The notes under the pieces were generated by a model. That model worked only from the letters and a program-made list of their open reading frames with translations, was not told the DNA's origin and searched no databases. This document shows positions 1 through 64,000 of a stretch of 64,000 bases of DNA, in pieces. Both the position numbers and the translations under genes were made by a program. Numbering within the stretch: position 1 is the stretch's first letter; the number at the start of each line of letters is the position of its first letter. Source of the stretch: Podarcis bocagei (taxonomy: Eukaryota); NCBI GenBank assembly GCA_964188305.1, contig OZ076888.1; one strand, 5' to 3'.

Positions 1-2994
1 CTAACCTTGGTTTTTGGACATCAAGGCAGAAGGAACCTTTTAAAGCCTCATAGAAACATGATAGGGCATGTGTTGCATCTGAAATGAGATCATTCAAAGG
101 AGACCATAAGACCTCTTGGATGGGAGGTCAGGTGTCAGAATGCAGCTATGGGGATGTGCATACGAAATAAGGTTAAAATGGCTAGATAGTGGCTGAGAAT
201 AAAGAGCTGGTGAAAGTTTTAGACAGTCTCTTTCAAAAACATACTTTTTGAAGTGAGGAGAATGTCTGCACCCAAATGTATTTCTTAAAAGATGATGGAT
301 TGCTTTAAAAGATTCATGCCCCAATTATTTTCAGGTCACTGACTCATTTTGAGTAGTTTACTTTGGTCCAACATAAATATTTGCATTATAATGAATAACT
401 GCTACTTTCAGATTTGCTAGCGATTGCAAAGCTTCCTCCTTTATTATTTTTTTAAAAGGCTGATGCAGAATTGTGTTCTACTCATTTACCCACAGGACAC
501 TTTCCCTACTTTATAATGATTTTGCACCAACACTTTGGTAGAAAAAGTATGCAACAAACGAGATATGATGATCATGTTAGTTCCACGCGTGTTGTGCTAT
601 AAGCATAAATAGTTGCAAGGGGTCAACTCATTCCACGTCCCCCTCCACTGTGACTTCTGACTTTCTGAAGACAAATTTAGAGGAAGATAAAAATGCTTAA
701 AGATATTGTTGCAGATAATGCCGGGGTAAAAAACTCATGAAAGTATTGATAACATGAAAGGTAATTCTGGCTGACAGTCACGATGGCAGCCATAAGGAAA
801 TCTGATGTCCTAAGCGCAAAGCAGTCCCCCAAATGGCTACCATGTGGCAGCCATGCCTTCTCCAGTTATCTCTAGATAACACAATATTTCATTTGCTGGT
901 CAGGGCTGCTTCATGCATGAAAACTATAACATGAGCAGATCCCAGTTATACATCATAAAGCTTCACTTGTCTGAAGCATACACATGTATTTTATTTCAAT
1001 GCATATTCACCATTAAAGCATGTTGCAAAGCTGCATTTGGTTGTCTCTCTTTAAAATAGCATATTGGTATGTAGAGTATAGTTTGAAACCTTATATCCAG
1101 CTCAGCGGAATATTTATCCTTCAGTCACGTATTGATAATTCTTACCATTCATGATCTTCAATCTAGTTGAAAAAGTGTGCTTCTAAGTCGTTGCTTCTGT
1201 TGTTTGATTCAAAGTTTATTCAGTTGTTCATGCAAATCTGTAACTCCCCACACCCTGCCCCTGTTCTAATCTCTGTACATTTTAAACATTTAGAAAGAAT
1301 GCAGTGTGTGTCCTAACTTGCTTAGAGAGGACAACTGGGAAAATGCCCTCTGACACTAATGTATTTCCTGGATATTGAGACCCATCTCTAAAACAGCAGA
1401 TAGAGGCACTGAAGGGATGGGTGTTTTCCAGTGACGTAGTCATATTAGTCTGTTGCAATGAAAACAAGTCTTCTTTTACCTTTAGACTACAGAAAGGCGT
1501 TATAGCATAAGCTGTCATGAACTACAGTCCCCATGATCACATGCAACAGGATTAATGTATGGAAAGAAGTCCAGGCTTACTTACAACCACCTTCCAGCTG
1601 TACTGGTGATAGTTATGAACATAGGGAATTGCTTTGTACTGCATCAAGCTACTGGTCTACCTAGCTCAGAACTACATTGACTTGCAGTGGCTCTACAGGG
1701 TTTCAGATGGGGAGAATGGGAAAGTATTATTAGATTGTTTATTTATAATTTCTCCACTAAGAAAAAAGCAATTGGGTGGTTTGCCCAGCATTGCAGAAGA
1801 AGTCAATATGCCAGAGTTAGAAACTGATCTTCAACTGATTTCGTAGCAGCCTTATCCATTTTCTCAAGTAAAACTTAGTCACCTTGATTTGCTAAGAGCT
1901 AATTGGCCTTATCTTTCCAGAGTTGTTACCAGTTGTTGTGAGCCATTTGGCTTCCCCCAGCTCTGCTAAGGATTTTGCTGTTATGTGTTTGCTTTCACCT
2001 TGGAGTTCCTCAGAAAAAAAACATTTGCAGATGCTTTAATTTAACTGTTAGCAATGGTGGAGGTAACACAAATGAGGTGAACAACTGAGTTATCGTAATC
2101 TTATTCTTGTGTGGTCTAAAACAGACTTTGAATATTCTGGAAAAAAATGTAGACTATGCTGTTTCCCCCTCAAAGATGATATATAAAAAATCACTGGCAA
2201 AATTAGATGTTGGTAGAATGAAAATGGTTAAAGTTTGTCTGATAACTAAGCCTTTCCAAGAGTCTTTATGTTCATAACATATATTCAGAAACCATTATCA
2301 CAGAATCCAGACCTTTGTTTTAAGTTCACAATCATGTACCATGATCCTAAAAAGCTGCTAGCATATTTGCCTATGATGTGCTCGTATAAAGCATCCTAAT
2401 TACTTTCTTAGCAGCTATTGCCATGTGGAAGTTAGTTTGACCATCTTAATCAATTGCTTCTGTGTTATAGAAATTGCAGCTATTCCCAGCATGCCTTTTA
2501 GATCTGTTTTTAAGAGACACAGTTGTAAACACACCTATTATTATGATTGTTGTTGTTGTTTCTGATATTTTTATGAGAAGGGGTAATTTAGTGCTGCTAT
2601 TAGATCAACAGGAAGATTCAATTCTTGCTATCAGGAGAATACTTGATTTAGCATTCTTAAATATGTGAGTTACCCTTTAGATTCTATACATTGAAAAGAA
2701 AGCTTCTGCTTAATGTGTGATTTAATATTGTTAAACTAATTATGAAGCTAGACTTTCAGATGTAACAGACAAGTCTTGTTGTTCCCTGTTTGCTTGGGGG
2801 ATTGTGGATTGTGTTTTATTGTTCCCTTGATTGGCAGTAAAAGCCTTATTTCACAGCTTGCAGCGAGGAGCTATTGGATAAAGGGTGGTGGCGCTCCACA
2901 AGCTATATTCAAAAACTGTCAATCAAAAGCCCACGTAGGCTACTTAGAGAATGGAGTTTCTTACTGATTCTTCCAAATGTCGTCTCATGCTGTC

Positions 2995-3206
2995 NNNNNN
3001 NNNNNNNNNNNNNNNNNNNNNNNNNNNNNNNNNNNNNNNNNNNNNNNNNNNNNNNNNNNNNNNNNNNNNNNNNNNNNNNNNNNNNNNNNNNNNNNNNNNN
3101 NNNNNNNNNNNNNNNNNNNNNNNNNNNNNNNNNNNNNNNNNNNNNNNNNNNNNNNNNNNNNNNNNNNNNNNNNNNNNNNNNNNNNNNNNNNNNNNNNNNN
3201 NNNNNN
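2995..3206. other. Assembly gap (212 N)
   Basis: Run of n characters. Confidence 0.99.
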
Positions 3207-6200
3207 GAAAGCTGCTTTTGAGACAGCTAGCTATGAGTCTAGAAAGCAGCACCGTGAAGGTGCCATGCAAGAAGGATGCATATGGCTGACCCTTTGGGAA
3301 TTTCCTAGGAGCCAAATGTCTCTTTACGGCAATTGTTCTTAAGAGAAAAGCTTTCGGATACTACAGAAAGGATTTAACATGTCAGCAGATTCTCTTTTAC
3401 AAGTTCCTTTGAAATCTAAGACGTTTGTCTAAGGGTTTTCTTTTTCTCTCAAACTTGTATTTCAGCAAATGTGACGGGTGGGTAAGCTGAAGGTGTCCTA
3501 TCTTCTAGCAGGTGTTATTGGTGATTTCTTTTTTAATGTAAGAGAATACTTATTTCTTGAACTTTGCCGTGATGGTATAAATATGGATAATTGATGAATC
3601 AAGACAAAGGTGTTAGTAGTTGTTGGGTAGTAGTAATTGTAGGGAACCGAAACAAAACCGTTTCCCCCACTTAAGTTAAATATACATAATGGATGTAAGA
3701 GCATCAAACAGGGATCCAATGCTGATGATTAAGGATGATTTTTAAGGCCCTTTGATAAACATTCATTCAGAATCTATGCAATGATGTTATAGTTTCTTGC
3801 ATGTAAGAAATTGAAAGCGTTGGGTAACAAAAGATGCTTCAAACTGCCCTGTTAAGTCTAGAGACATGGGCTCACTTGCTCAAGATGAATTTGAACAAAT
3901 ACCTCCTTTTAACCCACCCTCATTTGCCAGTTTTGTGCATTTTTAATTTGGAAGACCTGTATACTTACAACAATTTAAAAGTTATTGGTAAACTGAGCAG
4001 TAAAAAACAGATTCAGGTACCTATGACTTACAGTTAAAAGTTCAAATGTTTAGACTTGGCTTCTTTATCTTGGTCCAAAATGAAAACCTACATGATCTCA
4101 AATGGTTATAACATGTTCCTTTTCCCTCTTCTGCTTTTTTCTTTACTGTGCCATGAGAGCAATAAGCCTGTAGTCCGAGTGCATAGTTGAAAGCAATTAA
4201 AAAAATTCATTTTAGGGGGTTAGCATTTGTCTACCATTATAACAAACATTTAATGTATCTGTATGAAACCTAACTCTTAAAAAGCCACACAAATTATCAT
4301 GCTGTGTATTGTAACCATTACCTTGTGCTCCAGTACTATTGTAACCAATTTTAAACAACTGAATGCATAGGTTTGGTGAGAAATGTGAAATGGAATATAT
4401 GCATAACAATATAGTCCATAATATAATTGCATTTTGCATTTAATTGGATGTTATGTTTTTTGATAACTTCACTAATATGCTTACTGTTACTACATTACAG
4501 TGGCATCAAAAAAATTATGTAAAATAGGACATGGAGCTGATTTGATGGGGTGCTGCATTAAATCAAAATGCAGTTGCTCCATTAAATCAAAATGATATTT
4601 CCATCAAGTATCTTAAATCAGCTACATCATAATTGAATTAAGCCCATTGAGTCTTCTCTCCTCCTCCCCACCCCAATTCTCCCCTCCCCCCTCCATTCAT
4701 ATTGATATTGTTCCATTTGGGGAATTAGAACTGCATGTCCCCCAGTCTGGTCACTGCTGGGTTTCAGACATTTCAAGCATGTTCCGGTGTGTGTTCATTT
4801 ATTTCGTTTTCTGTTGACACTTGGTTTGTACCTGCCAAATGTTAGTTTCATAAAAGCTTTCAATTTTTAAATGTCCACCAAAGAGGATGTGTCATGGACC
4901 ATGAACAGAACATATACTTTAGTATCCAGTAATAATAAATACAAACCAAAAATAGGAGAATTTTCAAAATCGAGTCTTTTTCTGTCTGCTTGTTTCAAAA
5001 GGTAGCTGAACACATACAGATGCTAAGTAGGTTATCTGCCCCAAATAACTGTAAACTTTAAGTCATAGTTCAAATCTATAATGAACAGCTTAACTATAGA
5101 AACCAAAGAAACTTACTTTATCTTCTGTGAGGGGTTGTCATTTCTCTCCTTTTGAGTCAGTATGTTTGGTATGCAACAAGATATAGGCCTGGTTTGCATG
5201 TAACATCAAACCATGGTTTAAGTAAGCCTTTGTTAATAAACCATGACTAGCATTACATGTGAACTATGCCCCTATTACTGTGGTTTGTTAGTGAAAAAAA
5301 ATGCAATGGTTTGTTCTTGGCTTACTGACATTACCTTCAGTATGGCCTAGCATTACACACGAGCCTGGACATATAATGCAATTTAATGCTTTATTTAGGA
5401 ATGGCATCATTCTTATTATATAGCACAATTCTGCGCATGTTTCCAGAGAAGTAAATCCTATTGTATTCGATAGGGCGTACTTCCAGATGTGTAGAATTGC
5501 AGTCTTAAGATGAAACCCAGTGATTCTTACCTAAGAGTAAACTTGATTGAACCCAGGGGAGTTACTTCTGAGTAAACATGCACGGGATTACACTGTTAAG
5601 CATACTAGTGTTTAAACTCACAAATTACCAAAGTATTAAAGCAAATTCTTATATTTTCCAATGTATTTAATTTAGAATTGAGGAGGAGCCCTAAAATGTT
5701 AGCAGTAACTTTTGTTAACATTATTTAACTGTTCCTTCTGATTAGATTAGAATTCATACCTGTGCTTTGATCCAGCCACTTATTTAGAAATAATTTCCAT
5801 TAAAATCAATGAGACTTGCTTCTCTGGAAATGTGTATAAGCTGTTGTGTTGGCGTGTTTAACCTGCCTTTTCCATCACTGGCACTGACATTTATGCTATA
5901 ATTACTGGAGCAGAAATGTGTACCATGAAACATGTATGTATACTTGAACAGCAGAGGGCTGCATATGACTTCATGGATTAATTATTTTTAGAATTCTCGT
6001 TCTCCCAGATGTATAGGTGCATAGATAGAGAAGGGAATATTTGAATTGTCAAGCTTGAAATGTGTAGCATTCCAGGAAATCCATTTTAATAGTGTTAAGG
6101 CAAGTGTTTTCTGTAAACCTGTTTTATGATGTGTGTTGCTGAATGTATATAACATGTTGGTTTCAGTTGTGTGTTTACATATTAACATTGTCATTTGAAA

Positions 6201-6379
6201 ATACTATTCTAAATAAAGCTACTATTCGTAAACAGAATTTAAAAAAAAATACTGTACAACAGGAAGATGTAGCATTTACTGTCTGTTTGTTCTTGGGCTT
6301 TGTAAATGTGGGAGAAAATGACCATTCTGACAAAACATACTTACCTATTCTTACAACTTCTTGCCTTTTTTTTTAATAG

Positions 6380-6521
6380 GGAAAAGTGGCGCAGACTGCT
6401 TGTATGTCAGCTTGCCAGCATCTGTCAACTTCCCTGATGCAGATGCTGTTGGATAATGATTTAAAACAAATTAGCATGGGAGCCATTCAGCAGTTTAATT
6501 TAGATGTCATACAGTGTGAAT
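6380..6521 (+). CDS. EXOC6: EXOC6 (exocyst component Sec15A) internal coding exon; upstream exons not seen in window
   Basis: ttttaatAG|GGAAAA...TGTGAAT|GTaagt; translates GKVAQTACMSACQHLSTSLMQMLLDNDLKQISMGAIQQFNLDVIQCE + 1 nt, recognisable Sec15 C-terminal sequence; phase joins the next exon. Confidence 0.96.
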
Positions 6522-8048
6522 GTAAGTATGAGATTCTGAGCTATAAGTTATGAGACAGTCATTCTTGTTTAGCGGGAGGATGTAAATATCCATTATATGT
6601 GCATTACTGTAATAAATAAATGTGGAAACTGGGGATCAATGAGATATTTCTGTTTATTCAAGCAATGGTTCAAGAGTTATTTGTTTGTTTGTTTGTTTAT
6701 TAACTTTGTATGCCACCCTTCATCTGAAGTTCACAACATTGGTTGGATACCTTCTAGAAGCCTAGTAGTTCATTCATTGGAATAAGATGGAATAACTTAA
6801 TAGATCTGTAACCATTTAAAATCCTTATCAACATTTACACTAATATGTGTTCCTTTTTCCTCTGAACTGCAGTCAAAACATTATAGCTTCTAACATTTGC
6901 AGTTGTAGGCAATGTCTTCTGATAGTATTTAATTCCTAAAAGAGAAAGTCTTAGGATCAGTCTGTAAATCACTTGAAACTTAAGCAACTGAAAAAGGAGA
7001 GTTTTATTTGCCATTCATTTAAAATTTGTTAGTATTTGTCTTTCAGAAACTGTTCTGGTGAGTTTCTTTTCAACAGAACTCTAAAAGAACCAATTGAGAG
7101 GTCTTAACATTTAAAATGTTTATAAATATATTATACTAATTCAGCAGTGGAACAAATGGAATAGGGAATCTCAGTTCTTCAAAATTGTAAGCACACAATG
7201 CCCTGCCCCCATCTCTCTCAACCCCCCCCATTGTATTTTTCTCCTGTTATTTGTTTGTTTTGTAACACAAAATAAAATCTGTAATAAAAACTAATTTAAA
7301 AAAAGTTTTTAAGCAAACAACTGGACATTTCCATTTTTGGCTGCCATGAGTTGCAGTAAAACCAACTCTTTGCTTCTCATATACTAAAATGTCCTTAATC
7401 TGTTTTATAAAGCTATATTAAATTTGCTCAGTTTGTAAACCCGCCCCCCACATTTCCTGTTTGACATATTAAACAACTAAGAGATCATTGTGGGTTTTTT
7501 GTTTTTCATAACATAATGGTTCAGCATCTGTTGCAATGCTTCTGTTACAGAATATCTTGTGTGGTAGGAACCATTACATAATGGCTTTGAGTTCCTTCCA
7601 ACCTTATAATATTTATATTATTGTAGAAAAATGTAACCTTGGGTCTACAGATTATACTGTACTGGAAGGAGAAAGTAAAACCATGACTTTAATACTGGAA
7701 CATGTTTAGTAAGATAAGTCCGTCAGCTGTTACTGGCTATATTAAAGCAAGTGCTTTGATACTATTTTAAAGGGAAAAAATAGTAATGAGAAGTGAGGAT
7801 GGTAGGACCTCACTCCACAAGTAAAATATGCTCTTGCTTCAAATTCAGCCGGAATCTTTGCTTGGTAGGAAATGTCATTGTTTCAGGTCACTCATACAAG
7901 TGTTACTGACTGATTACTTAAGGTATTAAAAAGAAGGTCTAAGTTCACTTCAAAAAGTTCAAAATAGATGATTCAACATTTGTAAACTTGAGCTGTTCCC
8001 TGAAAACTTCAACTAAAACACAGGCAGTCTTGCTTAACGGGTGTGCTA

Positions 8049-8050
<2 letters not shown>

Positions 8051-8097
<47 letters not shown>
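8051..8097. repeat. (CT)23 microsatellite
   Basis: Perfect dinucleotide run. Confidence 0.97.
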
Positions 8098-8099
<2 letters not shown>

Positions 8100-9653
8100 G
8101 TGCTGAATCTGCTTTCTTTCTGACATTTCTTTCACAAGCTGTGCCATAGGCACATTCCACGAATCACTGTGCCAGCTGTGATTTATGATCTTACCACCCA
8201 CTCCCTTCAGCTTCGCCCCTCCTGGGTCAACATTTTGAGCTTGGTACTTGGTGATTGTGCCATTTACACTAGGAAGTGTCTTGTTTACTGTATGCAATTA
8301 GATGATGTGGAAAACGGAAGTAGCCAATATACCAAGATGTGATTCCATGAGCACTCTCTCATCAGATAGAGAAACCTTTTGGAATTGTTAATTGACTTTT
8401 GGCGTTCTACCTGCTACCTGATTTCACCATTATGCATCAGTGAAATGTCCAGCGAGACAACTGGTAGAAGTTGCCTAAAAGGCAGCTTATGCACTGTTCC
8501 CAAACCCTTCCCTGCAAGGTGCAACTACAGGAAAGTTTTGGAAGTATTACACAATGCAGTCTCAGTTTACACAGGATGATAGACCTGGCCACTTACCAGA
8601 ATGCCATGTGAACTGAATGTGAAGCATCACCTAGTGTCCTCTGCAACATTCCTGGATTTTGTATCATAGGGATGTCTTAGCAGACAAAACAATATGGGGA
8701 AGGCTTTCTGTTGGTTTAAGGTATAGTAGTATAACTTAACAAATCCACACATGCAGTGTGGTGGCTATTTTCTTTAAGAAATGTGTAAACTGCTTTCTGC
8801 CTTTAAAACCATGCAAAGTGATTCACAGATTATGTGCTCACTTTAGCAGCAGATGTTCATGTTTTAGGCTAATACTCATTTTGTCATTCTGAATGGCTGA
8901 ATGGCAGCTTTGCAGGGAGGTAATATCCTAGATGTGAGACTGCAGCTTGCTACAGCAAATTCAGTTTTTCCTTTTGTCTCACAAGCTGAAGTGGACCATG
9001 CAACTGTATCATAAATATGACAGCTGATCATTATTCCTTGACCAAGTGATATATCGGAAAACGTAGCAGCAGAATAAAATTCCAAATAGTTTACAATATT
9101 CAGGTTACAGTCAGAAGCCAGACAAGTAAAAAAACAAAACAAAACACTGACCAACAGCCTACTGAAAAAGCCAGCTTTTTAACCTGGTGCTGAACAAACC
9201 ACAGTGTAGTGGACAATTCCTCAAAGGTTGAGCCCTTTGCTAAAGAGGTGAGTTCTGGTAGCATAACAGAAGTGACATCTATGTGTATGTGAAAACCCAC
9301 TGGAATAATTAGAGAATCCTTGATGTGATATTTTTCCTTGGAACCAAACCATGAACCATAAGGGTGTAGAATTGATTTTCTTGAATCCCAACACCTTATT
9401 TCATGTGGCAGACTATATTTGAAACTCAGCGGTGGTCTGTGAGGAAAAATCAATCCCATACTCCATAGACTCACCTAAAGTAGCCCGCCTTTGATATTGC
9501 TGCCCTTGCCTAGATATTGGCTAAAGCAGGTGCCCAATGTATTTAGACAGTGTCTCCATTATACACATGCACCAAGGGCTTGCTTTAGACCATGAAGAAC
9601 ATCTATCAATACTCGGTCAGGGTCTGATTAACCAATAGAAATTGCTTGGGGTG

Positions 9654-9802
9654 NNNNNNNNNNNNNNNNNNNNNNNNNNNNNNNNNNNNNNNNNNNNNNN
9701 NNNNNNNNNNNNNNNNNNNNNNNNNNNNNNNNNNNNNNNNNNNNNNNNNNNNNNNNNNNNNNNNNNNNNNNNNNNNNNNNNNNNNNNNNNNNNNNNNNNN
9801 NN
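9654..9802. other. Assembly gap (149 N)
   Basis: Run of n characters. Confidence 0.99.
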
Positions 9803-10144
9803 TGGAGATGTCTTCTGGAGATACCTCTGAGTTTGGGGACTCTGTCTCAGATTGAACTGGATCAACTCCAAATATGAATCAAAACAGGGAGATCTGTTTG
9901 TAACTATGACATAAAAGCAATGCTTACTGCGAAGCCTCAAATAATAAAATTTTATTACATCTGGATGAAGCGCATTTAAATTCAAATACCTGAGCCTACG
10001 CCATGTTCCTTGAAAGTAAGATCCATTGGAAATCAATGGGACTGATTTTCAAGTGGCATAGTTAGGACTGTGATGTAAAAATGGTCATATTGCAGCTTGT
10101 CTGCTTACTCCCTTTACCTGGTCTATAACATAACCTGCATACTA

Positions 10145-10367
10145 CAGTGGTACCTCAGGTTACATACACTTCAGGTTACAGACTCCACTAACCCAGAAAT
10201 AGTACCTCAGGTTAAGAACTTTGCTTCAGGATGAGAACAGAAATTGTGCGGCGGTGCAGCAGCAGCAGGAGGTCCCATTAGCTAAAGTGGTGCTTCAGGT
10301 TAAGAACAGTTTCAGGTTAAGAACAGACCTTCAGAACAAATTAAGTACATAACCAGAGGTACCACTG
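10145..10367. mobile_element. Non-autonomous Tc1/mariner (Tigger-like) MITE
   Basis: TIRs CAGTGGTACCTC...GAGGTACCACTG flanked by TA on both sides; homologous inverted copy at 61720-61961. Confidence 0.88.
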
Positions 10368-11207
10368 TAATTGCTCAGCTTCTGTATGGTTTGCATTTTA
10401 ATGTATGGTCCTCTTACATAGCTTTTACACACTTTTGAATTTTAAGAGTAGAATTCTATTACAAACAACTTGTTAAAGGCATAAACACAACGTTCTATCT
10501 TTTCTGTAACTCAGCTTAGATTATTCTGCCTGTTTGGATCTTTATGCTCCCTCCTGCTTACTGTCAGTCTTCTTACCATGGTTAGGCTTAGGGACTAACC
10601 ATCCCATTTTGCCACTGGAAGTGAAATGGGAATGTGCCACTGCCTTTCTTCGGCCATGCCACCCCCCCTTCCACTGCTGCCACAATGCCTCTCCCCTTGC
10701 CACAGCTGCTGAGTGAAGGGGCATTCTGCAATGTGTTCCTGCTCATCTTCTCTGCCCCAGGAAGAGAAAATGAGCGGCACTGTGGCACACCAGAACGCCT
10801 CTCCTCCCTCCAAAATTTGGCGAGAAGGGGATATTCTGCTAGTGGTGGAAGCGATCAGGCAGGCAGGGTGCTGCCTCTGGTTAGGCTAAGAAGATTTTAT
10901 AGAGCAAATGCTATAATGACAAAATTAGATGCTGACAGCTTTGGAACTGCTAATAATTTTGAAAAGCTTTTCTGATAAATTCACCATGCAAAACAAAGTA
11001 AAGCTGCCTCGTTTTCATGCTATTTGGGACACAGGAACTCTGCACTGTAGGACAGAGGTGAAATGCTGGGAGGATATGCCAATGAAGGTGTGTTTCCAGA
11101 TCATTGATCTTAAAAATGTCAATATCCCAGTGCTTGGTGATCCATGTTATAGTGGAAAGAAATTCTGGATTCTTGATTGAAAGGATTTATTGTTATTGTT
11201 ATTACAG

Positions 11208-11281
11208 TGTTCGCCAGCTCTGAGCCTGTACCTGGGTTCCATGGAGAAACCTTACAGTTAGCGTTCATCGACCTCAGACAA
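11208..11281 (+). CDS. EXOC6: EXOC6 internal coding exon
   Basis: ttacAG|TG TTC GCC...AGA CAA|GTaaga; (L)FASSEPVPGFHGETLQLAFIDLRQ; completes the split TTG codon from the previous exon. Confidence 0.96.
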
Positions 11282-14200
11282 GTAAGACATTATTTGTATG
11301 CCTGTTAATGGTCACATTTTACTGAACACCAAGCCTTTGATTCATAGTCCAAGCAACCCTATGTGTTAGCAGATGACATGAAGTCCACTCACACAATGAC
11401 TTGTTGACCCTCCATCCCCGGCTGCATTGCATGCTGCTCTGTAGGTTCGCTAGAGGGTGGCTTGGGAGAAGCAAGATGCCGCTGCAGGAAGCCGGGCTGG
11501 AGAAACCCTGGTGCTTCTGAGCCACATCATCAGATGCTTATGCCATAAATGTGTTTGTTGGCCCCTCATGACTCTTGATTTTGTTGCAACAGACATAACA
11601 CAACTACCCCTCTGACATTTTGGGGAAATTGGGGAAATGACTATCCCACTACTTCACGTGTAACAAAAAAAAAAAGGGTATAGCTATTCAGTTGTCAGGA
11701 TGTGAGGTTGAATTCTAATGTATTTGCAGAGTTGTAAATTTGAATGAAAAGGCTGTTTTAATATATGCTGATCTCATAATGAGTACAATCTTGACGCATA
11801 TTTCTGTGTGGTGCTATGTGAAATAGTTAAGTGGTAAGTAAGTTCAAATGATGGCTTTCGTGTGGGTTTGTTTGTTTTTTTAAACATGTTTAAGGTTAGA
11901 GTTATCATGCATCATCATTAAAAGTAACATTTTATTCTGTAGAATATAATCTCTTGTCAATCTTTTACTTTAGGCTGAAATCATATTTGAGACTGCTTGA
12001 TTCTAGTAGGGCCTTATGAGGAGAGGCGGAAATGAAAATGTAAAAATATATATATAATCCTAATTTACCTTATGTAGGGTGCACCTTTTGCATTTCCTCA
12101 CATCATAGGATTTATAATTTTTATTGTTATTAGTAATCTCTTTTACATAACTAGTCTATCTTTTGCTTTAAAATCATTACCCAATTCATTTTCACAACTA
12201 CCCTGTGAAGGTAGACCATTATGATAAATCCTAGTTTACGTAAGAAAAAGCTGAACTGAGTTGTGTCTCTCCTAAGTATGACATAATATTTTCATTAGGT
12301 TCCCTATATCTGCCATTCAGAGTTCCAGGTGCACCATTATGTATTAAAAGCAGAATGCCTTCCAGGTATTTAAGCAACAACTATTTTAATACAATTTGTT
12401 GCAATCATTTTTGCTTTGCTTCTGAATACAGAACGTAAATGAAGACCAGTCCCTTTTTGTTTTCTTCCTCATCTACTCGCGGCTCATTGCAGTGATGTCA
12501 ATCCTTACAAAGAGCAACATTTAGCTTTTAGTAAGGATTTAACACTCTTCCTCTCCCTTCTATTTATGATCCATTTCTTTCTTAATAGGCCAAATGACAG
12601 TTCTTTTCAAGCATACTTAGAAAGGCAACAGAGCCTTTTTCAGAAAGAGGTCATGCTTCTGTTTTTTAGTTTGAATTCGATACTGTTTCATGAATTGCAG
12701 GATATGAAAGATAAGGAAGTGGGTCCAGTGGTCAGGTTTTACCTGCCCACCCGGACTGTGCCCTGAGGTCAAACTCCTGATATTTGCTGTTTGGTACAGA
12801 GGAGCTGATGACAGGTAGGGGCTGATACAAGGGGGAAAGCTTGAACCATATCAAAGCTAAAAGGCAAGAGAATTGGGACTCAGTGAGAGACTGTAGCTAA
12901 AAGATGGATCAGCAGGGTTGCCCTCTTTTTAAAAAGTAGCTGACCTGTGAGGGAAAAGACTTTATCGTCCTGCCAATCACATGCTTACTAATGGAAGCCA
13001 GTTATCTCAACAACAGCTTACTCTTTTCTGTGTGATTTCATGGCAACGGGCAAGATTAGTAGGAGCGTGGGGTAGCCTTCGCTGGTTATTTCTGACACAA
13101 ATTAATAAACGTAGCACGCACTGCAGTTAACTGTAAAGTTTTGGTGCTTTGAAGACACGTTCAGGGCTGTTTCAGGCTTGATGTAGATAGCACTTCTGCG
13201 TAGGAAATAGCATGAAACAGCTGTGTAGATCAGCATGTATGTGCTGTAACATACATGACTACCTATATCAGCGTTTGCTAACTGGGTGCCCTCCAAGTGT
13301 TTTAGACTACAACTCCTATCAGCACCAGCTAGCACAGCTGACTGACACTGTTGTTTTGCATGCCAATTTGCATGCTATTTTCATTTAGAAATTTTGTCAG
13401 AGTGGACATGGGCCTCATAGTGACTGAAAACTGGGGCAAGCATCCAAAAGTGAAAATGGCTGCCTCTAAAGAACCACATGAAACATGCTCCTCTGCTTTC
13501 AGCAACCTGCTGTAATAATAATTTAACTGTTGCTCCTTATATATTCCTCCATAGCTGATCTAGAACGACTAAAGTGAGAAGTAGAAATTAATTGGTAATT
13601 CCTTATGGAATGACTATAGCAAAATTGATCCAGTTCAAGACATATTCTTGCAGAAATCCACAGATAAAGCCTTCTTGGGCTATTGATTGCAAACTTTTAT
13701 ATATATATATATGCATCCTAAATAAATACTTTGCCCAGAGTTGTTTGTATGGGTGATATTGGATGATGGAAAAATCAATTATTCTTTTCTACAACCAAAT
13801 GATCCTTATTCCTAAGTAAATGTATTTTAGTATCAGGGAGGCAGAAGCAAACACCATTTTGTTCCTGTAGCTATGGTAGAGAGTTTTAAGTGAATTTTTA
13901 TAATGTGAAACTGCACATACTCAATGTCATTAATTTGCCAACTCTGTTTTTTAAAAAGTGTGCTGCTGTCAGGTTTTTTTGTGTTTTATTTTTTGCTGTA
14001 ACAGATTAGGAATGTCAAAGCAGTTGGAAAGCATGAAATGTTGGTTGTGCAGTGGGAGGGAAAAAAATGGTATGCTTCACAACTGGTAACATTCTGGTTA
14101 TCTAAAGGGGGAATCTCTATAAAACCATTAAGTCCAGGGTCTAAAATGATCTAGTGCTGCACAACTCAACCCAGTGCTGACTGACTTGTGATTCATAACT

Positions 14201-14589
14201 TGATGTACAGATGCACAATTCTTTGTTTTTCAAAGCCTGGTTCCTTAAATATCCAAAAGGCTATAGAGCACATTCAATTGATTTGGTAGGCAGGCCTTCG
14301 ATTTTAACAGACTGAAATTCGCAGGAATTGCTTTCCAGGATTGGAAACTGTGATTATGCAAATAGGTGTTAGAAGGAGAAGGCTGGTATAATTGTTGTTG
14401 GTGCCACACAGACACTAAAGCCTAGAGGTTCAGAGCTGGAAGGCCACAAATGGACCTACCTGTGACTGTCAAACTCCTGCTCAACTCAAATGTAAAATAG
14501 TTGACCTAACATTTAAAAAACTGTATATTGTCCCATAGATTGGCCTTCCTACCTGAAGACTGGGAAGTGCCCAAGGTAACAACATGTAA

Positions 14590-15400
14590 AAAAAAGAGGT
14601 GCAGGAAACTTCTGGCAACCAAAATGATTAGGAGACTGAGGCAACTCTTCAGAGATTACAATGGTCAGGACTTTTTAACGTAGAAAAAAGGGAGTAAAAG
14701 GTGAGGGGACATGATAGAAGTTTATGAAGTTATCTGTGGTGTGTAAAAACTGGACAGAAACAAGTTTGCCTCCCTCACAATACTAGAAGCCATTGGCATC
14801 ATCAACTGAAGCTGAAAGATGAGAGAGTGAGGACAAACAAAAGGGAAGTGCTACTTAACATAGTTAAACTGTGGAATTTGCTGTCCCACAAGATGTGATG
14901 GGGATGGATCAACTTTGTTGTTTAGTCGTTTAGTCATGTCTGACTCTTCGTGACCCCATGGACCAGAGCACGCCGGGCACTCCTGTTTCCACTGCCTCCC
15001 GCAGTTTGGTCAAACTCATGCTGGTAGCTTTGAGAACACCATCCAACCATCTCGTCCTCTGTTGTCCCCTTCTCCTTGTGTCCTCCATCTTTCCCAACAT
15101 CAGGGTCTTTTCCAGGGAGTCTTCTCTTCTCATGAGGTGGCCAAAGTATTGGAGCCTCAGCTTCACGATCTGTCCTTCCAGTGAGCACTCAGGGCTGATT
15201 TCCTTAAGAATGGATAGGTTTGCTCTTCTTGCAGTCCATGGGACTCTCAAGAGTCTCCTCCAGCACCATAATTCAAAGGCATCAAATGGTCCAACTTAGT
15301 TCGCTTTAAAAGAGGTTTAGACTAGTTAATGAAGGATAAGGCTATCAATGAAGCAAATGGCCATCACGACACCTCCAATATCACAGGCAGAATGCCTCTC
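14590..15400 (+). mobile_element. Decayed CR1 LINE 3' fragment, interrupted by a Bov-B insertion (boundaries approximate)
   Basis: CR1-type segments ggcaaccaaaatgatt, gacatgatagaagtttat, aaactgtggaattt, then ctttaaaagaggtttagac resuming after the Bov-B piece. Confidence 0.65.
14916..15285 (-). mobile_element. Bov-B (RTE clade LINE) 5'-truncated 3' end
   Basis: Minus-strand ORF 14930-15250 (LRLQYFGHLMRREDSLEKTLMLGKME...RW) is the RTE/Bov-B RT C-terminus; (CAA)-type tail; imperfect TSD ATGGATCAACTT (14904-14915) / ATGGTCCAACTT (15286-15297). Confidence 0.9.
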
Positions 15401-15896
15401 AACAGCGGGAGAAAGCTATTGCCCTCATGCAGTGTTCTTGAGCTTGGCGACTGTGGTAAACCAGATTATGCAGACTCAGGAGATCTCTTCTTATGTTCTT
15501 ACCCATCTGCTGTCCTTCTAGAGTCAGCAGGATTTCCTTAAGTAGCCAGGTATTTGGCATCAAGGACCAATTATTATCCACTTGATCCTACTGGGTTCTA
15601 GAAGCTGTTCAAAACAGCTGCGGTTAAGACCTGTTATCCATTCACTCAGCATGATGTACACTCCTCTTCGGGGTAGCTAATGTGAGAAAAAGGTACAGTG
15701 GCTTTGTGAAATCCAGTCCCAACTGTTTATCAGAGGGCCAAAAGGTTATGAACAAGTGTACATTTTTGTAGGTTCATTCCATCGTGTAATTCTAATGTTG
15801 AATAGAAATATTAACACATGCTGAAACATGCTAAATAGCTCACTGCTTAAGTGTTCACATGCTTGCCAGATACTGTGGACTTTGTACTGATAGTTA

Positions 15897-16040
15897 GTGG
15901 ATAGCTCAGTTGGTTAGATCATGGTGCTGATAACACCAAGGTTGCAGGTTCAATTTCCATATGGATATAACTGCATTGCAGGGGGTTGAACTAGATGATC
16001 TTCAGGCTCCCTTCCAACTCTGCAGTTCTATGATTCTATG
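15897..16040 (+). mobile_element. tRNA-Ile-derived SINE with CR1-like tail (Squam3-like)
   Basis: Head tagctcagttggttagatcatggtgctgataacaccaaggttgcaggttc resembles tRNA-Ile with A/B boxes; ends cccttccaactc...ttctatgattctatg. Confidence 0.8.
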
Positions 16041-17759
16041 TATTGGTTAATGGCTTTGGCTACTGGTTGCTCTGAGGGGGTTTCTGCCTTGGCTTCTAAA
16101 CTTCATGCCCCCCCCCCCACTATTTGCCCATCTTATACTTACACTGATATGCTTGTTTTTCAATTTAAGGAGTAATTTGCTGTCAGATACTGTGCTATAT
16201 ACTTTGCTTAAAGGCACAGAAGATAAGATCAACTCTGTTTCCTTTGTCCAATATAAAGTTTGGTCTCTATTTTTGCATTCTTGCTGACTTGCATCTCATT
16301 GCTCTTCTAATAAGCTTGGGAAGCAGCCTAAATCATAGATACTTCCTGTAATTGGAAGCATTCTAAGCTTACAATTAATGGAACTTGTTCTGTGTAGCTA
16401 GACCCACTTTCAAATAAATCCAGAATAATGTACAAACTAGGAATACTCAACTGAAAGGAGCTGAAAGTTCAAATGACGTAGAAATTATTCCCAGTAAGCT
16501 TAATTTAACTAAGCCAATAATACACCTTAAACTTCTTTTGAGCTCAAATTACTTTAATGAAGGTGTTAATTACTGAGGGATTAACACTACTTCCAAGTGA
16601 TAATGGATGGAGTCCATCAATAGTGGGTTAGAATAATATGGTTTTAGGGAACACAAGAATCTACCAAAGGATTACTTGCCAGGAATGGATGCTATTTCAA
16701 AGTAGAGGCAGGTCATAAGTGATGTGTGTTTTTCCCCTTAATCGCAGCAGGCTTGAATGAGGGAAAGAAATTATCTCTCCATTGTGAGGGCAAAATATTT
16801 CTCTTTTTGGCACAGTTCAACAAAAGCAAAAATAACTGAATTTATCAATTCCTATAGCTTTAGCTGACAGGATGCCAAAGGCGACTCATTCATTAAGTCA
16901 ATATTGGAAAGATATGGGGAAATTAAAATAATCAACTACCTGTATATGGAAGTGTTATTTACATATTTTGAGAATGTACTGCGTAGGGAAGACAGCAGGT
17001 ACAGAGTTCTAGAGTGAAAAGTAGCAATTAAATCTTACAATTTAACCATTTAAAATATATAGCCATTAAGACTGCATGTAAAATGTCAACATTTGTTCAC
17101 TGAATGTATTAATGGAACACAGCCGGTCACAGCTGTGCACCTGAGTGTTCCGTTTGGTTTCTAAAGGTGGAAGCAAAGAGATTCCACGGACCTCTTGCAT
17201 GGTATCTGCAGAGATCCACCCTATCAATATTTGCTGATGACTCTTCTCCAGACAAAGTTCCTATAGTGACAGTGGTTACCAAGTAACTGAACTGCAATTG
17301 TGAGCTGCACAGGAGAAATCCAACCCAACCCAATCATGATAAGATGGAAATCATGTTGGCTGGCAAGCCCTGTTACCTCAGGAGATTGCAGTTCCCCTCA
17401 TACTGGGTCACCTTTCCCTGTCACTCAGGTTCATTGCCTTGGAAGCTTTTGGATCTTAACACTTCACCCGCCTTCTGGAGAGGCTTTCTGTATCTGCCTT
17501 AGATTGTAGGGAGACTACAGTGTGTCAAAACATCTGGTTTCAGTGCTTTGGTATATCAGTCAGCACAAGATGCCTCAGAGGAATTGCCAGGACTTACTAA
17601 ATACCAGATGTGCTGAATCCCTGTTCTTTCTCAAACCACTCGTACTGGGCTTAATGGCCACTGAATTCAATCTAGTGCCAGCTGGCTACTCATGCTATCA
17701 AGTTTTAGTGTTCCTAATTCGAGGTTTGCTATTAGCGGTGCTGGAAAATAACAGTCTCT

Positions 17760-18130
17760 ACTGTCTGCTTATGCTGCTCTACTTACTAAAGTTACTGGAG
17801 TCTCAAGTGACTTCTGTGTGGTTGGGTGTGCTTACGACCAGTTTAGGCTGGTTCACCAGCTATGGCTGTTCATGGACCAGGATAGCGTGTCCCCAGTTGT
17901 CCACATTTTGGTGACCTCCTGTCTGGAGCGCCATAATGTGCTCTGTGTGGGGCAGCTCTTGAAGGCAGCCCAGAGACAGCAGCTAGTTGCAGAACTGTAC
18001 TGTACTGTACTGTAACCTAAAGGGCTCTGGGCCCAAGTTCTTTATAAAGCAGTCTCAACCATCTTGGGCCTTACAATGAGCAAGGAAGGCACTGTTGGTG
18101 GTGTCATCCCTAAGTGCTGCCCATTTGGCA
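17760..18130 (+). mobile_element. Decayed L2 LINE ORF2 fragment (boundaries approximate)
   Basis: ORF 17818-18015 (YDQFRLVHQLWLFMDQDSVSPVVHILVTSCLERHNVLCVG...QLV) resembles the L2 post-RT motif VHALVTSRLDYCN. Confidence 0.65.
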
Positions 18131-21100
18131 TTGGCCTATATCTGTCCTCCTCATTATTAATGTTTAGAAACAACTTACAAACATTCCTGCAATCAAATAG
18201 GTTTGGTCAGAGTGTTAAAAATTTGATACATTGTAGGAACTGCTTCAATAAAACATTGTAGTCTCAAAAGTTGCTTTTTTATTATTACTTTATTTCTTTT
18301 TATTTATATACTGTGTATATGCCCAAATGTCTTCTAAGTGGTTTACAACTATATAATAAAATTGTAATGCTGTTGTCACATTGCAATTCACATGACCACC
18401 AATAGGCCACAGCAACTCCAGTGTGAGGACCAAACATCAGACATTCATGTTGTGAAAGAACCCATTTCTTTCATTAAGTTTTTTACAGGCAAAGTTTTTG
18501 TTGAGTTGTTGGCTGTGTGTGTGTGTGTGTGTGAAACTTTTACAGTGTAAAGCCTATAATGTCTACCTGGAAGTAAGCCCTGTTGAATTCAGTGGGATTT
18601 AGTCCCTGTCAAGTGTCCATACTATTGCAGGCACAATATGCCAAATGAGCATTTGAAGCTTAAACCTGATGTTTTGGGGGCTGGAATCCTATATCTACTT
18701 TTACCTGGGAGTAAATATTGTTGAACTCAATAGGACGTCCTTCTAAGTCAACATGTATAGGATTGCACTGTCTGTGGTTTTCCCAGCAATTTGCTTAAAC
18801 CCCAGTTTGTTACTTTCCCCATTTATTTGTCAAACATAACAGCAAAGGGATATAAATCGTATTAATTAACACAAAATTAAATAAAGATGTGACTTTGCAG
18901 CAACATTTCCCCTCCCCAACAGTTGTGGATTATTGCAACTCTTCTGATGAGTGGGGAGTGAAATATGTTTGGAATTTGTCTATGCACTGTTTTAAACATT
19001 GTGTTGTAAGTTCTGGAAAATGGTGACCTAAAACACTACTAATCCAACCAACTTTTACCTCTAAAATTGTTTTGTTGCTTTGTGCAAAAGGACTCTGTGT
19101 ACAGGCTAACGGGCTACACAGAAACAACTTGTCCAGACCCCTTGCCCTTTGAAAACTGTCTGCCAGACGGCTCCTTTTCAAGCTGTAAACTCAAAAAGAC
19201 AGTTCTTTTGCCACCGGTCCAGCTTATTCTTTAATGATGAGAAAGGAGGCACTACAATTAAACAATGTTTCTTTGTGTTTGTATTCAGGGTTGCTATAGC
19301 ATAAGTGGTGCCTGCCTTACTCGATTTTATCAACCTTGCGACTTTCTATGACCTTTCTTTAGAAAAAAATTATAATGCTTGACTTCTAAAACAGGATTAG
19401 CAAAAGTTGTAGCATCAAAATATTTTCTGGGTAGTCTAGCAGAGCAACCGCCTTGTTTGCACAATTCCTACCTAACATCCTGCATTCTCCCCCACCCCCA
19501 CCCCTTGCATACGGTCCTCAGTTCATTTGAAGTCCTAAGGAATTAGCAGTATATAATATAACAAGACCAGGCATCTCTCAGAATTTACCCCAAGGTCTAG
19601 ATTTAAAGAAAGCACTCTGCCCTTGGGGGGAATTTAGGTTGTTAAGGATTAGTATGAACCCAAATAACTTTTGACTTTTTCAGAGCAGAACAATTCCCTG
19701 TGGTTCAGCTGTCATAACCCCTGAGTTTATGTATTTATATACACTTACAAATGTGTGAGAGATTATATCCCCATTATAGTGACAGCTAATATCTTCACTT
19801 AAGGATGTCAATTTGAAACAGATGTACATATCTTAAAAGGAAAGTAAGGGCAATCTATTGTTAATGTTCAGACTTTATCCTTAATTGCAGTATCTAAATA
19901 GATTTTACTATTGAATTATTATTATTTTTTAAAAATGCATTCCTGCTAATGTGATTGTCCTGTTCTCATATTTATAGCTAATGTACCTCACAGTGTTTAG
20001 TCGATTAGTTTAAGACTCTATTGACACTTAAGATGAAACTACAAAGTCTGATGAAATAAATCTTTGAAAATACATCCCTCCTGATACATTTGACATATCC
20101 CACCCCAATTAACATTGTTTTAGTTGTGCTTTATGCATAGGAACAATTTGTCCTTGTTATAAATTACATATTGTCAGGGAGAATATCTGGATTTTAGTAA
20201 GACTGATGTATCTGAACGTACATAAAGAAACAATGAAGAAACTGGACAGAACACACATACCCCCTTTCTCCCTGTTTCTAAAACATTATCTTCATCATTC
20301 CATAGACTTGTTCCTTTGGAGAGGGAGGGACTCGTTCCTTTTACTCATTTACATTTCTTGCCTGCCCTTCCTTCTAAGGCATGAATGAGGAACCTTTAGC
20401 CCTCCAGATGTTGCTGAACATCCACCAGCCGCAGTAAGTACAGCCATTGGCCAGGGATGATGGGAGTTTGAGTTCAGCAACATATGGAGGACCAGAAGCT
20501 CCCCACACCTGTCATAAGGCAGTCAGGTTAACAGATGTGTTTTTGCGTGGGCAGGCTACCTCAGATTTTCCTCAAGGAGAATGTGAAAATGTACCAGTGG
20601 GGAATATGACTTGGGGAGGTATCCCAAGGGCCAGATAGAGAGGTTTGGAGAGCCAAATCCCCTGGACCTGAGGTTCTGCTCCAGCAGCCATTTCCTCTGA
20701 AATCTGCAGTGACCCAGAGTTTCCAGTGCAGAACAGCAGCTGGAACATCTGAAATCTTATGAATCCCTTTGCCCCTCTCTAGTAACCCTTGTCTGTTTTT
20801 GTTGTCAGATGCCTCAAGAACCTTGGTTAGTAAATGGTATATAAATATTCTGAAACATTTAGCAATCTAAACCTACAGGGCTCAACAGGTAGTTGAAAGA
20901 CTCTTTTAGTTGAGTGCTGCTGATTTCTTTGTTCATTTATTACAGTTTTGAATGGGTTTGTGTTGTGCCATGTTTGAGACAGCGGTAATCCCATATTCAG
21001 TTCTCTGTCAAATTCTGTATGTAATGGCTCTGAAATGTTTTCTGATTAAAGCAAGGATGCTAGTCATATTCGTTGTTGGCCAAAAAATATATAAAATTGT

Positions 21101-21796
21101 CTTGCATATAAAGACATAAAGTCTCATAGCGAACATAGTTCACAATTGCATATGTTTAGCAGGGGTTACTTTAGGAGGAAACGTTGGCCAGCCTTTTAGG
21201 TTTTTAATTAAGAAGGTCACAATCAATTATAGCTGAATTTCAAAGAATTTAGCAATTAGCTGTAATCTGCAGTTCCCAGCGGGAGGCTTTCATACTATTA
21301 AAAAGAGATTGTTTCCATCTCTGATCAAAGCCAAAATAAAACTAACAAGATTATAACATATTTTGTGTGTCTTATGCAGAACACTATACCGCTGTGTTAG
21401 TGATCGGGGTTTTCTTTTATTTTTTAATGCTATCTTTTGGTTTGATTTATTTTTTAACATTTTATGTGTAGGGGCCAGTACTTCATGAATGGTGACAACT
21501 TATCTGTTCCGTTAAGCAAGTGGAGCAATTTGGCCTTTTCCTTTTTCCTTTTTTCTTAAAGAGTATGTGAATAGCTTTGAATATTTTAAAGTAAATAATA
21601 AAAATGCAGTCTACGGTAACCTAAAGTTTTTGACATAAGTATTCATGTCATCGAAGTTAAAGTAAGCTGAATTGATGGGTTCTTTCAACAATCTAGGGTA
21701 TGTGCCGAGTTTTGTACTTTTTTAAAAAAAGGTCTAATTTGCACTTTCCAATGAATTTAAACTTTCTAGATTTGTACCTACTTAAAAGAATGTTTG

Positions 21797-21810
21797 TGAC
21801 CTTTTGACCC
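21797..21810 (-). promoter_or_regulatory. Perfect DR2 nuclear-receptor element (candidate RARE)
   Basis: + strand TGACCT TT TGACCC = GGGTCA AA AGGTCA on the minus strand, matching RGKTCA-N2-RGKTCA. Function is inferred only. Confidence 0.4.
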
Positions 21811-24800
21811 TTTTGTTATCCCTAATTCAGAAAGGCCTTTATTCTGTAAAAGCTTAGGTATTAAAAAAGAAAGAAAGAAAGAAGAGCGAAAAAGAGGGGG
21901 GGGGAGACGTTAATGGCATAACAGTCCTTTCTGGTCATCCTGTGTAAGATGTTTATGCAAAATGTCAATAGAAGCAATTGGCCTAACAGTGTGACAACTT
22001 ACTTTGCTTGGAAATGGGCTAATCTCCTGTTTGGGTTATCCAGAGGTCAGGTAGGGATTTCTTTCCTCGCTCCCCATAGTGCAGGGCTATACACTTTTAC
22101 AAGCTTTGTTGGGCTGAGGCCCAAATCTTCCCTACCCTGATGAGTCCCGGTTATCTGCCAAGGAAAACAGCATGCTTAACCCTGAGCACTGCAAGTAAAG
22201 CCCCATTTATTTTAATGGAGCTTGCTTCCAAATAAAAGTGTGCCTTGGATCTCAACTTCGGTGTGCGTTTAGTTACCCCTGAACGTGCACCTCCCTTTTG
22301 CATGCAAAGGATGGATTCACCCCACAACCAATGGGCAATTTTTATCCTCCTTTATTATGTTAAGCGGCTGAAAACCATGTCCCACTAACAAACACAGAGG
22401 GGAATGGGTGTGCATAGTTGTACAAGCACCTGAGTTTAGGATTGGAGTGCCAAACATACATGTTTTCTGCCCCTTGAAAATGGTTCTGCTTTAACATATG
22501 CTTCCTTTGCTTCTAGAGGGGGACTAGCTGATATTATCATCCATTCTTTCAAAGAATTCATTAGAGGCCTAGTCCTGTCCCTTCCTGAAGTTCATGTGGA
22601 AATCCCGCCCCCCCCCATCAAACATTGTCGTCCTTCAGAGCTTGCCACCACTGCCCTGTCACAGCAGGCTGGAACTCAATAAGTGCTCAGGCAAGCATGG
22701 AGGGCCATGAAATAGGCCTTGGCAGGTTGCATGCTGTGAACTCCTGGCTCAGTGAATCAGCTTCTGTGTGTTTTTATAACAGCCTTTCCCCCCCTCTGTT
22801 AATTACGCCCGGAGGCTGTGGAAAGGCAGCATTTACCTGTTGAAACAGACTAAGCAGCAAGTGTTCTGACATGTTTATCAGGCAAATTGTATCTGACAAA
22901 TGGTAATTACACATGCAATCAGGTCTAGAAGTATCTGATTGATTACAGGTTAATAATAAAACTGTTAAGCATTGGGTACAATTTTTTGGTTGGAGGAAAG
23001 TTGTGTAAATCTGAATAACTAGTACTCACGGGTATAAATATTTTGGGATGTGGACTTTAACTTATAACCTTTTTAAACAACAACAACAACAAATATTCAA
23101 CTTACAACTTCTGTTGGACAACTTCTTTGTGGACATTTCAGTCCATTTCTGTTAATTAAAATTAATCTGCAAATGAGCTTCTAGCTGTATATAGAACCTT
23201 ATCTTCTTTAATTATTTTGGAGTTTGATCATGAATGAATCCAGCACATATGGCATTTCCATTGTTGCTTTTCTTTCCCAGCTAACTGTCTTGAAGGAGCT
23301 GTACTCCTCAAAGGACTATCTACAAAGAATACTGTATGGCTTTTATGTGTGGGACTTGAATATACCTGAAAGAGCAAGCTAGTGGGACCTCACTATATGT
23401 GGAGTAGCTTACACACGACTGTGTTCCTATTATAATGCACCACAGTGAGTTTCTCATTTATACATTAAAAAATTGACATTCAGTACAAGGTCACTTATGT
23501 CTGAAGAATAGCTGAAATGTTGGCCAAAATCACTTAAGGACAATGAGAGTTAACAAATAATCTGGATCAAAATTCAGCCTTGTTACCTACAGTTTTCAAA
23601 CTGAACCTAAAGGAATCTAGTGACAGGAAAGAAAATCCTAAACCCCAAAGGTTATTCAAAGCAAGCAACAAATGTCCTTTTTATCTTGCAGCTAAACCGC
23701 TGAGTGGTGTATTTGAAGATGTGAATTAGGTTCAAATAGTGGGGCACATAACTTGGGGTCAGCTATAGGAATTCCTCACACAAATGTCTTCCCACATATT
23801 CTTTTGTTCTTTTGATACTAGTCAGGCTGCAGGGTTCAGCCTTAGCTCTTTGAGGGTTCAAATAGCAGGGAGTTAACTCATTACTGGGCAGCCGATACAA
23901 CAAATGGATTTCCAAGCACCTATATGTTAGAAAGGAACAGAACTTTTAAAAATATAGCTAATTCAAAGACTTCTCTTGGATCTAGCACTTACCCCCATGC
24001 CTTGCACGAATATGCCTTTTTAATTTATGGGATCAGGTTTACCAGATTGTCTCTTGACCATCCAGTAGCTGAGATAACTATTCTTATAATATAGACAGAC
24101 TAGCAGAACGTCAGTCCCAAGCATATTACAGGGAAACAATTGCCACTGATTTTAACCAATGCATTGGGAACGAATCATTATTAGAAAATATTACTTTAAA
24201 ATGCAGTTGTGTTCAAATCCTATGTATAAAAGCCATGTACAATTCTTTGTATATGTTCTCTCACAGAGAGTATTTTATTGTATTTTTATTTATTGTTATA
24301 AATTAACAGGCACACCAGGACCTTTGCAGTGAATAATACTTCCAGTACTAAGCATAATGCAATGAAGACAACAAAATGTTTGTTAAAATTTTAACGGTAT
24401 TAAAATCAGAAACTTTAGAGGAACTTTTATAAAGGAAAAATGATTTTGATCAGATCTAGGGCAAACAAGTTATAAGGAGAGATGTATAGATCCATGAAAA
24501 TAATAAGTCTTTTAATAGAGGTTTAATGTACTTAGACTTTTGTTAAAAACATTTATTACGCTATTTTTTATACATTTTTTTATTTAGTTTATATTGGACC
24601 ATTGTATTGTAGCACTCAAGGGAACTTGCATTAATCTCTGAAAAACAACAACTCCAATTACAAATGTGGAAAATTATATTAGGAGCAGATTGAAACAAAT
24701 CCACCAACTTAAAAACATAAAAACCATGACAATGACAATGACCATTTAAAACAATTAATCAATATTAAATTTACATCTGAATACTGTATATATGTTTTAC

Positions 24801-25614
24801 TTGAGTGACACACCTGGGTGGCTCCAGTTAGCCACTGAGAAAATAATACATTGCATTAAAAGCACAATCTTATAATTGAGGTCCAGTAGCTGAAGGACTT
24901 GACCTGCAGGTACCTGCTGTGCTGGCCAGTGGTGCATCTCCATCTTGTGGAACAGTTGCTGGCATAGTGCTCTGTTGGCAGAGCTGGAATAGCTCTGCCA
25001 GCAAACTTACACTGGCAGCATAGTTAAAGACTGGTACAGTCAAATGGTGGAGTCGCTGCTTGCGGGAAGCGAGAAGCTTGCGGGAAGTGAGAGTGGGAGG
25101 CGCAAGGCAACAAGGAAGGTGGCGCTGTGCGAGCACCCTGGTGGAGCCAACATCGTGTTCCTGCTGGTATGTTTGCACAGTGCTGACCTCCCTGTCCGCA
25201 GAAGGTCAAATAAGAACCACCACCACTCCCCACCCCACCATTCATTACTTTTATATATATATATATTAATAATTATTTTCCAATATACCCCCAATAACAG
25301 CCAAATTATAACAATAACAATTAATTCCTAAATTATATAATTATCAAAATGCCAATCAACTTCCAATTTTAGTTAAAGTGGCTCCTGCATGATGGTTTGG
25401 GTGCATTTCCGATCTTATATCACTGCGTTCCATGTCAATTACATTTCAGTTATAACAATAATCCCTTAGTCAACAGCTACATATTTAATGATTTCCATTT
25501 CTCATGTTACAATATGTAAATCTATAGCTTCAAGTGAGGAACTCAAACTATTATCTTCATTCTGCCCTGTGTGTGAGAACTGTTATGTTCATGGAGATTC
25601 TTTCTGTCCATATA

Positions 25615-25840
25615 CAGTGGTAAGAACAGCTTAGTTTATGAACAACTTGGATTAAGAACGCTGCAAACCCGGAAGTAGGTGTTTTGGTTTGCAAACTTTG
25701 CCTTGGAATAAGAACATGTTTCACTTCCTGTTGAGTGTGTTCCATTTGTAAATTGAGTCCCCTGCTGCTATGGGAAAGCACGCCTTGGTTTAAGAACGGA
25801 CTTCCAGTACGGTTTAAGTTTGTAAACCAAGGTACCACTG
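25615..25840. mobile_element. Tc1/mariner MITE, related subfamily with truncated left TIR
   Basis: TA|CAGTGGTA... and ...AGGTACCACTG|TA; shares ggttaagaac-type subterminal motifs with the 10145 element. Confidence 0.75.
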
Positions 25841-27669
25841 TATGGTGTCTCTTTCACTTCCTAGTTGTTGTTTTCTCCAATCGTGACTTCGAGAGGAACT
25901 GAATCTTGAAGTTTTTCAGAGGTCTTGTCTCTCCAACCCTTGCTTCAATGTCTCAGAACAGGCGACTGTCTGCTATAAACCATTCTGTCTCACCAGTAAA
26001 ACATGTCACAGATCTTCATCATTTCCCCCTTAGCCTAGGAAAAGGTGGGCAGTTTTCGAACGCACTTTAATACTCCTTTCCAACTCCCAGAATCTCTGCA
26101 GCATTCTTATCACAGCCCCCAAATTCTTTTCCTTCAGCTAGAGATTTATGGCCCAATTAAACATTATTTTGGATTGCTTTCCATCAGTAGCACAAACAAA
26201 TCTCAGTCTCTTTTTCCTTGTCTTTTGTTTTGAATCAGAGGTGAGGGGAATTATGCTGTCTTTCCAACAGTCATACTTGAGCTTCCCCTCCTTTCTTCAT
26301 TTCAGATCACAAACAGTTTTCCCACAGTTCATATCAATATTACTCCAATGTCCCTTCCTCACTTGTAAATATCTTTTTGTTTTGTATTCCGGAGAGGCTT
26401 GCTGAATCATAAATATATAAAAGAAACTTGGAATAAACAAACCGTGGGCTTCCCTCCTCCCAACTGACTCTCACATTGAATAAAATCTTATCTCGATTCA
26501 AACCTTTGATCCATGTAGCCAGCACTTTTTTTCTGGGGGGATGCATACCCCTAAACATTTTGTGAATCTAAGTTTGCCCTCATTGAGGGGAAGTATTTCA
26601 ATATGAGTAGGAAAATGAGAGTACCCCTAAACATTTTTTTAGAATGTATGTAGCTGATATGTTCCATAATGTGCTGCTGCAACCATTTTCCATCATGCAC
26701 TGGTACTTTAAAGTCCTTTAAAGAGCCAATTAACCAGAGAACCTCTGTTCCTTAATGGCGGCATAGGAGGCTTTTCGCCAGGCAAAGTGCTTTTGCACTC
26801 GGCACCTCCCTGCCTCCCACATTTCATGCCGGAGCAAGAGCCAGGTACCGAGACAAACTGTGAGTGAGGCCCATTCCCCCCAGTCCCTGGGGGGAATTTG
26901 CAAGGGTGATTTACCCTCTGTCGTCCTTGCTTTCTGTTCACCAACAATTCCCCCCACTGTCATGGGAGCTACCTCCATTAAGGCAGGTGGGACCGGAAGC
27001 CCCAACCATCTGCTACTAGTACAATCATGGGTGGTGCGTGGAAGGAGCTCCCTCTCCCACTGCATATGATCCTCCTCCATTCCATAGCCATGCTTCTGTT
27101 GATAGTTCAACTATACCCCAGACCTGTTGCAAGAAATTTCCCTCCCATGATACGGTCAAAAGGGATTATTTACAGATGGCGTATCTTTTTCCATAGGAGG
27201 AGGCGGGAGCTTGAGTTATTGCTCTTTTTCCATTTGACATTTATATCGATAGTATAGTAGTCAATTTAGAAGGGCTTCATTTCCTACCTGTTTTCTCTTA
27301 GGCTACTTTGAATTTATGCCGACAATATGATTGTAGTGTCCCACTCGCCAACGGGCATCAGATGCCTGCTTGGAAGTCTTGGGCACTTCCTTGTGTAGGT
27401 GAGCAACTTGTCATAAATTATTATTATTGAAAGTTCAGTCTGTTTACCTATGCCAAGCTTATGGTGAGGAGGAACAGAATACAGGAGAGGTTAGGATGGT
27501 AGCTGTAAAATGTTGGAAGCTAATCCCTCTCCCTCTGCTCAGCATTGAACAGTTCTGCATTTAAGGCGAGAGGGTGGTGAAAATGTCAAACCATTGGAAA
27601 GTAAGAGAATGAGTCCTCTCTCTTCCAAGTATTATACCAGCCTTTTTAGTGAGAGGAGAGGAACTGGAC

Positions 27670-27805
27670 AGGAAATATCCCTGACATCTCCAGGAGGTAG
27701 AGCTGGAAGAGACAGTCTCCTTGTCTGAGGGCTGCTGCCAGTCAGTGTGAGCGTAATTGAGCCAGATGGACCAATGGACTGACTTGGTATATAAGGCAGG
27801 TTCTT
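27670..27805 (+). mobile_element. Squamate tRNA-SINE (Squam2-like) 3' portion
   Basis: gctgccagtcagtgtga...gagccagatggaccaatggactgacttggtatataaggcagg; similar copies near 44545-44695 (+) and 1625-1710 (-). Confidence 0.65.
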
Positions 27806-30242
27806 AAAATGGAAGCAGCTGCTCATAGCAAAGCTCTGACCGTTTGGATTAAGAACATGCCAGGAACTGTTCGCAAGGTTGACAAGCTGTGTTTTGATGG
27901 AGCAAATCCAAAAACAAAACAAAACAAAAAAAACACCACCAGGATTGCTTAAAAGCTCATGATTATGGCAAGCTTATAAATTCGTTCAGCAAAAGTGTTT
28001 GCTCTGCTTATGAATAATCCAAGGGCCGACAGAGAACCCTTCTCCCAGAGCATCAAAGACACAGTAACAAAAGCAGATTGAGCCATAATTTTGTTTCATG
28101 CAGACCTGGGACTTTTGAAAGACCATTTCAGATGCGGCTGAATGTGAGAGATCTTGAAATCCAGGAAATCTTTTCCTTATTTTGATTTCAGACTCTGAAA
28201 TCTTCAGTAACTCTAAGACGAATGTGGTCAGAGAATGTGTACCTGTGGTTTAGTAATTTAGCCCATTATTTCCTGTTCCTCCTACAGTATGTAGCATTAT
28301 CTGCCACTTTTGTTGCATTAAATTGGACTTCACACTTCCGTTACCTTTTTGGTGTCTTAAAAGAATAAATGCACGAGAATGTGCCTTTCAGGTTTAGCTA
28401 AACATTGTTTAGGAAAGATGGACACCCTAAAACCTCATTTTTTGATTATGCGAAACATGCCTGCATATAATGCCTTTTTTCTAGTGTCTTTCAAAGTATG
28501 TATATATTGTGTGTGTTTCCTTTACTATGATATTACTTGCCCCTCTATTCTTGTCCTTCTCTAGCTGTCTGTCTTGTTAGGTGCAATAAGAAAATGAATC
28601 CTGAGAGGACAGATAACATTAATTTTCCATTAATTGTCTTAATTTTCCCCACCTTTTCTTTGTCTGACATACCATTAATGCAATGCTTTCCTTAGAAATG
28701 CATTGAATTTGAGAGGAGTAATGAAGTTGCAGCAGGCTCCTTTCATCTATGGAAAATGATGATCTTAACGTGCACATCTAGCAAGTCATCAGTGGTTGGA
28801 TCCAGAGGAAGTTAGTTGTGCTTTAGTTCTTCCAAAATCAGTGGGACTCAAGTTGTTATGAGTAGTGCATAACTAACTTCCTCTGGATCCAACCCAATGC
28901 ATTTAGCATATATTTAGGCAGTTAAGGACAGCCACTTTTTAAAAAAGCAACTCCAAGTAAATACTTTAAAGTTAACACTGTGTCCCAGAGCCAACATTTG
29001 CTAATGTGGAAAGGCTCAAAATTGGGAACTAGTGTAGAGCACAACCATGTTAATAGCACATATATTCACACTAACTAGATCTGTGTGCCACAGTCTGGGA
29101 AACAATTAAGACAAAAGTTCAAAACACTGACATCCCCATAAACAATTGTAAGCTGGTGTATATATTTTTGGCAGATGTATCTGCCTTTTGATTGGACTTG
29201 CCCTCAAATTCTTTTCCTGTTCCACCTTTATATTAATTACAGGACTTAAATCTCCTAGGATTATATGCCTCTACTGTTTCAGTGGAAATGAACATGTACA
29301 CTCTGTTTCCTCTGATGAATTCTGAGTCACAGTAGCATCTTGAGCCAAATCAGAAAAGATTACAGGCATTACGTCATGTACCTCTTCAAGAACACAACTA
29401 CACACACACACGCACATACACACACACAGTGTCTAATTTACAAATATATAAACACACACACACGTATGCATATTCCCACACATTCTCTCTTACACAAACA
29501 CTCCTATATTGATGTATGTTTTTGTTATTGCTGGTTTTATAACTTAAAAAACCCCCAAAAAAACCCTTTGGTTATCTTATTATGGAAACTCAATTGAGTT
29601 TTTACTCCCAAAGATGACCAATAAATATTAATATATATATATTTCAATGGCCTCCCCTGTTCCCTGTCCCTACTGACATTCTTTTTTTAATAGATTGTTA
29701 TACATATCCAGTCATAAGCAAATTGAGTGTGTGACTTTCTAGCATCTTGTATATAATGGATTACTGTATAGCATACAGTAATTTCTCATACTTAATTCAT
29801 TCAGATGCATTATATAGCATACTTTCCACTTTATCTTTTCCTTTGTGTTGTTAGATTTAAGCAAATGCATCTTATTTTTATTTTAAGCGAGGTAAAAAGT
29901 GAAGTGAGATAACAACTTGCTAGATCCTATTGAATACCTGGATGCTGTAACCTGGACCTTTCCACGGACATAACTGCAAAATGTCACACCAATCCTAGAT
30001 CTAACTGTGAAAGCTGCTCATTGAAATGAGAATACTAGATACCCTAGACGTATATGCCTATTCACTTGTGAGTAAGCTCTATTGAATGCAGTGGGACTGA
30101 CTTCTGATTAAGCATGTATACGATTATACTGGTAAAGTGTATTTTCCCTAATTCATATAGCAAATGAATAGAAATAGTTCTGCTTCATTTTCTAAATTAG
30201 GTCTATGCATTTGACGAGTGAATCTAGGCTTTATTACACTTG

Positions 30243-30245
30243 GCG

Positions 30246-30280
<35 letters not shown>

Positions 30281-30297
30281 TTGTGTGTGCACACACA
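30243..30297. repeat. (GC)6(AC)13 plus palindromic TG/CA run; alternating purine-pyrimidine tract
   Basis: gcgcgcgcgcgcacacac...acac t tgtgtgtgcacacaca. Confidence 0.9.
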
Positions 30298-32359
30298 GGC
30301 TGGGCGCCTCAATGGTGCCCCTCTGAAGGCTTCACCAGGGCAAAAATCCCCGGCTAGCGTGCCCCCACAGTAGCTTTACTAGCGCCTGATTACAAATCTT
30401 TGAAATCCTTCATGCCCAGTCCCCCTCATCTTAACTCCCAGAACTATCCTGTTAAAGAGATATTTTAATACCTGGGTTTTATTGTGCCTAGGGCTAAAAC
30501 ATATGACATATTTTTAAACCACTGTATTTACTATTGACTCTGAAGTCTAATCAGATGACAACTACATAGGAAGTCTGGAAAGCTAATAGCAATTGCAGGT
30601 GTCAAGGACTTGAGAGTTCAAATGATATATATGTACCAGTAAACCACTTTGATTATCTTCTGCAGCCTTGTGTGGACAAAATAACTAATGTTACTGCCAG
30701 CTGCCTTTGAAACCTCATACCACAAACAGGAAGGCATGAAATAGTCATGTTAATAGTGAGTAAAGTGAATCAAATCTTTTGTTTGTTTGTTTTTGGAGAA
30801 GCTGTGAAGGATGGTTAATACCCTGCCTTTCTCTGCGTATTAATGTAAGCTGAACTGATGGAAAGGTTCTTCATATCAGTCTATGAGGAACAGATGCAAT
30901 TCCCACCATACAGATGCTCCTTGAAATGGCTTACAGGCACATATGGGAGTGATGCTGCCTCCCATCCCATTGCTTGTCTTGACGGTGCATTGCCTGAGTG
31001 CCAAATCATATGCAGGTGACCAGGACATGGTTGCAAAGACTAGGTCACCAGGCAGCTCTTGCCCACCCACAGCATACAGTATACATGCTGTCAAAGTCCA
31101 TTACGCACAGCAAGGTGCGAAGCTGAGAGTGAGACAAAGAATAAGTGTGTAATAGCACCAAGCAGCCATCCTGCTGTCGCTGCAGCTCGCTGTTCTATCT
31201 GCACCATCTTCACCCGGGAGTTGTCCCAACATAACCCCTGAACCTGCCCTCCGGAGGGGAGAGGGAAGTTTATAATTGGACTGCTTATGTAATTTGCTTG
31301 TGCGTGTTGGTCTTCCGCAGCATGTAAAGCTGTGGCATTCAGAAAAAAAGAAACTTTCTAGAATTAATGAGGCTGCTGTGTAACCTTTCAGCTGAGCATA
31401 GGATGCGATTACATCCTCTGCCGTTGCTTACTCTCCTCCTGCTGCTCCTCTTTGAGGCTGGAGCTGATGCGATGGCGTTGAAGGTTGTTCCTGTTCATAT
31501 AGGATATGTACCAAAAGCAGAAAATACAGTGGCACATGCATGCCATTCAAGTACATCTATTTTGCTTATCTATATATGTTTTCCATATTTATATGGTCTG
31601 TTTGGTTATTTTCCACAAAAGGGAGACGCAGGATACACACTCGGCATCCTGAGAATTCCCAATTTCCTTTTTCTTTTTGAAGCAATTTCCCCATTTTGGG
31701 TGGCTGCAGAAATTTTCTTGAAAGCATGTGGGGATAATTGGTCTTTTCTGTGGTCCGGGGGCAAAGCTTCAGCGTCCTGCCTAGCTCCCTGCTCTGTCCC
31801 ATTACTAATGCAAACAGAATTGTGCAAAAATATGCCCATTTTACAGAATGTGTTCTGCTTCTCTTGATGCAGAATGCGTGTGATTTTTTAAAGGCTGGTT
31901 TTTGTATGCCTACATGTTGTACATTCTACATTTCCTAAGAGTGTAAACTCTAAGGAACAGAGGGGGACTTCTGGGTAAACATGCATAGGATCCTCGGTTG
32001 TCTTTGAACTGGATGTGAAAGTAAGTGTCATTTTAAACAGTGGAACTATCTGAAGTATTTTGAGTAGTGCAGCTTTAATGTTTCTTGCATAGATCTTGAT
32101 AAATCTGAGGAGTGGTACCTGCATTACTCTTCAAATAGCCACCCTGCGCAGTCCACAGTCGGCCTGCATTATATCTGAATGGATATGTGTAGTTTTCTTT
32201 CAAGAATACCCAAGGATGATACATCAGGATAGTCTGAAGTGTGACACCCCCCCCCCAATTTGATTAATCAGCCTTCTGCAAAACATTTTGCCAATGTCTA
32301 CTTGGATACTTGGAGACGTGGTGCAGTAGCTAACACAATCATAGAGGCATGATAAAGTA

Positions 32360-32618
32360 CCGTATTTTTCGCTCTATAAGACGCACCAGACCACAAGACG
32401 CACCTAGTTTTTGGAAGAGGAAAACAAGGAAAAAAATATTCTGAATCCCAGAAGCCAGAACAGCAAGAGGGATCGCTGCGCAGTGAAAGCAGCAATCCCT
32501 CTTGCTGTTCTGACTTATGGGATAGCTGCGCAGCCTGCATTCGCTCCATAAGACGCACACACATTTCCCCTTACTTTTTAGGAGGGAAAAAGTGAGTCTT
32601 ATAGAGCAAAAAATACGG
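32360..32618. mobile_element. Non-autonomous Tc2/pogo-type DNA transposon (MITE)
   Basis: TIRs CCGTATTTTTCGCTCTATAAGAC / GTCTTATAGAGCAAAAAATACGG with TA TSDs. Confidence 0.88.
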
Positions 32619-32705
32619 TATATGGGAATATGCTGCATCAGTATCCCAGGAAACGTCACACACTGTGAATGGTACCCTCTTTGGGTGGGGCTATAACTAG
32701 GCAGA

Positions 32706-32957
32706 CAGGGCTACCCCTAGACATTTTGCTGCTTGAGGCAAAGGGCAAAATGCCCCCTCCCCACTTTTCCATTTACAGAAGCCAACTGGACTAGCAGTTG
32801 CATTTTATTTTGATACTGGCAATGAGATGGTGCTCTTTGCCAAACACGAGGGCGCAACAGGCTAGTTATGAGTGTGCAGGGCGCCCATTGCTTCCAGTCT
32901 CTGCCACCTGATGCAGTGGCCTCATTTCAGTTCTGCCTAGTGGCAGGGACGGCCCTG
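32706..32957. mobile_element. Decayed hAT (Tip100-like) MITE
   Basis: Imperfect TIRs CAGGGCTACCCCT / AGGGACGGCCCTG; TSD not clear. Confidence 0.5.
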
Positions 32958-35900
32958 CATGGCAGGTTCCATTGTAATTTTCTCCGTTTGAAAACAAAAA
33001 GAGCACAGGCACTTCAGTATGCCTCACCAAAATAAATCTGGTGTTTGGTTGAGCCTAATTAGCTGCACTGTTAGAAAGCGCTCCAGAAAAAAAACTGTCA
33101 CTGCGCTAATTAGTCTACTATAAAAACACACCAAGAAACACATTAAAGGGTGGGACAGGCAAATTGGTTGAGGTGCAAGAATGGGTGGCCTGTTGTGCTC
33201 GTTACCAGATTGTGCATCTCTATGACTAGATGAGTAATGTTTTAATTTAGAGATTGCCAAGGGAAGAACTGAAAACAGGGGGAAGTCATTTGCTATGCCA
33301 AAGCTTTCCATTATCCAGTGCACTGATTTGATCTATCTGAATGATGAAAAATACAGAAACCCACTACATTAATCAACCTGCATTAGAAAATGGAAACATC
33401 TTATTTTGCAGTCTCATGCCCGGATTGCTAAATGGAGAGACTATGAAGTCTGAGATACATTGCAAGAACCGAAATTTTAATTCCACAGCAGGGATTTTCA
33501 GGTTTGCTGTTGAATTAATGTTTCATATTGATTTCCAATGCAAAATGCTCTTAATACGGTTTGTAGGACAGAAACATTGATGGCTGTACGATTTCGCTCT
33601 TTATGCTCCTGCTGTAAGTTTACACAGAAAGTTATTCCAGAACTTTGTACTGTAAACTGAGCCAATTGTATATGAGCAGCATGTGAACCATTTATGTAGG
33701 ATATCCTACATCAGATTAAAATTGGAAAGTGATGCTAGTAAAGTGAGTGTCACCAAATTTCAAAAGGGTTTCATGGCTGAGAGTTTCTTATGGAGCTTCT
33801 GTGGGCAAAATATTGGTTTTGGTGATAGATATGAAGACATTACCATAAATTGATTCTTGGACATTTTCATTCGGACAAATATTATTGAGTAAAACTTTCC
33901 TTTCTTTCGCCTTTGGGTAACTCTGGTGAAAAATTGCATGTTAAGTAAGATGTATGCTTCTGAACTTGCTTTTGTCTTCTGAATCCTGAATATGATTTTA
34001 TTTTATTTTTACTGATGTATACCAGCAGTTTTCTTGAGGGTTTTTGATTCATCAGCATACCACGCTTTGCTTCTTCAGGCCATTTTGTGTGTTTTTCTTG
34101 CCTGTTTTTAATTTTTTATTTTAAATATGAAGATGCACTACCAACAAAAACGAACTCCTGAGTCATAAGCACCTTATTTGGAAGTAAAGACCCATTAATC
34201 CCAATGCTCACTTCCAGGTCAGTGTGCTTACTATCATAGGCTGAGTAGTCCGACCAAGATGAATAGTGTCAAGAAACCTGTTTAGCATGTGGTGAATGAA
34301 ATTCTACACTCTGATGCTACACTTACGGGTCTTGCTGCTCAGCAGAAGAAATGTCTTACACATGAAATTGCTGTTCTGTAGGGTCATGGACAAATCCAGA
34401 TTAGTCCTGGATTTTGCTCTTCTTAAAGCGAAATCCAAGGACACCAAACATGATTTATTTACCCCTTCTGACACTTTAACTATACTCTCCTACTTCTGTT
34501 TTCTAAGAGTAGAATAGGGGTGCAATGATGGGTGATGATGGGTAAGAATAGTAATGATGGGTAAGAAACCAGGGTCTGTGAATTAGACCAGGTATGTAGC
34601 AATCAGACTTAAAGGTTTATTTGGGGTGGTGGAATGACATTTCAGAGCTTGCAGTGTTACTGCTCAGGCATGGGCTTCCCCCTCTTTCTATCATCACCAC
34701 CTCAGAAGTGCCCACATTCATACTAGTTAAAACATGTTTGCATACATGTGTCTTTCCTTCAGACCTTGCAGAAAAGGGTAGGGTTGGCATGCTATGGAAA
34801 TGCAGGGCTCGTTTTCCCTATGGTTTCTGAAGCCAAGAGGTTATAGGGTAGGATGGGGGAGGTGATCAGGAATGAGGAGTTGCCCACTGTGGCCAAGAGA
34901 ATTCAAATGGCTCAAAGAAGGTTGCAGATGGCTCTGCCCAGCTGAGGTGCTTCCCTATGTTGTCCTCTGACCCCACTCATAATTTGGGACATCTCTTATT
35001 TTTATAAATTGGTCTCTGAGGCAGATGTGGAAAAACTGCACTGGCTTGAAGTTCCATCTGTCCTACCGCGCAGGGCACAAATAGCAAGAGAGAGATGTGA
35101 GACTCTGGCTTTTTAGATAGTGTCTGCCAGACTGAAGCGTGACTTGTGACAATAATCTATGGAATGGCCTGTTTTTAGGAAAACATGGAAATAACCGGCC
35201 TCCAGTGGGAGATGAGCTGGAGGAGACTTGTGAAGTCTCCTCTCCCCTGACTCTGGACCTCATGAGGGATAGGCAGTGCTTTAATTTCTAAGCAAAGGAG
35301 AAGCCGGGCCTCAAGTCTAGCTGGAAGCAACCTCTTGTCTTTCATCCTTGCCATCTATGGTGGACTATAGGAGCCAACTCCTAGGGTCCATGTGGGCTTC
35401 GGCCCCCACAATAAAATATTTGAGGGGGCTGGGCTCCCCCACAGTTGATGGGCATTCCCATTCAAATGATATGTGTGCACTGCGTCATGTGATCGGTTAT
35501 GTGTGGTGGGGCTTACCTGGGCCCCCACAATATTTTATTCAAATTGGCACCCCTGCAGTGCACTCAGGCTTTGCAGTCAGTGACAAGGGAAGATGGCACC
35601 CTAAACAGGTCCCAGGACCGCTTTGACTCACTCCTCCTTCATCCCTGCCTGGGCTCCCATGAAACTCCAGGTGTAAGTTAAGAAGGAAAGTCCCAGCCTT
35701 GGGACTGGAGGCGTGGAAGGAGGAAAGCCTTCGCAAAGTGTAGCGGGATAGGGTAACCTCTAGCCTGCCTCTACCCTTAGCTGTTGGACCACGCTGGCTG
35801 GGGCTGATGGGACTTGAGCATCCCTGGTTTAGTGAGACAGTTCTAGCGTCAGCCTTCCCACGTCCCCGGCCGCTGTCTGCTTGGCATCCAGCGCCGCTCA

Positions 35901-37865
35901 TCCTTCCCACTCCTCCTCCTCCTCCGGAGGGAACTGGTTTCGAGTTTAGGCGGCTGAAGAAGATTCCGCTCGACTTGGGAGGGCCACCGTGGGGAAACCG
36001 TGGAGGGCCTCAGAGAGACCGGAGCTCCTTGCAAATCTCTCTCTGGGAGTGTCAAAAAGCCCCCGGAGGCGGCGCAAGTGTAGGTGGCTGGGGGGACCCC
36101 GCCGTTCCTCTCCTACGCGCGCCTTCCTTTTGCCCCACGGTCTCCAGGTTAAGGCGAAAAGGAAATGGCAAACCGAGCCCTGATAATGGGCAGATGAATA
36201 AACGTGCGAGAAACTCCTCTTGGCCACTCCTCCCCACCTTTTCCTTGGCTCCTTCAAAGCCGCCAAACAACCTGCTCTCCAGAAACCGCCGGGGCTGGAA
36301 GGAAGACGATCCGCGCCCCAAGTAGCGAGTGAAGGGCTTGGCAGTTTTGAAACAATGAGAAACCTGGATCGGAAGTTGGGTTTAAGTGGCTTAGAGGGGA
36401 TTAGGGCTTCAAATTGGCGGCGGGGCCCGGCGCTTTCCTGCGAGAGTCACGCCGCCTTTTAAAAGATTACGCGCAGATTTGACAGCAGCTCCGGCTGGAT
36501 ATTATGAGCCGAGCAAAGGCAGCTGGAAGGAGCCGGGGTGGAGGTCCCTCCCGAGGGATTTTATTTTATCCAATTTTATTTTATTTTATCCCGGCTCCTT
36601 CTGTTCCTCGCCTCCAGTTTCCTTGTGCCAGTACTTTAAATAAAGGCTACTTTTGAAGCGTGTTTTGGGAAGAGCAGGGCGCACAGAGGCATTGGAACGA
36701 ACATTCATATTCCACTCAAACGCGTTTTAATTTTGGTATGAAAAGCATACCCCCGTTAAAACGAAGGAGAGGTGCCCAACAATTTTTCTGATTAACGAGT
36801 TTTTCGATTGCATTATCTGTGGAACTTGAGTGGTCACTTTCCCCCGTTTTAAGGTGTAAGAACAGCGTTTGTAAACGGAGGCTTTGTAAGGCGGAGCGCT
36901 GAAATGCGCGCTTCCCCGAAAGGGGTACTAAGCTGTGTTCTGTGTTGCAACAAAAAACCACAGCAGTGCCTTGTGGCAAGCTTAAAAGTACTCAACAAAT
37001 GAAGATATTTCTTAATGGCGCACGAAGGTGTGGGAATCGATCCTACTCGAAAAATGGACATATAAACTTAGAGCCGCTAGAGGTCCACAAAATAAGGACC
37101 AATTTCTTTCTATTTGGTATGGTTTTATTGTTGTTCACATTAATGACACAGAGCATAGCCAACCTCCCGCCCTCCATGAATGGCTGTGGAAAATACGAAA
37201 AATAGAAATAGAGGCAGAGCTTTACATACTAAGGTTCTCTGGAAATGCAGCTCATCTTCCCCTGGAAAATGAGGGGTATCCAAGCCAGTGGGGTTTTTAT
37301 TTGTATAGACATGTTTTATAACGCCTCCGTATTTTATCGAAAGTCTGGAGTGCATTTCTGAAGTCTCTCGGCCCCCTCTTGGTCTCGGTTCGTGCCTGTT
37401 TTCTGTGATTGACTTCCTTCTATGCTCGATTTTGCCTATTTACTTATTTCCCGCCTTTCACCAGGGTGGGTGGGTTATGCGATACATTTCGTGGCATAAA
37501 CTGCTGTGGGCCAAAGCCCCGCTCGTTAGCATTAGCGGATGTTACATTTGATGACTCTCATACCATTAGAAATTGGTTCGAGGGGCTCTCTGCCTTGAAA
37601 AAACGGGGGATTTTTTTTTTAATGGCTTGCTTTAAAACGACGAAAGAAGCATATTTCCATTTTTTCGTTTGCTTTCTTCCTCCCCCCCCCCCGGGGGGGG
37701 TCGTGTTGTGCATCTTGAGCTGTTCCTAACGCGGGATGAAAGTTGGTGGTCGAAGGAGACGGGGTAAAGTCGCCACATCCATTGGGAGCGAGAGGAAACT
37801 CCACACCCCAGAGGCCCTTAACGTCACTTTGTGTGTGTCCCCCTCTCGCCCCCCCCCCACTTCAG

Positions 37866-37978
37866 CTTCTGGATCTCTTCATGGTGTGGGATTGGTCGAC
37901 TTACCTAGCAGACTACGGGCAGCCCAGCTCCAAGTACCTGCGCGTCAATCCAACCACCGCCTTGGCCCTCCTGGAGAA
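37866..37978 (+). CDS. EXOC6: EXOC6 penultimate major coding exon
   Basis: ttcAG|CTT CTG GAT...GAG AA|GTgagt; LLDLFMVWDWSTYLADYGQPSSKYLRVNPTTALALLE(K). Confidence 0.97.
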
Positions 37979-39059
37979 GTGAGTCACACACAGCCCTCCT
38001 CCTCCTCCTCTAGTCATCTCTGCAGGCGCTATCAGGAGACCAATGCCTTGCAGGAGAGCGAATGCTAGGACACCCCCCCCCCCAGGACACGCATAGGGAA
38101 AGGTTAGGTTGTAACCCAAATGCGTGCGCTTAGGTGCCGCCTGTCCCTTTGCAAACGGGGAAATGCTTCTTTTGGTTTTAGCAGCTCCATCCGGATCTCT
38201 GGTGATTAGGACTGCACACTATCTGCATCTTCCCGCTTAGGAAATTTGCCCATTCTAAATTTCCTTGGACGGACGAGTCCCCTTTCATTGGCGCCCCCAA
38301 ACGAAGCCCACGCAAGATGGCAAAGTGTGGGATGGATCTCGGAGCAATTGGTAAAAGTCCTAATTTGCAGGACCTTTTGGTTTAAAATTATTCCAAAAAA
38401 ATGTAATTACTCTTTGGGAGAGAGAGAGAGAGAAACAGACAGACAGAGAGAAACCAGCAGAAAAAAGCCAACACAAATGTGACTAAACTGCAGTATTAAA
38501 AATGATTCTTTTCAGTATGGGGTCTTTGCTTGCGTTGCGCTATGCAAAATTCCCATCACCAACCCCCCCCCTTCAAGGAGTCCACGTGCTTTGATTTAAC
38601 CGGATAGTAGTTGATCCATTTGATCCAGTGTGCCCCCCAGTGCAGGCAGGCCTTGGCTGAGGATCTAACCTTGATCGAGAGGGAGAGGGAGAAAGATGGA
38701 TGTCTCCACAGTCTAGCTGTTCCAAGGATCGCGGCAGCTGCCTTGAAAATGGGAAAGAGAGGAAGGAAGGTGCAGTCCTGGGCAGGCTTCACCTGGGACT
38801 ACGTCCCTCTGGGCTGAATGGTACTTACGTCTGAGCAAACCTCTTTAGGTTGAAGCAGCGAGGCTCTCTGGAAGCTTCAGCCTCGCCGCGAATGCGGAAT
38901 AGCAAAGAGCGTTTAGGACTCAAGGCACACCGCTTGCAGCTACACCCTGAAATGTAAAGGCGTTATAAATATTTAGCTGTACCTTAAACTACCCCCTTCC
39001 TTTCTAACTGTTGATTCGTTTTCTTTCTTCCCCCCTCGCAACGCCCCAACGTTTTGCAG

Positions 39060-39071
39060 AGTCCACAGAGG
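39060..39071 (+). CDS. EXOC6: Candidate 12-nt alternative microexon of EXOC6 (adds VHRG)
   Basis: Branch-point-like TTCTAAC (39002-39008), long pyrimidine tract, ttttgcAG|AGTCCACAGAGG|GTatgt; frame-preserving between phase-2 exons (AA|A GTC CAC AGA GG|A ATG). Confidence 0.72.
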
Positions 39072-39785
39072 GTATGTATTTTTGTACTTTTTCGGTTTTA
39101 CTTCTTCTGTCACTCCGAATTTATTCCTTTTGGTATTGAACCTCCCAAGGTTCCGCTTCGAAGAGATTAATAGGAAGGCTGACTAAAACAAACAAATAAA
39201 CAAAAAACAACTCAAGCCAAAGTGTCTTAATGGTTACAAGTAGTGGCCCATATACGAATTACAATGAACTACATTCTGTTCCTTGTACAAGTAACTTAAA
39301 AAACAACTGATTGTAACAGAATTCCCTTTGATTCCATGGATACTTCCACACATCTATAATATTTAGTGTAGCCTCCATCCCCCATTAAAAAAAAAAGTCA
39401 TGTGCACTGGAAAATCCCGCTTTGTCATCCCAGCTCAGAATTTTCAGATTTGGAAAACGAACTCAGGTCCCGGAAAGTTTATGCCATCCTAAAATATTTT
39501 TTGCCTTAGAAGTTCACGGGGGTCTCTGTTGTTTTCGCCTAGACTGCTCTTTACGCCGTTCCGATTGGAAGAAAATCGGATTAAGTTGGTGCCATAAACT
39601 CGGCTGCTTGAGAACCTCAAACGTTCCGAGCGCGCCGTTTTTTGCGCGTTTGGGTGGGGGGCTGCGGACATTAAACCCTTCGCATTGGGAACGAACGCAA
39701 ATGAGGAGGAAATTTGGGCTTCTTTTGAAAACGAACGAACTAACTTAAATTCTGTTTGTTTCCTTTTCTCCCGTTCTGCTTTCAG

Positions 39786-39915
39786 AATGAAAGACGTGAA
39801 GAAGAACAACATCTTCGCCCAGTTCAGGAAGAACGACCGCGACAAGCAGAAGCTCATCGAGACGGTGGTGAGGCAGCTGCGAGGCTTGGTGAACGGGATG
39901 TCCCAGCACTCCTGA
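39786..39915 (+). CDS. EXOC6: EXOC6 terminal coding exon
   Basis: ctttcAG|A ATG AAA GAC...; MKDVKKNNIFAQFRKNDRDKQKLIETVVRQLRGLVNGMSQHS*; the VNGMSQH end fits EXOC6 rather than EXOC6B, as does synteny with CYP26C1. Confidence 0.96.
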
Positions 39916-40982
39916 ACGCCGGGCGTTTCTGGAGACCGGCGGGCGCAGGCCGAAAACTAAGCCTGCGTCTCCCCGGTTAGGGTCCTTGCTCCATGGACAA
40001 CTGGAAAAGATGCTGTGAAAGGGACCGGCCTATGGAAATAGCCGGAGAGAACCTGAGCGTCTGCACTGCTGTCAATTAATGCTATCTTAACAACAACAAC
40101 TTGTAAAAGGAAAAACAAACACACACACACACATACATTAGTAGGGGTGGAATAGGGCTGTATATTTACCAAGGCAAAATGCCAAATTGTACATGCAACA
40201 GTGGGATTGTAAATAACTTTCTTTGCGGTCTGCGGGCAATGCCTCAAGATTCCCCCCTCCCCTTTTCCAAAGGACTTGGTGGGGGTGAGATTGCCACGAA
40301 ATCCGCCTTTGCTGCTCCCTACACTAACCCCGAGGTCATGTTTTCCCAAACAAGGAACTTTTTCTGTTTCAATAGTTGCCTGTCTCTCTAAATATAAATA
40401 TAAATAATATATATATATATATTTACACACACTCTCCTGTATTATTTGTAAATTATTAGCCTTAAGTGATCCAACAGGTTTTCTATACCAGATTTTTTTC
40501 TTTTCTTTTTTTGTAGTGGGGGCAAAAAAGGAGAGGGTTTTCCTTTTTTTTGTAGAGAGCCTTTCCAAACTACCTGAATCAAGACTCCGGCCTTGGTGGT
40601 CTTTGAACAACTGGACTTTTCTCGGGTATTTGAGCGACGGGACTTTTATATACAATTCTTAAACCCCCGCGGCGCCCCCCCCCCCTTTCCTCTGCCTGCG
40701 TAAGGGATAAGGCAGCGCGATGCCAATGTTGTGCGTGTAGTTGTGTAGGTAGGTCTGTGTGTGTGTGTGTCCATCTGGGTGTTTCTAGGACTAGCTATTC
40801 CCCACCCCACTCCGTCCCCCTCAATTTTCAACTTCTGCACTGGAGCAGCCTCGTTCGAAACGCAAAGCGAATGTATTCTAAATTCCAAAAAACCCAAATG
40901 AATCGAGGGACTTGCATAAAGAATGTATCTTTCTTTCCTTCTTTTCATGCGCTCCGTGTATTAAGTTATTTGGACAGTCCCG

Positions 40983-41040
40983 AATACAGTAATATAAACC
41001 TTACCCTCCCTTTGGTGTGGCTTGTTTCATTTTTTTTTTC
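40983..41040 (+). terminator. Candidate EXOC6 polyadenylation region with non-canonical hexamers
   Basis: AATACA (40983) and AATATA/TATAAA (40991-40998) followed by GU/U-rich ttggtgtggcttgtttcattttttt; I found no AATAAA between the stop codon and 42722. Confidence 0.45.
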
Positions 41041-41744
41041 TAATGGGGGAATGCTGCGTCTCAGCCTGCTGGACCTTCTCTCATCGGGGTTTCGATCAAA
41101 CGAATCTCTTCTTCTGACTTCGGCTCAGGCACAGTCGAGATCGTCCGCGCCCTCGGATCTTCCTGCCTGTCCAGGCGGCCTCTACGGTTTGTGGGAGCAG
41201 CAGCCGCGATTTCAAGGAGTGTGCAACCGGGGAAGATCCCCCCCCCCCAGCCAAGTCCACCAGCCTTGGAGATGCGACCGGAAAGTCAGGGCACCTCGGA
41301 GCATCTTGCTTATTTTCCCTCTCTCTTTTCTTCCCACTCTTTTCTCATTAGAGGAGACAAGATTGAAGCTGCATTCAATCGTGCATTGTTTAGGGAGGAA
41401 CTCTGGGGGTGTTGGGTTGTGCCTTTTTTTTTTAAGGAAGGGATGGGGGCAGCTGCCGGGAGGATCAATCGGAGCCGAAGACAGAGAGCTGTCGCTTCGG
41501 GTTTGCTGGCCAAGACCGATGGCCCCCAAAGGGCATGGACGGGGCCAGCCTGGCCTCACCCTCGGAGGGTTTGATCTGCCCGGCGACAAGGCCTCTGCAG
41601 CCCACCTTTCCTCATGAGGCAGCCGGGTAAGTTCTTTTGCTTCTTAGCGAGGGAGGGCTGCAGATCTGGCTAAAAAGGGGGCCGGTAGCTTGCTGCTGAA
41701 GTTCCAGCAATTTGGGGGCGGAATTGGGAATGAGAGGGTCAAAT

Positions 41745-42030
41745 GGACAACGAAGCTATTCAGGGCAGATCAAAGGAAGTGCCTCTTCACGCCGCGCAAG
41801 GATGAGCTGTGGAACTCGCTTCCACAGGAGGCAGCGGAGACCTCTATGGCTTTAAAAGAGGACTAGACAAATTCTAAGTTGCCCGTGGCAACTAGACATG
41901 ATGGCTGTAGCAATGCTTCTCAGTACGAGTTGCTGGAAACCACAGGAGGGGAGAGAGAGGGGTCTTGCGCTCGAATACTGCTTGCTGGTTTCCCACAGGC
42001 ATCTGGTTGGTCACTGTGAGAACAGGCTTT
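41745..42030 (+). mobile_element. CR1 LINE 3' fragment (boundaries approximate)
   Basis: aaaggaagtgcctcttcac...ctgtggaactcgcttccacaggaggcag...ggctttaaaagaggactagacaaattc...catctggttggtcactgtgagaacagg; same family as the 14590 fragment. Confidence 0.7.
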
Positions 42031-43066
42031 CGACCAGGCCCCTAATTGCTCTTATATGCTAAGGACGCGCCTGTAACAATCTGGGCTTTGCAAAGACTCA
42101 ACGAGCCAACAGAGCAGCTCAGGTCGACGGGAATTTGGCCTTCACAGTCTTGGGAGACGTGATGAGCGGCCCGCGCGCTTGCTTTGCGCCAAGCCGGGCA
42201 CCTGGAATCATTTCCCGGTTCTTGACAAATGCAGCAAGGAAACTGGGGTGTGGGATAGATGGATGGAGAGCCAGAGTGTCCCCCTTGGCATTAAGTGAAA
42301 CAGGGAAAGGTGTTCTTTGATCTTGACATCCTGCAAGAACTTTGAATGAAGGCGGAGACCCGAGCTTTAGGCATCCACAGGAGCTGGCAGGCGCTGCAGC
42401 GGGGAAAGAGGCACCAGGCACTTACGCACCTCGGGGGGAAAGTGGTGCAGCTTCACTTCTTCAGCCCCCCCCCCCGCCCCGCCCCGCACGCTCCAGCACA
42501 AAGGACAGATGCTTCTGTGATCTGGATCTCTAAGGGGCAGCCCTATCTGGGAAGTAGAAAAGACGCCTTTTTTTTTTTTTTAAAGGACCAGTATTGAGAA
42601 AATCCCGTAGCATTTCCCGCTAATGTCACTCGTTAGCCATTCTTATGGGCACCACTGGGACTAGGAAGGTGATTTGAGATAGAGCCTCTTAGCGGGACAA
42701 AGCCGGGGTCTAAGTATTCTAAATAAATAAGTGCAAAAAACAGGGGACGGAAGGGACAGAACTAAGCAAGTTCAGTGAGTACGGAACTGGGCTATTGGGA
42801 GAGAGGATGGGGTGTGCGGAATGGACCCGCGTGTTTCTGGTCCCGCTTGGATTGGACAGGAAAAGAGAAACCGACCGTGCCTTAGGGTTCAAAACTAGTC
42901 GCTCAGGTCTTTCAGCCTGAGGTTCTTGTCACCGTCTAAGATGGCCTTTCGCCAATACATATGAAAAAGGCGAAAAAAATAAATCAGATGGCCTTTCGCT
43001 CGTCGCTTGTGGCCTTCGGGTCTTCTCTCCGCAGGCCATGTCTTTGTGGTCTTTTCGTTGAGGGAC

Positions 43067-43067
<1 letters not shown>

Positions 43068-43120
<53 letters not shown>
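43068..43120. repeat. (TAA)17 microsatellite
   Basis: Perfect trinucleotide run. Confidence 0.97.
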
Positions 43121-43121
<1 letters not shown>

Positions 43122-44544
43122 AAAAGCAAGTGCAATAAACCTCTACAATATGCATTAAAGGCGAGATACAATGTGTGTGGGGGGGGGGGAGGGGAGTCAC
43201 CAAGCTGCTTACATGAACTTATCAGCGTTCAATTCCCTTACCGCTACTGTTGCCACAAATGCAACCTAAGACCTTCGCCCACGCAAGAGCACGTGTGTCG
43301 TGTTATTTCCTCATTTTAAGTTCCAGCAAATTAGCTGGAAGGTGACTTCAAAACGCGGCTTGGAAAGCGGCGGCATTTACGTACTTCGCTAATCTCTCCA
43401 GTAGAGCTGTTCCCCTGCCTTTGCCGGTTCCTTGAAGGAATTTTGCCGGCTGCACCCGAGATAAATTTGCTTAGCAATTGCCGCCTTCGAAGCGAATCTC
43501 TGCAAAAGAGATGCGGCGCTTCGGCGTCATCCCACCCAGAACTTGGCTGCAAATGTTTAGGAAAGCGGCGCAAACCACAGGCATTCTCCGCGCAGTGATT
43601 AGAGAACCTTGCGATTTTCATGGCTGCATATTATTAATATTTGCTAATAAGAATCACTAGCATTCGTTGTATTAGCGGTGCAGAGTTGGTAGTAGAAACG
43701 TCCCCCGGTCGAAAGCTGTGTGGATTGGGGCGGGTTGTGTAGTTATTAAGCCTTCCCCGGGACTCGCCCCACTCACTACCTCCAAGCTAAGGTAACTGGA
43801 AGTCCGGCCTGCGTAAATGGAGATGGGGCCGGAATCGACCAGCTACAATCCGCGGACTAAAGTGAGAGAAAAGAAGCACAGACTGCAGGTCAGCTCATGG
43901 GCGCCTCGCCCCATTGCTACCTGTGGGTGATATTTGGGAGTTAGCAAGCAAAGGCTTTCATCTCCCTGTCTTCGCCTCTCTCTTTAATATTGCTTGAAAT
44001 GGCAGTCACGACAGGACCCAACTCCGTCGGACTGAAGTAGCTCTGCTTCTCCGTTGCCCACGGAGGGAACTTTTACACCCCACCAAAGTGGGCCCGGAGG
44101 GGTTGTTTCAGGGAGGGACGGGGAGAGACGCGTGGCTTGCCGCCTGCGGCTTCCAATCCACAAAAGACCTAGCCATCCTCTTTGGGGCGGCAGAAGAAAC
44201 CCAGTTGGTTTATTTCATGTACATCGCGCTTGTCCTCCAAGTAGCTGAGGGGTGATCCATAGAGCCCCCCCTCCCCCCAGCCTCCCCTCATTTAATCCTC
44301 CGAACAACCCTGCAATGTAGCTTTGGGAGAGAATGATTGGCCCAAGGCCACCTAGGGAGCGCCGAGCTGAGTGTTCCTATCCTGACCTTCTGTAAACCAG
44401 ATGTTGACAGACTTCAGGCTGGTGGAATCTGCTTAGAGTTTTTAAACCCGGAGCCAGGAAGCTAGAGGCAACCCCCCCCCACAGCACCTTGGGACACACT
44501 ACTTCTGAAAGTGCAAATTCCTCCCACCAGGTAACAACCTTTGT

Positions 44545-44695
44545 AGCTTCGTGATAGAGCATCTGCTTTACAAGTCGCGGGTTCAATCCGGGTAGGCCTG
44601 GGACTTCTGGCGTTCTGGAGAGCGCCTGCCTGTCAGTGTAGACAATAATGACCTAGATATAGCAGTGGCCTGGCTTGGTATAAGGCAGGTTCCCA
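44545..44695 (+). mobile_element. Squamate tRNA-SINE (Squam2-like), internally deleted
   Basis: tagc...atagagcatctgcttt...ggttcaatcc...ctggagagc...gtcagtgtagacaata...ggtataaggcagg. Confidence 0.6.
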
Positions 44696-45159
44696 GGTTG
44701 CTGATTTAGAAAGGGCTGACGGAAGTGAATTACCTGCTTTGCCTTTGTTACCAAGAAGTCTTATTACCCACAGATCTTTCTGCGCGCCCCTGCTCTGAAT
44801 CACTATTACAGAGCCAACCTGTGGCGACCCTAAGCCCGCTTACCTGGGAGTAAGCCCCACTGAATTAAAGGGCGGGGGGGGGAGCCCTCATTTCTGAGTA
44901 GACCTGTCTAGGATTGCCTTAACCGTGCTCAGTAGGGGCGGGGGGCTTATTTCCAGGTCTCAGCTCTCCTGGCATAAAGTCCTGCGCCTTCTGCTTCCAA
45001 TGAGACTCCTGGTTTTCCAAATCCAGGCGGGGCGGGCAGGGTCCCAGGGGGCTGCTCTTGGGTTACCTGCGAGGCGAGTCTCCCCCTCCCGAGACAGGAG
45101 AGGTCCGTCCCAGCAGCGCGTTCCTCCTCCTCCTCCCCCCCTTCATCGCGGACCCTCTC

Positions 45160-45290
45160 AGGCGCCAATCGCAGCGCTTTCGGCCCCCCGTTTTAAATAT
45201 GCAGCGGAGACGTCAGCAGGCGCACCCCCCAGCGAAGGTGGCTGGCCAATATCTATATAAATCTGTGCAAGGCAGAGAATAGTTAAAAGG
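45160..45290 (+). promoter_or_regulatory. Probable CYP26C1 core promoter
   Basis: CCAAT 45165 and 45246, CRE-like GACGTCA 45209-45215, TATATAAA 45254-45261, GC boxes upstream (~44936, ~45026), inside the CpG island about 800 bp before the ATG. Confidence 0.6.
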
Positions 45291-46084
45291 GGTGTGCGCG
45301 AAGGATGCTCCCAAAGAGTGAGAGAAGGAGCGTCCGAGCGCAGGCGGCTTTTGACAGCTCCGCAGAGAAGGGGAAGCGCGGAGGGGGATGAAGAAGAAGG
45401 CTGCCTCTTCAGAGTCCTCATCCCACGCGCGAGCAGCCTGGGCGGTCAAATCCTCTTTGGATGCCGAGCGGCTGGCCGTCGAGGATGGGGCTCGTGGTGC
45501 TTGCAAGTGGGTCCGAGGGATCCCGATCCCAGGCACGCCGGTTCTGAGCAGAATGGCCCCCTCTCGCTCCCTGGCCGCAAAAGGAAACGACGGTGCGCTG
45601 TAGTTTCCCCGATCCTTTCAAAGTAGGTTGCGATTCTTTCAGACGCGCAGTGGAAACGGGAAGAGACCCCCTCCGAGGTGAGAGCAAAGTGGCTGCGCTG
45701 TTGGGTTTCCTTTTATGTTTTGTGGGGGGCGGGGGGAGACGCACCAGGAGAGGTGTCTTGGAGGTCTCCTTGACACCTCCCTCCCGGTTTGAATCTCAGG
45801 TTTTGCGCGGGCGCACCCGCTTTGGATCGCAAGCTTTGCGCCAGATTCCTTTGGGGACTTTAATGGACGGGTGGCGAGGAAAAGCATCTTTGAATAAAAA
45901 GTGGCAATTTGGGGTTGGGTTGGCTTCTTTGCTTCCTGTATGGTGAGTTGAGCCCACCTCTATGGGAATCCTAATCCGGAGTAGGATGCCCTGGCATCTG
46001 GTAGCAGATTTTCCCTCTCCAATATTCCCTTTCTCTCTCCCTCCCCAGCTGAAGCCACAGTCGGCCAGTGAATTCCGCCGGACG

Positions 46085-46321
46085 ATGCTGCCCAGCCCGA
46101 GCACGAAGATGCTGCCGCCGGTGGCAACCTCTGAGGATGCGCTCTCCTGGCTGGAGGCTGCGCTGGCCACCTGCCTGGCGGTGGCCTTCCTGCTGGCGCT
46201 GGCGCGGCACCTGTGGGCGCTGCGTTGGAGCCTGAGCCGAGACCGCGCCAGCGCCCTGCCACTGCCCAAGGGCTCCATGGGTTGGCCCTTCTTCGGCGAG
46301 ACGCTGCATTGGCTGGTCCAG
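46085..46321 (+). CDS. CYP26C1: CYP26C1 coding exon 1 (alternative in-frame ATG at 46109)
   Basis: Hydrophobic membrane anchor, then LPLPKGSMGWPFFGETLHWLVQ|GTgagc, the CYP26C-type proline hinge. Confidence 0.93.
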
Positions 46322-46565
46322 GTGAGCACTGGGGCGGCGGGCGGGGCAGGGCGGGGCAGGTAAAGGACGAGCCTCCTGGGCTTAGCGCAGCCAGGGCCGC
46401 GGGCGGGGGCTCAGCCCAGAGGCACTCTGCACATGACCAAGGCGCCGAAAAAGAGTTCTAGCGAAGGTGTCCCGCTCAAGGGAAGGTCCTACCGCTAGTC
46501 GCCCATTTCTCAGGATGGGAAAACAAAAGCCCTCGAGCTGGAATGGACGGGGGCTGGGCAAATCA

Positions 46566-46689
46566 GGGGTAGCTCAGTCGGTAGAGCATGAGACTCTTAA
46601 GCTCATGGTCGTGGGTTCCGACATTGCAGGGAATCTGACTACATGGCCTTTGTGGTCCCTTCCAACTCTACAATTGCACGATTTTACGA
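46566..46689 (+). mobile_element. tRNA-Lys(CTT)-derived SINE with CR1-like tail in CYP26C1 intron 1
   Basis: tagctcagtcggtagagcatgagactcttaagctcatggtcgtgggttc matches the 5' two-thirds of tRNA-Lys-CTT; no 3' acceptor arm; tail gtcccttccaactctacaatt. Confidence 0.8.
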
Positions 46690-47081
46690 CGCATTTGCCC
46701 AGCTGTCAGTTCAGTGGGATTTATTCCCAAGCAGGTGCGCCTAAGGCTGTATCACGTTCAGAGGTGTTCCTCAATGCAGGGAGGAAAGCACTTTTGTGAG
46801 GCTCAGAGACACTCTTCACATGTCCCAGGGTTGAAGTTTAGGAATCATAATAAACCGATTCCCCACTCTGAGCCCACTCGGAGGCGACCTCGGGCCGATG
46901 GAGCTCTTTCTGGGGGACTAGGATACGTTTGACACAAAGAAGCAGCTGCGAGGACTCAGCCCCGTGGGGAAAGCGCTCTTCACTACCTCAGAGACACCGT
47001 CGACTTTCTTCGCAAACTGTCCGCGAAGCTTGAGTCCAGGCCTGGGCCTCCATCCCTCTGTTTATCTGACTGGCTGTGCAG

Positions 47082-47306
47082 GGTTCCAGCTTCCACAGCT
47101 CCCGGCGGCAGAGATACGGCGCCGTGTTCAAGACGCACCTACTGGGCAAGCCGGTGATCCGCGTGAGCGGCGCCGACAACGTGCGCAAGATCCTGCTGGG
47201 AGAGCACAGCCTGGTCAGCGCCCAGTGGCCGCTCAGCACCCAGATCCTGCTGGGCTCGCACACCCTCCTCAACGCCAGCGCCGAGGCGCACCGCCAGCGC
47301 AGGAAG
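47082..47306 (+). CDS. CYP26C1: CYP26C1 coding exon 2 (225 nt)
   Basis: gtgcAG|GGT TCC AGC...AGG AAG|GTaggg; [42 protein letters not shown]...HRQRRK. Confidence 0.97.
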
Positions 47307-47700
47307 GTAGGGGGCTGAGGGGCGCGTCGCTGGGGAGGGAAACCTTGGCCGCCGAGCCTGAAACCGAACCTAGGCGCTCTCTGGGAAAGAGAAGGCAGCT
47401 CGCTGGCATTCATCTCCCCCATACAGGTGTTGTTGAGCCCCCACTCCCCACTCAGCTTCAACCAGCACGGCCAATGGTGAGGAACCACGAGAGATGCGGT
47501 CCAGCAATATCTAGGGGTGGGGAGCCCTATAGCTAAAAGCTGGCTGTCGAAGTTTGTGCTAGGCGCTGTCGCAGATTCCAGTAGCCACTCCACGCAAAGG
47601 TTTAGGACCCGCGCCTTACTCAATTCTCTTGGTTGCTGCTAGGACTATACCACTTAGGGCTACTGCTGGTGGCCGGGGTTGCACCCCCCCCCCATTCTTA

Positions 47701-47703
<3 letters not shown>

Positions 47704-47757
<54 letters not shown>
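47704..47757. repeat. (TC)27 microsatellite, CYP26C1 intron 2
   Basis: Perfect dinucleotide run. Confidence 0.97.
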
Positions 47758-47760
<3 letters not shown>

Positions 47761-48040
47761 TAACTGAACACAGGCAACGTCTCCCAGCTTAGGAAAGTTT
47801 CCCCACCCCATAGCTCAGCATTCAAAAACGCGCAAAGTCCGGGGAAGAATCTCGGCGGTTCCGGTGTTTGTACCGACTGGCCCATTCAAGAGACCAGAAT
47901 AGGGGAAAGAATTGGGGGACTGGTGAAGGGAAAAAATGGGTCTATGGCTTTGGGGCACGATGTCCCTAGTAGCGACCGCTCCCCCAATTAATTTTACATC
48001 GCCCACCGCGGTTCTCTCCCTTCTCTTTTCGCCGCGTCAG

Positions 48041-48316
48041 ATCCTGGTCAGAGTCTTCAGCCGCGCCGCCCTGGAGAGCTACCTGCCCCGCATCCAGAAG
48101 GTGGTGCGCTGGGAGCTGCGCGGCTGGTGCCAGCAGCCGGGCCCCGTCGCCGTCTATTCTTCCGCCAAGACCTTGACCTTCCGCATCGCCGCGCGGATCC
48201 TGCTGGGACTCAGCCTGGAGGAGAAGCAGTTCAAGGAGCTGGCTCGGACCTTTGAGCAGCTGGTGGAGAATCTCTTCTCCTTGCCGCTCAACATCCCCTT
48301 CAGCGGGCTGCGGAAG
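48041..48316 (+). CDS. CYP26C1: CYP26C1 coding exon 3 (276 nt)
   Basis: cgtcAG|ATC CTG GTC...CGG AAG|GTaggg; ILVRVFSRAALESYLPRIQ...NLFSLPLNIPFSGLRK. Confidence 0.97.
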
Positions 48317-50496
48317 GTAGGGCTGCGTGCGCATGTGTGCACGCATCTTCATCGCCATCCAAAGAACCTACTCCGACCATGATCACTTACCCCGATCCAT
48401 TCTGAAGTCCCGCTAATGCCGTTGATGAGCGCAGAATCCTAGAACCCCTGGTCTAAAGTGTGTTTATGGCTGTATCCGTACCCTTTACATCGGATAGACC
48501 TTATTTATTACTATAGTTCACATCTTTCTAGGCCGCCTTTCAAGACTATGGGTGTCCCAAGGCGGCTTTCCTCAATAGCAAGTATTAAAGTGAGTGAAAG
48601 ACCCCTTTCTGGCCTATTTGGGGGTCGGAGGTGGGGTGAGGTTCTGGCTTTGAGCTCTCGGGAGCCCCATCCTCTATTCAGACCAAGCAGCTGGAATAAT
48701 TTTCTGCTGGAAAGGTATTCTGCACCTGCTCAGAGATGCACCTCTTGCGTATTTGTTTGTGTAGGCTATTTTAACCCCCCCTTTCCCCCCAAGCAGGACG
48801 CAATTAAGTTTTATAGCACAAATGAGACAGCAACCAACCTTTAAAGGCACAAAATCCCAATTAAAACAAAATAACTACCTGCCTATTCTAAAGCCTTTGA
48901 AAAGGAAGGGTTTTTTTTTTTTAAAAAATGGATTTAATATTCACCCGCGTTGCAATGTTCTGTTGCACATTGACTCTAATATAGAATGAACGGTGCGAAA
49001 TTCAGTCTGAAAGGTCTGAATTGCCCAAGGTGTCCAGCTGAAAAGGGACAAACTCCGGCATCTGTCGCATCGTGCTGGAACACTGATCGCAACCCTTAGG
49101 GGGCCACCACAAAAAAGGCTCTTTCTGCCTGACAAGCGGCAGAACCGCAAATTGGTTCTCATTCCCAGATCGGAAAGGTCAGGGGGGAGCGCTGCCTGGA
49201 CCTGAGCAGAGCCTTGCATTTAGCCCCCAAACGATTCGGAACCCAGCGGAGCCCATAAAGAACAGGTGCCAGTTCTAACCTGAGCGACAGGCTACTGGGC
49301 AGGCTGAGATCTTTACTGGTCCAGATTCAAAGCCTGGTCGAAGCCACCCGGTTCCTTGCAACCGAGCAGTTTCTGTGGCTTCTGCTCAAGACCTTTATTG
49401 GCTGTGAAGGGATTTTGGCGGCGCACGTGGACGCGGGTCGCGCAGTGCCGGCCACCCCTCCTCTAAAACTAGGTTCCTTTGAATTCAATGCGTCTTGGTC
49501 TCTTTGAATTCACAGGGTCTTACTCCCAGGTAAACAGATATTTATGGCTGTAGCCTAAGGACCCCGTTGAATTCAACAGGACTTACTTCTGAGTAGACCT
49601 GCACCAAGTTTCACTGCTCATTGGGGCTTATTTATTGATTTCCCAGGTCCATAGGATCGCCTAAGGCTCTCTCATCACCCCCCACACCCCCACACCCGAG
49701 CGAGTTTCGTAGAAATCCATTGGGTTCTCCCGACAAGTAAAGCAATAATCCAAAACAGCATTCTTTGAGTTGGAAGCAAATCCCATTTGAACTCTTTCCT
49801 TCGGAGTTAAGACGATCGCATTCGCATTGCACAAAAGGCAGGAACAAGTTGCGTCCTGCGGTGTAAAGGCGTCGTCAATGCAGAGTGCCTTTGTACGGTC
49901 ACGGTGGCTGCCTGGTGGCGGAGGAAAAGGCATTGAGATGTCCTCGAATATCTTCCCCTTTCTCCTTTTTTTGCTTCCAGAAAGTCGTTCATGCCTGATC
50001 CATTTAAACACTGTCTCATCCGTGCTCCCATTGCACCGGCTGCGACGCCTTACGATTTAAGGCTTTAAACGATTCCCTTCCTGGTATAATTTGGGATTGT
50101 TCACACACACGCAAGTCTAGCGCAAGTTTGGGCCAGGTGTGGTGCCATTCATTTGGGTTTTTCTTTAGCAACCAGTGGACTTTCAGGATCTCGGATTCCT
50201 CCACCCCCACCGCTGGAGTTCCTGGCTTCCTCTTATTGTTCACCTTTTCAAAATTTGGCAGCTCAGCGGCTGAAGGCTTTGTAGTCCTCGGGATTTCCTT
50301 TCTCACTGCACTGATTATGGGTTTCGTTGGGCGGGATTGACAGGAACTTTCCCCGTTTCAGCGAAGGAAGAGGATATATTAAGCGCCGCTTCTAATTATA
50401 ATGAGCTCCTACCTGGAGAAGTACGGTAAAAGATTGCCTGAACGTTCCAAGCAATAAGCGACTTCTGACTTCTTCGGCCTCCAAAGGGGCTAGACC

Positions 50497-50537
50497 TGTG
50501 TGTGTGTGTGTGTGTGTGCGCGCGTGCGCGTGCGCGT
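50497..50537. repeat. (TG)n(CG)n alternating purine-pyrimidine tract just upstream of exon 4 acceptor
   Basis: tgtgtg...tgcgcgcgtgcgcgtgcgcgt. Confidence 0.9.
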
Positions 50538-50585
50538 CTGTGCCTTTCTCCTTAGCCATTGCTGTTTTTTCTCTGAACCCTTCAG

Positions 50586-50741
50586 GGAATAAAGGCCAGG
50601 AATCTGCTACACGAGTACATGGAGAAAGCCATCTCGGAGAAACTGAAGCAGAAGGATCCGGAGGCTCACAGCGACGCTCTGGATTTCATTATCAACAGTG
50701 CCAAGGAGCATGGCAAAGAATTTACCATGCAGGAGCTGAAG
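50586..50741 (+). CDS. CYP26C1: CYP26C1 coding exon 4 (156 nt; absent from ORF track in this frame)
   Basis: ttcAG|GGA ATA AAG GCC AGG...GAG CTG AAG|GTaact; GIKARNLLHEYMEKAISEKLKQKDPEAHSDALDFIINSAKEHGKEFTMQELK. Confidence 0.96.
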
Positions 50742-50788
50742 GTAACTTCCTTTAAGCCGCCTGGAGTGGCCACAGTTGTCCCCTAACT

Positions 50789-51494
50789 CAGTGTTTCCCA
50801 ACCTTTTTTGGGCAAAGGCACACTTGTTTGATGAAAAAAATCTCGAGGCACACCACCATTACAGCCCCGTGACGTCAGCGCGCAGCGTCACGCCGGGAGG
50901 GACGCACGAAAGTGTAAGTTTCAATTTTTCCCCCTCCCCCTTGCCTTCCTTCTGTGCCAACCGCCGAAAAGCCAAGAATCGCGGGACCGCCGGCGGAGGG
51001 GGGGAGGGCGAGCGGAGGCAGCGGCGAGCCCCGTTCCTCCCCATCCGCCCCATTCCGTGCAAGGAGCGCGAACAGGTGTGAGAAGGGGGTCAAACCTGCG
51101 GGTCGGCGCCGGGGATCCTCCAAGCTTTGGGGGTGGGGGGGGAGGAGGCAGCAAAGCGAGGCAGGAAGGAGAGCGCGGCTTGGCTGGGTGAGCTTTGGCA
51201 GGGGCAGGGAATGAGAGCCGCGAGGCGGGCGCTGCGGACGGAGGCGCTGCCCGCCGAGCTCGCAGGCAGCCAGGCAGGCAGACGGCGAGAGCCCCACGCT
51301 GGGCGGCCTCTCCTCGCCGCCGCCGCCCCGCCTCTCGCCGCCCGACTCGCCCGCCTCCCTCCGGGGACGGCGCCCAATCGAAAATTTGACTTTAAAAAAA
51401 AAAATCTTTCGAATTTTTTAATTTTCCCCACGGCACACCAGGCAACATCTCGCGGCACAATAGTGTGCCGCGGAACAGTGGTTGAAAAACACTG
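50789..51494. mobile_element. Non-autonomous hAT (Charlie-like) transposon, 706 bp, GC-rich interior
   Basis: TIRs CAGTGTTTCCCAACC / GGTTGAAAAACACTG; 8-bp TSD CCCTAACT / CCCTAGCT. Confidence 0.9.
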
Positions 51495-52238
51495 CCCTAG
51501 CTCACACAACCAAACATGGTCCTTTCCAAAATGACCATGTAAAGAAGTAATAAAGGTGTAAGTGCCTCTGAGCATGTGCAAAGGTCATTTCTGTAGGTGC
51601 ATCCCACACAGTCTACAAGCAAGACATTATCACAGGACTTCCAAGCACCTGATAAGACTCTCTTTCCAAGTTAGTTCCAACCATATTATAGAAATAATAA
51701 CCACATATGATGAAATAATTATTCCCACTCTCTCTGGCATAATCTTTGCTCTGCATCTTTTCTGTGGTGTTCAGTTAACTCACATTGACTTTGAACCAGG
51801 CATGGATCAGGATCATGCCCATTTGTTAATTAAGGTTGTATTATGCTTTTCCTTTGGGAAATTCGAAGTGGTTTCTTGGCAGTACACACAAAGCATCCTA
51901 GGAATTGTGGTTTTTCACCTTTCACAAAACTACAATTCCCAGCACCCTTGACAAATTACAGCCTCCAGGATTCTTTGTGAGGGAGAAATGGGTTGCTTAG
52001 CTCTAGCACTGTGACAGCATCCTGTTACCTCAAGCCGATGAGTGTCAGTACTGCACCCAGAAGTCATTGTGGTGACTGCGGTCCTCTCCCACTTGCCACA
52101 GGGACAGATGGGTTTCACTGGGTGGGATTGACAGAAGGAGAACTTTCCTAATTTCAGCTAAGGAAGAGGATATACTGAATCTGGTGTCTGGAGATCTGAT
52201 ATGGCCTCCTGCACTTATCCTGAATAGAATCCAGGGCT

Positions 52239-52430
52239 TAGGGTTGCCATATTTCAAAAAGTAAAAACCAGGACACCCCAAGCTCTTTTGACGGCATTTT
52301 TGGCACAATTTAACCCCCATTGCCAGTTTTCCAGGACATTTGACTGATTTCCAAAAAATAATCCAGGACGCAATTTTCGGAGGCAAAATCCTGGACATGT
52401 CCTGGAAAATCAGGAGGGATGGCAGCCCTA
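52239..52430. mobile_element. hAT (Blackjack-like) MITE
   Basis: TIRs TAGGGTTGCCAT / ATGGCAGCCCTA; internal CCAGGAC subrepeats; TSD degenerate. Confidence 0.7.
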
Positions 52431-53036
52431 CAAGGCTGGGTGTGGAGATTTTTGCAGCAAATGGTTTGAAGTGGAGTTTATTTGATTGCTCTACACCAGA
52501 TCTCTTTCTCCACGTATCATATTGAACTGAATTATTATAAATAGCAGCCTTGAGCAGAAGCTATTTTTTCTTGAAAATAGGGCCAATTCAGTACAGTCCC
52601 AAACACACTTTAGGGGAAGAGGTAAAAAAATCAGTTTCAAAGAAGTGAGACTTCTTTCTGGGCCTCTGATCACCCATCAGGAACCACATCAATAGGAGTA
52701 GTCTTTAAAGGACAGAATATAGTTGTGCTGTTTTTATTTTAATTTTAAGTCATTCTTGTTTTGACAATTGAAATCGATTGGAATGGTCAGAGTAAGTGTT
52801 TCCAGGATCCAAACGATAAACAGAACCACATGAGCTGGTTGATGGGATTCCATATGACATAAGCAGCTGTCTAAACTAGAAAGGCCTCTTTCCAGACAAT
52901 GAAGTATGTGCCATGCCATGCTGACTCCGCTGTAATAGGTGGTGACTTCACTGAAGTCAACGATTACCCATCTGCATGGCTATTTTGGCAAATTGGCTTT
53001 GCTAGGATTGTGTGTGAATTGGTCTATTCTGTAAAC

Positions 53037-53304
53037 CAGAGATGGGGAACCTGCAGCTTCCAGATGTTGTTGGACTCCCATCTTCCCCAGCCAGTGTGTC
53101 CAGAGATGCTAGGACAGGAATCCCCAACCTGTGGCCCTCTAGATGTTTTGGCCTACAACTCCCATGATCCCTAGCTAACAGGACCAGTGGTCAGGGATGA
53201 TGGGAACTGTAGTCCAAAACATCTGGAGGGCCAAAGGTTGGGAATTCCTGTGAGAGGAGGTGTCACCCAGCAACATCTGGAGGGCCACAAGTTCCCCACT
53301 TCTG
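53037..53304. mobile_element. Short hAT MITE with a second MITE (53115-53250) nested inside
   Basis: Outer TIRs CAGAGATGGGGAAC / GTTCCCCACTTCTG; inner TIRs CAGGAATCCCCAACCT / AGGTTGGGAATTCCTG with imperfect TSD TGCTAGGA / TGAGAGGA. Confidence 0.78.
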
Positions 53305-53405
53305 TGAGTGCAAAAAGAGATTGATTGGAGCACACATAATTTTCATATTTTCTTTTCAGCATAAAGAGAAACTTTTCAACACTTTTCAACATTTGTTGCT
53401 TAAAC

Positions 53406-53541
53406 CAGGCTCCCTCAAACTCGGCCCTCCAGATGTTTTTGGCCTACAACTCCCATGATACCTAGCTAGCAGGACCAGTGGTCAGGGATGATGGGAATTG
53501 TAGTCTCAAAACATCTGGAGGGCTGAGTTTGAGGAAGGCTG
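53406..53541. mobile_element. Short hAT MITE (136 bp)
   Basis: TIRs CAGGCTCCCTCAAACTC / GAGTTTGAGGAAGGCTG; perfect 8-bp TSD GCTTAAAC; fold-back interior (ctacaactcccat / atgggaattgtag). Confidence 0.9.
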
Positions 53542-54074
53542 GCTTAAACAATGATATAAGAAAGATTGACATGGGGATCTGCTGCCCCTATGGATCCTGT
53601 CGCCTGAGGTGGTCAGCTCGCCTGGCCTCATGGGTTGTCTGGCCCTGAACTCAAATTCCCATCAGCCTCAGCCAGGAGGCCAGTGGCCAGGGATTACAGT
53701 CATGGATGATGGGAGGTGTAGTCCAACAGTATCCAGAGGGTCACAGGTTAGACTCTGGATTTAATGGATGGAGAGGGGCTCTTGATTCCGGATTTAATCT
53801 TATGGAGGTAACGTGCATCCTTAGATGGTACCATCCTTAGATAGTAACATGCATCAATTCACTTTATTGCTGCTGCTCCCTCCTTCTGCTGAGTGGAGCC
53901 CCAAGCCTCTGTCCCAAGGTCCGAGGCCCAGCTGTACTACTGCTTGGATGTGTAACAAGTGTGGATTGCACAAGCCTGTAAGGAATATTCACTGTTGCAA
54001 TTGGTAGCCCAAGGCAGTTGGGATGAGGAGCCATTTTTTAAATAAGTAATTTAGCCCCTTACTGTAGCTCTGAT

Positions 54075-54199
54075 CATGGGTGTAACTAAGGGGGACAGCT
54101 ATATCCTCAAATATTATTATTATTTATTATTTTATTATTTCTTAAAAAAAAAAAAACTTTGGCTGTCCCACCTCAACAAAAATCCTGGCTATACCCATG
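54075..54199. mobile_element. Short hAT-like MITE
   Basis: Imperfect TIRs CATGGGTGTAAC / GCTATACCCATG. Confidence 0.55.
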
Positions 54200-54374
54200 G
54201 CTTTCACCAAAACTATCACCTCAACAATTTCTTATGGATGCTCATGTTTTCCAGGCCAGGTTGGAATCAAAAAATGATTCCAGTTACAGATAGGTAGCCG
54301 TGTTGGTCTGCCATAGTCAAAATAAAAAAAATCCCTTCCAGTAGCACCTTAAAGACCAACTAAGTTAGTTCTTG

Positions 54375-54412
54375 GTATGAGCTTTCGTGTGCATGCACAC
54401 TTCTTCAGATAC
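54375..54412 (-). ncRNA. Minimal type-I hammerhead ribozyme motif (Penelope-associated), core intact
   Basis: Reverse complement reads GTAT-CTGAAGA-A-GTGTGCATGCACAC-GAAA-GC-TC-ATAC: stem I GTAT/ATAC, CUGANGA box, palindromic stem II, GAAA box, AGCT palindromic stem III, UC cleavage site. Confidence 0.7.
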
Positions 54413-54607
54413 ACTGAAACAGAAGTTGCCAGACCCTTCTATATAGTGAGAAGGTGGGGAGGGGTATTACTCAGAAGGGTGGTGGGAATGGGCCAATCTC
54501 CCATTCCCACCACCCTTCTGCCAATCTCCCATTCCCACCACCCTTCTGAGTAATACCCCTCCCCACCTTCTCACTATATAGAAGGATCTGGCAACTTCTG
54601 TTTCAGT

Positions 54608-54645
54608 GTATCTGAAGAAGTGTGCATGCACACAAAAGCTCATAC
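54608..54645 (+). ncRNA. Hammerhead ribozyme motif, sense copy with G12>A in the GAAA box (probably inactive)
   Basis: GTAT-CTGAAGA-A-GTGTGCATGCACAC-AAAA-GC-TC-ATAC; A at 54634 where the other arm gives G. Confidence 0.62.
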
Positions 54646-54886
54646 CAAGAACTAACTTAGTTGGTCTTTAAGGTGCTACTGGAAGGAATTTTTTTATCAA
54701 AAAATGATGTGAGTTTTCTGGTTCCCCACAGCTTGAAAACTCTAACAATGTTATATTTGAATTCTAATCACAATGTGTGTGCCTGCCTGACTTTGACGCA
54801 CAAGTGGACTCTGTCTTAAATGGCTTGTGGGTGTCATGCCAAAAAAAGGGGGTATTTAATCTCTCTCCCAATGGCTTATCTTGCAG

Positions 54887-55450
54887 GAGTCTGCGATTGA
54901 ATTGATCTTTGCTGCTTTCTTCACCACTGCCAGTGCTACTACTTCCATGATCCTCCTGTTGCTGAAACACCCCTTGGTCATAAAAAAGATTCAGCAGGAG
55001 CTGGTGTCCCATGATCTCACCGGGCAGTGTCATTGCCTCGCTGCAGGAGATTCTCTGAGAAACCATCAGTCTTGCCCAGAGACTCTGGTCATCCATGGAA
55101 AAGACAACAAAGACAGGGATTCCAATCCGCCTCTTCCTCCCAGGCTGGAAGGAGAAGTAGACAGAGAGACAAAGAGGGAAGTCAGAGTCCCTAAGTTGGG
55201 TCCCATTGCTAGAGCAGCCCAAGGAACTGTCCATGAGACTACAAACTGCCCTTGCTCTGCAGCCAAACAAGAAGAAGCAAACCAAGTCCTTGGCGAGCTG
55301 GAAAGACATGAGCACTATTGTCAGTCTTACTTGACACTGGAGAAGATGAGCCGTCTGCGGTACTTGGATTGCGTCATCAAGGAAGTGCTGCGTTTGCTGC
55401 CCCCAGTGTCCGGAGGCTATAGGACAGCCTTACAAACCTTTGAACTGGAT
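54887..55450 (+). CDS. CYP26C1: CYP26C1 coding exon 5 (564 nt, with long J-K region insertion)
   Basis: ttgcAG|GAG TCT GCG...CTG GAT|GTgagt; I-helix [12 protein letters not shown] (C1-type; B1 has AAYATT, A1 GGHETT) and K-helix KEVLR; open frame throughout. Confidence 0.95.
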
Positions 55451-55951
55451 GTGAGTTTTGCGGCTTGCTGTGTGGGTTGCTTTTGTGGAAGTGCATGGAA
55501 TTTGGGCTGGGTTGAGTTGGGTTTCACAAGGTTAGTCTGACCACTTCACAGGGGCAATGGCAGCTACCTTGGGAGCCATGGGAAACACCCTCCTTTCCCA
55601 GTGATGCTATGTGTTTATCCTACTTGGGGACAGAAGATGTTGCAAGAAACAACAGGGGCACTTGGGGTTCACAAGTTAGAAACCTAATGGCCCCTGGGGT
55701 TTGCTGTGGGAAAGTATGATTGATAGAGTGCAGAAACTAGAATTGGGGGGGGGGGCAGGGAAGCATGGGAGAGATACAATGAACAGGAGACCCCGGTAGT
55801 GGATAGGTAACTGGGACGTCTTGTGAGAATGAAAGCAGTTGTGAAGAAGGTCCTATTAAGTTTCAGTGAATAAACCATAGAACTGATTACTGAGACAGGT
55901 GCCTCAAGAGATAGACAGCTGGGGATTGGTAGGGTGCAATTGTTCAGGTTT

Positions 55952-56332
55952 CGGGTGGCGCTGTGGTCTAAAACACTGAGCCTCTTGGGCTTGCCAATCA
56001 GAAGGTCGGCGGTTTGAATCCCCATGATGGGGTTCAGCTCCCATTGCTTGGTCCTAGCTCCTGCCAACCTAGCAGTTCAAAAACATGCCAAAAGTGCAAG
56101 CAGATAAATAGGTACCACTCTGGCAGGAAGGTAAACGGTGTTTCCGTGCGCTGCTATGGTTTTGGTGTTCCGTTGTGCCAGAAGCGGCTTAGTCATGCCG
56201 GCCACATGACCCAGAAAAACTGTCTGCGGACAAACGCCGGCTCCCTCGGCCTGTACAGTGAGATGAGCGCCGCAACCCCAGAGTCATCTGTGACTGGACT
56301 TAACTGTCAGGGGTCCTTTACCTTTACCTTTT
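55952..56332 (+). mobile_element. Sauria SINE, near full length
   Basis: gggtggcgctgtgg head, ctcctgccaacctagcagttc, gataaataggtacc, ggccacatgacc, (ACCTTT)n tail. Confidence 0.9.
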
Positions 56333-57675
56333 ACCAAAATGAATATGGCCACCCTGGATGTTCATTAGACCAATTAGCAGGATTGCTGCCATTACAAGTA
56401 TTGCAATTGGAGCATCTATTGTGGAGACTAGTAGTTGGCAATGGAAGCTGTGCTTGGAGAATGTTTAAAGATTCATAAGCTGAAGGATTGCTGCAAGTGT
56501 GTTCCCTACAAAGTACTTGATTTAACATTAGGGTTAAAAGGGACCTAACTCTCCATAGCTGCAACAAACTCCTCATAGTTATAATTTTCTAGGTGATTTC
56601 ACCTCAAGCTGTGGCTCACAGAACTACCAAACTGCTCTTTTAATCAGCTCAGATACCATTTCAAGTAAACTTGATTGAAGGCATGAAAGAGGAAATTGCT
56701 CCCTTTACAAAAAAAAACCCCAAAACATTCATGCCAAAGCAATGACCTCTTGTGCAGGACATAGAGTACTAGTCTCATTTATATATTTAAATAAACTCCC
56801 AGAAAAGTGTGGGCTCTGGATCAAGCCTCATCTTGTTGTTGTTATAGCATCAAATAGAAGGTGCCGTCCAGTATGTATTTATTTAGCAAAATGTACATAC
56901 GACTTGATTGTCACAAAACCTCAAAGCAATAAATAGCACAACATGCTTGTTAAGTTGCTTTTGGCTGCCTGCATGTGTGCCGGTAGGAGAGAAAGTGTGA
57001 TAATGTGCATCCGAAAGTTGTACACCCCTTGAAAATTAACATAGGCTGTTGACCCATCTGGTTGGGCTTCAAGCAAAGGTCTTCCCCAGCCCTGCTGCCT
57101 GAAATCACTTTTTAGTTATGCCTCACCGATAATGGGAGCTGTCACACTGCATAAGAATTAAATTATGTGCCAAATATTGTAAGCATTGCTGCCGAGTAGT
57201 CTTTAGGTGCTGTGTCAGCTAGATTTATTCTTGTCTGGCTCTTACACTGTTAGGATTAGCATGCTCTCAAGGTGTTGCAAGACCCACACCCTTCATCAAA
57301 GATAGAGGTCGATGTGGTGGGGGGAAATTAACAGGTTTTCTGTCAAATATTTGTTGCATACCCATTTCTATTCGACTGTTAAACGGGATTTTGAATACTT
57401 CAGTGTACATTCCCTGAAGTTGTAATTCACACATCACTGAAACCATGGTATTTCTGCACCGCCCATTATAGGTCTCTTAACATCTTAATAGGCTTGAGCT
57501 TCTGCTCAAGGGTAATGGTACGGGGGAGTTGAATTTGTGAGGTTTCCTCAAAGATGGGGGTCTGTCCTTGTGGATGCTCTAGTAGAGAAGTCGCTTCCTT
57601 TCTCCTTCCCTCTGCAGGCTGCCCTCTGCAGGTTGCTGTCTCTGGTGCTGATTTTGTTCTGTCTCCCTCCTGCAG

Positions 57676-58074
57676 GGCTGCCAGATTCCCAAGGGCTGGA
57701 GCGTGATGTACAGTATTCGGGACACGCACGAGACCGCCAGCATCTATCAGAGTCCACCAGACATGTTTGACCCCGAGCGGTTTTGGGTGCCACAGGAGGA
57801 ACGGGAAGAGCACAAAGGAGCTGGCCCCGTCCGCTTTCACTATATCCCCTTTGGTGGGGGAGTCCGAAATTGCATAGGCAAAGAACTGGCCCAGATGGTC
57901 CTCAAGTTGCTTGCTATTGAACTGGTCAGCACAGCCCGCTGGGAGCTGGCCACAGCACACTTCCCTAAGATGCAAACGGTGCCTATTGTGCACCCGGTGG
58001 ATGGCTTGCAGCTCTATTTCCATCCTGTGAAGCAGGGAAGAGAAAGCAGCGGAACCAGCAAGACAGAGACTTGA
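57676..58074 (+). CDS. CYP26C1: CYP26C1 coding exon 6 (terminal)
   Basis: cctgcAG|GGC TGC CAG ATT CCC AAG GGC TGG; FDPERF and heme-ligand motif [11 protein letters not shown]; ends ...TET*. Six exons total 1857 nt = 618 aa + stop. Confidence 0.97.
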
Positions 58075-58307
58075 GAACCATAAACCTCACACGCAATTCC
58101 AGCTGAGGATTGTGGCAGAACATGTTTCTAGGACAAAACATCCGTCCTCTCCCAGTGTAGGTTTTTTTCAGCTGGTGCAAGCCCATTCCCTGTCTGTTGG
58201 TTGTGGGAGGTGAAAGGATGAAGTCCCTGCCTATGGTCCTTAATGGGCTGTGAGTTTCCTATTAGCATCCATTCAGAGACATGCATCTTTCTTAGTTGCA
58301 CTTTTTG

Positions 58308-58310
<3 letters not shown>

Positions 58311-58356
<46 letters not shown>
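58311..58356. repeat. (TG)23 microsatellite in presumed CYP26C1 3' UTR
   Basis: Perfect dinucleotide run 237 nt after the stop codon. Confidence 0.95.
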
Positions 58357-58357
<1 letters not shown>

Positions 58358-60359
58358 TGCCACTTTGGGATCTGGTTAGAGAAATCACGGTCCAAAGTTA
58401 GATGTCTCAGAACGAATCCTAGGAAACATTGTTGTCAGTTTTCTATAAGGAGAAGCAAAGGATGTGTAGGTCAAGTAGGGCTTGTGTAGGTTAAGTAGAG
58501 GGTTTGTTACCTGAGAGTGTTCTGCATTGATAGTAGACCTAACCTGTTCCTGGAACAGATTCTTTAGAGCTCCTTGCAGTTTAGGATAACAGCTCCTCTG
58601 TTATCACAATGTAGTGGTGGGTCTGTTTCTGATGGGAAGGAAAGTCAATCAACCACTTGCCTGCCAAATAGATCTGCTGTAAGTATATTGCAAGGCAGGC
58701 ATGGGAACTGTCACATGAGTGGTGGTGGTAGTGCCTATCAGAGGGCAGGTGAAGGAGAAGATGGTATGTGGATACATATACAGGTCTACTCAGGTGGAGT
58801 TCAATGGCACTGACTCCCAGGTTAAGTGTGCCTGGGTTTGCAGCCTGATTTATCTGCCAGACTGCATTGCTATGGTCTGGTCTTAATTTCACACCATTTA
58901 AAAATGCAGACTAGTTATGGATTTGGGATGCTAGGCTGTTAGGAGAAATATGGGGAGGATTTCTTAGGTATGGTTTGCATCATGCATACATGTTTTTCGA
59001 TTTCTTATTTCTTCATACTTCATAGCTGAATGTATGAGCCAACTCCATTGAAAACATTGAGGTGATATATAGATCCTATTTCTGGCATTCTGACCTGTGA
59101 TGGCTCCTTGGTAAATTCAAGTCATTAGGCAATGATCATGCACTTAATCAAGCTTCACTTGGTCATTGGTCTGCTCAAGATGCTCTCTAGAAGCTTACAC
59201 CAAACTGCCAACAGGGTACAGTTCCCACAATGATGGCACTCTGCCCCCCCCAAACCCCCCAGATAAAATAGCAGTGGTTGGGTTTAAATTAGTTCCAACT
59301 CACAAAGCAACTGGTTTGTAGATTGTGGCTTATGAGTACATACCTTTAATTCTGTACCCCTGTTCATTATAGGCCAATGCTGTGTATTATATAAAATCTC
59401 TTATTCCTGAGAGGTGTCTTTGAAGTCCAATCTTTTGGCTCAAGAGTGCTTTTAGTGCTCCTCTCCAGCTGATTATGAAAGCACTTCATAGAAATGGGGG
59501 AAAAATGTGAGTGGGTTATGCTGCTGGTGTGAGCCAAGGAGGAGTGGATAGTGGAATTGTAGAAGCGGTAAGTGTGGTTAATTTCAACCTGTGGGCAGCT
59601 CCCATGCAAATGTCCAAGTGTGTAGGATGCTGCTTTAGTGACATGGGTTGGACAAGATGTCTTGGTAGCTTACAATATTGCAATAAGCATCTTCCGTTTC
59701 CGATGGAGATCTGCTTAAAGCTACTGCTAGGAATTGCCATCTCTAGAGGCCCATGGGTTGTGGCATTTAGGATGATTTGAGAAGAAGAAAACCAGGCTGC
59801 TGGCTGTGAATTAGAAACTCAGAAAGAATTTTTTTTTTTTTAAAGGAAACATGCAGGCGATATGAATCTGTGATGTGCAGGGCTGCAATGGGCATTCCTA
59901 TTACTTGTAGACAGCAAGAAATACTGTCTTGTTAGGGGCTTAGTTCTTGCTGTACACCTGTACACACTTCACATTTCAGGTGGGGGCTACTTGATTAAAT
60001 GCTATTCCATACAACAACAAAGCAAAGCAAAAAACTGGCATGCCTGATAGAAAGCTAGCCTAGAACGCTTGTTTTTGACATGTCAATGTTCTGTGCACAT
60101 GACTTTTTTTGAATTAAGGAACTTTTCATCATGTGGGCTCCCCCTGCCAGCAGTCTGAAGTAGTGCATTCCAGGCACATGTTTGCCACCTCCTTGAGAAC
60201 AAGGCCTTCCTTATAAGCAGCACTTCAAAGGTGTCCTTGTAATTCTGTCTTCCCTTAGGATGTATACACCTCAAGTAGCCTAGATGCATCAGATGTTGTA
60301 TAGTGGTGTTGTAGGTTCAACATTGTACTGTGGTGACCACCATGCTGCTACAGACTAGC

Positions 60360-60365
60360 AATAAA
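60360..60365 (+). terminator. Candidate CYP26C1 polyadenylation signal
   Basis: First AATAAA I found after the stop codon (ATTAAA also at 59994). Confidence 0.4.
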
Positions 60366-60867
60366 CATTTGAGGTAACTTTGCTGTAGAGAACATAGCCC
60401 CCAGGTGAAATTCTGTACAAGTTTTCACCAGGGACAAGATCTTTCAGGAATGAACAGTGTCAGAAAGATGTCCTGTCCAGTTTTGTTTATTAAAAATGTT
60501 TGTCATGACACACCGAGTAGTTGAGAGCTGGACTTGCCTTGGAGCATTCCGATAAGAACTTCACCTGGTTTTTGAGCCAGAACACCCATTAACCCTGCCA
60601 AAATCATGCCTTAGGAAACACAAGAACACAAGAAGAGCCCACCAAAACAGGCCAATGGTTCATCTAGTCCAGCTTCCTGTTCCCAGAGCGGTCAACCAGA
60701 TGTATTCCCTTCCCAGGGAAGACCTGAGAAATAATCTGTTAACAGTGGCTGACATTCACAAAAATGATTCTTGTTGTACACTGACAAAGCAAGAGGATTT
60801 TAGTTTGAATCAAAAGTACTACGAGAAGGAAAGTATGGCTGATTGCCTTCTAGCATAGCAATTATCA

Positions 60868-60953
60868 CTGCAATCCTAACCATGTGTTCTCAGAAGTAAG
60901 TCCTATTGAATTAAATGGGTCTTATGCACAGGTTAGTTGGGGCTGGATTGCAG
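60868..60953. repeat. Representative of an abundant ~80-bp fold-back interspersed repeat
   Basis: Termini CTGCAATCC / GGATTGCAG, core agaagtaagtcctattgaattaaatgggtctta; many degenerate copies across the window. Confidence 0.75.
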
Positions 60954-61719
60954 CCTTAATTCTCAAAAAAGCCCATCTATCATTGCAGCAATGACTAAGG
61001 CTGAAAAATTTGGTCTTCTAAAGACCATTGGTGTGATTTATTCTCAACAGAAAACAACATTTTAAATTATTCTGACAACTATTGAAATTAGTTCAGGTGT
61101 TCACAGGACAGTCTGTGTTAACAGCAGAAGGGCACATTCTCCCTTATGTGAAATATGAGGAAATGCAGCTTTTAAAATATTGAACCTGTTAGGTTGCATC
61201 AGGGGCACCAAGTCCCACCCACACTCAATCTAACCTTTTTTTCTTTTCTGTATTGAGATCTGAACATCCTGGCCCATCCATCTACACTTTCTCTGTTGTT
61301 GGCAGCAAAGCTAAAGTTTGGATTGCCCCAAAGTGGAGCTCACCAAATTAAAGTTGTAGGACTAAGCTGGAGGCTTTCCTCCTTACGAAGAGACCATCTA
61401 CTGAGTATATCAGAGATCTTGATAGCTCAGCATTACAACCTTCAAAATACAGAGCAGCATGCCTATTAGTGTCCTATGAAAGAAGCCCTCAGGTTGCAAT
61501 CTTAGACGCCCTTACGTGGGAATAAGTCCCATTGAACTCAGTGGGACCTGGAAGTAAGCCAGAGTGGGGCATCTCCCAACCTGAGGGCCACACTCCTTCA
61601 TGGCGAATATTCTGGGGACCACATGCCAGTGCTGGGTGAGGCAAATGTAGACAGAACAGCAGACATGACCTTTAACTTTGTACAGTAGGCCACAGTCCTC
61701 CCTGCAAAAGCCATGGGTA

Positions 61720-61961
61720 CAGTGGTACCTCGGGTTAAGAACTTAATTCGTTCTGGAGGTCCGTTCTTAACCTGAAACTGTTCTTAACCTGAAGCACCAC
61801 TTTAGCTAATGGGGCCTCCTACTGCCGCCGCGCCGCCGCTGCACAATTTCTGTTCTCATTCTGAAGCAAAGTTCTTAACCTGAAGCACTATTTCTGGGTT
61901 AGTGGAGTGTGTAACCTGAAGCGTACGTAACCTGAAGCGTATGTAACCCGAGGTACCACTG
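61720..61961. mobile_element. Tc1/mariner (Tigger-like) MITE, inverted relative to 10145-10367
   Basis: TA|CAGTGGTACCTCGGGTTA...TAACCCGAGGTACCACTG|TA. Confidence 0.9.
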
Positions 61962-63331
61962 TACTGGGGTATAATTTTGTTTAATGCACAGCTTGGACAC
62001 CAATGGACGTATGGATGCCCATTTTAATGTCATTTCAGTTCTAAGTAATGACTACTGATGCTCTTGTTCTTTAGTGCATGAAAGCATCTGTTCCAGTTTT
62101 TTTTGGTTGGATGGCATCTTGTAAGCCTCCTTCCGGCAACTCCTGCAGCCAAGGTGCTGCCAAACATTTTGCTCTGCTTTCCTTTGGACCACATCAGTGA
62201 GGCTGAGAGGGGGGTCTTGCCATATTGGCAGCCCAGAACCTCCATATCCATGTGCTCCATTCTCTCTTGAGACAGACGAATGCCAACTATATACCACAAG
62301 TTTCTCATATATAACAAAACAAGTTAGTACAGACATTACTGGTAATTAGTTCACCCTACTAGTTATATGCACACAACAGAGTGTTATTTCCAGGTAAGAA
62401 GCAGTTGTCAAAGTTAAAATATAGCCATTTTCTCCACCTGGTGGCATTTAAAACAAACTACAACAGAATGCATCTTTGAGTTCAGTTATTTCTAATCACT
62501 TTAAAGGGGTCTGTGACTGTATAATAACTGGTTGATTGTTTCTAATTGCTCTGTGGTTTGTACAGGAGAGGGTTTTTTTAAGCAGTAAGATTAATAACAA
62601 GAGGAGTCAAAACAAACTTTCTTTGTGATCAATTTTACACCTCTTTGCTTCAGTGGATGGACAGATGAATCATCCCATCGTTCCCACTCCTGCCAATTTT
62701 TACTGAATACCAGCTTTACACAACCTGGTGCTCTTGAGATATTTTGGACTACAACTTCTATTAGCTCCAGTCCAGTCCAGTCTCAGGTTGGGGAAGGATG
62801 CTTGAGATGATCACTATGTCTGAAATTAACTCCTGATTTTAGTTACTATTCCTTCTCTTGCAGCTGAAACAAATTTGGGGAAAACATCGTCCTAACTCAG
62901 TTGTGTTTTACAAAATGTTAGGCATTTGTTTTCTGATAATTTGAATCCACTCACAGAGACAGGTGTGAATACTGTTAGGTTTAGGAGGAGGAGTTAAGGA
63001 GAAAAACAAAATTGGCAAATTGATACTGGAAAGTATTGCCTTAAAATTAATAAGCAAAGTCAAATGTCAAAGCCAAAAAGTAAACCTTAAATTTTGAAAA
63101 AGGCTGAACTTTGAGTCTGTAAAAAGTTTCATTTCTACCTCCTCCCTGCAGATTTAAAAAAATTGCTACCTACCCAGCTTCCAACACTCTTCAATTTACC
63201 ATGTCATCAGGTGGACATGGCACTTTCCTTTGTGCAATTTTTAAAACTGTGAATGGATCCATTATTCTGCCCAGAGCCAGTTTTTAAGGCAATATATTCA
63301 TGCTTCTGTTTTGTGGGCCCCAAATACTAGG

Positions 63332-63818
63332 TTTATTTATTTATCGAATTTATATACTGCCCTATACCCGGAGGTCTCAGGGCAGTTCACATAACAAGAT
63401 CACAATATATAAAATCAAAATAAGAACAACAACCCACTAACACCTCCCCGCAAAAAGAGTCACATTTTAAAAGGGAATAGGATGTCAGTCAGGTCAACCA
63501 AAGGCTGGTTAAAAAGGAATGTTTTTGCCTGGTGCCTAAAGGTGTATAATGAAGACGCCAGGCGAACTTCCCTGGGGATAGCATTCCATAGATGGGGAGC
63601 CACTGCAGAGAAGCCACGTTCTTGTGTTGCCACCCTCCGGACCTCTCAGGGAGGAGGCACATGAAGGAGGGTCTCAGAAGATGATCTCAGGGTCTGGTTA
63701 GGTTCGTATGGAAAGAGGCGGTCCTTGAGGTATTGCAGTCCTGAGCAGTTTTAGGCTTTATGGGTCAAAACCAGCACTTTGAATAGGGCCCAGAAACTAA
63801 TTGGTAGCCAGTACAGTC
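63332..63818 (-). mobile_element. L2 LINE 3' end
   Basis: Minus strand encodes LYWLPISFWALFKVLVLTHKA (L2 LHWLP...FKVLVLTYKA motif); (TAAA)n tail at ~63332. Confidence 0.82.
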
Positions 63819-64000
63819 AGTTCTCATTATGGTGAGGTCTTGTTAGCAGTTATTATGTTTAAACAGAAACACTATTGCTGCAACCCCTGTCTTAGGTAAA
63901 ATTTGCCTAAAGTATTATCTTGCATACTGCCTGTGATGAATTGATAGTGTGTAGTTGTACCATAATATTCCAGTGTTATTGCCAGTAAATGGCTGGCTTA

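What the first reader, a model, noticed from the sequence alone, without database searches (positions are those of the whole stretch)
54375..54645. Mirror pair of hammerhead ribozymes in CYP26C1 intron 4: antisense copy intact, sense copy mutated at catalytic G12
Seen: each arm of the fold-back has GTAT-CTGAAGA-A-GTGTGCATGCACAC-[G/A]AAA-GC-TC-ATAC. The minus-strand copy (54375-54412) keeps GAAA. The copy transcribed in CYP26C1 pre-mRNA (54608-54645) reads AAAA (A54634). Known: Penelope-like elements carry minimal type-I hammerheads that lack a monomeric stem III and are thought to cleave as dimers via a short palindrome (here AGCT); G12 is the general base. Inference: one of only three arm substitutions disables the copy able to cut the mRNA precursor of a retinoic-acid-degrading developmental gene. 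That could be selection, while the intact copy could cut antisense RNA. Caveats: the site is a CpG, so neutral decay is an equally good explanation, and each strand has one copy, so cleavage would need an intermolecular dimer.
Basis: partly seen in the sequence, partly recalled or inferred. Interest (0 to 1): 0.72.

Follow-up and report, generated by a model that had tools for sequence, protein, structure and literature searches.

The report
Ordinary Penelope fold-back with hammerhead motifs
This is one ordinary young copy of a very abundant lizard jumping gene (a Penelope-like element) inserted as a hairpin in an intron of CYP26C1; each arm carries the element's small ribozyme motif, and the one "disabling" change is best explained by ordinary mutation at the arm's only CpG, not by selection to protect the gene.

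Summary
Two 168-nt inverted arms differ at three sites. Each arm carries a 38-nt minimal type-I hammerhead motif. The minus-strand copy is complete and the plus-strand copy has A instead of G12 at 54634. The host is a CYP26C1 orthologue on the + strand, and the insert lies in intron 4, 184 nt before exon 5.

The structure is a single Penelope-like element (PLE) insertion. It has a 13-bp target-site duplication, two head-to-head 5'-truncated copies and a 46-nt "tail" at one end only. This is the published PLE insertion layout, and mirror pairs of minimal hammerheads were already described in 2014.

The selection idea is not supported:
- G12 sits in the only CpG of the arm.
- About 15-22% of the family's k-mer mass in three related lizards already reads A there.
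- A core hit in the sense arm is expected by chance about 24% of the time.
- Neither ribozyme is likely to act here. The pre-mRNA has no partner copy, and each motif is locked in a hairpin of about -320 kcal/mol.
- Family RNA reads show no ends at the cut sites. They do show ADAR-like A>G changes, as expected of double-stranded RNA.

The scan has already noted this repeat family many times elsewhere in this genome. Interest is low.

The parts
54266..54278 (.). Left copy of the 13-bp target-site duplication (ATCAAAAAATGAT), an A/T-rich target.
   Evidence: It is identical to 54696-54708. Contigs from other family copies lose their match just here, with loose ends at 54278/54282 whose consensus agreement is low.
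54279..54324 (-). 46-nt 3' 'tail' of the left (inverted) PLE copy. It is present at this end of the insertion only.
   Evidence: The alignment of the two arms runs on here for the left copy only, and the sequence was read. The family loose-end consensus after 54697 continues with the same tail in other copies. A 30-40-bp tail at one end is a described PLE trait (PMC8557442; PMC11167929).
54325..54492 (-). Left arm: a 5'-truncated PLE copy whose sense is on the minus strand.
54375..54412 (-). Complete minimal type-I hammerhead motif. G12 is the complement of C54386, and the predicted cut lies between 54379 and 54378.
   Evidence: The features were compared with PMC4209133.
54493..54527 (+). Centre of the fold-back. 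A 28-nt unit (54493-54520) is repeated in tandem at 54521-54548, a complex junction between the two copies.
   Evidence: Read directly. The alternative pairing I2 appears. Family loose ends at 54517-54520 show that the element sequence proper continues upstream of the right arm.
54528..54695 (+). Right arm: a 5'-truncated PLE copy whose sense is on the plus strand, and which lacks the tail.
54608..54645 (+). The same hammerhead motif in the sense of the CYP26C1 pre-mRNA, with A at position 12 (54634). The cut would lie between 54641 and 54642.
   Evidence: The descriptor fails on it only at the GAAA box.
54634..54634 (+). G12>A, a CpG-to-CpA transition. In the + strand RNA hairpin it lies opposite C54386 as an A-C mismatch.
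   Evidence: The family majority here is G, and the A share is about 15-22%.
54696..54708 (.). Right copy of the target-site duplication.
50583..50741 (+). CYP26C1 exon 4 (approximate, from the tblastn match).
54881..55450 (+). CYP26C1 exon 5 (approximate). It begins 184 nt after the right arm ends.

Best explanation
This is a single, fairly young insertion of a very abundant lacertid Penelope-like element (PLE). It spans 54279-54695 and is flanked by a 13-bp target-site duplication.

Inferred origin: the PLE enzyme nicked both strands of an A/T-rich site and primed reverse transcription from both. That produced two 5'-truncated cDNA copies that meet head to head, one started at the outer RT start site (with the tail) and one at the inner site (without it). 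Each copy carries the element's minimal hammerhead, which overlaps the start of the element's ORF, so a mirror pair of motifs is an automatic by-product.

The G12>A difference is a neutral change. Most likely it is post-insertion deamination at the arm's only CpG. Less likely it was already in the RNA template of the right arm.

At this locus neither motif works as a ribozyme. Every transcript that contains one also contains its perfect complement just upstream, so it folds into a 168-bp hairpin. There is also no second same-sense copy to provide the dimeric helix III that these minimal hammerheads need. The most likely fate of the intronic RNA is that of any long inverted repeat, namely ADAR editing and decay with the intron.

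Shown here: the anatomy, the family abundance, the CpG context, the folding energies and the editing-like signal at family level. Inferred: the double-priming origin, and the absence of cleavage at this particular locus.
For: Anatomy:
- The arms, the target-site duplication, the one-sided tail and the central junction.
- The anole Poseidon enzyme cleaves and extends both DNA strands, prefers A/T-rich sites, and starts reverse transcription at two internal sites 111-118 nt into the ORF. The stretch between the two sites is the tail (PMC11167929). Here the distance from the ATG in loop II (54394 on the minus strand) to the tail end (54279) is 116 nt.

Motif:
- All descriptor-independent traits of the PLE min-HHR are present.
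- Pairs of min-HHRs 100-700 bp apart on opposite strands were already reported.

Family:
- 10,000-20,000 contigs per run lay on the arms, with summed word depth of 1-3 million against about 6-32 on unique flanks, in three other lizard organisms.
- The scan holds 123 notes on such elements in this genome.

Neutrality:
- The arm has a single CpG and the window's CpG observed/expected ratio is 0.40.
- The A12 share is 14.8%, 22.2% and 20.2% in the three runs, from depths at 54634/54641 against 54379.
- The chance estimate for a core hit in the sense arm is 0.24.

No activity expected or seen:
- Hairpin MFE is -318 to -337 kcal/mol. Releasing the 38 nt costs 71-75 kcal/mol, and the local fold returns only 6-7.
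- The isolated motifs fold no better than shuffles.
- No other min-HHR exists in the window.
- Min-HHR monomers are inactive and dimers are weak in vitro. The anole HHR needs the PLE protein and leaves no RNA-seq ends at its cut site.
- In RNA run X24 no pile of read starts or ends appears at 54641/54642 or 54378/54379, at depths of 125-235.
- Strand-specific A>G and T>C changes that are absent from DNA indicate that family transcripts are double-stranded in vivo.
Against: - With only one locus, selection cannot be formally excluded. An unverified scan note reports a second palindrome whose only mismatch hits G12 on the gene-sense strand (s1-337840).
- The RNA evidence comes from one run of a related species, and its reads derive from many family copies. 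No RNA read covered the unique flanks or exon 5, so nothing is known about this locus's own transcript.
- Ordinary RNA-seq is a weak detector of ribozyme ends.
- The complementary CpG product (C11.1>U) does not appear among the variant rows shown, and 14 rows were hidden. A12 may therefore be a subfamily marker rather than recurrent decay.
- The presence or state of the insertion in sister species could not be read, because their contigs did not cover the flanks.
- No reverse-transcriptase ORF was examined here. The link of this repeat to an autonomous PLE rests on its architecture and on an unverified scan note (s1-340143).
Confidence: 0.85

Rival explanations
1. The sense-strand hammerhead would cut the CYP26C1 pre-mRNA, so selection favoured the G12>A allele. 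The intact copy remains free to cut antisense RNA.
For: G12A is a strongly disabling change, and it lies in the gene-sense arm. One other unverified scan note describes the same pattern in a GPM6A intron. A preprint reports that tandem retrozymes are under-represented in introns of Xenopus.
Against: - The change is at the sole CpG of the arm.
- The family-wide A12 share is 15-22%.
- The chance probability of a core hit in the sense arm is about 0.24.
- The pre-mRNA has one sense copy and no partner anywhere in the 64 kb.
- The AGCU contact is worth only -2.5 to -3.9 kcal/mol.
- The motif is masked by a 168-bp duplex.
- Min-HHR monomers are inactive in vitro.
- Other unverified scan notes list intact sense-strand copies in introns of VXN, SUSD4 and PAXBP1. 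Two A12 cases among roughly nine flagged sense copies equals the family base rate.
Confidence: 0.03
2. The A at 54634 was never a mutation of this locus. The two arms were copied from two different RNA molecules, or one arm acquired reverse-transcriptase or editing errors, so the three differences date from the insertion itself.
For: - The PLE enzyme extends both strands independently.
- A12 copies make up 15-22% of the family, while the reciprocal CpG product is not among the listed variants, which hints at an amplifying A12 subfamily.
- In the element's ORF frame the change is synonymous (ACG>ACA, read).
- Hammerhead-dead mutants of the anole element still insert in vitro.
- All three differences are G in the left copy against A in the right, and at two of them the left copy holds the rare state.
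Against: Only three differences in 168 nt, and no further subfamily-diagnostic differences between the arms. Hidden rows may contain the reciprocal variant. No outgroup locus is available.
Confidence: 0.2
3. The hairpin itself has been taken up by the host, as a precursor of small RNAs or as a structure that modulates splicing of exon 5, which begins 184 nt downstream.
For: The hairpin is very stable. There are sub-threshold matches to many miRNA-precursor models. The family shows an editing-like signal at the RNA level.
Against: All miRNA matches fall far below their gathering scores (49 against 85 bits at best). They hit many unrelated families on both strands, which is what any long hairpin does. 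The element is one of tens of thousands of similar copies. No RNA reads were found at this locus.
Confidence: 0.04

Closest known systems
Minimal hammerhead ribozymes (min-HHR) of metazoan Penelope-like elements (Cervera & de la Pena 2014, PMC4209133)
   Same: [quoted passage not shown] Helix II is long, helix I has 4 bp, and there is no helix III but a palindromic 15.1-16.1 (AGCU). The cleavage dinucleotide is UC. Copies are scattered, with pairs on opposite strands 100-700 bp apart. The paper reports similar motifs in reptiles (turtle, snakes).
   Different: The helix II sequence is specific to this lacertid family and is itself a 14-nt palindrome containing an ATG. The + copy fails the GAAA box. 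Activity was not tested.
Poseidon_Ac (PAc) of Anolis carolinensis (PMC11167929)
   Same: It is a squamate PLE whose ORF begins inside the hammerhead. Its hammerhead is minimal, with a 4-nt palindrome in place of helix III (ACGU there, AGCU here, by eye). Reverse transcription starts about 111-118 nt into the ORF (116 nt here), there is an optional tail, the target is A/T-rich, and both DNA strands are used.
   Different: The hammerhead sequence differs throughout, and no similarity was evident by eye. In PAc the ATG lies at A9/10.1 and the cut site is 26 nt downstream. Here the ATG is in loop II and the cut site is 16 nt downstream. This copy is a short fragment of about 170-214 nt per arm without an RT.
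Canonical PLE insertion architecture: inverted 5'-truncated copy plus a one-sided tail (Craig et al. 2021, PMC8557442; Evgen'ev & Arkhipova 2005, cited there)
   Same: Head-to-head 5'-truncated copies, a 30-40-bp tail at one end only, and a target-site duplication.
   Different: No full-length unit lies between the repeats. The two truncated copies abut directly, with a 28-nt tandem duplication at the joint.
Conserved intronic hammerheads of amniotes (HH9, HH10; de la Pena & Garcia-Robles 2010; recalled from memory, Rfam RF02275/RF02277)
   Same: A type-I hammerhead in the sense strand of a vertebrate intron.
   Different: Those are complete three-helix ribozymes, conserved across species, recognised by Rfam models and active as monomers. 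This one has no helix III, gets no Rfam match, is a young repeat copy, and is mutated at G12.
ADAR-edited inverted-repeat retroelements in introns (for example primate inverted Alu pairs; from general knowledge)
   Same: A long intramolecular dsRNA formed by two inverted copies of a repeat. The family RNA reads show strand-specific A>G changes.
   Different: Here a single insertion event makes both arms. Editing was seen only at family level, in one run of a related species, without matched DNA.

Membership tests
PLE minimal hammerhead (min-HHR, PMC4209133) | Catalytic boxes C3-U4-G5-A6-N7-G8-A9 and G12-A13-A14(-A15.1). | tested here: met
   The minus copy has both boxes. The plus copy has CUGAAGA but AAAA in place of GAAA, so that copy does not meet the feature.
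PLE minimal hammerhead (min-HHR, PMC4209133) | [quoted passage not shown] | tested here: met
   An A follows CUGAAGA, and helix II opens with G...C.
PLE minimal hammerhead (min-HHR, PMC4209133) | A long helix II (6-8 bp) and a short helix I (4-5 bp). | tested here: met
   GUGUG(C)/(G)CACAC gives 5-6 bp (7 counted with the loop-closing pairs by my descriptor). GUAU/AUAC gives 4 bp.
PLE minimal hammerhead (min-HHR, PMC4209133) | No monomeric helix III. Positions 15.2-16.2 are palindromic, so two copies can build helix III, and the cleavage site is U16.1-H17. | tested here: met
   A-GC-U is the palindrome AGCU and it is followed by C17. The duplex is worth only -2.5 to -3.9 kcal/mol.
PLE minimal hammerhead (min-HHR, PMC4209133) | Self-cleavage as a dimer or with the PLE protein. 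| not testable with these tools
   The only indirect evidence is that family RNA reads show no pile of read ends at the predicted sites.
PLE minimal hammerhead (min-HHR, PMC4209133) | Location in the pseudo-LTR of a PLE that encodes RT and a GIY-YIG endonuclease. | tested here: inconclusive
   The insertion architecture is PLE-like. No RT ORF belongs to this truncated copy. The link to an intact element in this genome is an unverified scan note (s1-340143).
Rfam hammerhead families (Hammerhead_1, Hammerhead_3, Hammerhead_II, HH9, HH10) | A score at or above the gathering threshold of the covariance model. | tested here: not met
   No hammerhead match at gathering on the whole window. None at E<=10 on 501 nt or on the isolated 66 nt holding the intact motif. 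This is expected, because these models require helix III.
PLE insertion (Penelope/Poseidon type) | A target-site duplication at an A/T-rich site. | tested here: met
   A 13-bp exact duplication with 10 of 13 positions A/T.
PLE insertion (Penelope/Poseidon type) | 5' truncation with an adjacent inverted 5'-truncated copy, and a 30-40-bp tail at one end only. | tested here: met
   The copies are 54279-54492 (minus sense) and about 54521-54695 (plus sense). A 46-nt tail is present on the left only, which matches PMC8557442.
microRNA precursor families hit in Rfam (MIR2118, MIR6462, mir-337 and others) | A score at or above the gathering threshold. | tested here: not met
   The best score is 49.4 bits against a threshold of 85. 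About 50 unrelated families match on both strands, which is a generic hairpin effect.

The most novel reading that the evidence does not exclude
Gene-sense intronic copies of this PLE family lose hammerhead core residues, G12 above all, more often than antisense or intergenic copies of equal age. This locus and the GPM6A palindrome noted by the scan would be two examples. That would mean these minimal hammerheads do cut host pre-mRNAs in vivo and are purged by selection.

A more exotic side variant: the A12 in the + strand hairpin lies opposite C as an A-C mismatch, a favoured ADAR context, so editing to inosine could give back a G-like base at position 12.
Probability: 0.04. Interest if true: 0.6.

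Novelty: new member of a known kind. Interest (0 to 1): 0.12.

Why it matters
It matters little. The locus is one of tens of thousands of copies of a repeat whose architecture and ribozyme motif are already published, and the apparent "protective" mutation is what CpG decay predicts.

Its use is as a clean, fully annotated example of three things: how a PLE makes a mirror pair of hammerheads in one insertion event, why such pairs mask themselves as dsRNA, and why a single G12 hit should not be read as selection. The family-level editing signal and the 15-22% A12 share give base rates for judging the many similar findings in this genome.

Tried and rejected
- **Rfam covariance models.** No hammerhead match appeared at gathering, at E<=10 on 501 nt, or on the isolated intact motif. 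The models require helix III, so this does not count against a min-HHR. A descriptor search was used instead.
- **The miRNA-precursor matches.** Rejected as a generic hairpin artefact.
- **Exact-pattern scan of metagenome contigs for the 34-nt motif, to find full-length relatives.** It gave 0 matches.
- **Lunse, Weinberg & Breaker 2017 (PLE hammerheads cleave as dimers).** The paper is not held and is cited only through a review.
- **The search of earlier findings by sequence.** Blank, which means nothing according to the operators.
- **Dating the insertion and the G12>A change from the orthologous locus in organisms B, E and F.** This failed. Their contigs covered the repeat massively but not the unique flanks next to it, and no empty-site joint was among the rows shown.
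- **Locus-specific expression.** No RNA read lay on the flanks or exon 5 in run X24.
- **The joints listed (about 54412 to 54608).** They hint that many family palindromes are centred at the first base of helix I. Their sides are only 19-35 letters and an 18-nt local inverted repeat lies there, so I do not rely on them.
- **Two-strand cofolding of the intact motif.** It predicts an extended duplex through the palindromic helix II (-30.6 kcal/mol) rather than the hammerhead dimer. I note it as a competitor fold and make no claim about it.

Full report
**Observation.**
The repeat finder gives one long inverted repeat, with arms at 54325-54492 and 54528-54695. It is 168 nt long, 98% complementary, and has 35 nt between the arms. 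Aligning the reverse complement of the left arm with the right arm shows three differences, at 54434/54586, 54386/54634 and 54333/54687.

Both arms contain GUAU-CUGAAGA-A-GUGUGCAUGCACAC-[G/A]AAA-GC-UC-AUAC. The minus-strand copy (54412 down to 54375) has GAAA. The plus-strand copy (54608-54645) has AAAA because of A54634. The 28-nt core occurs nowhere else in the 64 kb and is not expected by chance (0 in 100 shuffles). A structural descriptor for minimal hammerheads that I wrote finds exactly one complete motif in the window, the minus copy, and none in 100 shuffled windows.

**Gene context.**
The last P450 exon (heme-binding FGGGxRxCxG motif) was searched against 1.8 billion representatives. 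Its best full-length hits are named cytochrome P450 26C1 by their sources. In tblastn against the window those two proteins match the last exon at 74-76% identity, against 46% for a gecko CYP26A1.

tblastn of the CYP26C1 proteins on the window gives six + strand exons at about 46109-46327, 47076-47309, 48035-48352, 50583-50741, 54881-55450 and 57670-58062. The insert therefore lies in intron 4, 184 nt upstream of exon 5, and the + strand copy is the one in the pre-mRNA sense. I searched exon by exon and did not build a joined model.

**What the structure is.**
An exact 13-bp direct repeat, ATCAAAAAATGAT, flanks the whole unit at 54266-54278 and 54696-54708. Both arms therefore arrived in one insertion event. 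The two copies are head to head, with their 5'-truncated ends in the centre and their 3' ends pointing outward. The left copy runs 46 nt further at its 3' end (54279-54324) than the right copy. At the centre a 28-nt unit is duplicated in tandem (54493-54520 and 54521-54548, read).

This is the published layout of Penelope-like element insertions. [quoted passage not shown]

The biochemistry of the anole element Poseidon_Ac offers a mechanism. The protein cleaves and extends both DNA strands, prefers A/T-rich targets, and starts reverse transcription at two internal sites 111-118 nt into the ORF. The tail is the stretch between those two sites (PMC11167929). Here the ATG in loop II of the hammerhead lies 116 nt from the tailed end. 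That the two arms arose by priming on both strands is my inference and is not shown.

**The motif.**
Cervera and de la Pena defined the PLE min-HHR by the two catalytic boxes. After their searches they listed traits that were not in their descriptor. [quoted passage not shown] All of these are present here.

They also reported pairs of min-HHRs 100-700 bp apart on opposite strands, and similar motifs in reptiles.

The Rfam hammerhead models do not see the motif at any threshold. This is expected, because the models require helix III. It does mean the motif is not a member of those Rfam families.

The anole Poseidon hammerhead has the same plan, with ACGU where this one has AGCU, but a different sequence.

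**Family abundance and the state of position 12.**
Logan contigs of three other lizard organisms (coded B, E, F) lay on the arms in huge numbers. There were 10,541 to 20,204 contigs per run, with summed word depth of 1-3 million, against about 6-32 on the few unique stretches covered. The tool warns that this is not a copy number. Even so, the family clearly has on the order of 10^4-10^5 copies. The scan's notebook holds 123 notes on Penelope hammerheads in this genome, which it calls a lacertid lizard.

Short contigs are laid on whichever arm they match best. The split of depth between mirror positions therefore estimates variant shares. Around position 12 the right arm (A) receives 228,750, 725,029 and 806,208 in the three runs, and the left arm (G) receives about 1.31, 2.54 and 3.18 million. 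That gives an A12 share of about 15%, 22% and 20%.

At the other two differences the right arm holds the majority state, and the left arm holds a minority G. So the left copy carries two A>G changes and the right copy one G>A change.

**Is selection needed?**
The shared arm contains a single CpG, formed by C11.1 and G12. The window is CpG-depleted, with an observed/expected ratio of 0.40. With a tenfold CpG rate, the chance that at least one of three substitutions hits G12 is about 0.15. The chance that one hits any core nucleotide of the sense arm is about 0.24.

G12A is indeed strongly disabling, from more than 500-fold to about 10^5-10^6-fold slower (PMC2553840). But a fifth of the family already has it.

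The scan's unverified notes list one more palindrome with its only mismatch at G12 on the gene-sense strand (GPM6A). They also list several intact sense-strand intronic copies, namely a perfect hairpin in VXN, three sense copies in SUSD4, and one in PAXBP1. Two in roughly nine is the base rate. These notes are leads and are not evidence.

**Could either copy act here?**
A transcript of either strand that includes a hammerhead also includes its exact complement, and that complement is transcribed first. The predicted fold is one long hairpin, at -318 kcal/mol for 54300-54720 (z = -38) and -326 and -337 kcal/mol for the two strands of 54279-54708. Forcing the 38 nt out of the duplex costs 71-75 kcal/mol, and the local hammerhead-like fold returns only 6-7.

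The isolated 56-nt motifs fold no better than shuffles, and an upstream UUUCAG can pair with the CUGAAG box.

Each transcript has one sense copy, and no other min-HHR exists in the 64 kb. The intermolecular AGCU helix is worth about -2.5 to -3.9 kcal/mol.

In vitro, a min-HHR monomer was inactive, and dimers or trimers cleaved weakly. The anole hammerhead cleaved only when the PLE protein was present, was dispensable for insertion, and left no RNA-seq ends at its cut site.

**RNA evidence.**
In raw reads of one RNA-seq run of organism F (X24), 1,260 reads lay on the arms. 91% of what was laid ran on into unlike sequence, so the reads come from other family copies. None lay on the unique flanks or exon 5, so nothing can be said about this locus's own transcript.

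No pile of molecule starts or ends was reported at 54641/54642 or 54378/54379, at depths of 125-235. The only pile was 12 starts at 54593.

RNA variants are dominated by A>G and T>C, which account for 26 of 46 places against 9 of 23 in DNA of the same species. They are strand-specific:
- A>G in reads whose first mate is on the minus strand (54367 42/233, 54377 37/235, 54659 40/91, 54670 41/111).
- T>C in reads whose first mate is on the plus strand (54350 33/247, 54361 46/237).
- All of these are near zero in DNA contigs.

With a dUTP-type library this is the signature of A-to-I editing on both RNA strands. It means the family's transcripts are double-stranded in vivo. This supports the masking argument at family level. 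It still needs matched DNA from the same individual.

**Open point.**
If A12 arose only by recurrent CpG decay, the reciprocal product (C11.1>U, 54387 G>A or 54633 C>T) should be about as common. It is not among the rows shown, but 14 rows were hidden.

A12 may therefore mark an amplifying subfamily, and the right arm may have been copied from an A12 RNA. In the element's own reading frame, which starts at the ATG in loop II, the change is synonymous (ACG to ACA). Both origins are neutral with respect to CYP26C1.

**Verdict.**
The identification as a mirror pair of PLE minimal hammerheads in CYP26C1 intron 4 is supported. The selective reading is not supported. The feature is an ordinary copy of a known kind of element, and the same family has been noted many times elsewhere in this genome by the scan.

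Noticed in passing
window 54340-54380 and 54645-54675 (RNA reads of the family, run X24): Strand-specific A>G and T>C changes at 15-45% of RNA reads, absent from DNA contigs of three species. This is an ADAR-like editing signature on transcripts of this Penelope hairpin family, in both orientations.
   Followed up: partly
window 54434/54586, 54386/54634, 54333/54687: All three arm differences are G in the left copy (element sense) against A in the right copy. Family depths indicate that the left copy holds the rare state at two sites and the right copy at one. With three sites this may be chance, editing of a template RNA, or two different templates.
   Followed up: partly
window 54626-54655 (+), mirrored on the minus strand in the left arm: An ATG sits in loop II of the hammerhead, as in the anole Poseidon element, where the ORF starts inside the ribozyme. 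In this copy the frame stops after nine codons (54653-54655), whereas a large share of the family's k-mer mass reads a sense codon there. This suggests ORF-bearing and non-coding subfamilies.
   Followed up: no
window 54493-54548: A 28-nt tandem duplication lies at the joint between the two inverted copies. Family contigs show that the element sequence continues upstream of 54518-54521 in other copies, so the joint looks like a template-switch scar.
   Followed up: partly
window 54391-54416 joined to 54602-54609 (joints): Many contigs of other family copies appear to join the two arms directly at the first base of helix I, as shorter palindromes centred there. Their sides are short (19-35 nt) and a local inverted repeat (UUUCAG/CUGAAG) could mimic this.
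   Followed up: no
window 54608-54645 (either arm): Helix II (14 nt) is itself a perfect palindrome, and helix I strands are mutually complementary between molecules. Two copies are therefore predicted to form an extended duplex (-30.6 kcal/mol) rather than the AGCU-mediated hammerhead dimer.
   Followed up: partly
window 37881-37976 and 39787-39888 (+): One database protein (P0001, 642 aa) joins two short upstream matches here to CYP26C1 exons. This is probably a mis-predicted fusion model or an upstream gene's exons. It was not examined.
   Followed up: no
window 2995-3206 and 9654-9802: Two runs of N (assembly gaps or masked stretches).
   Followed up: no
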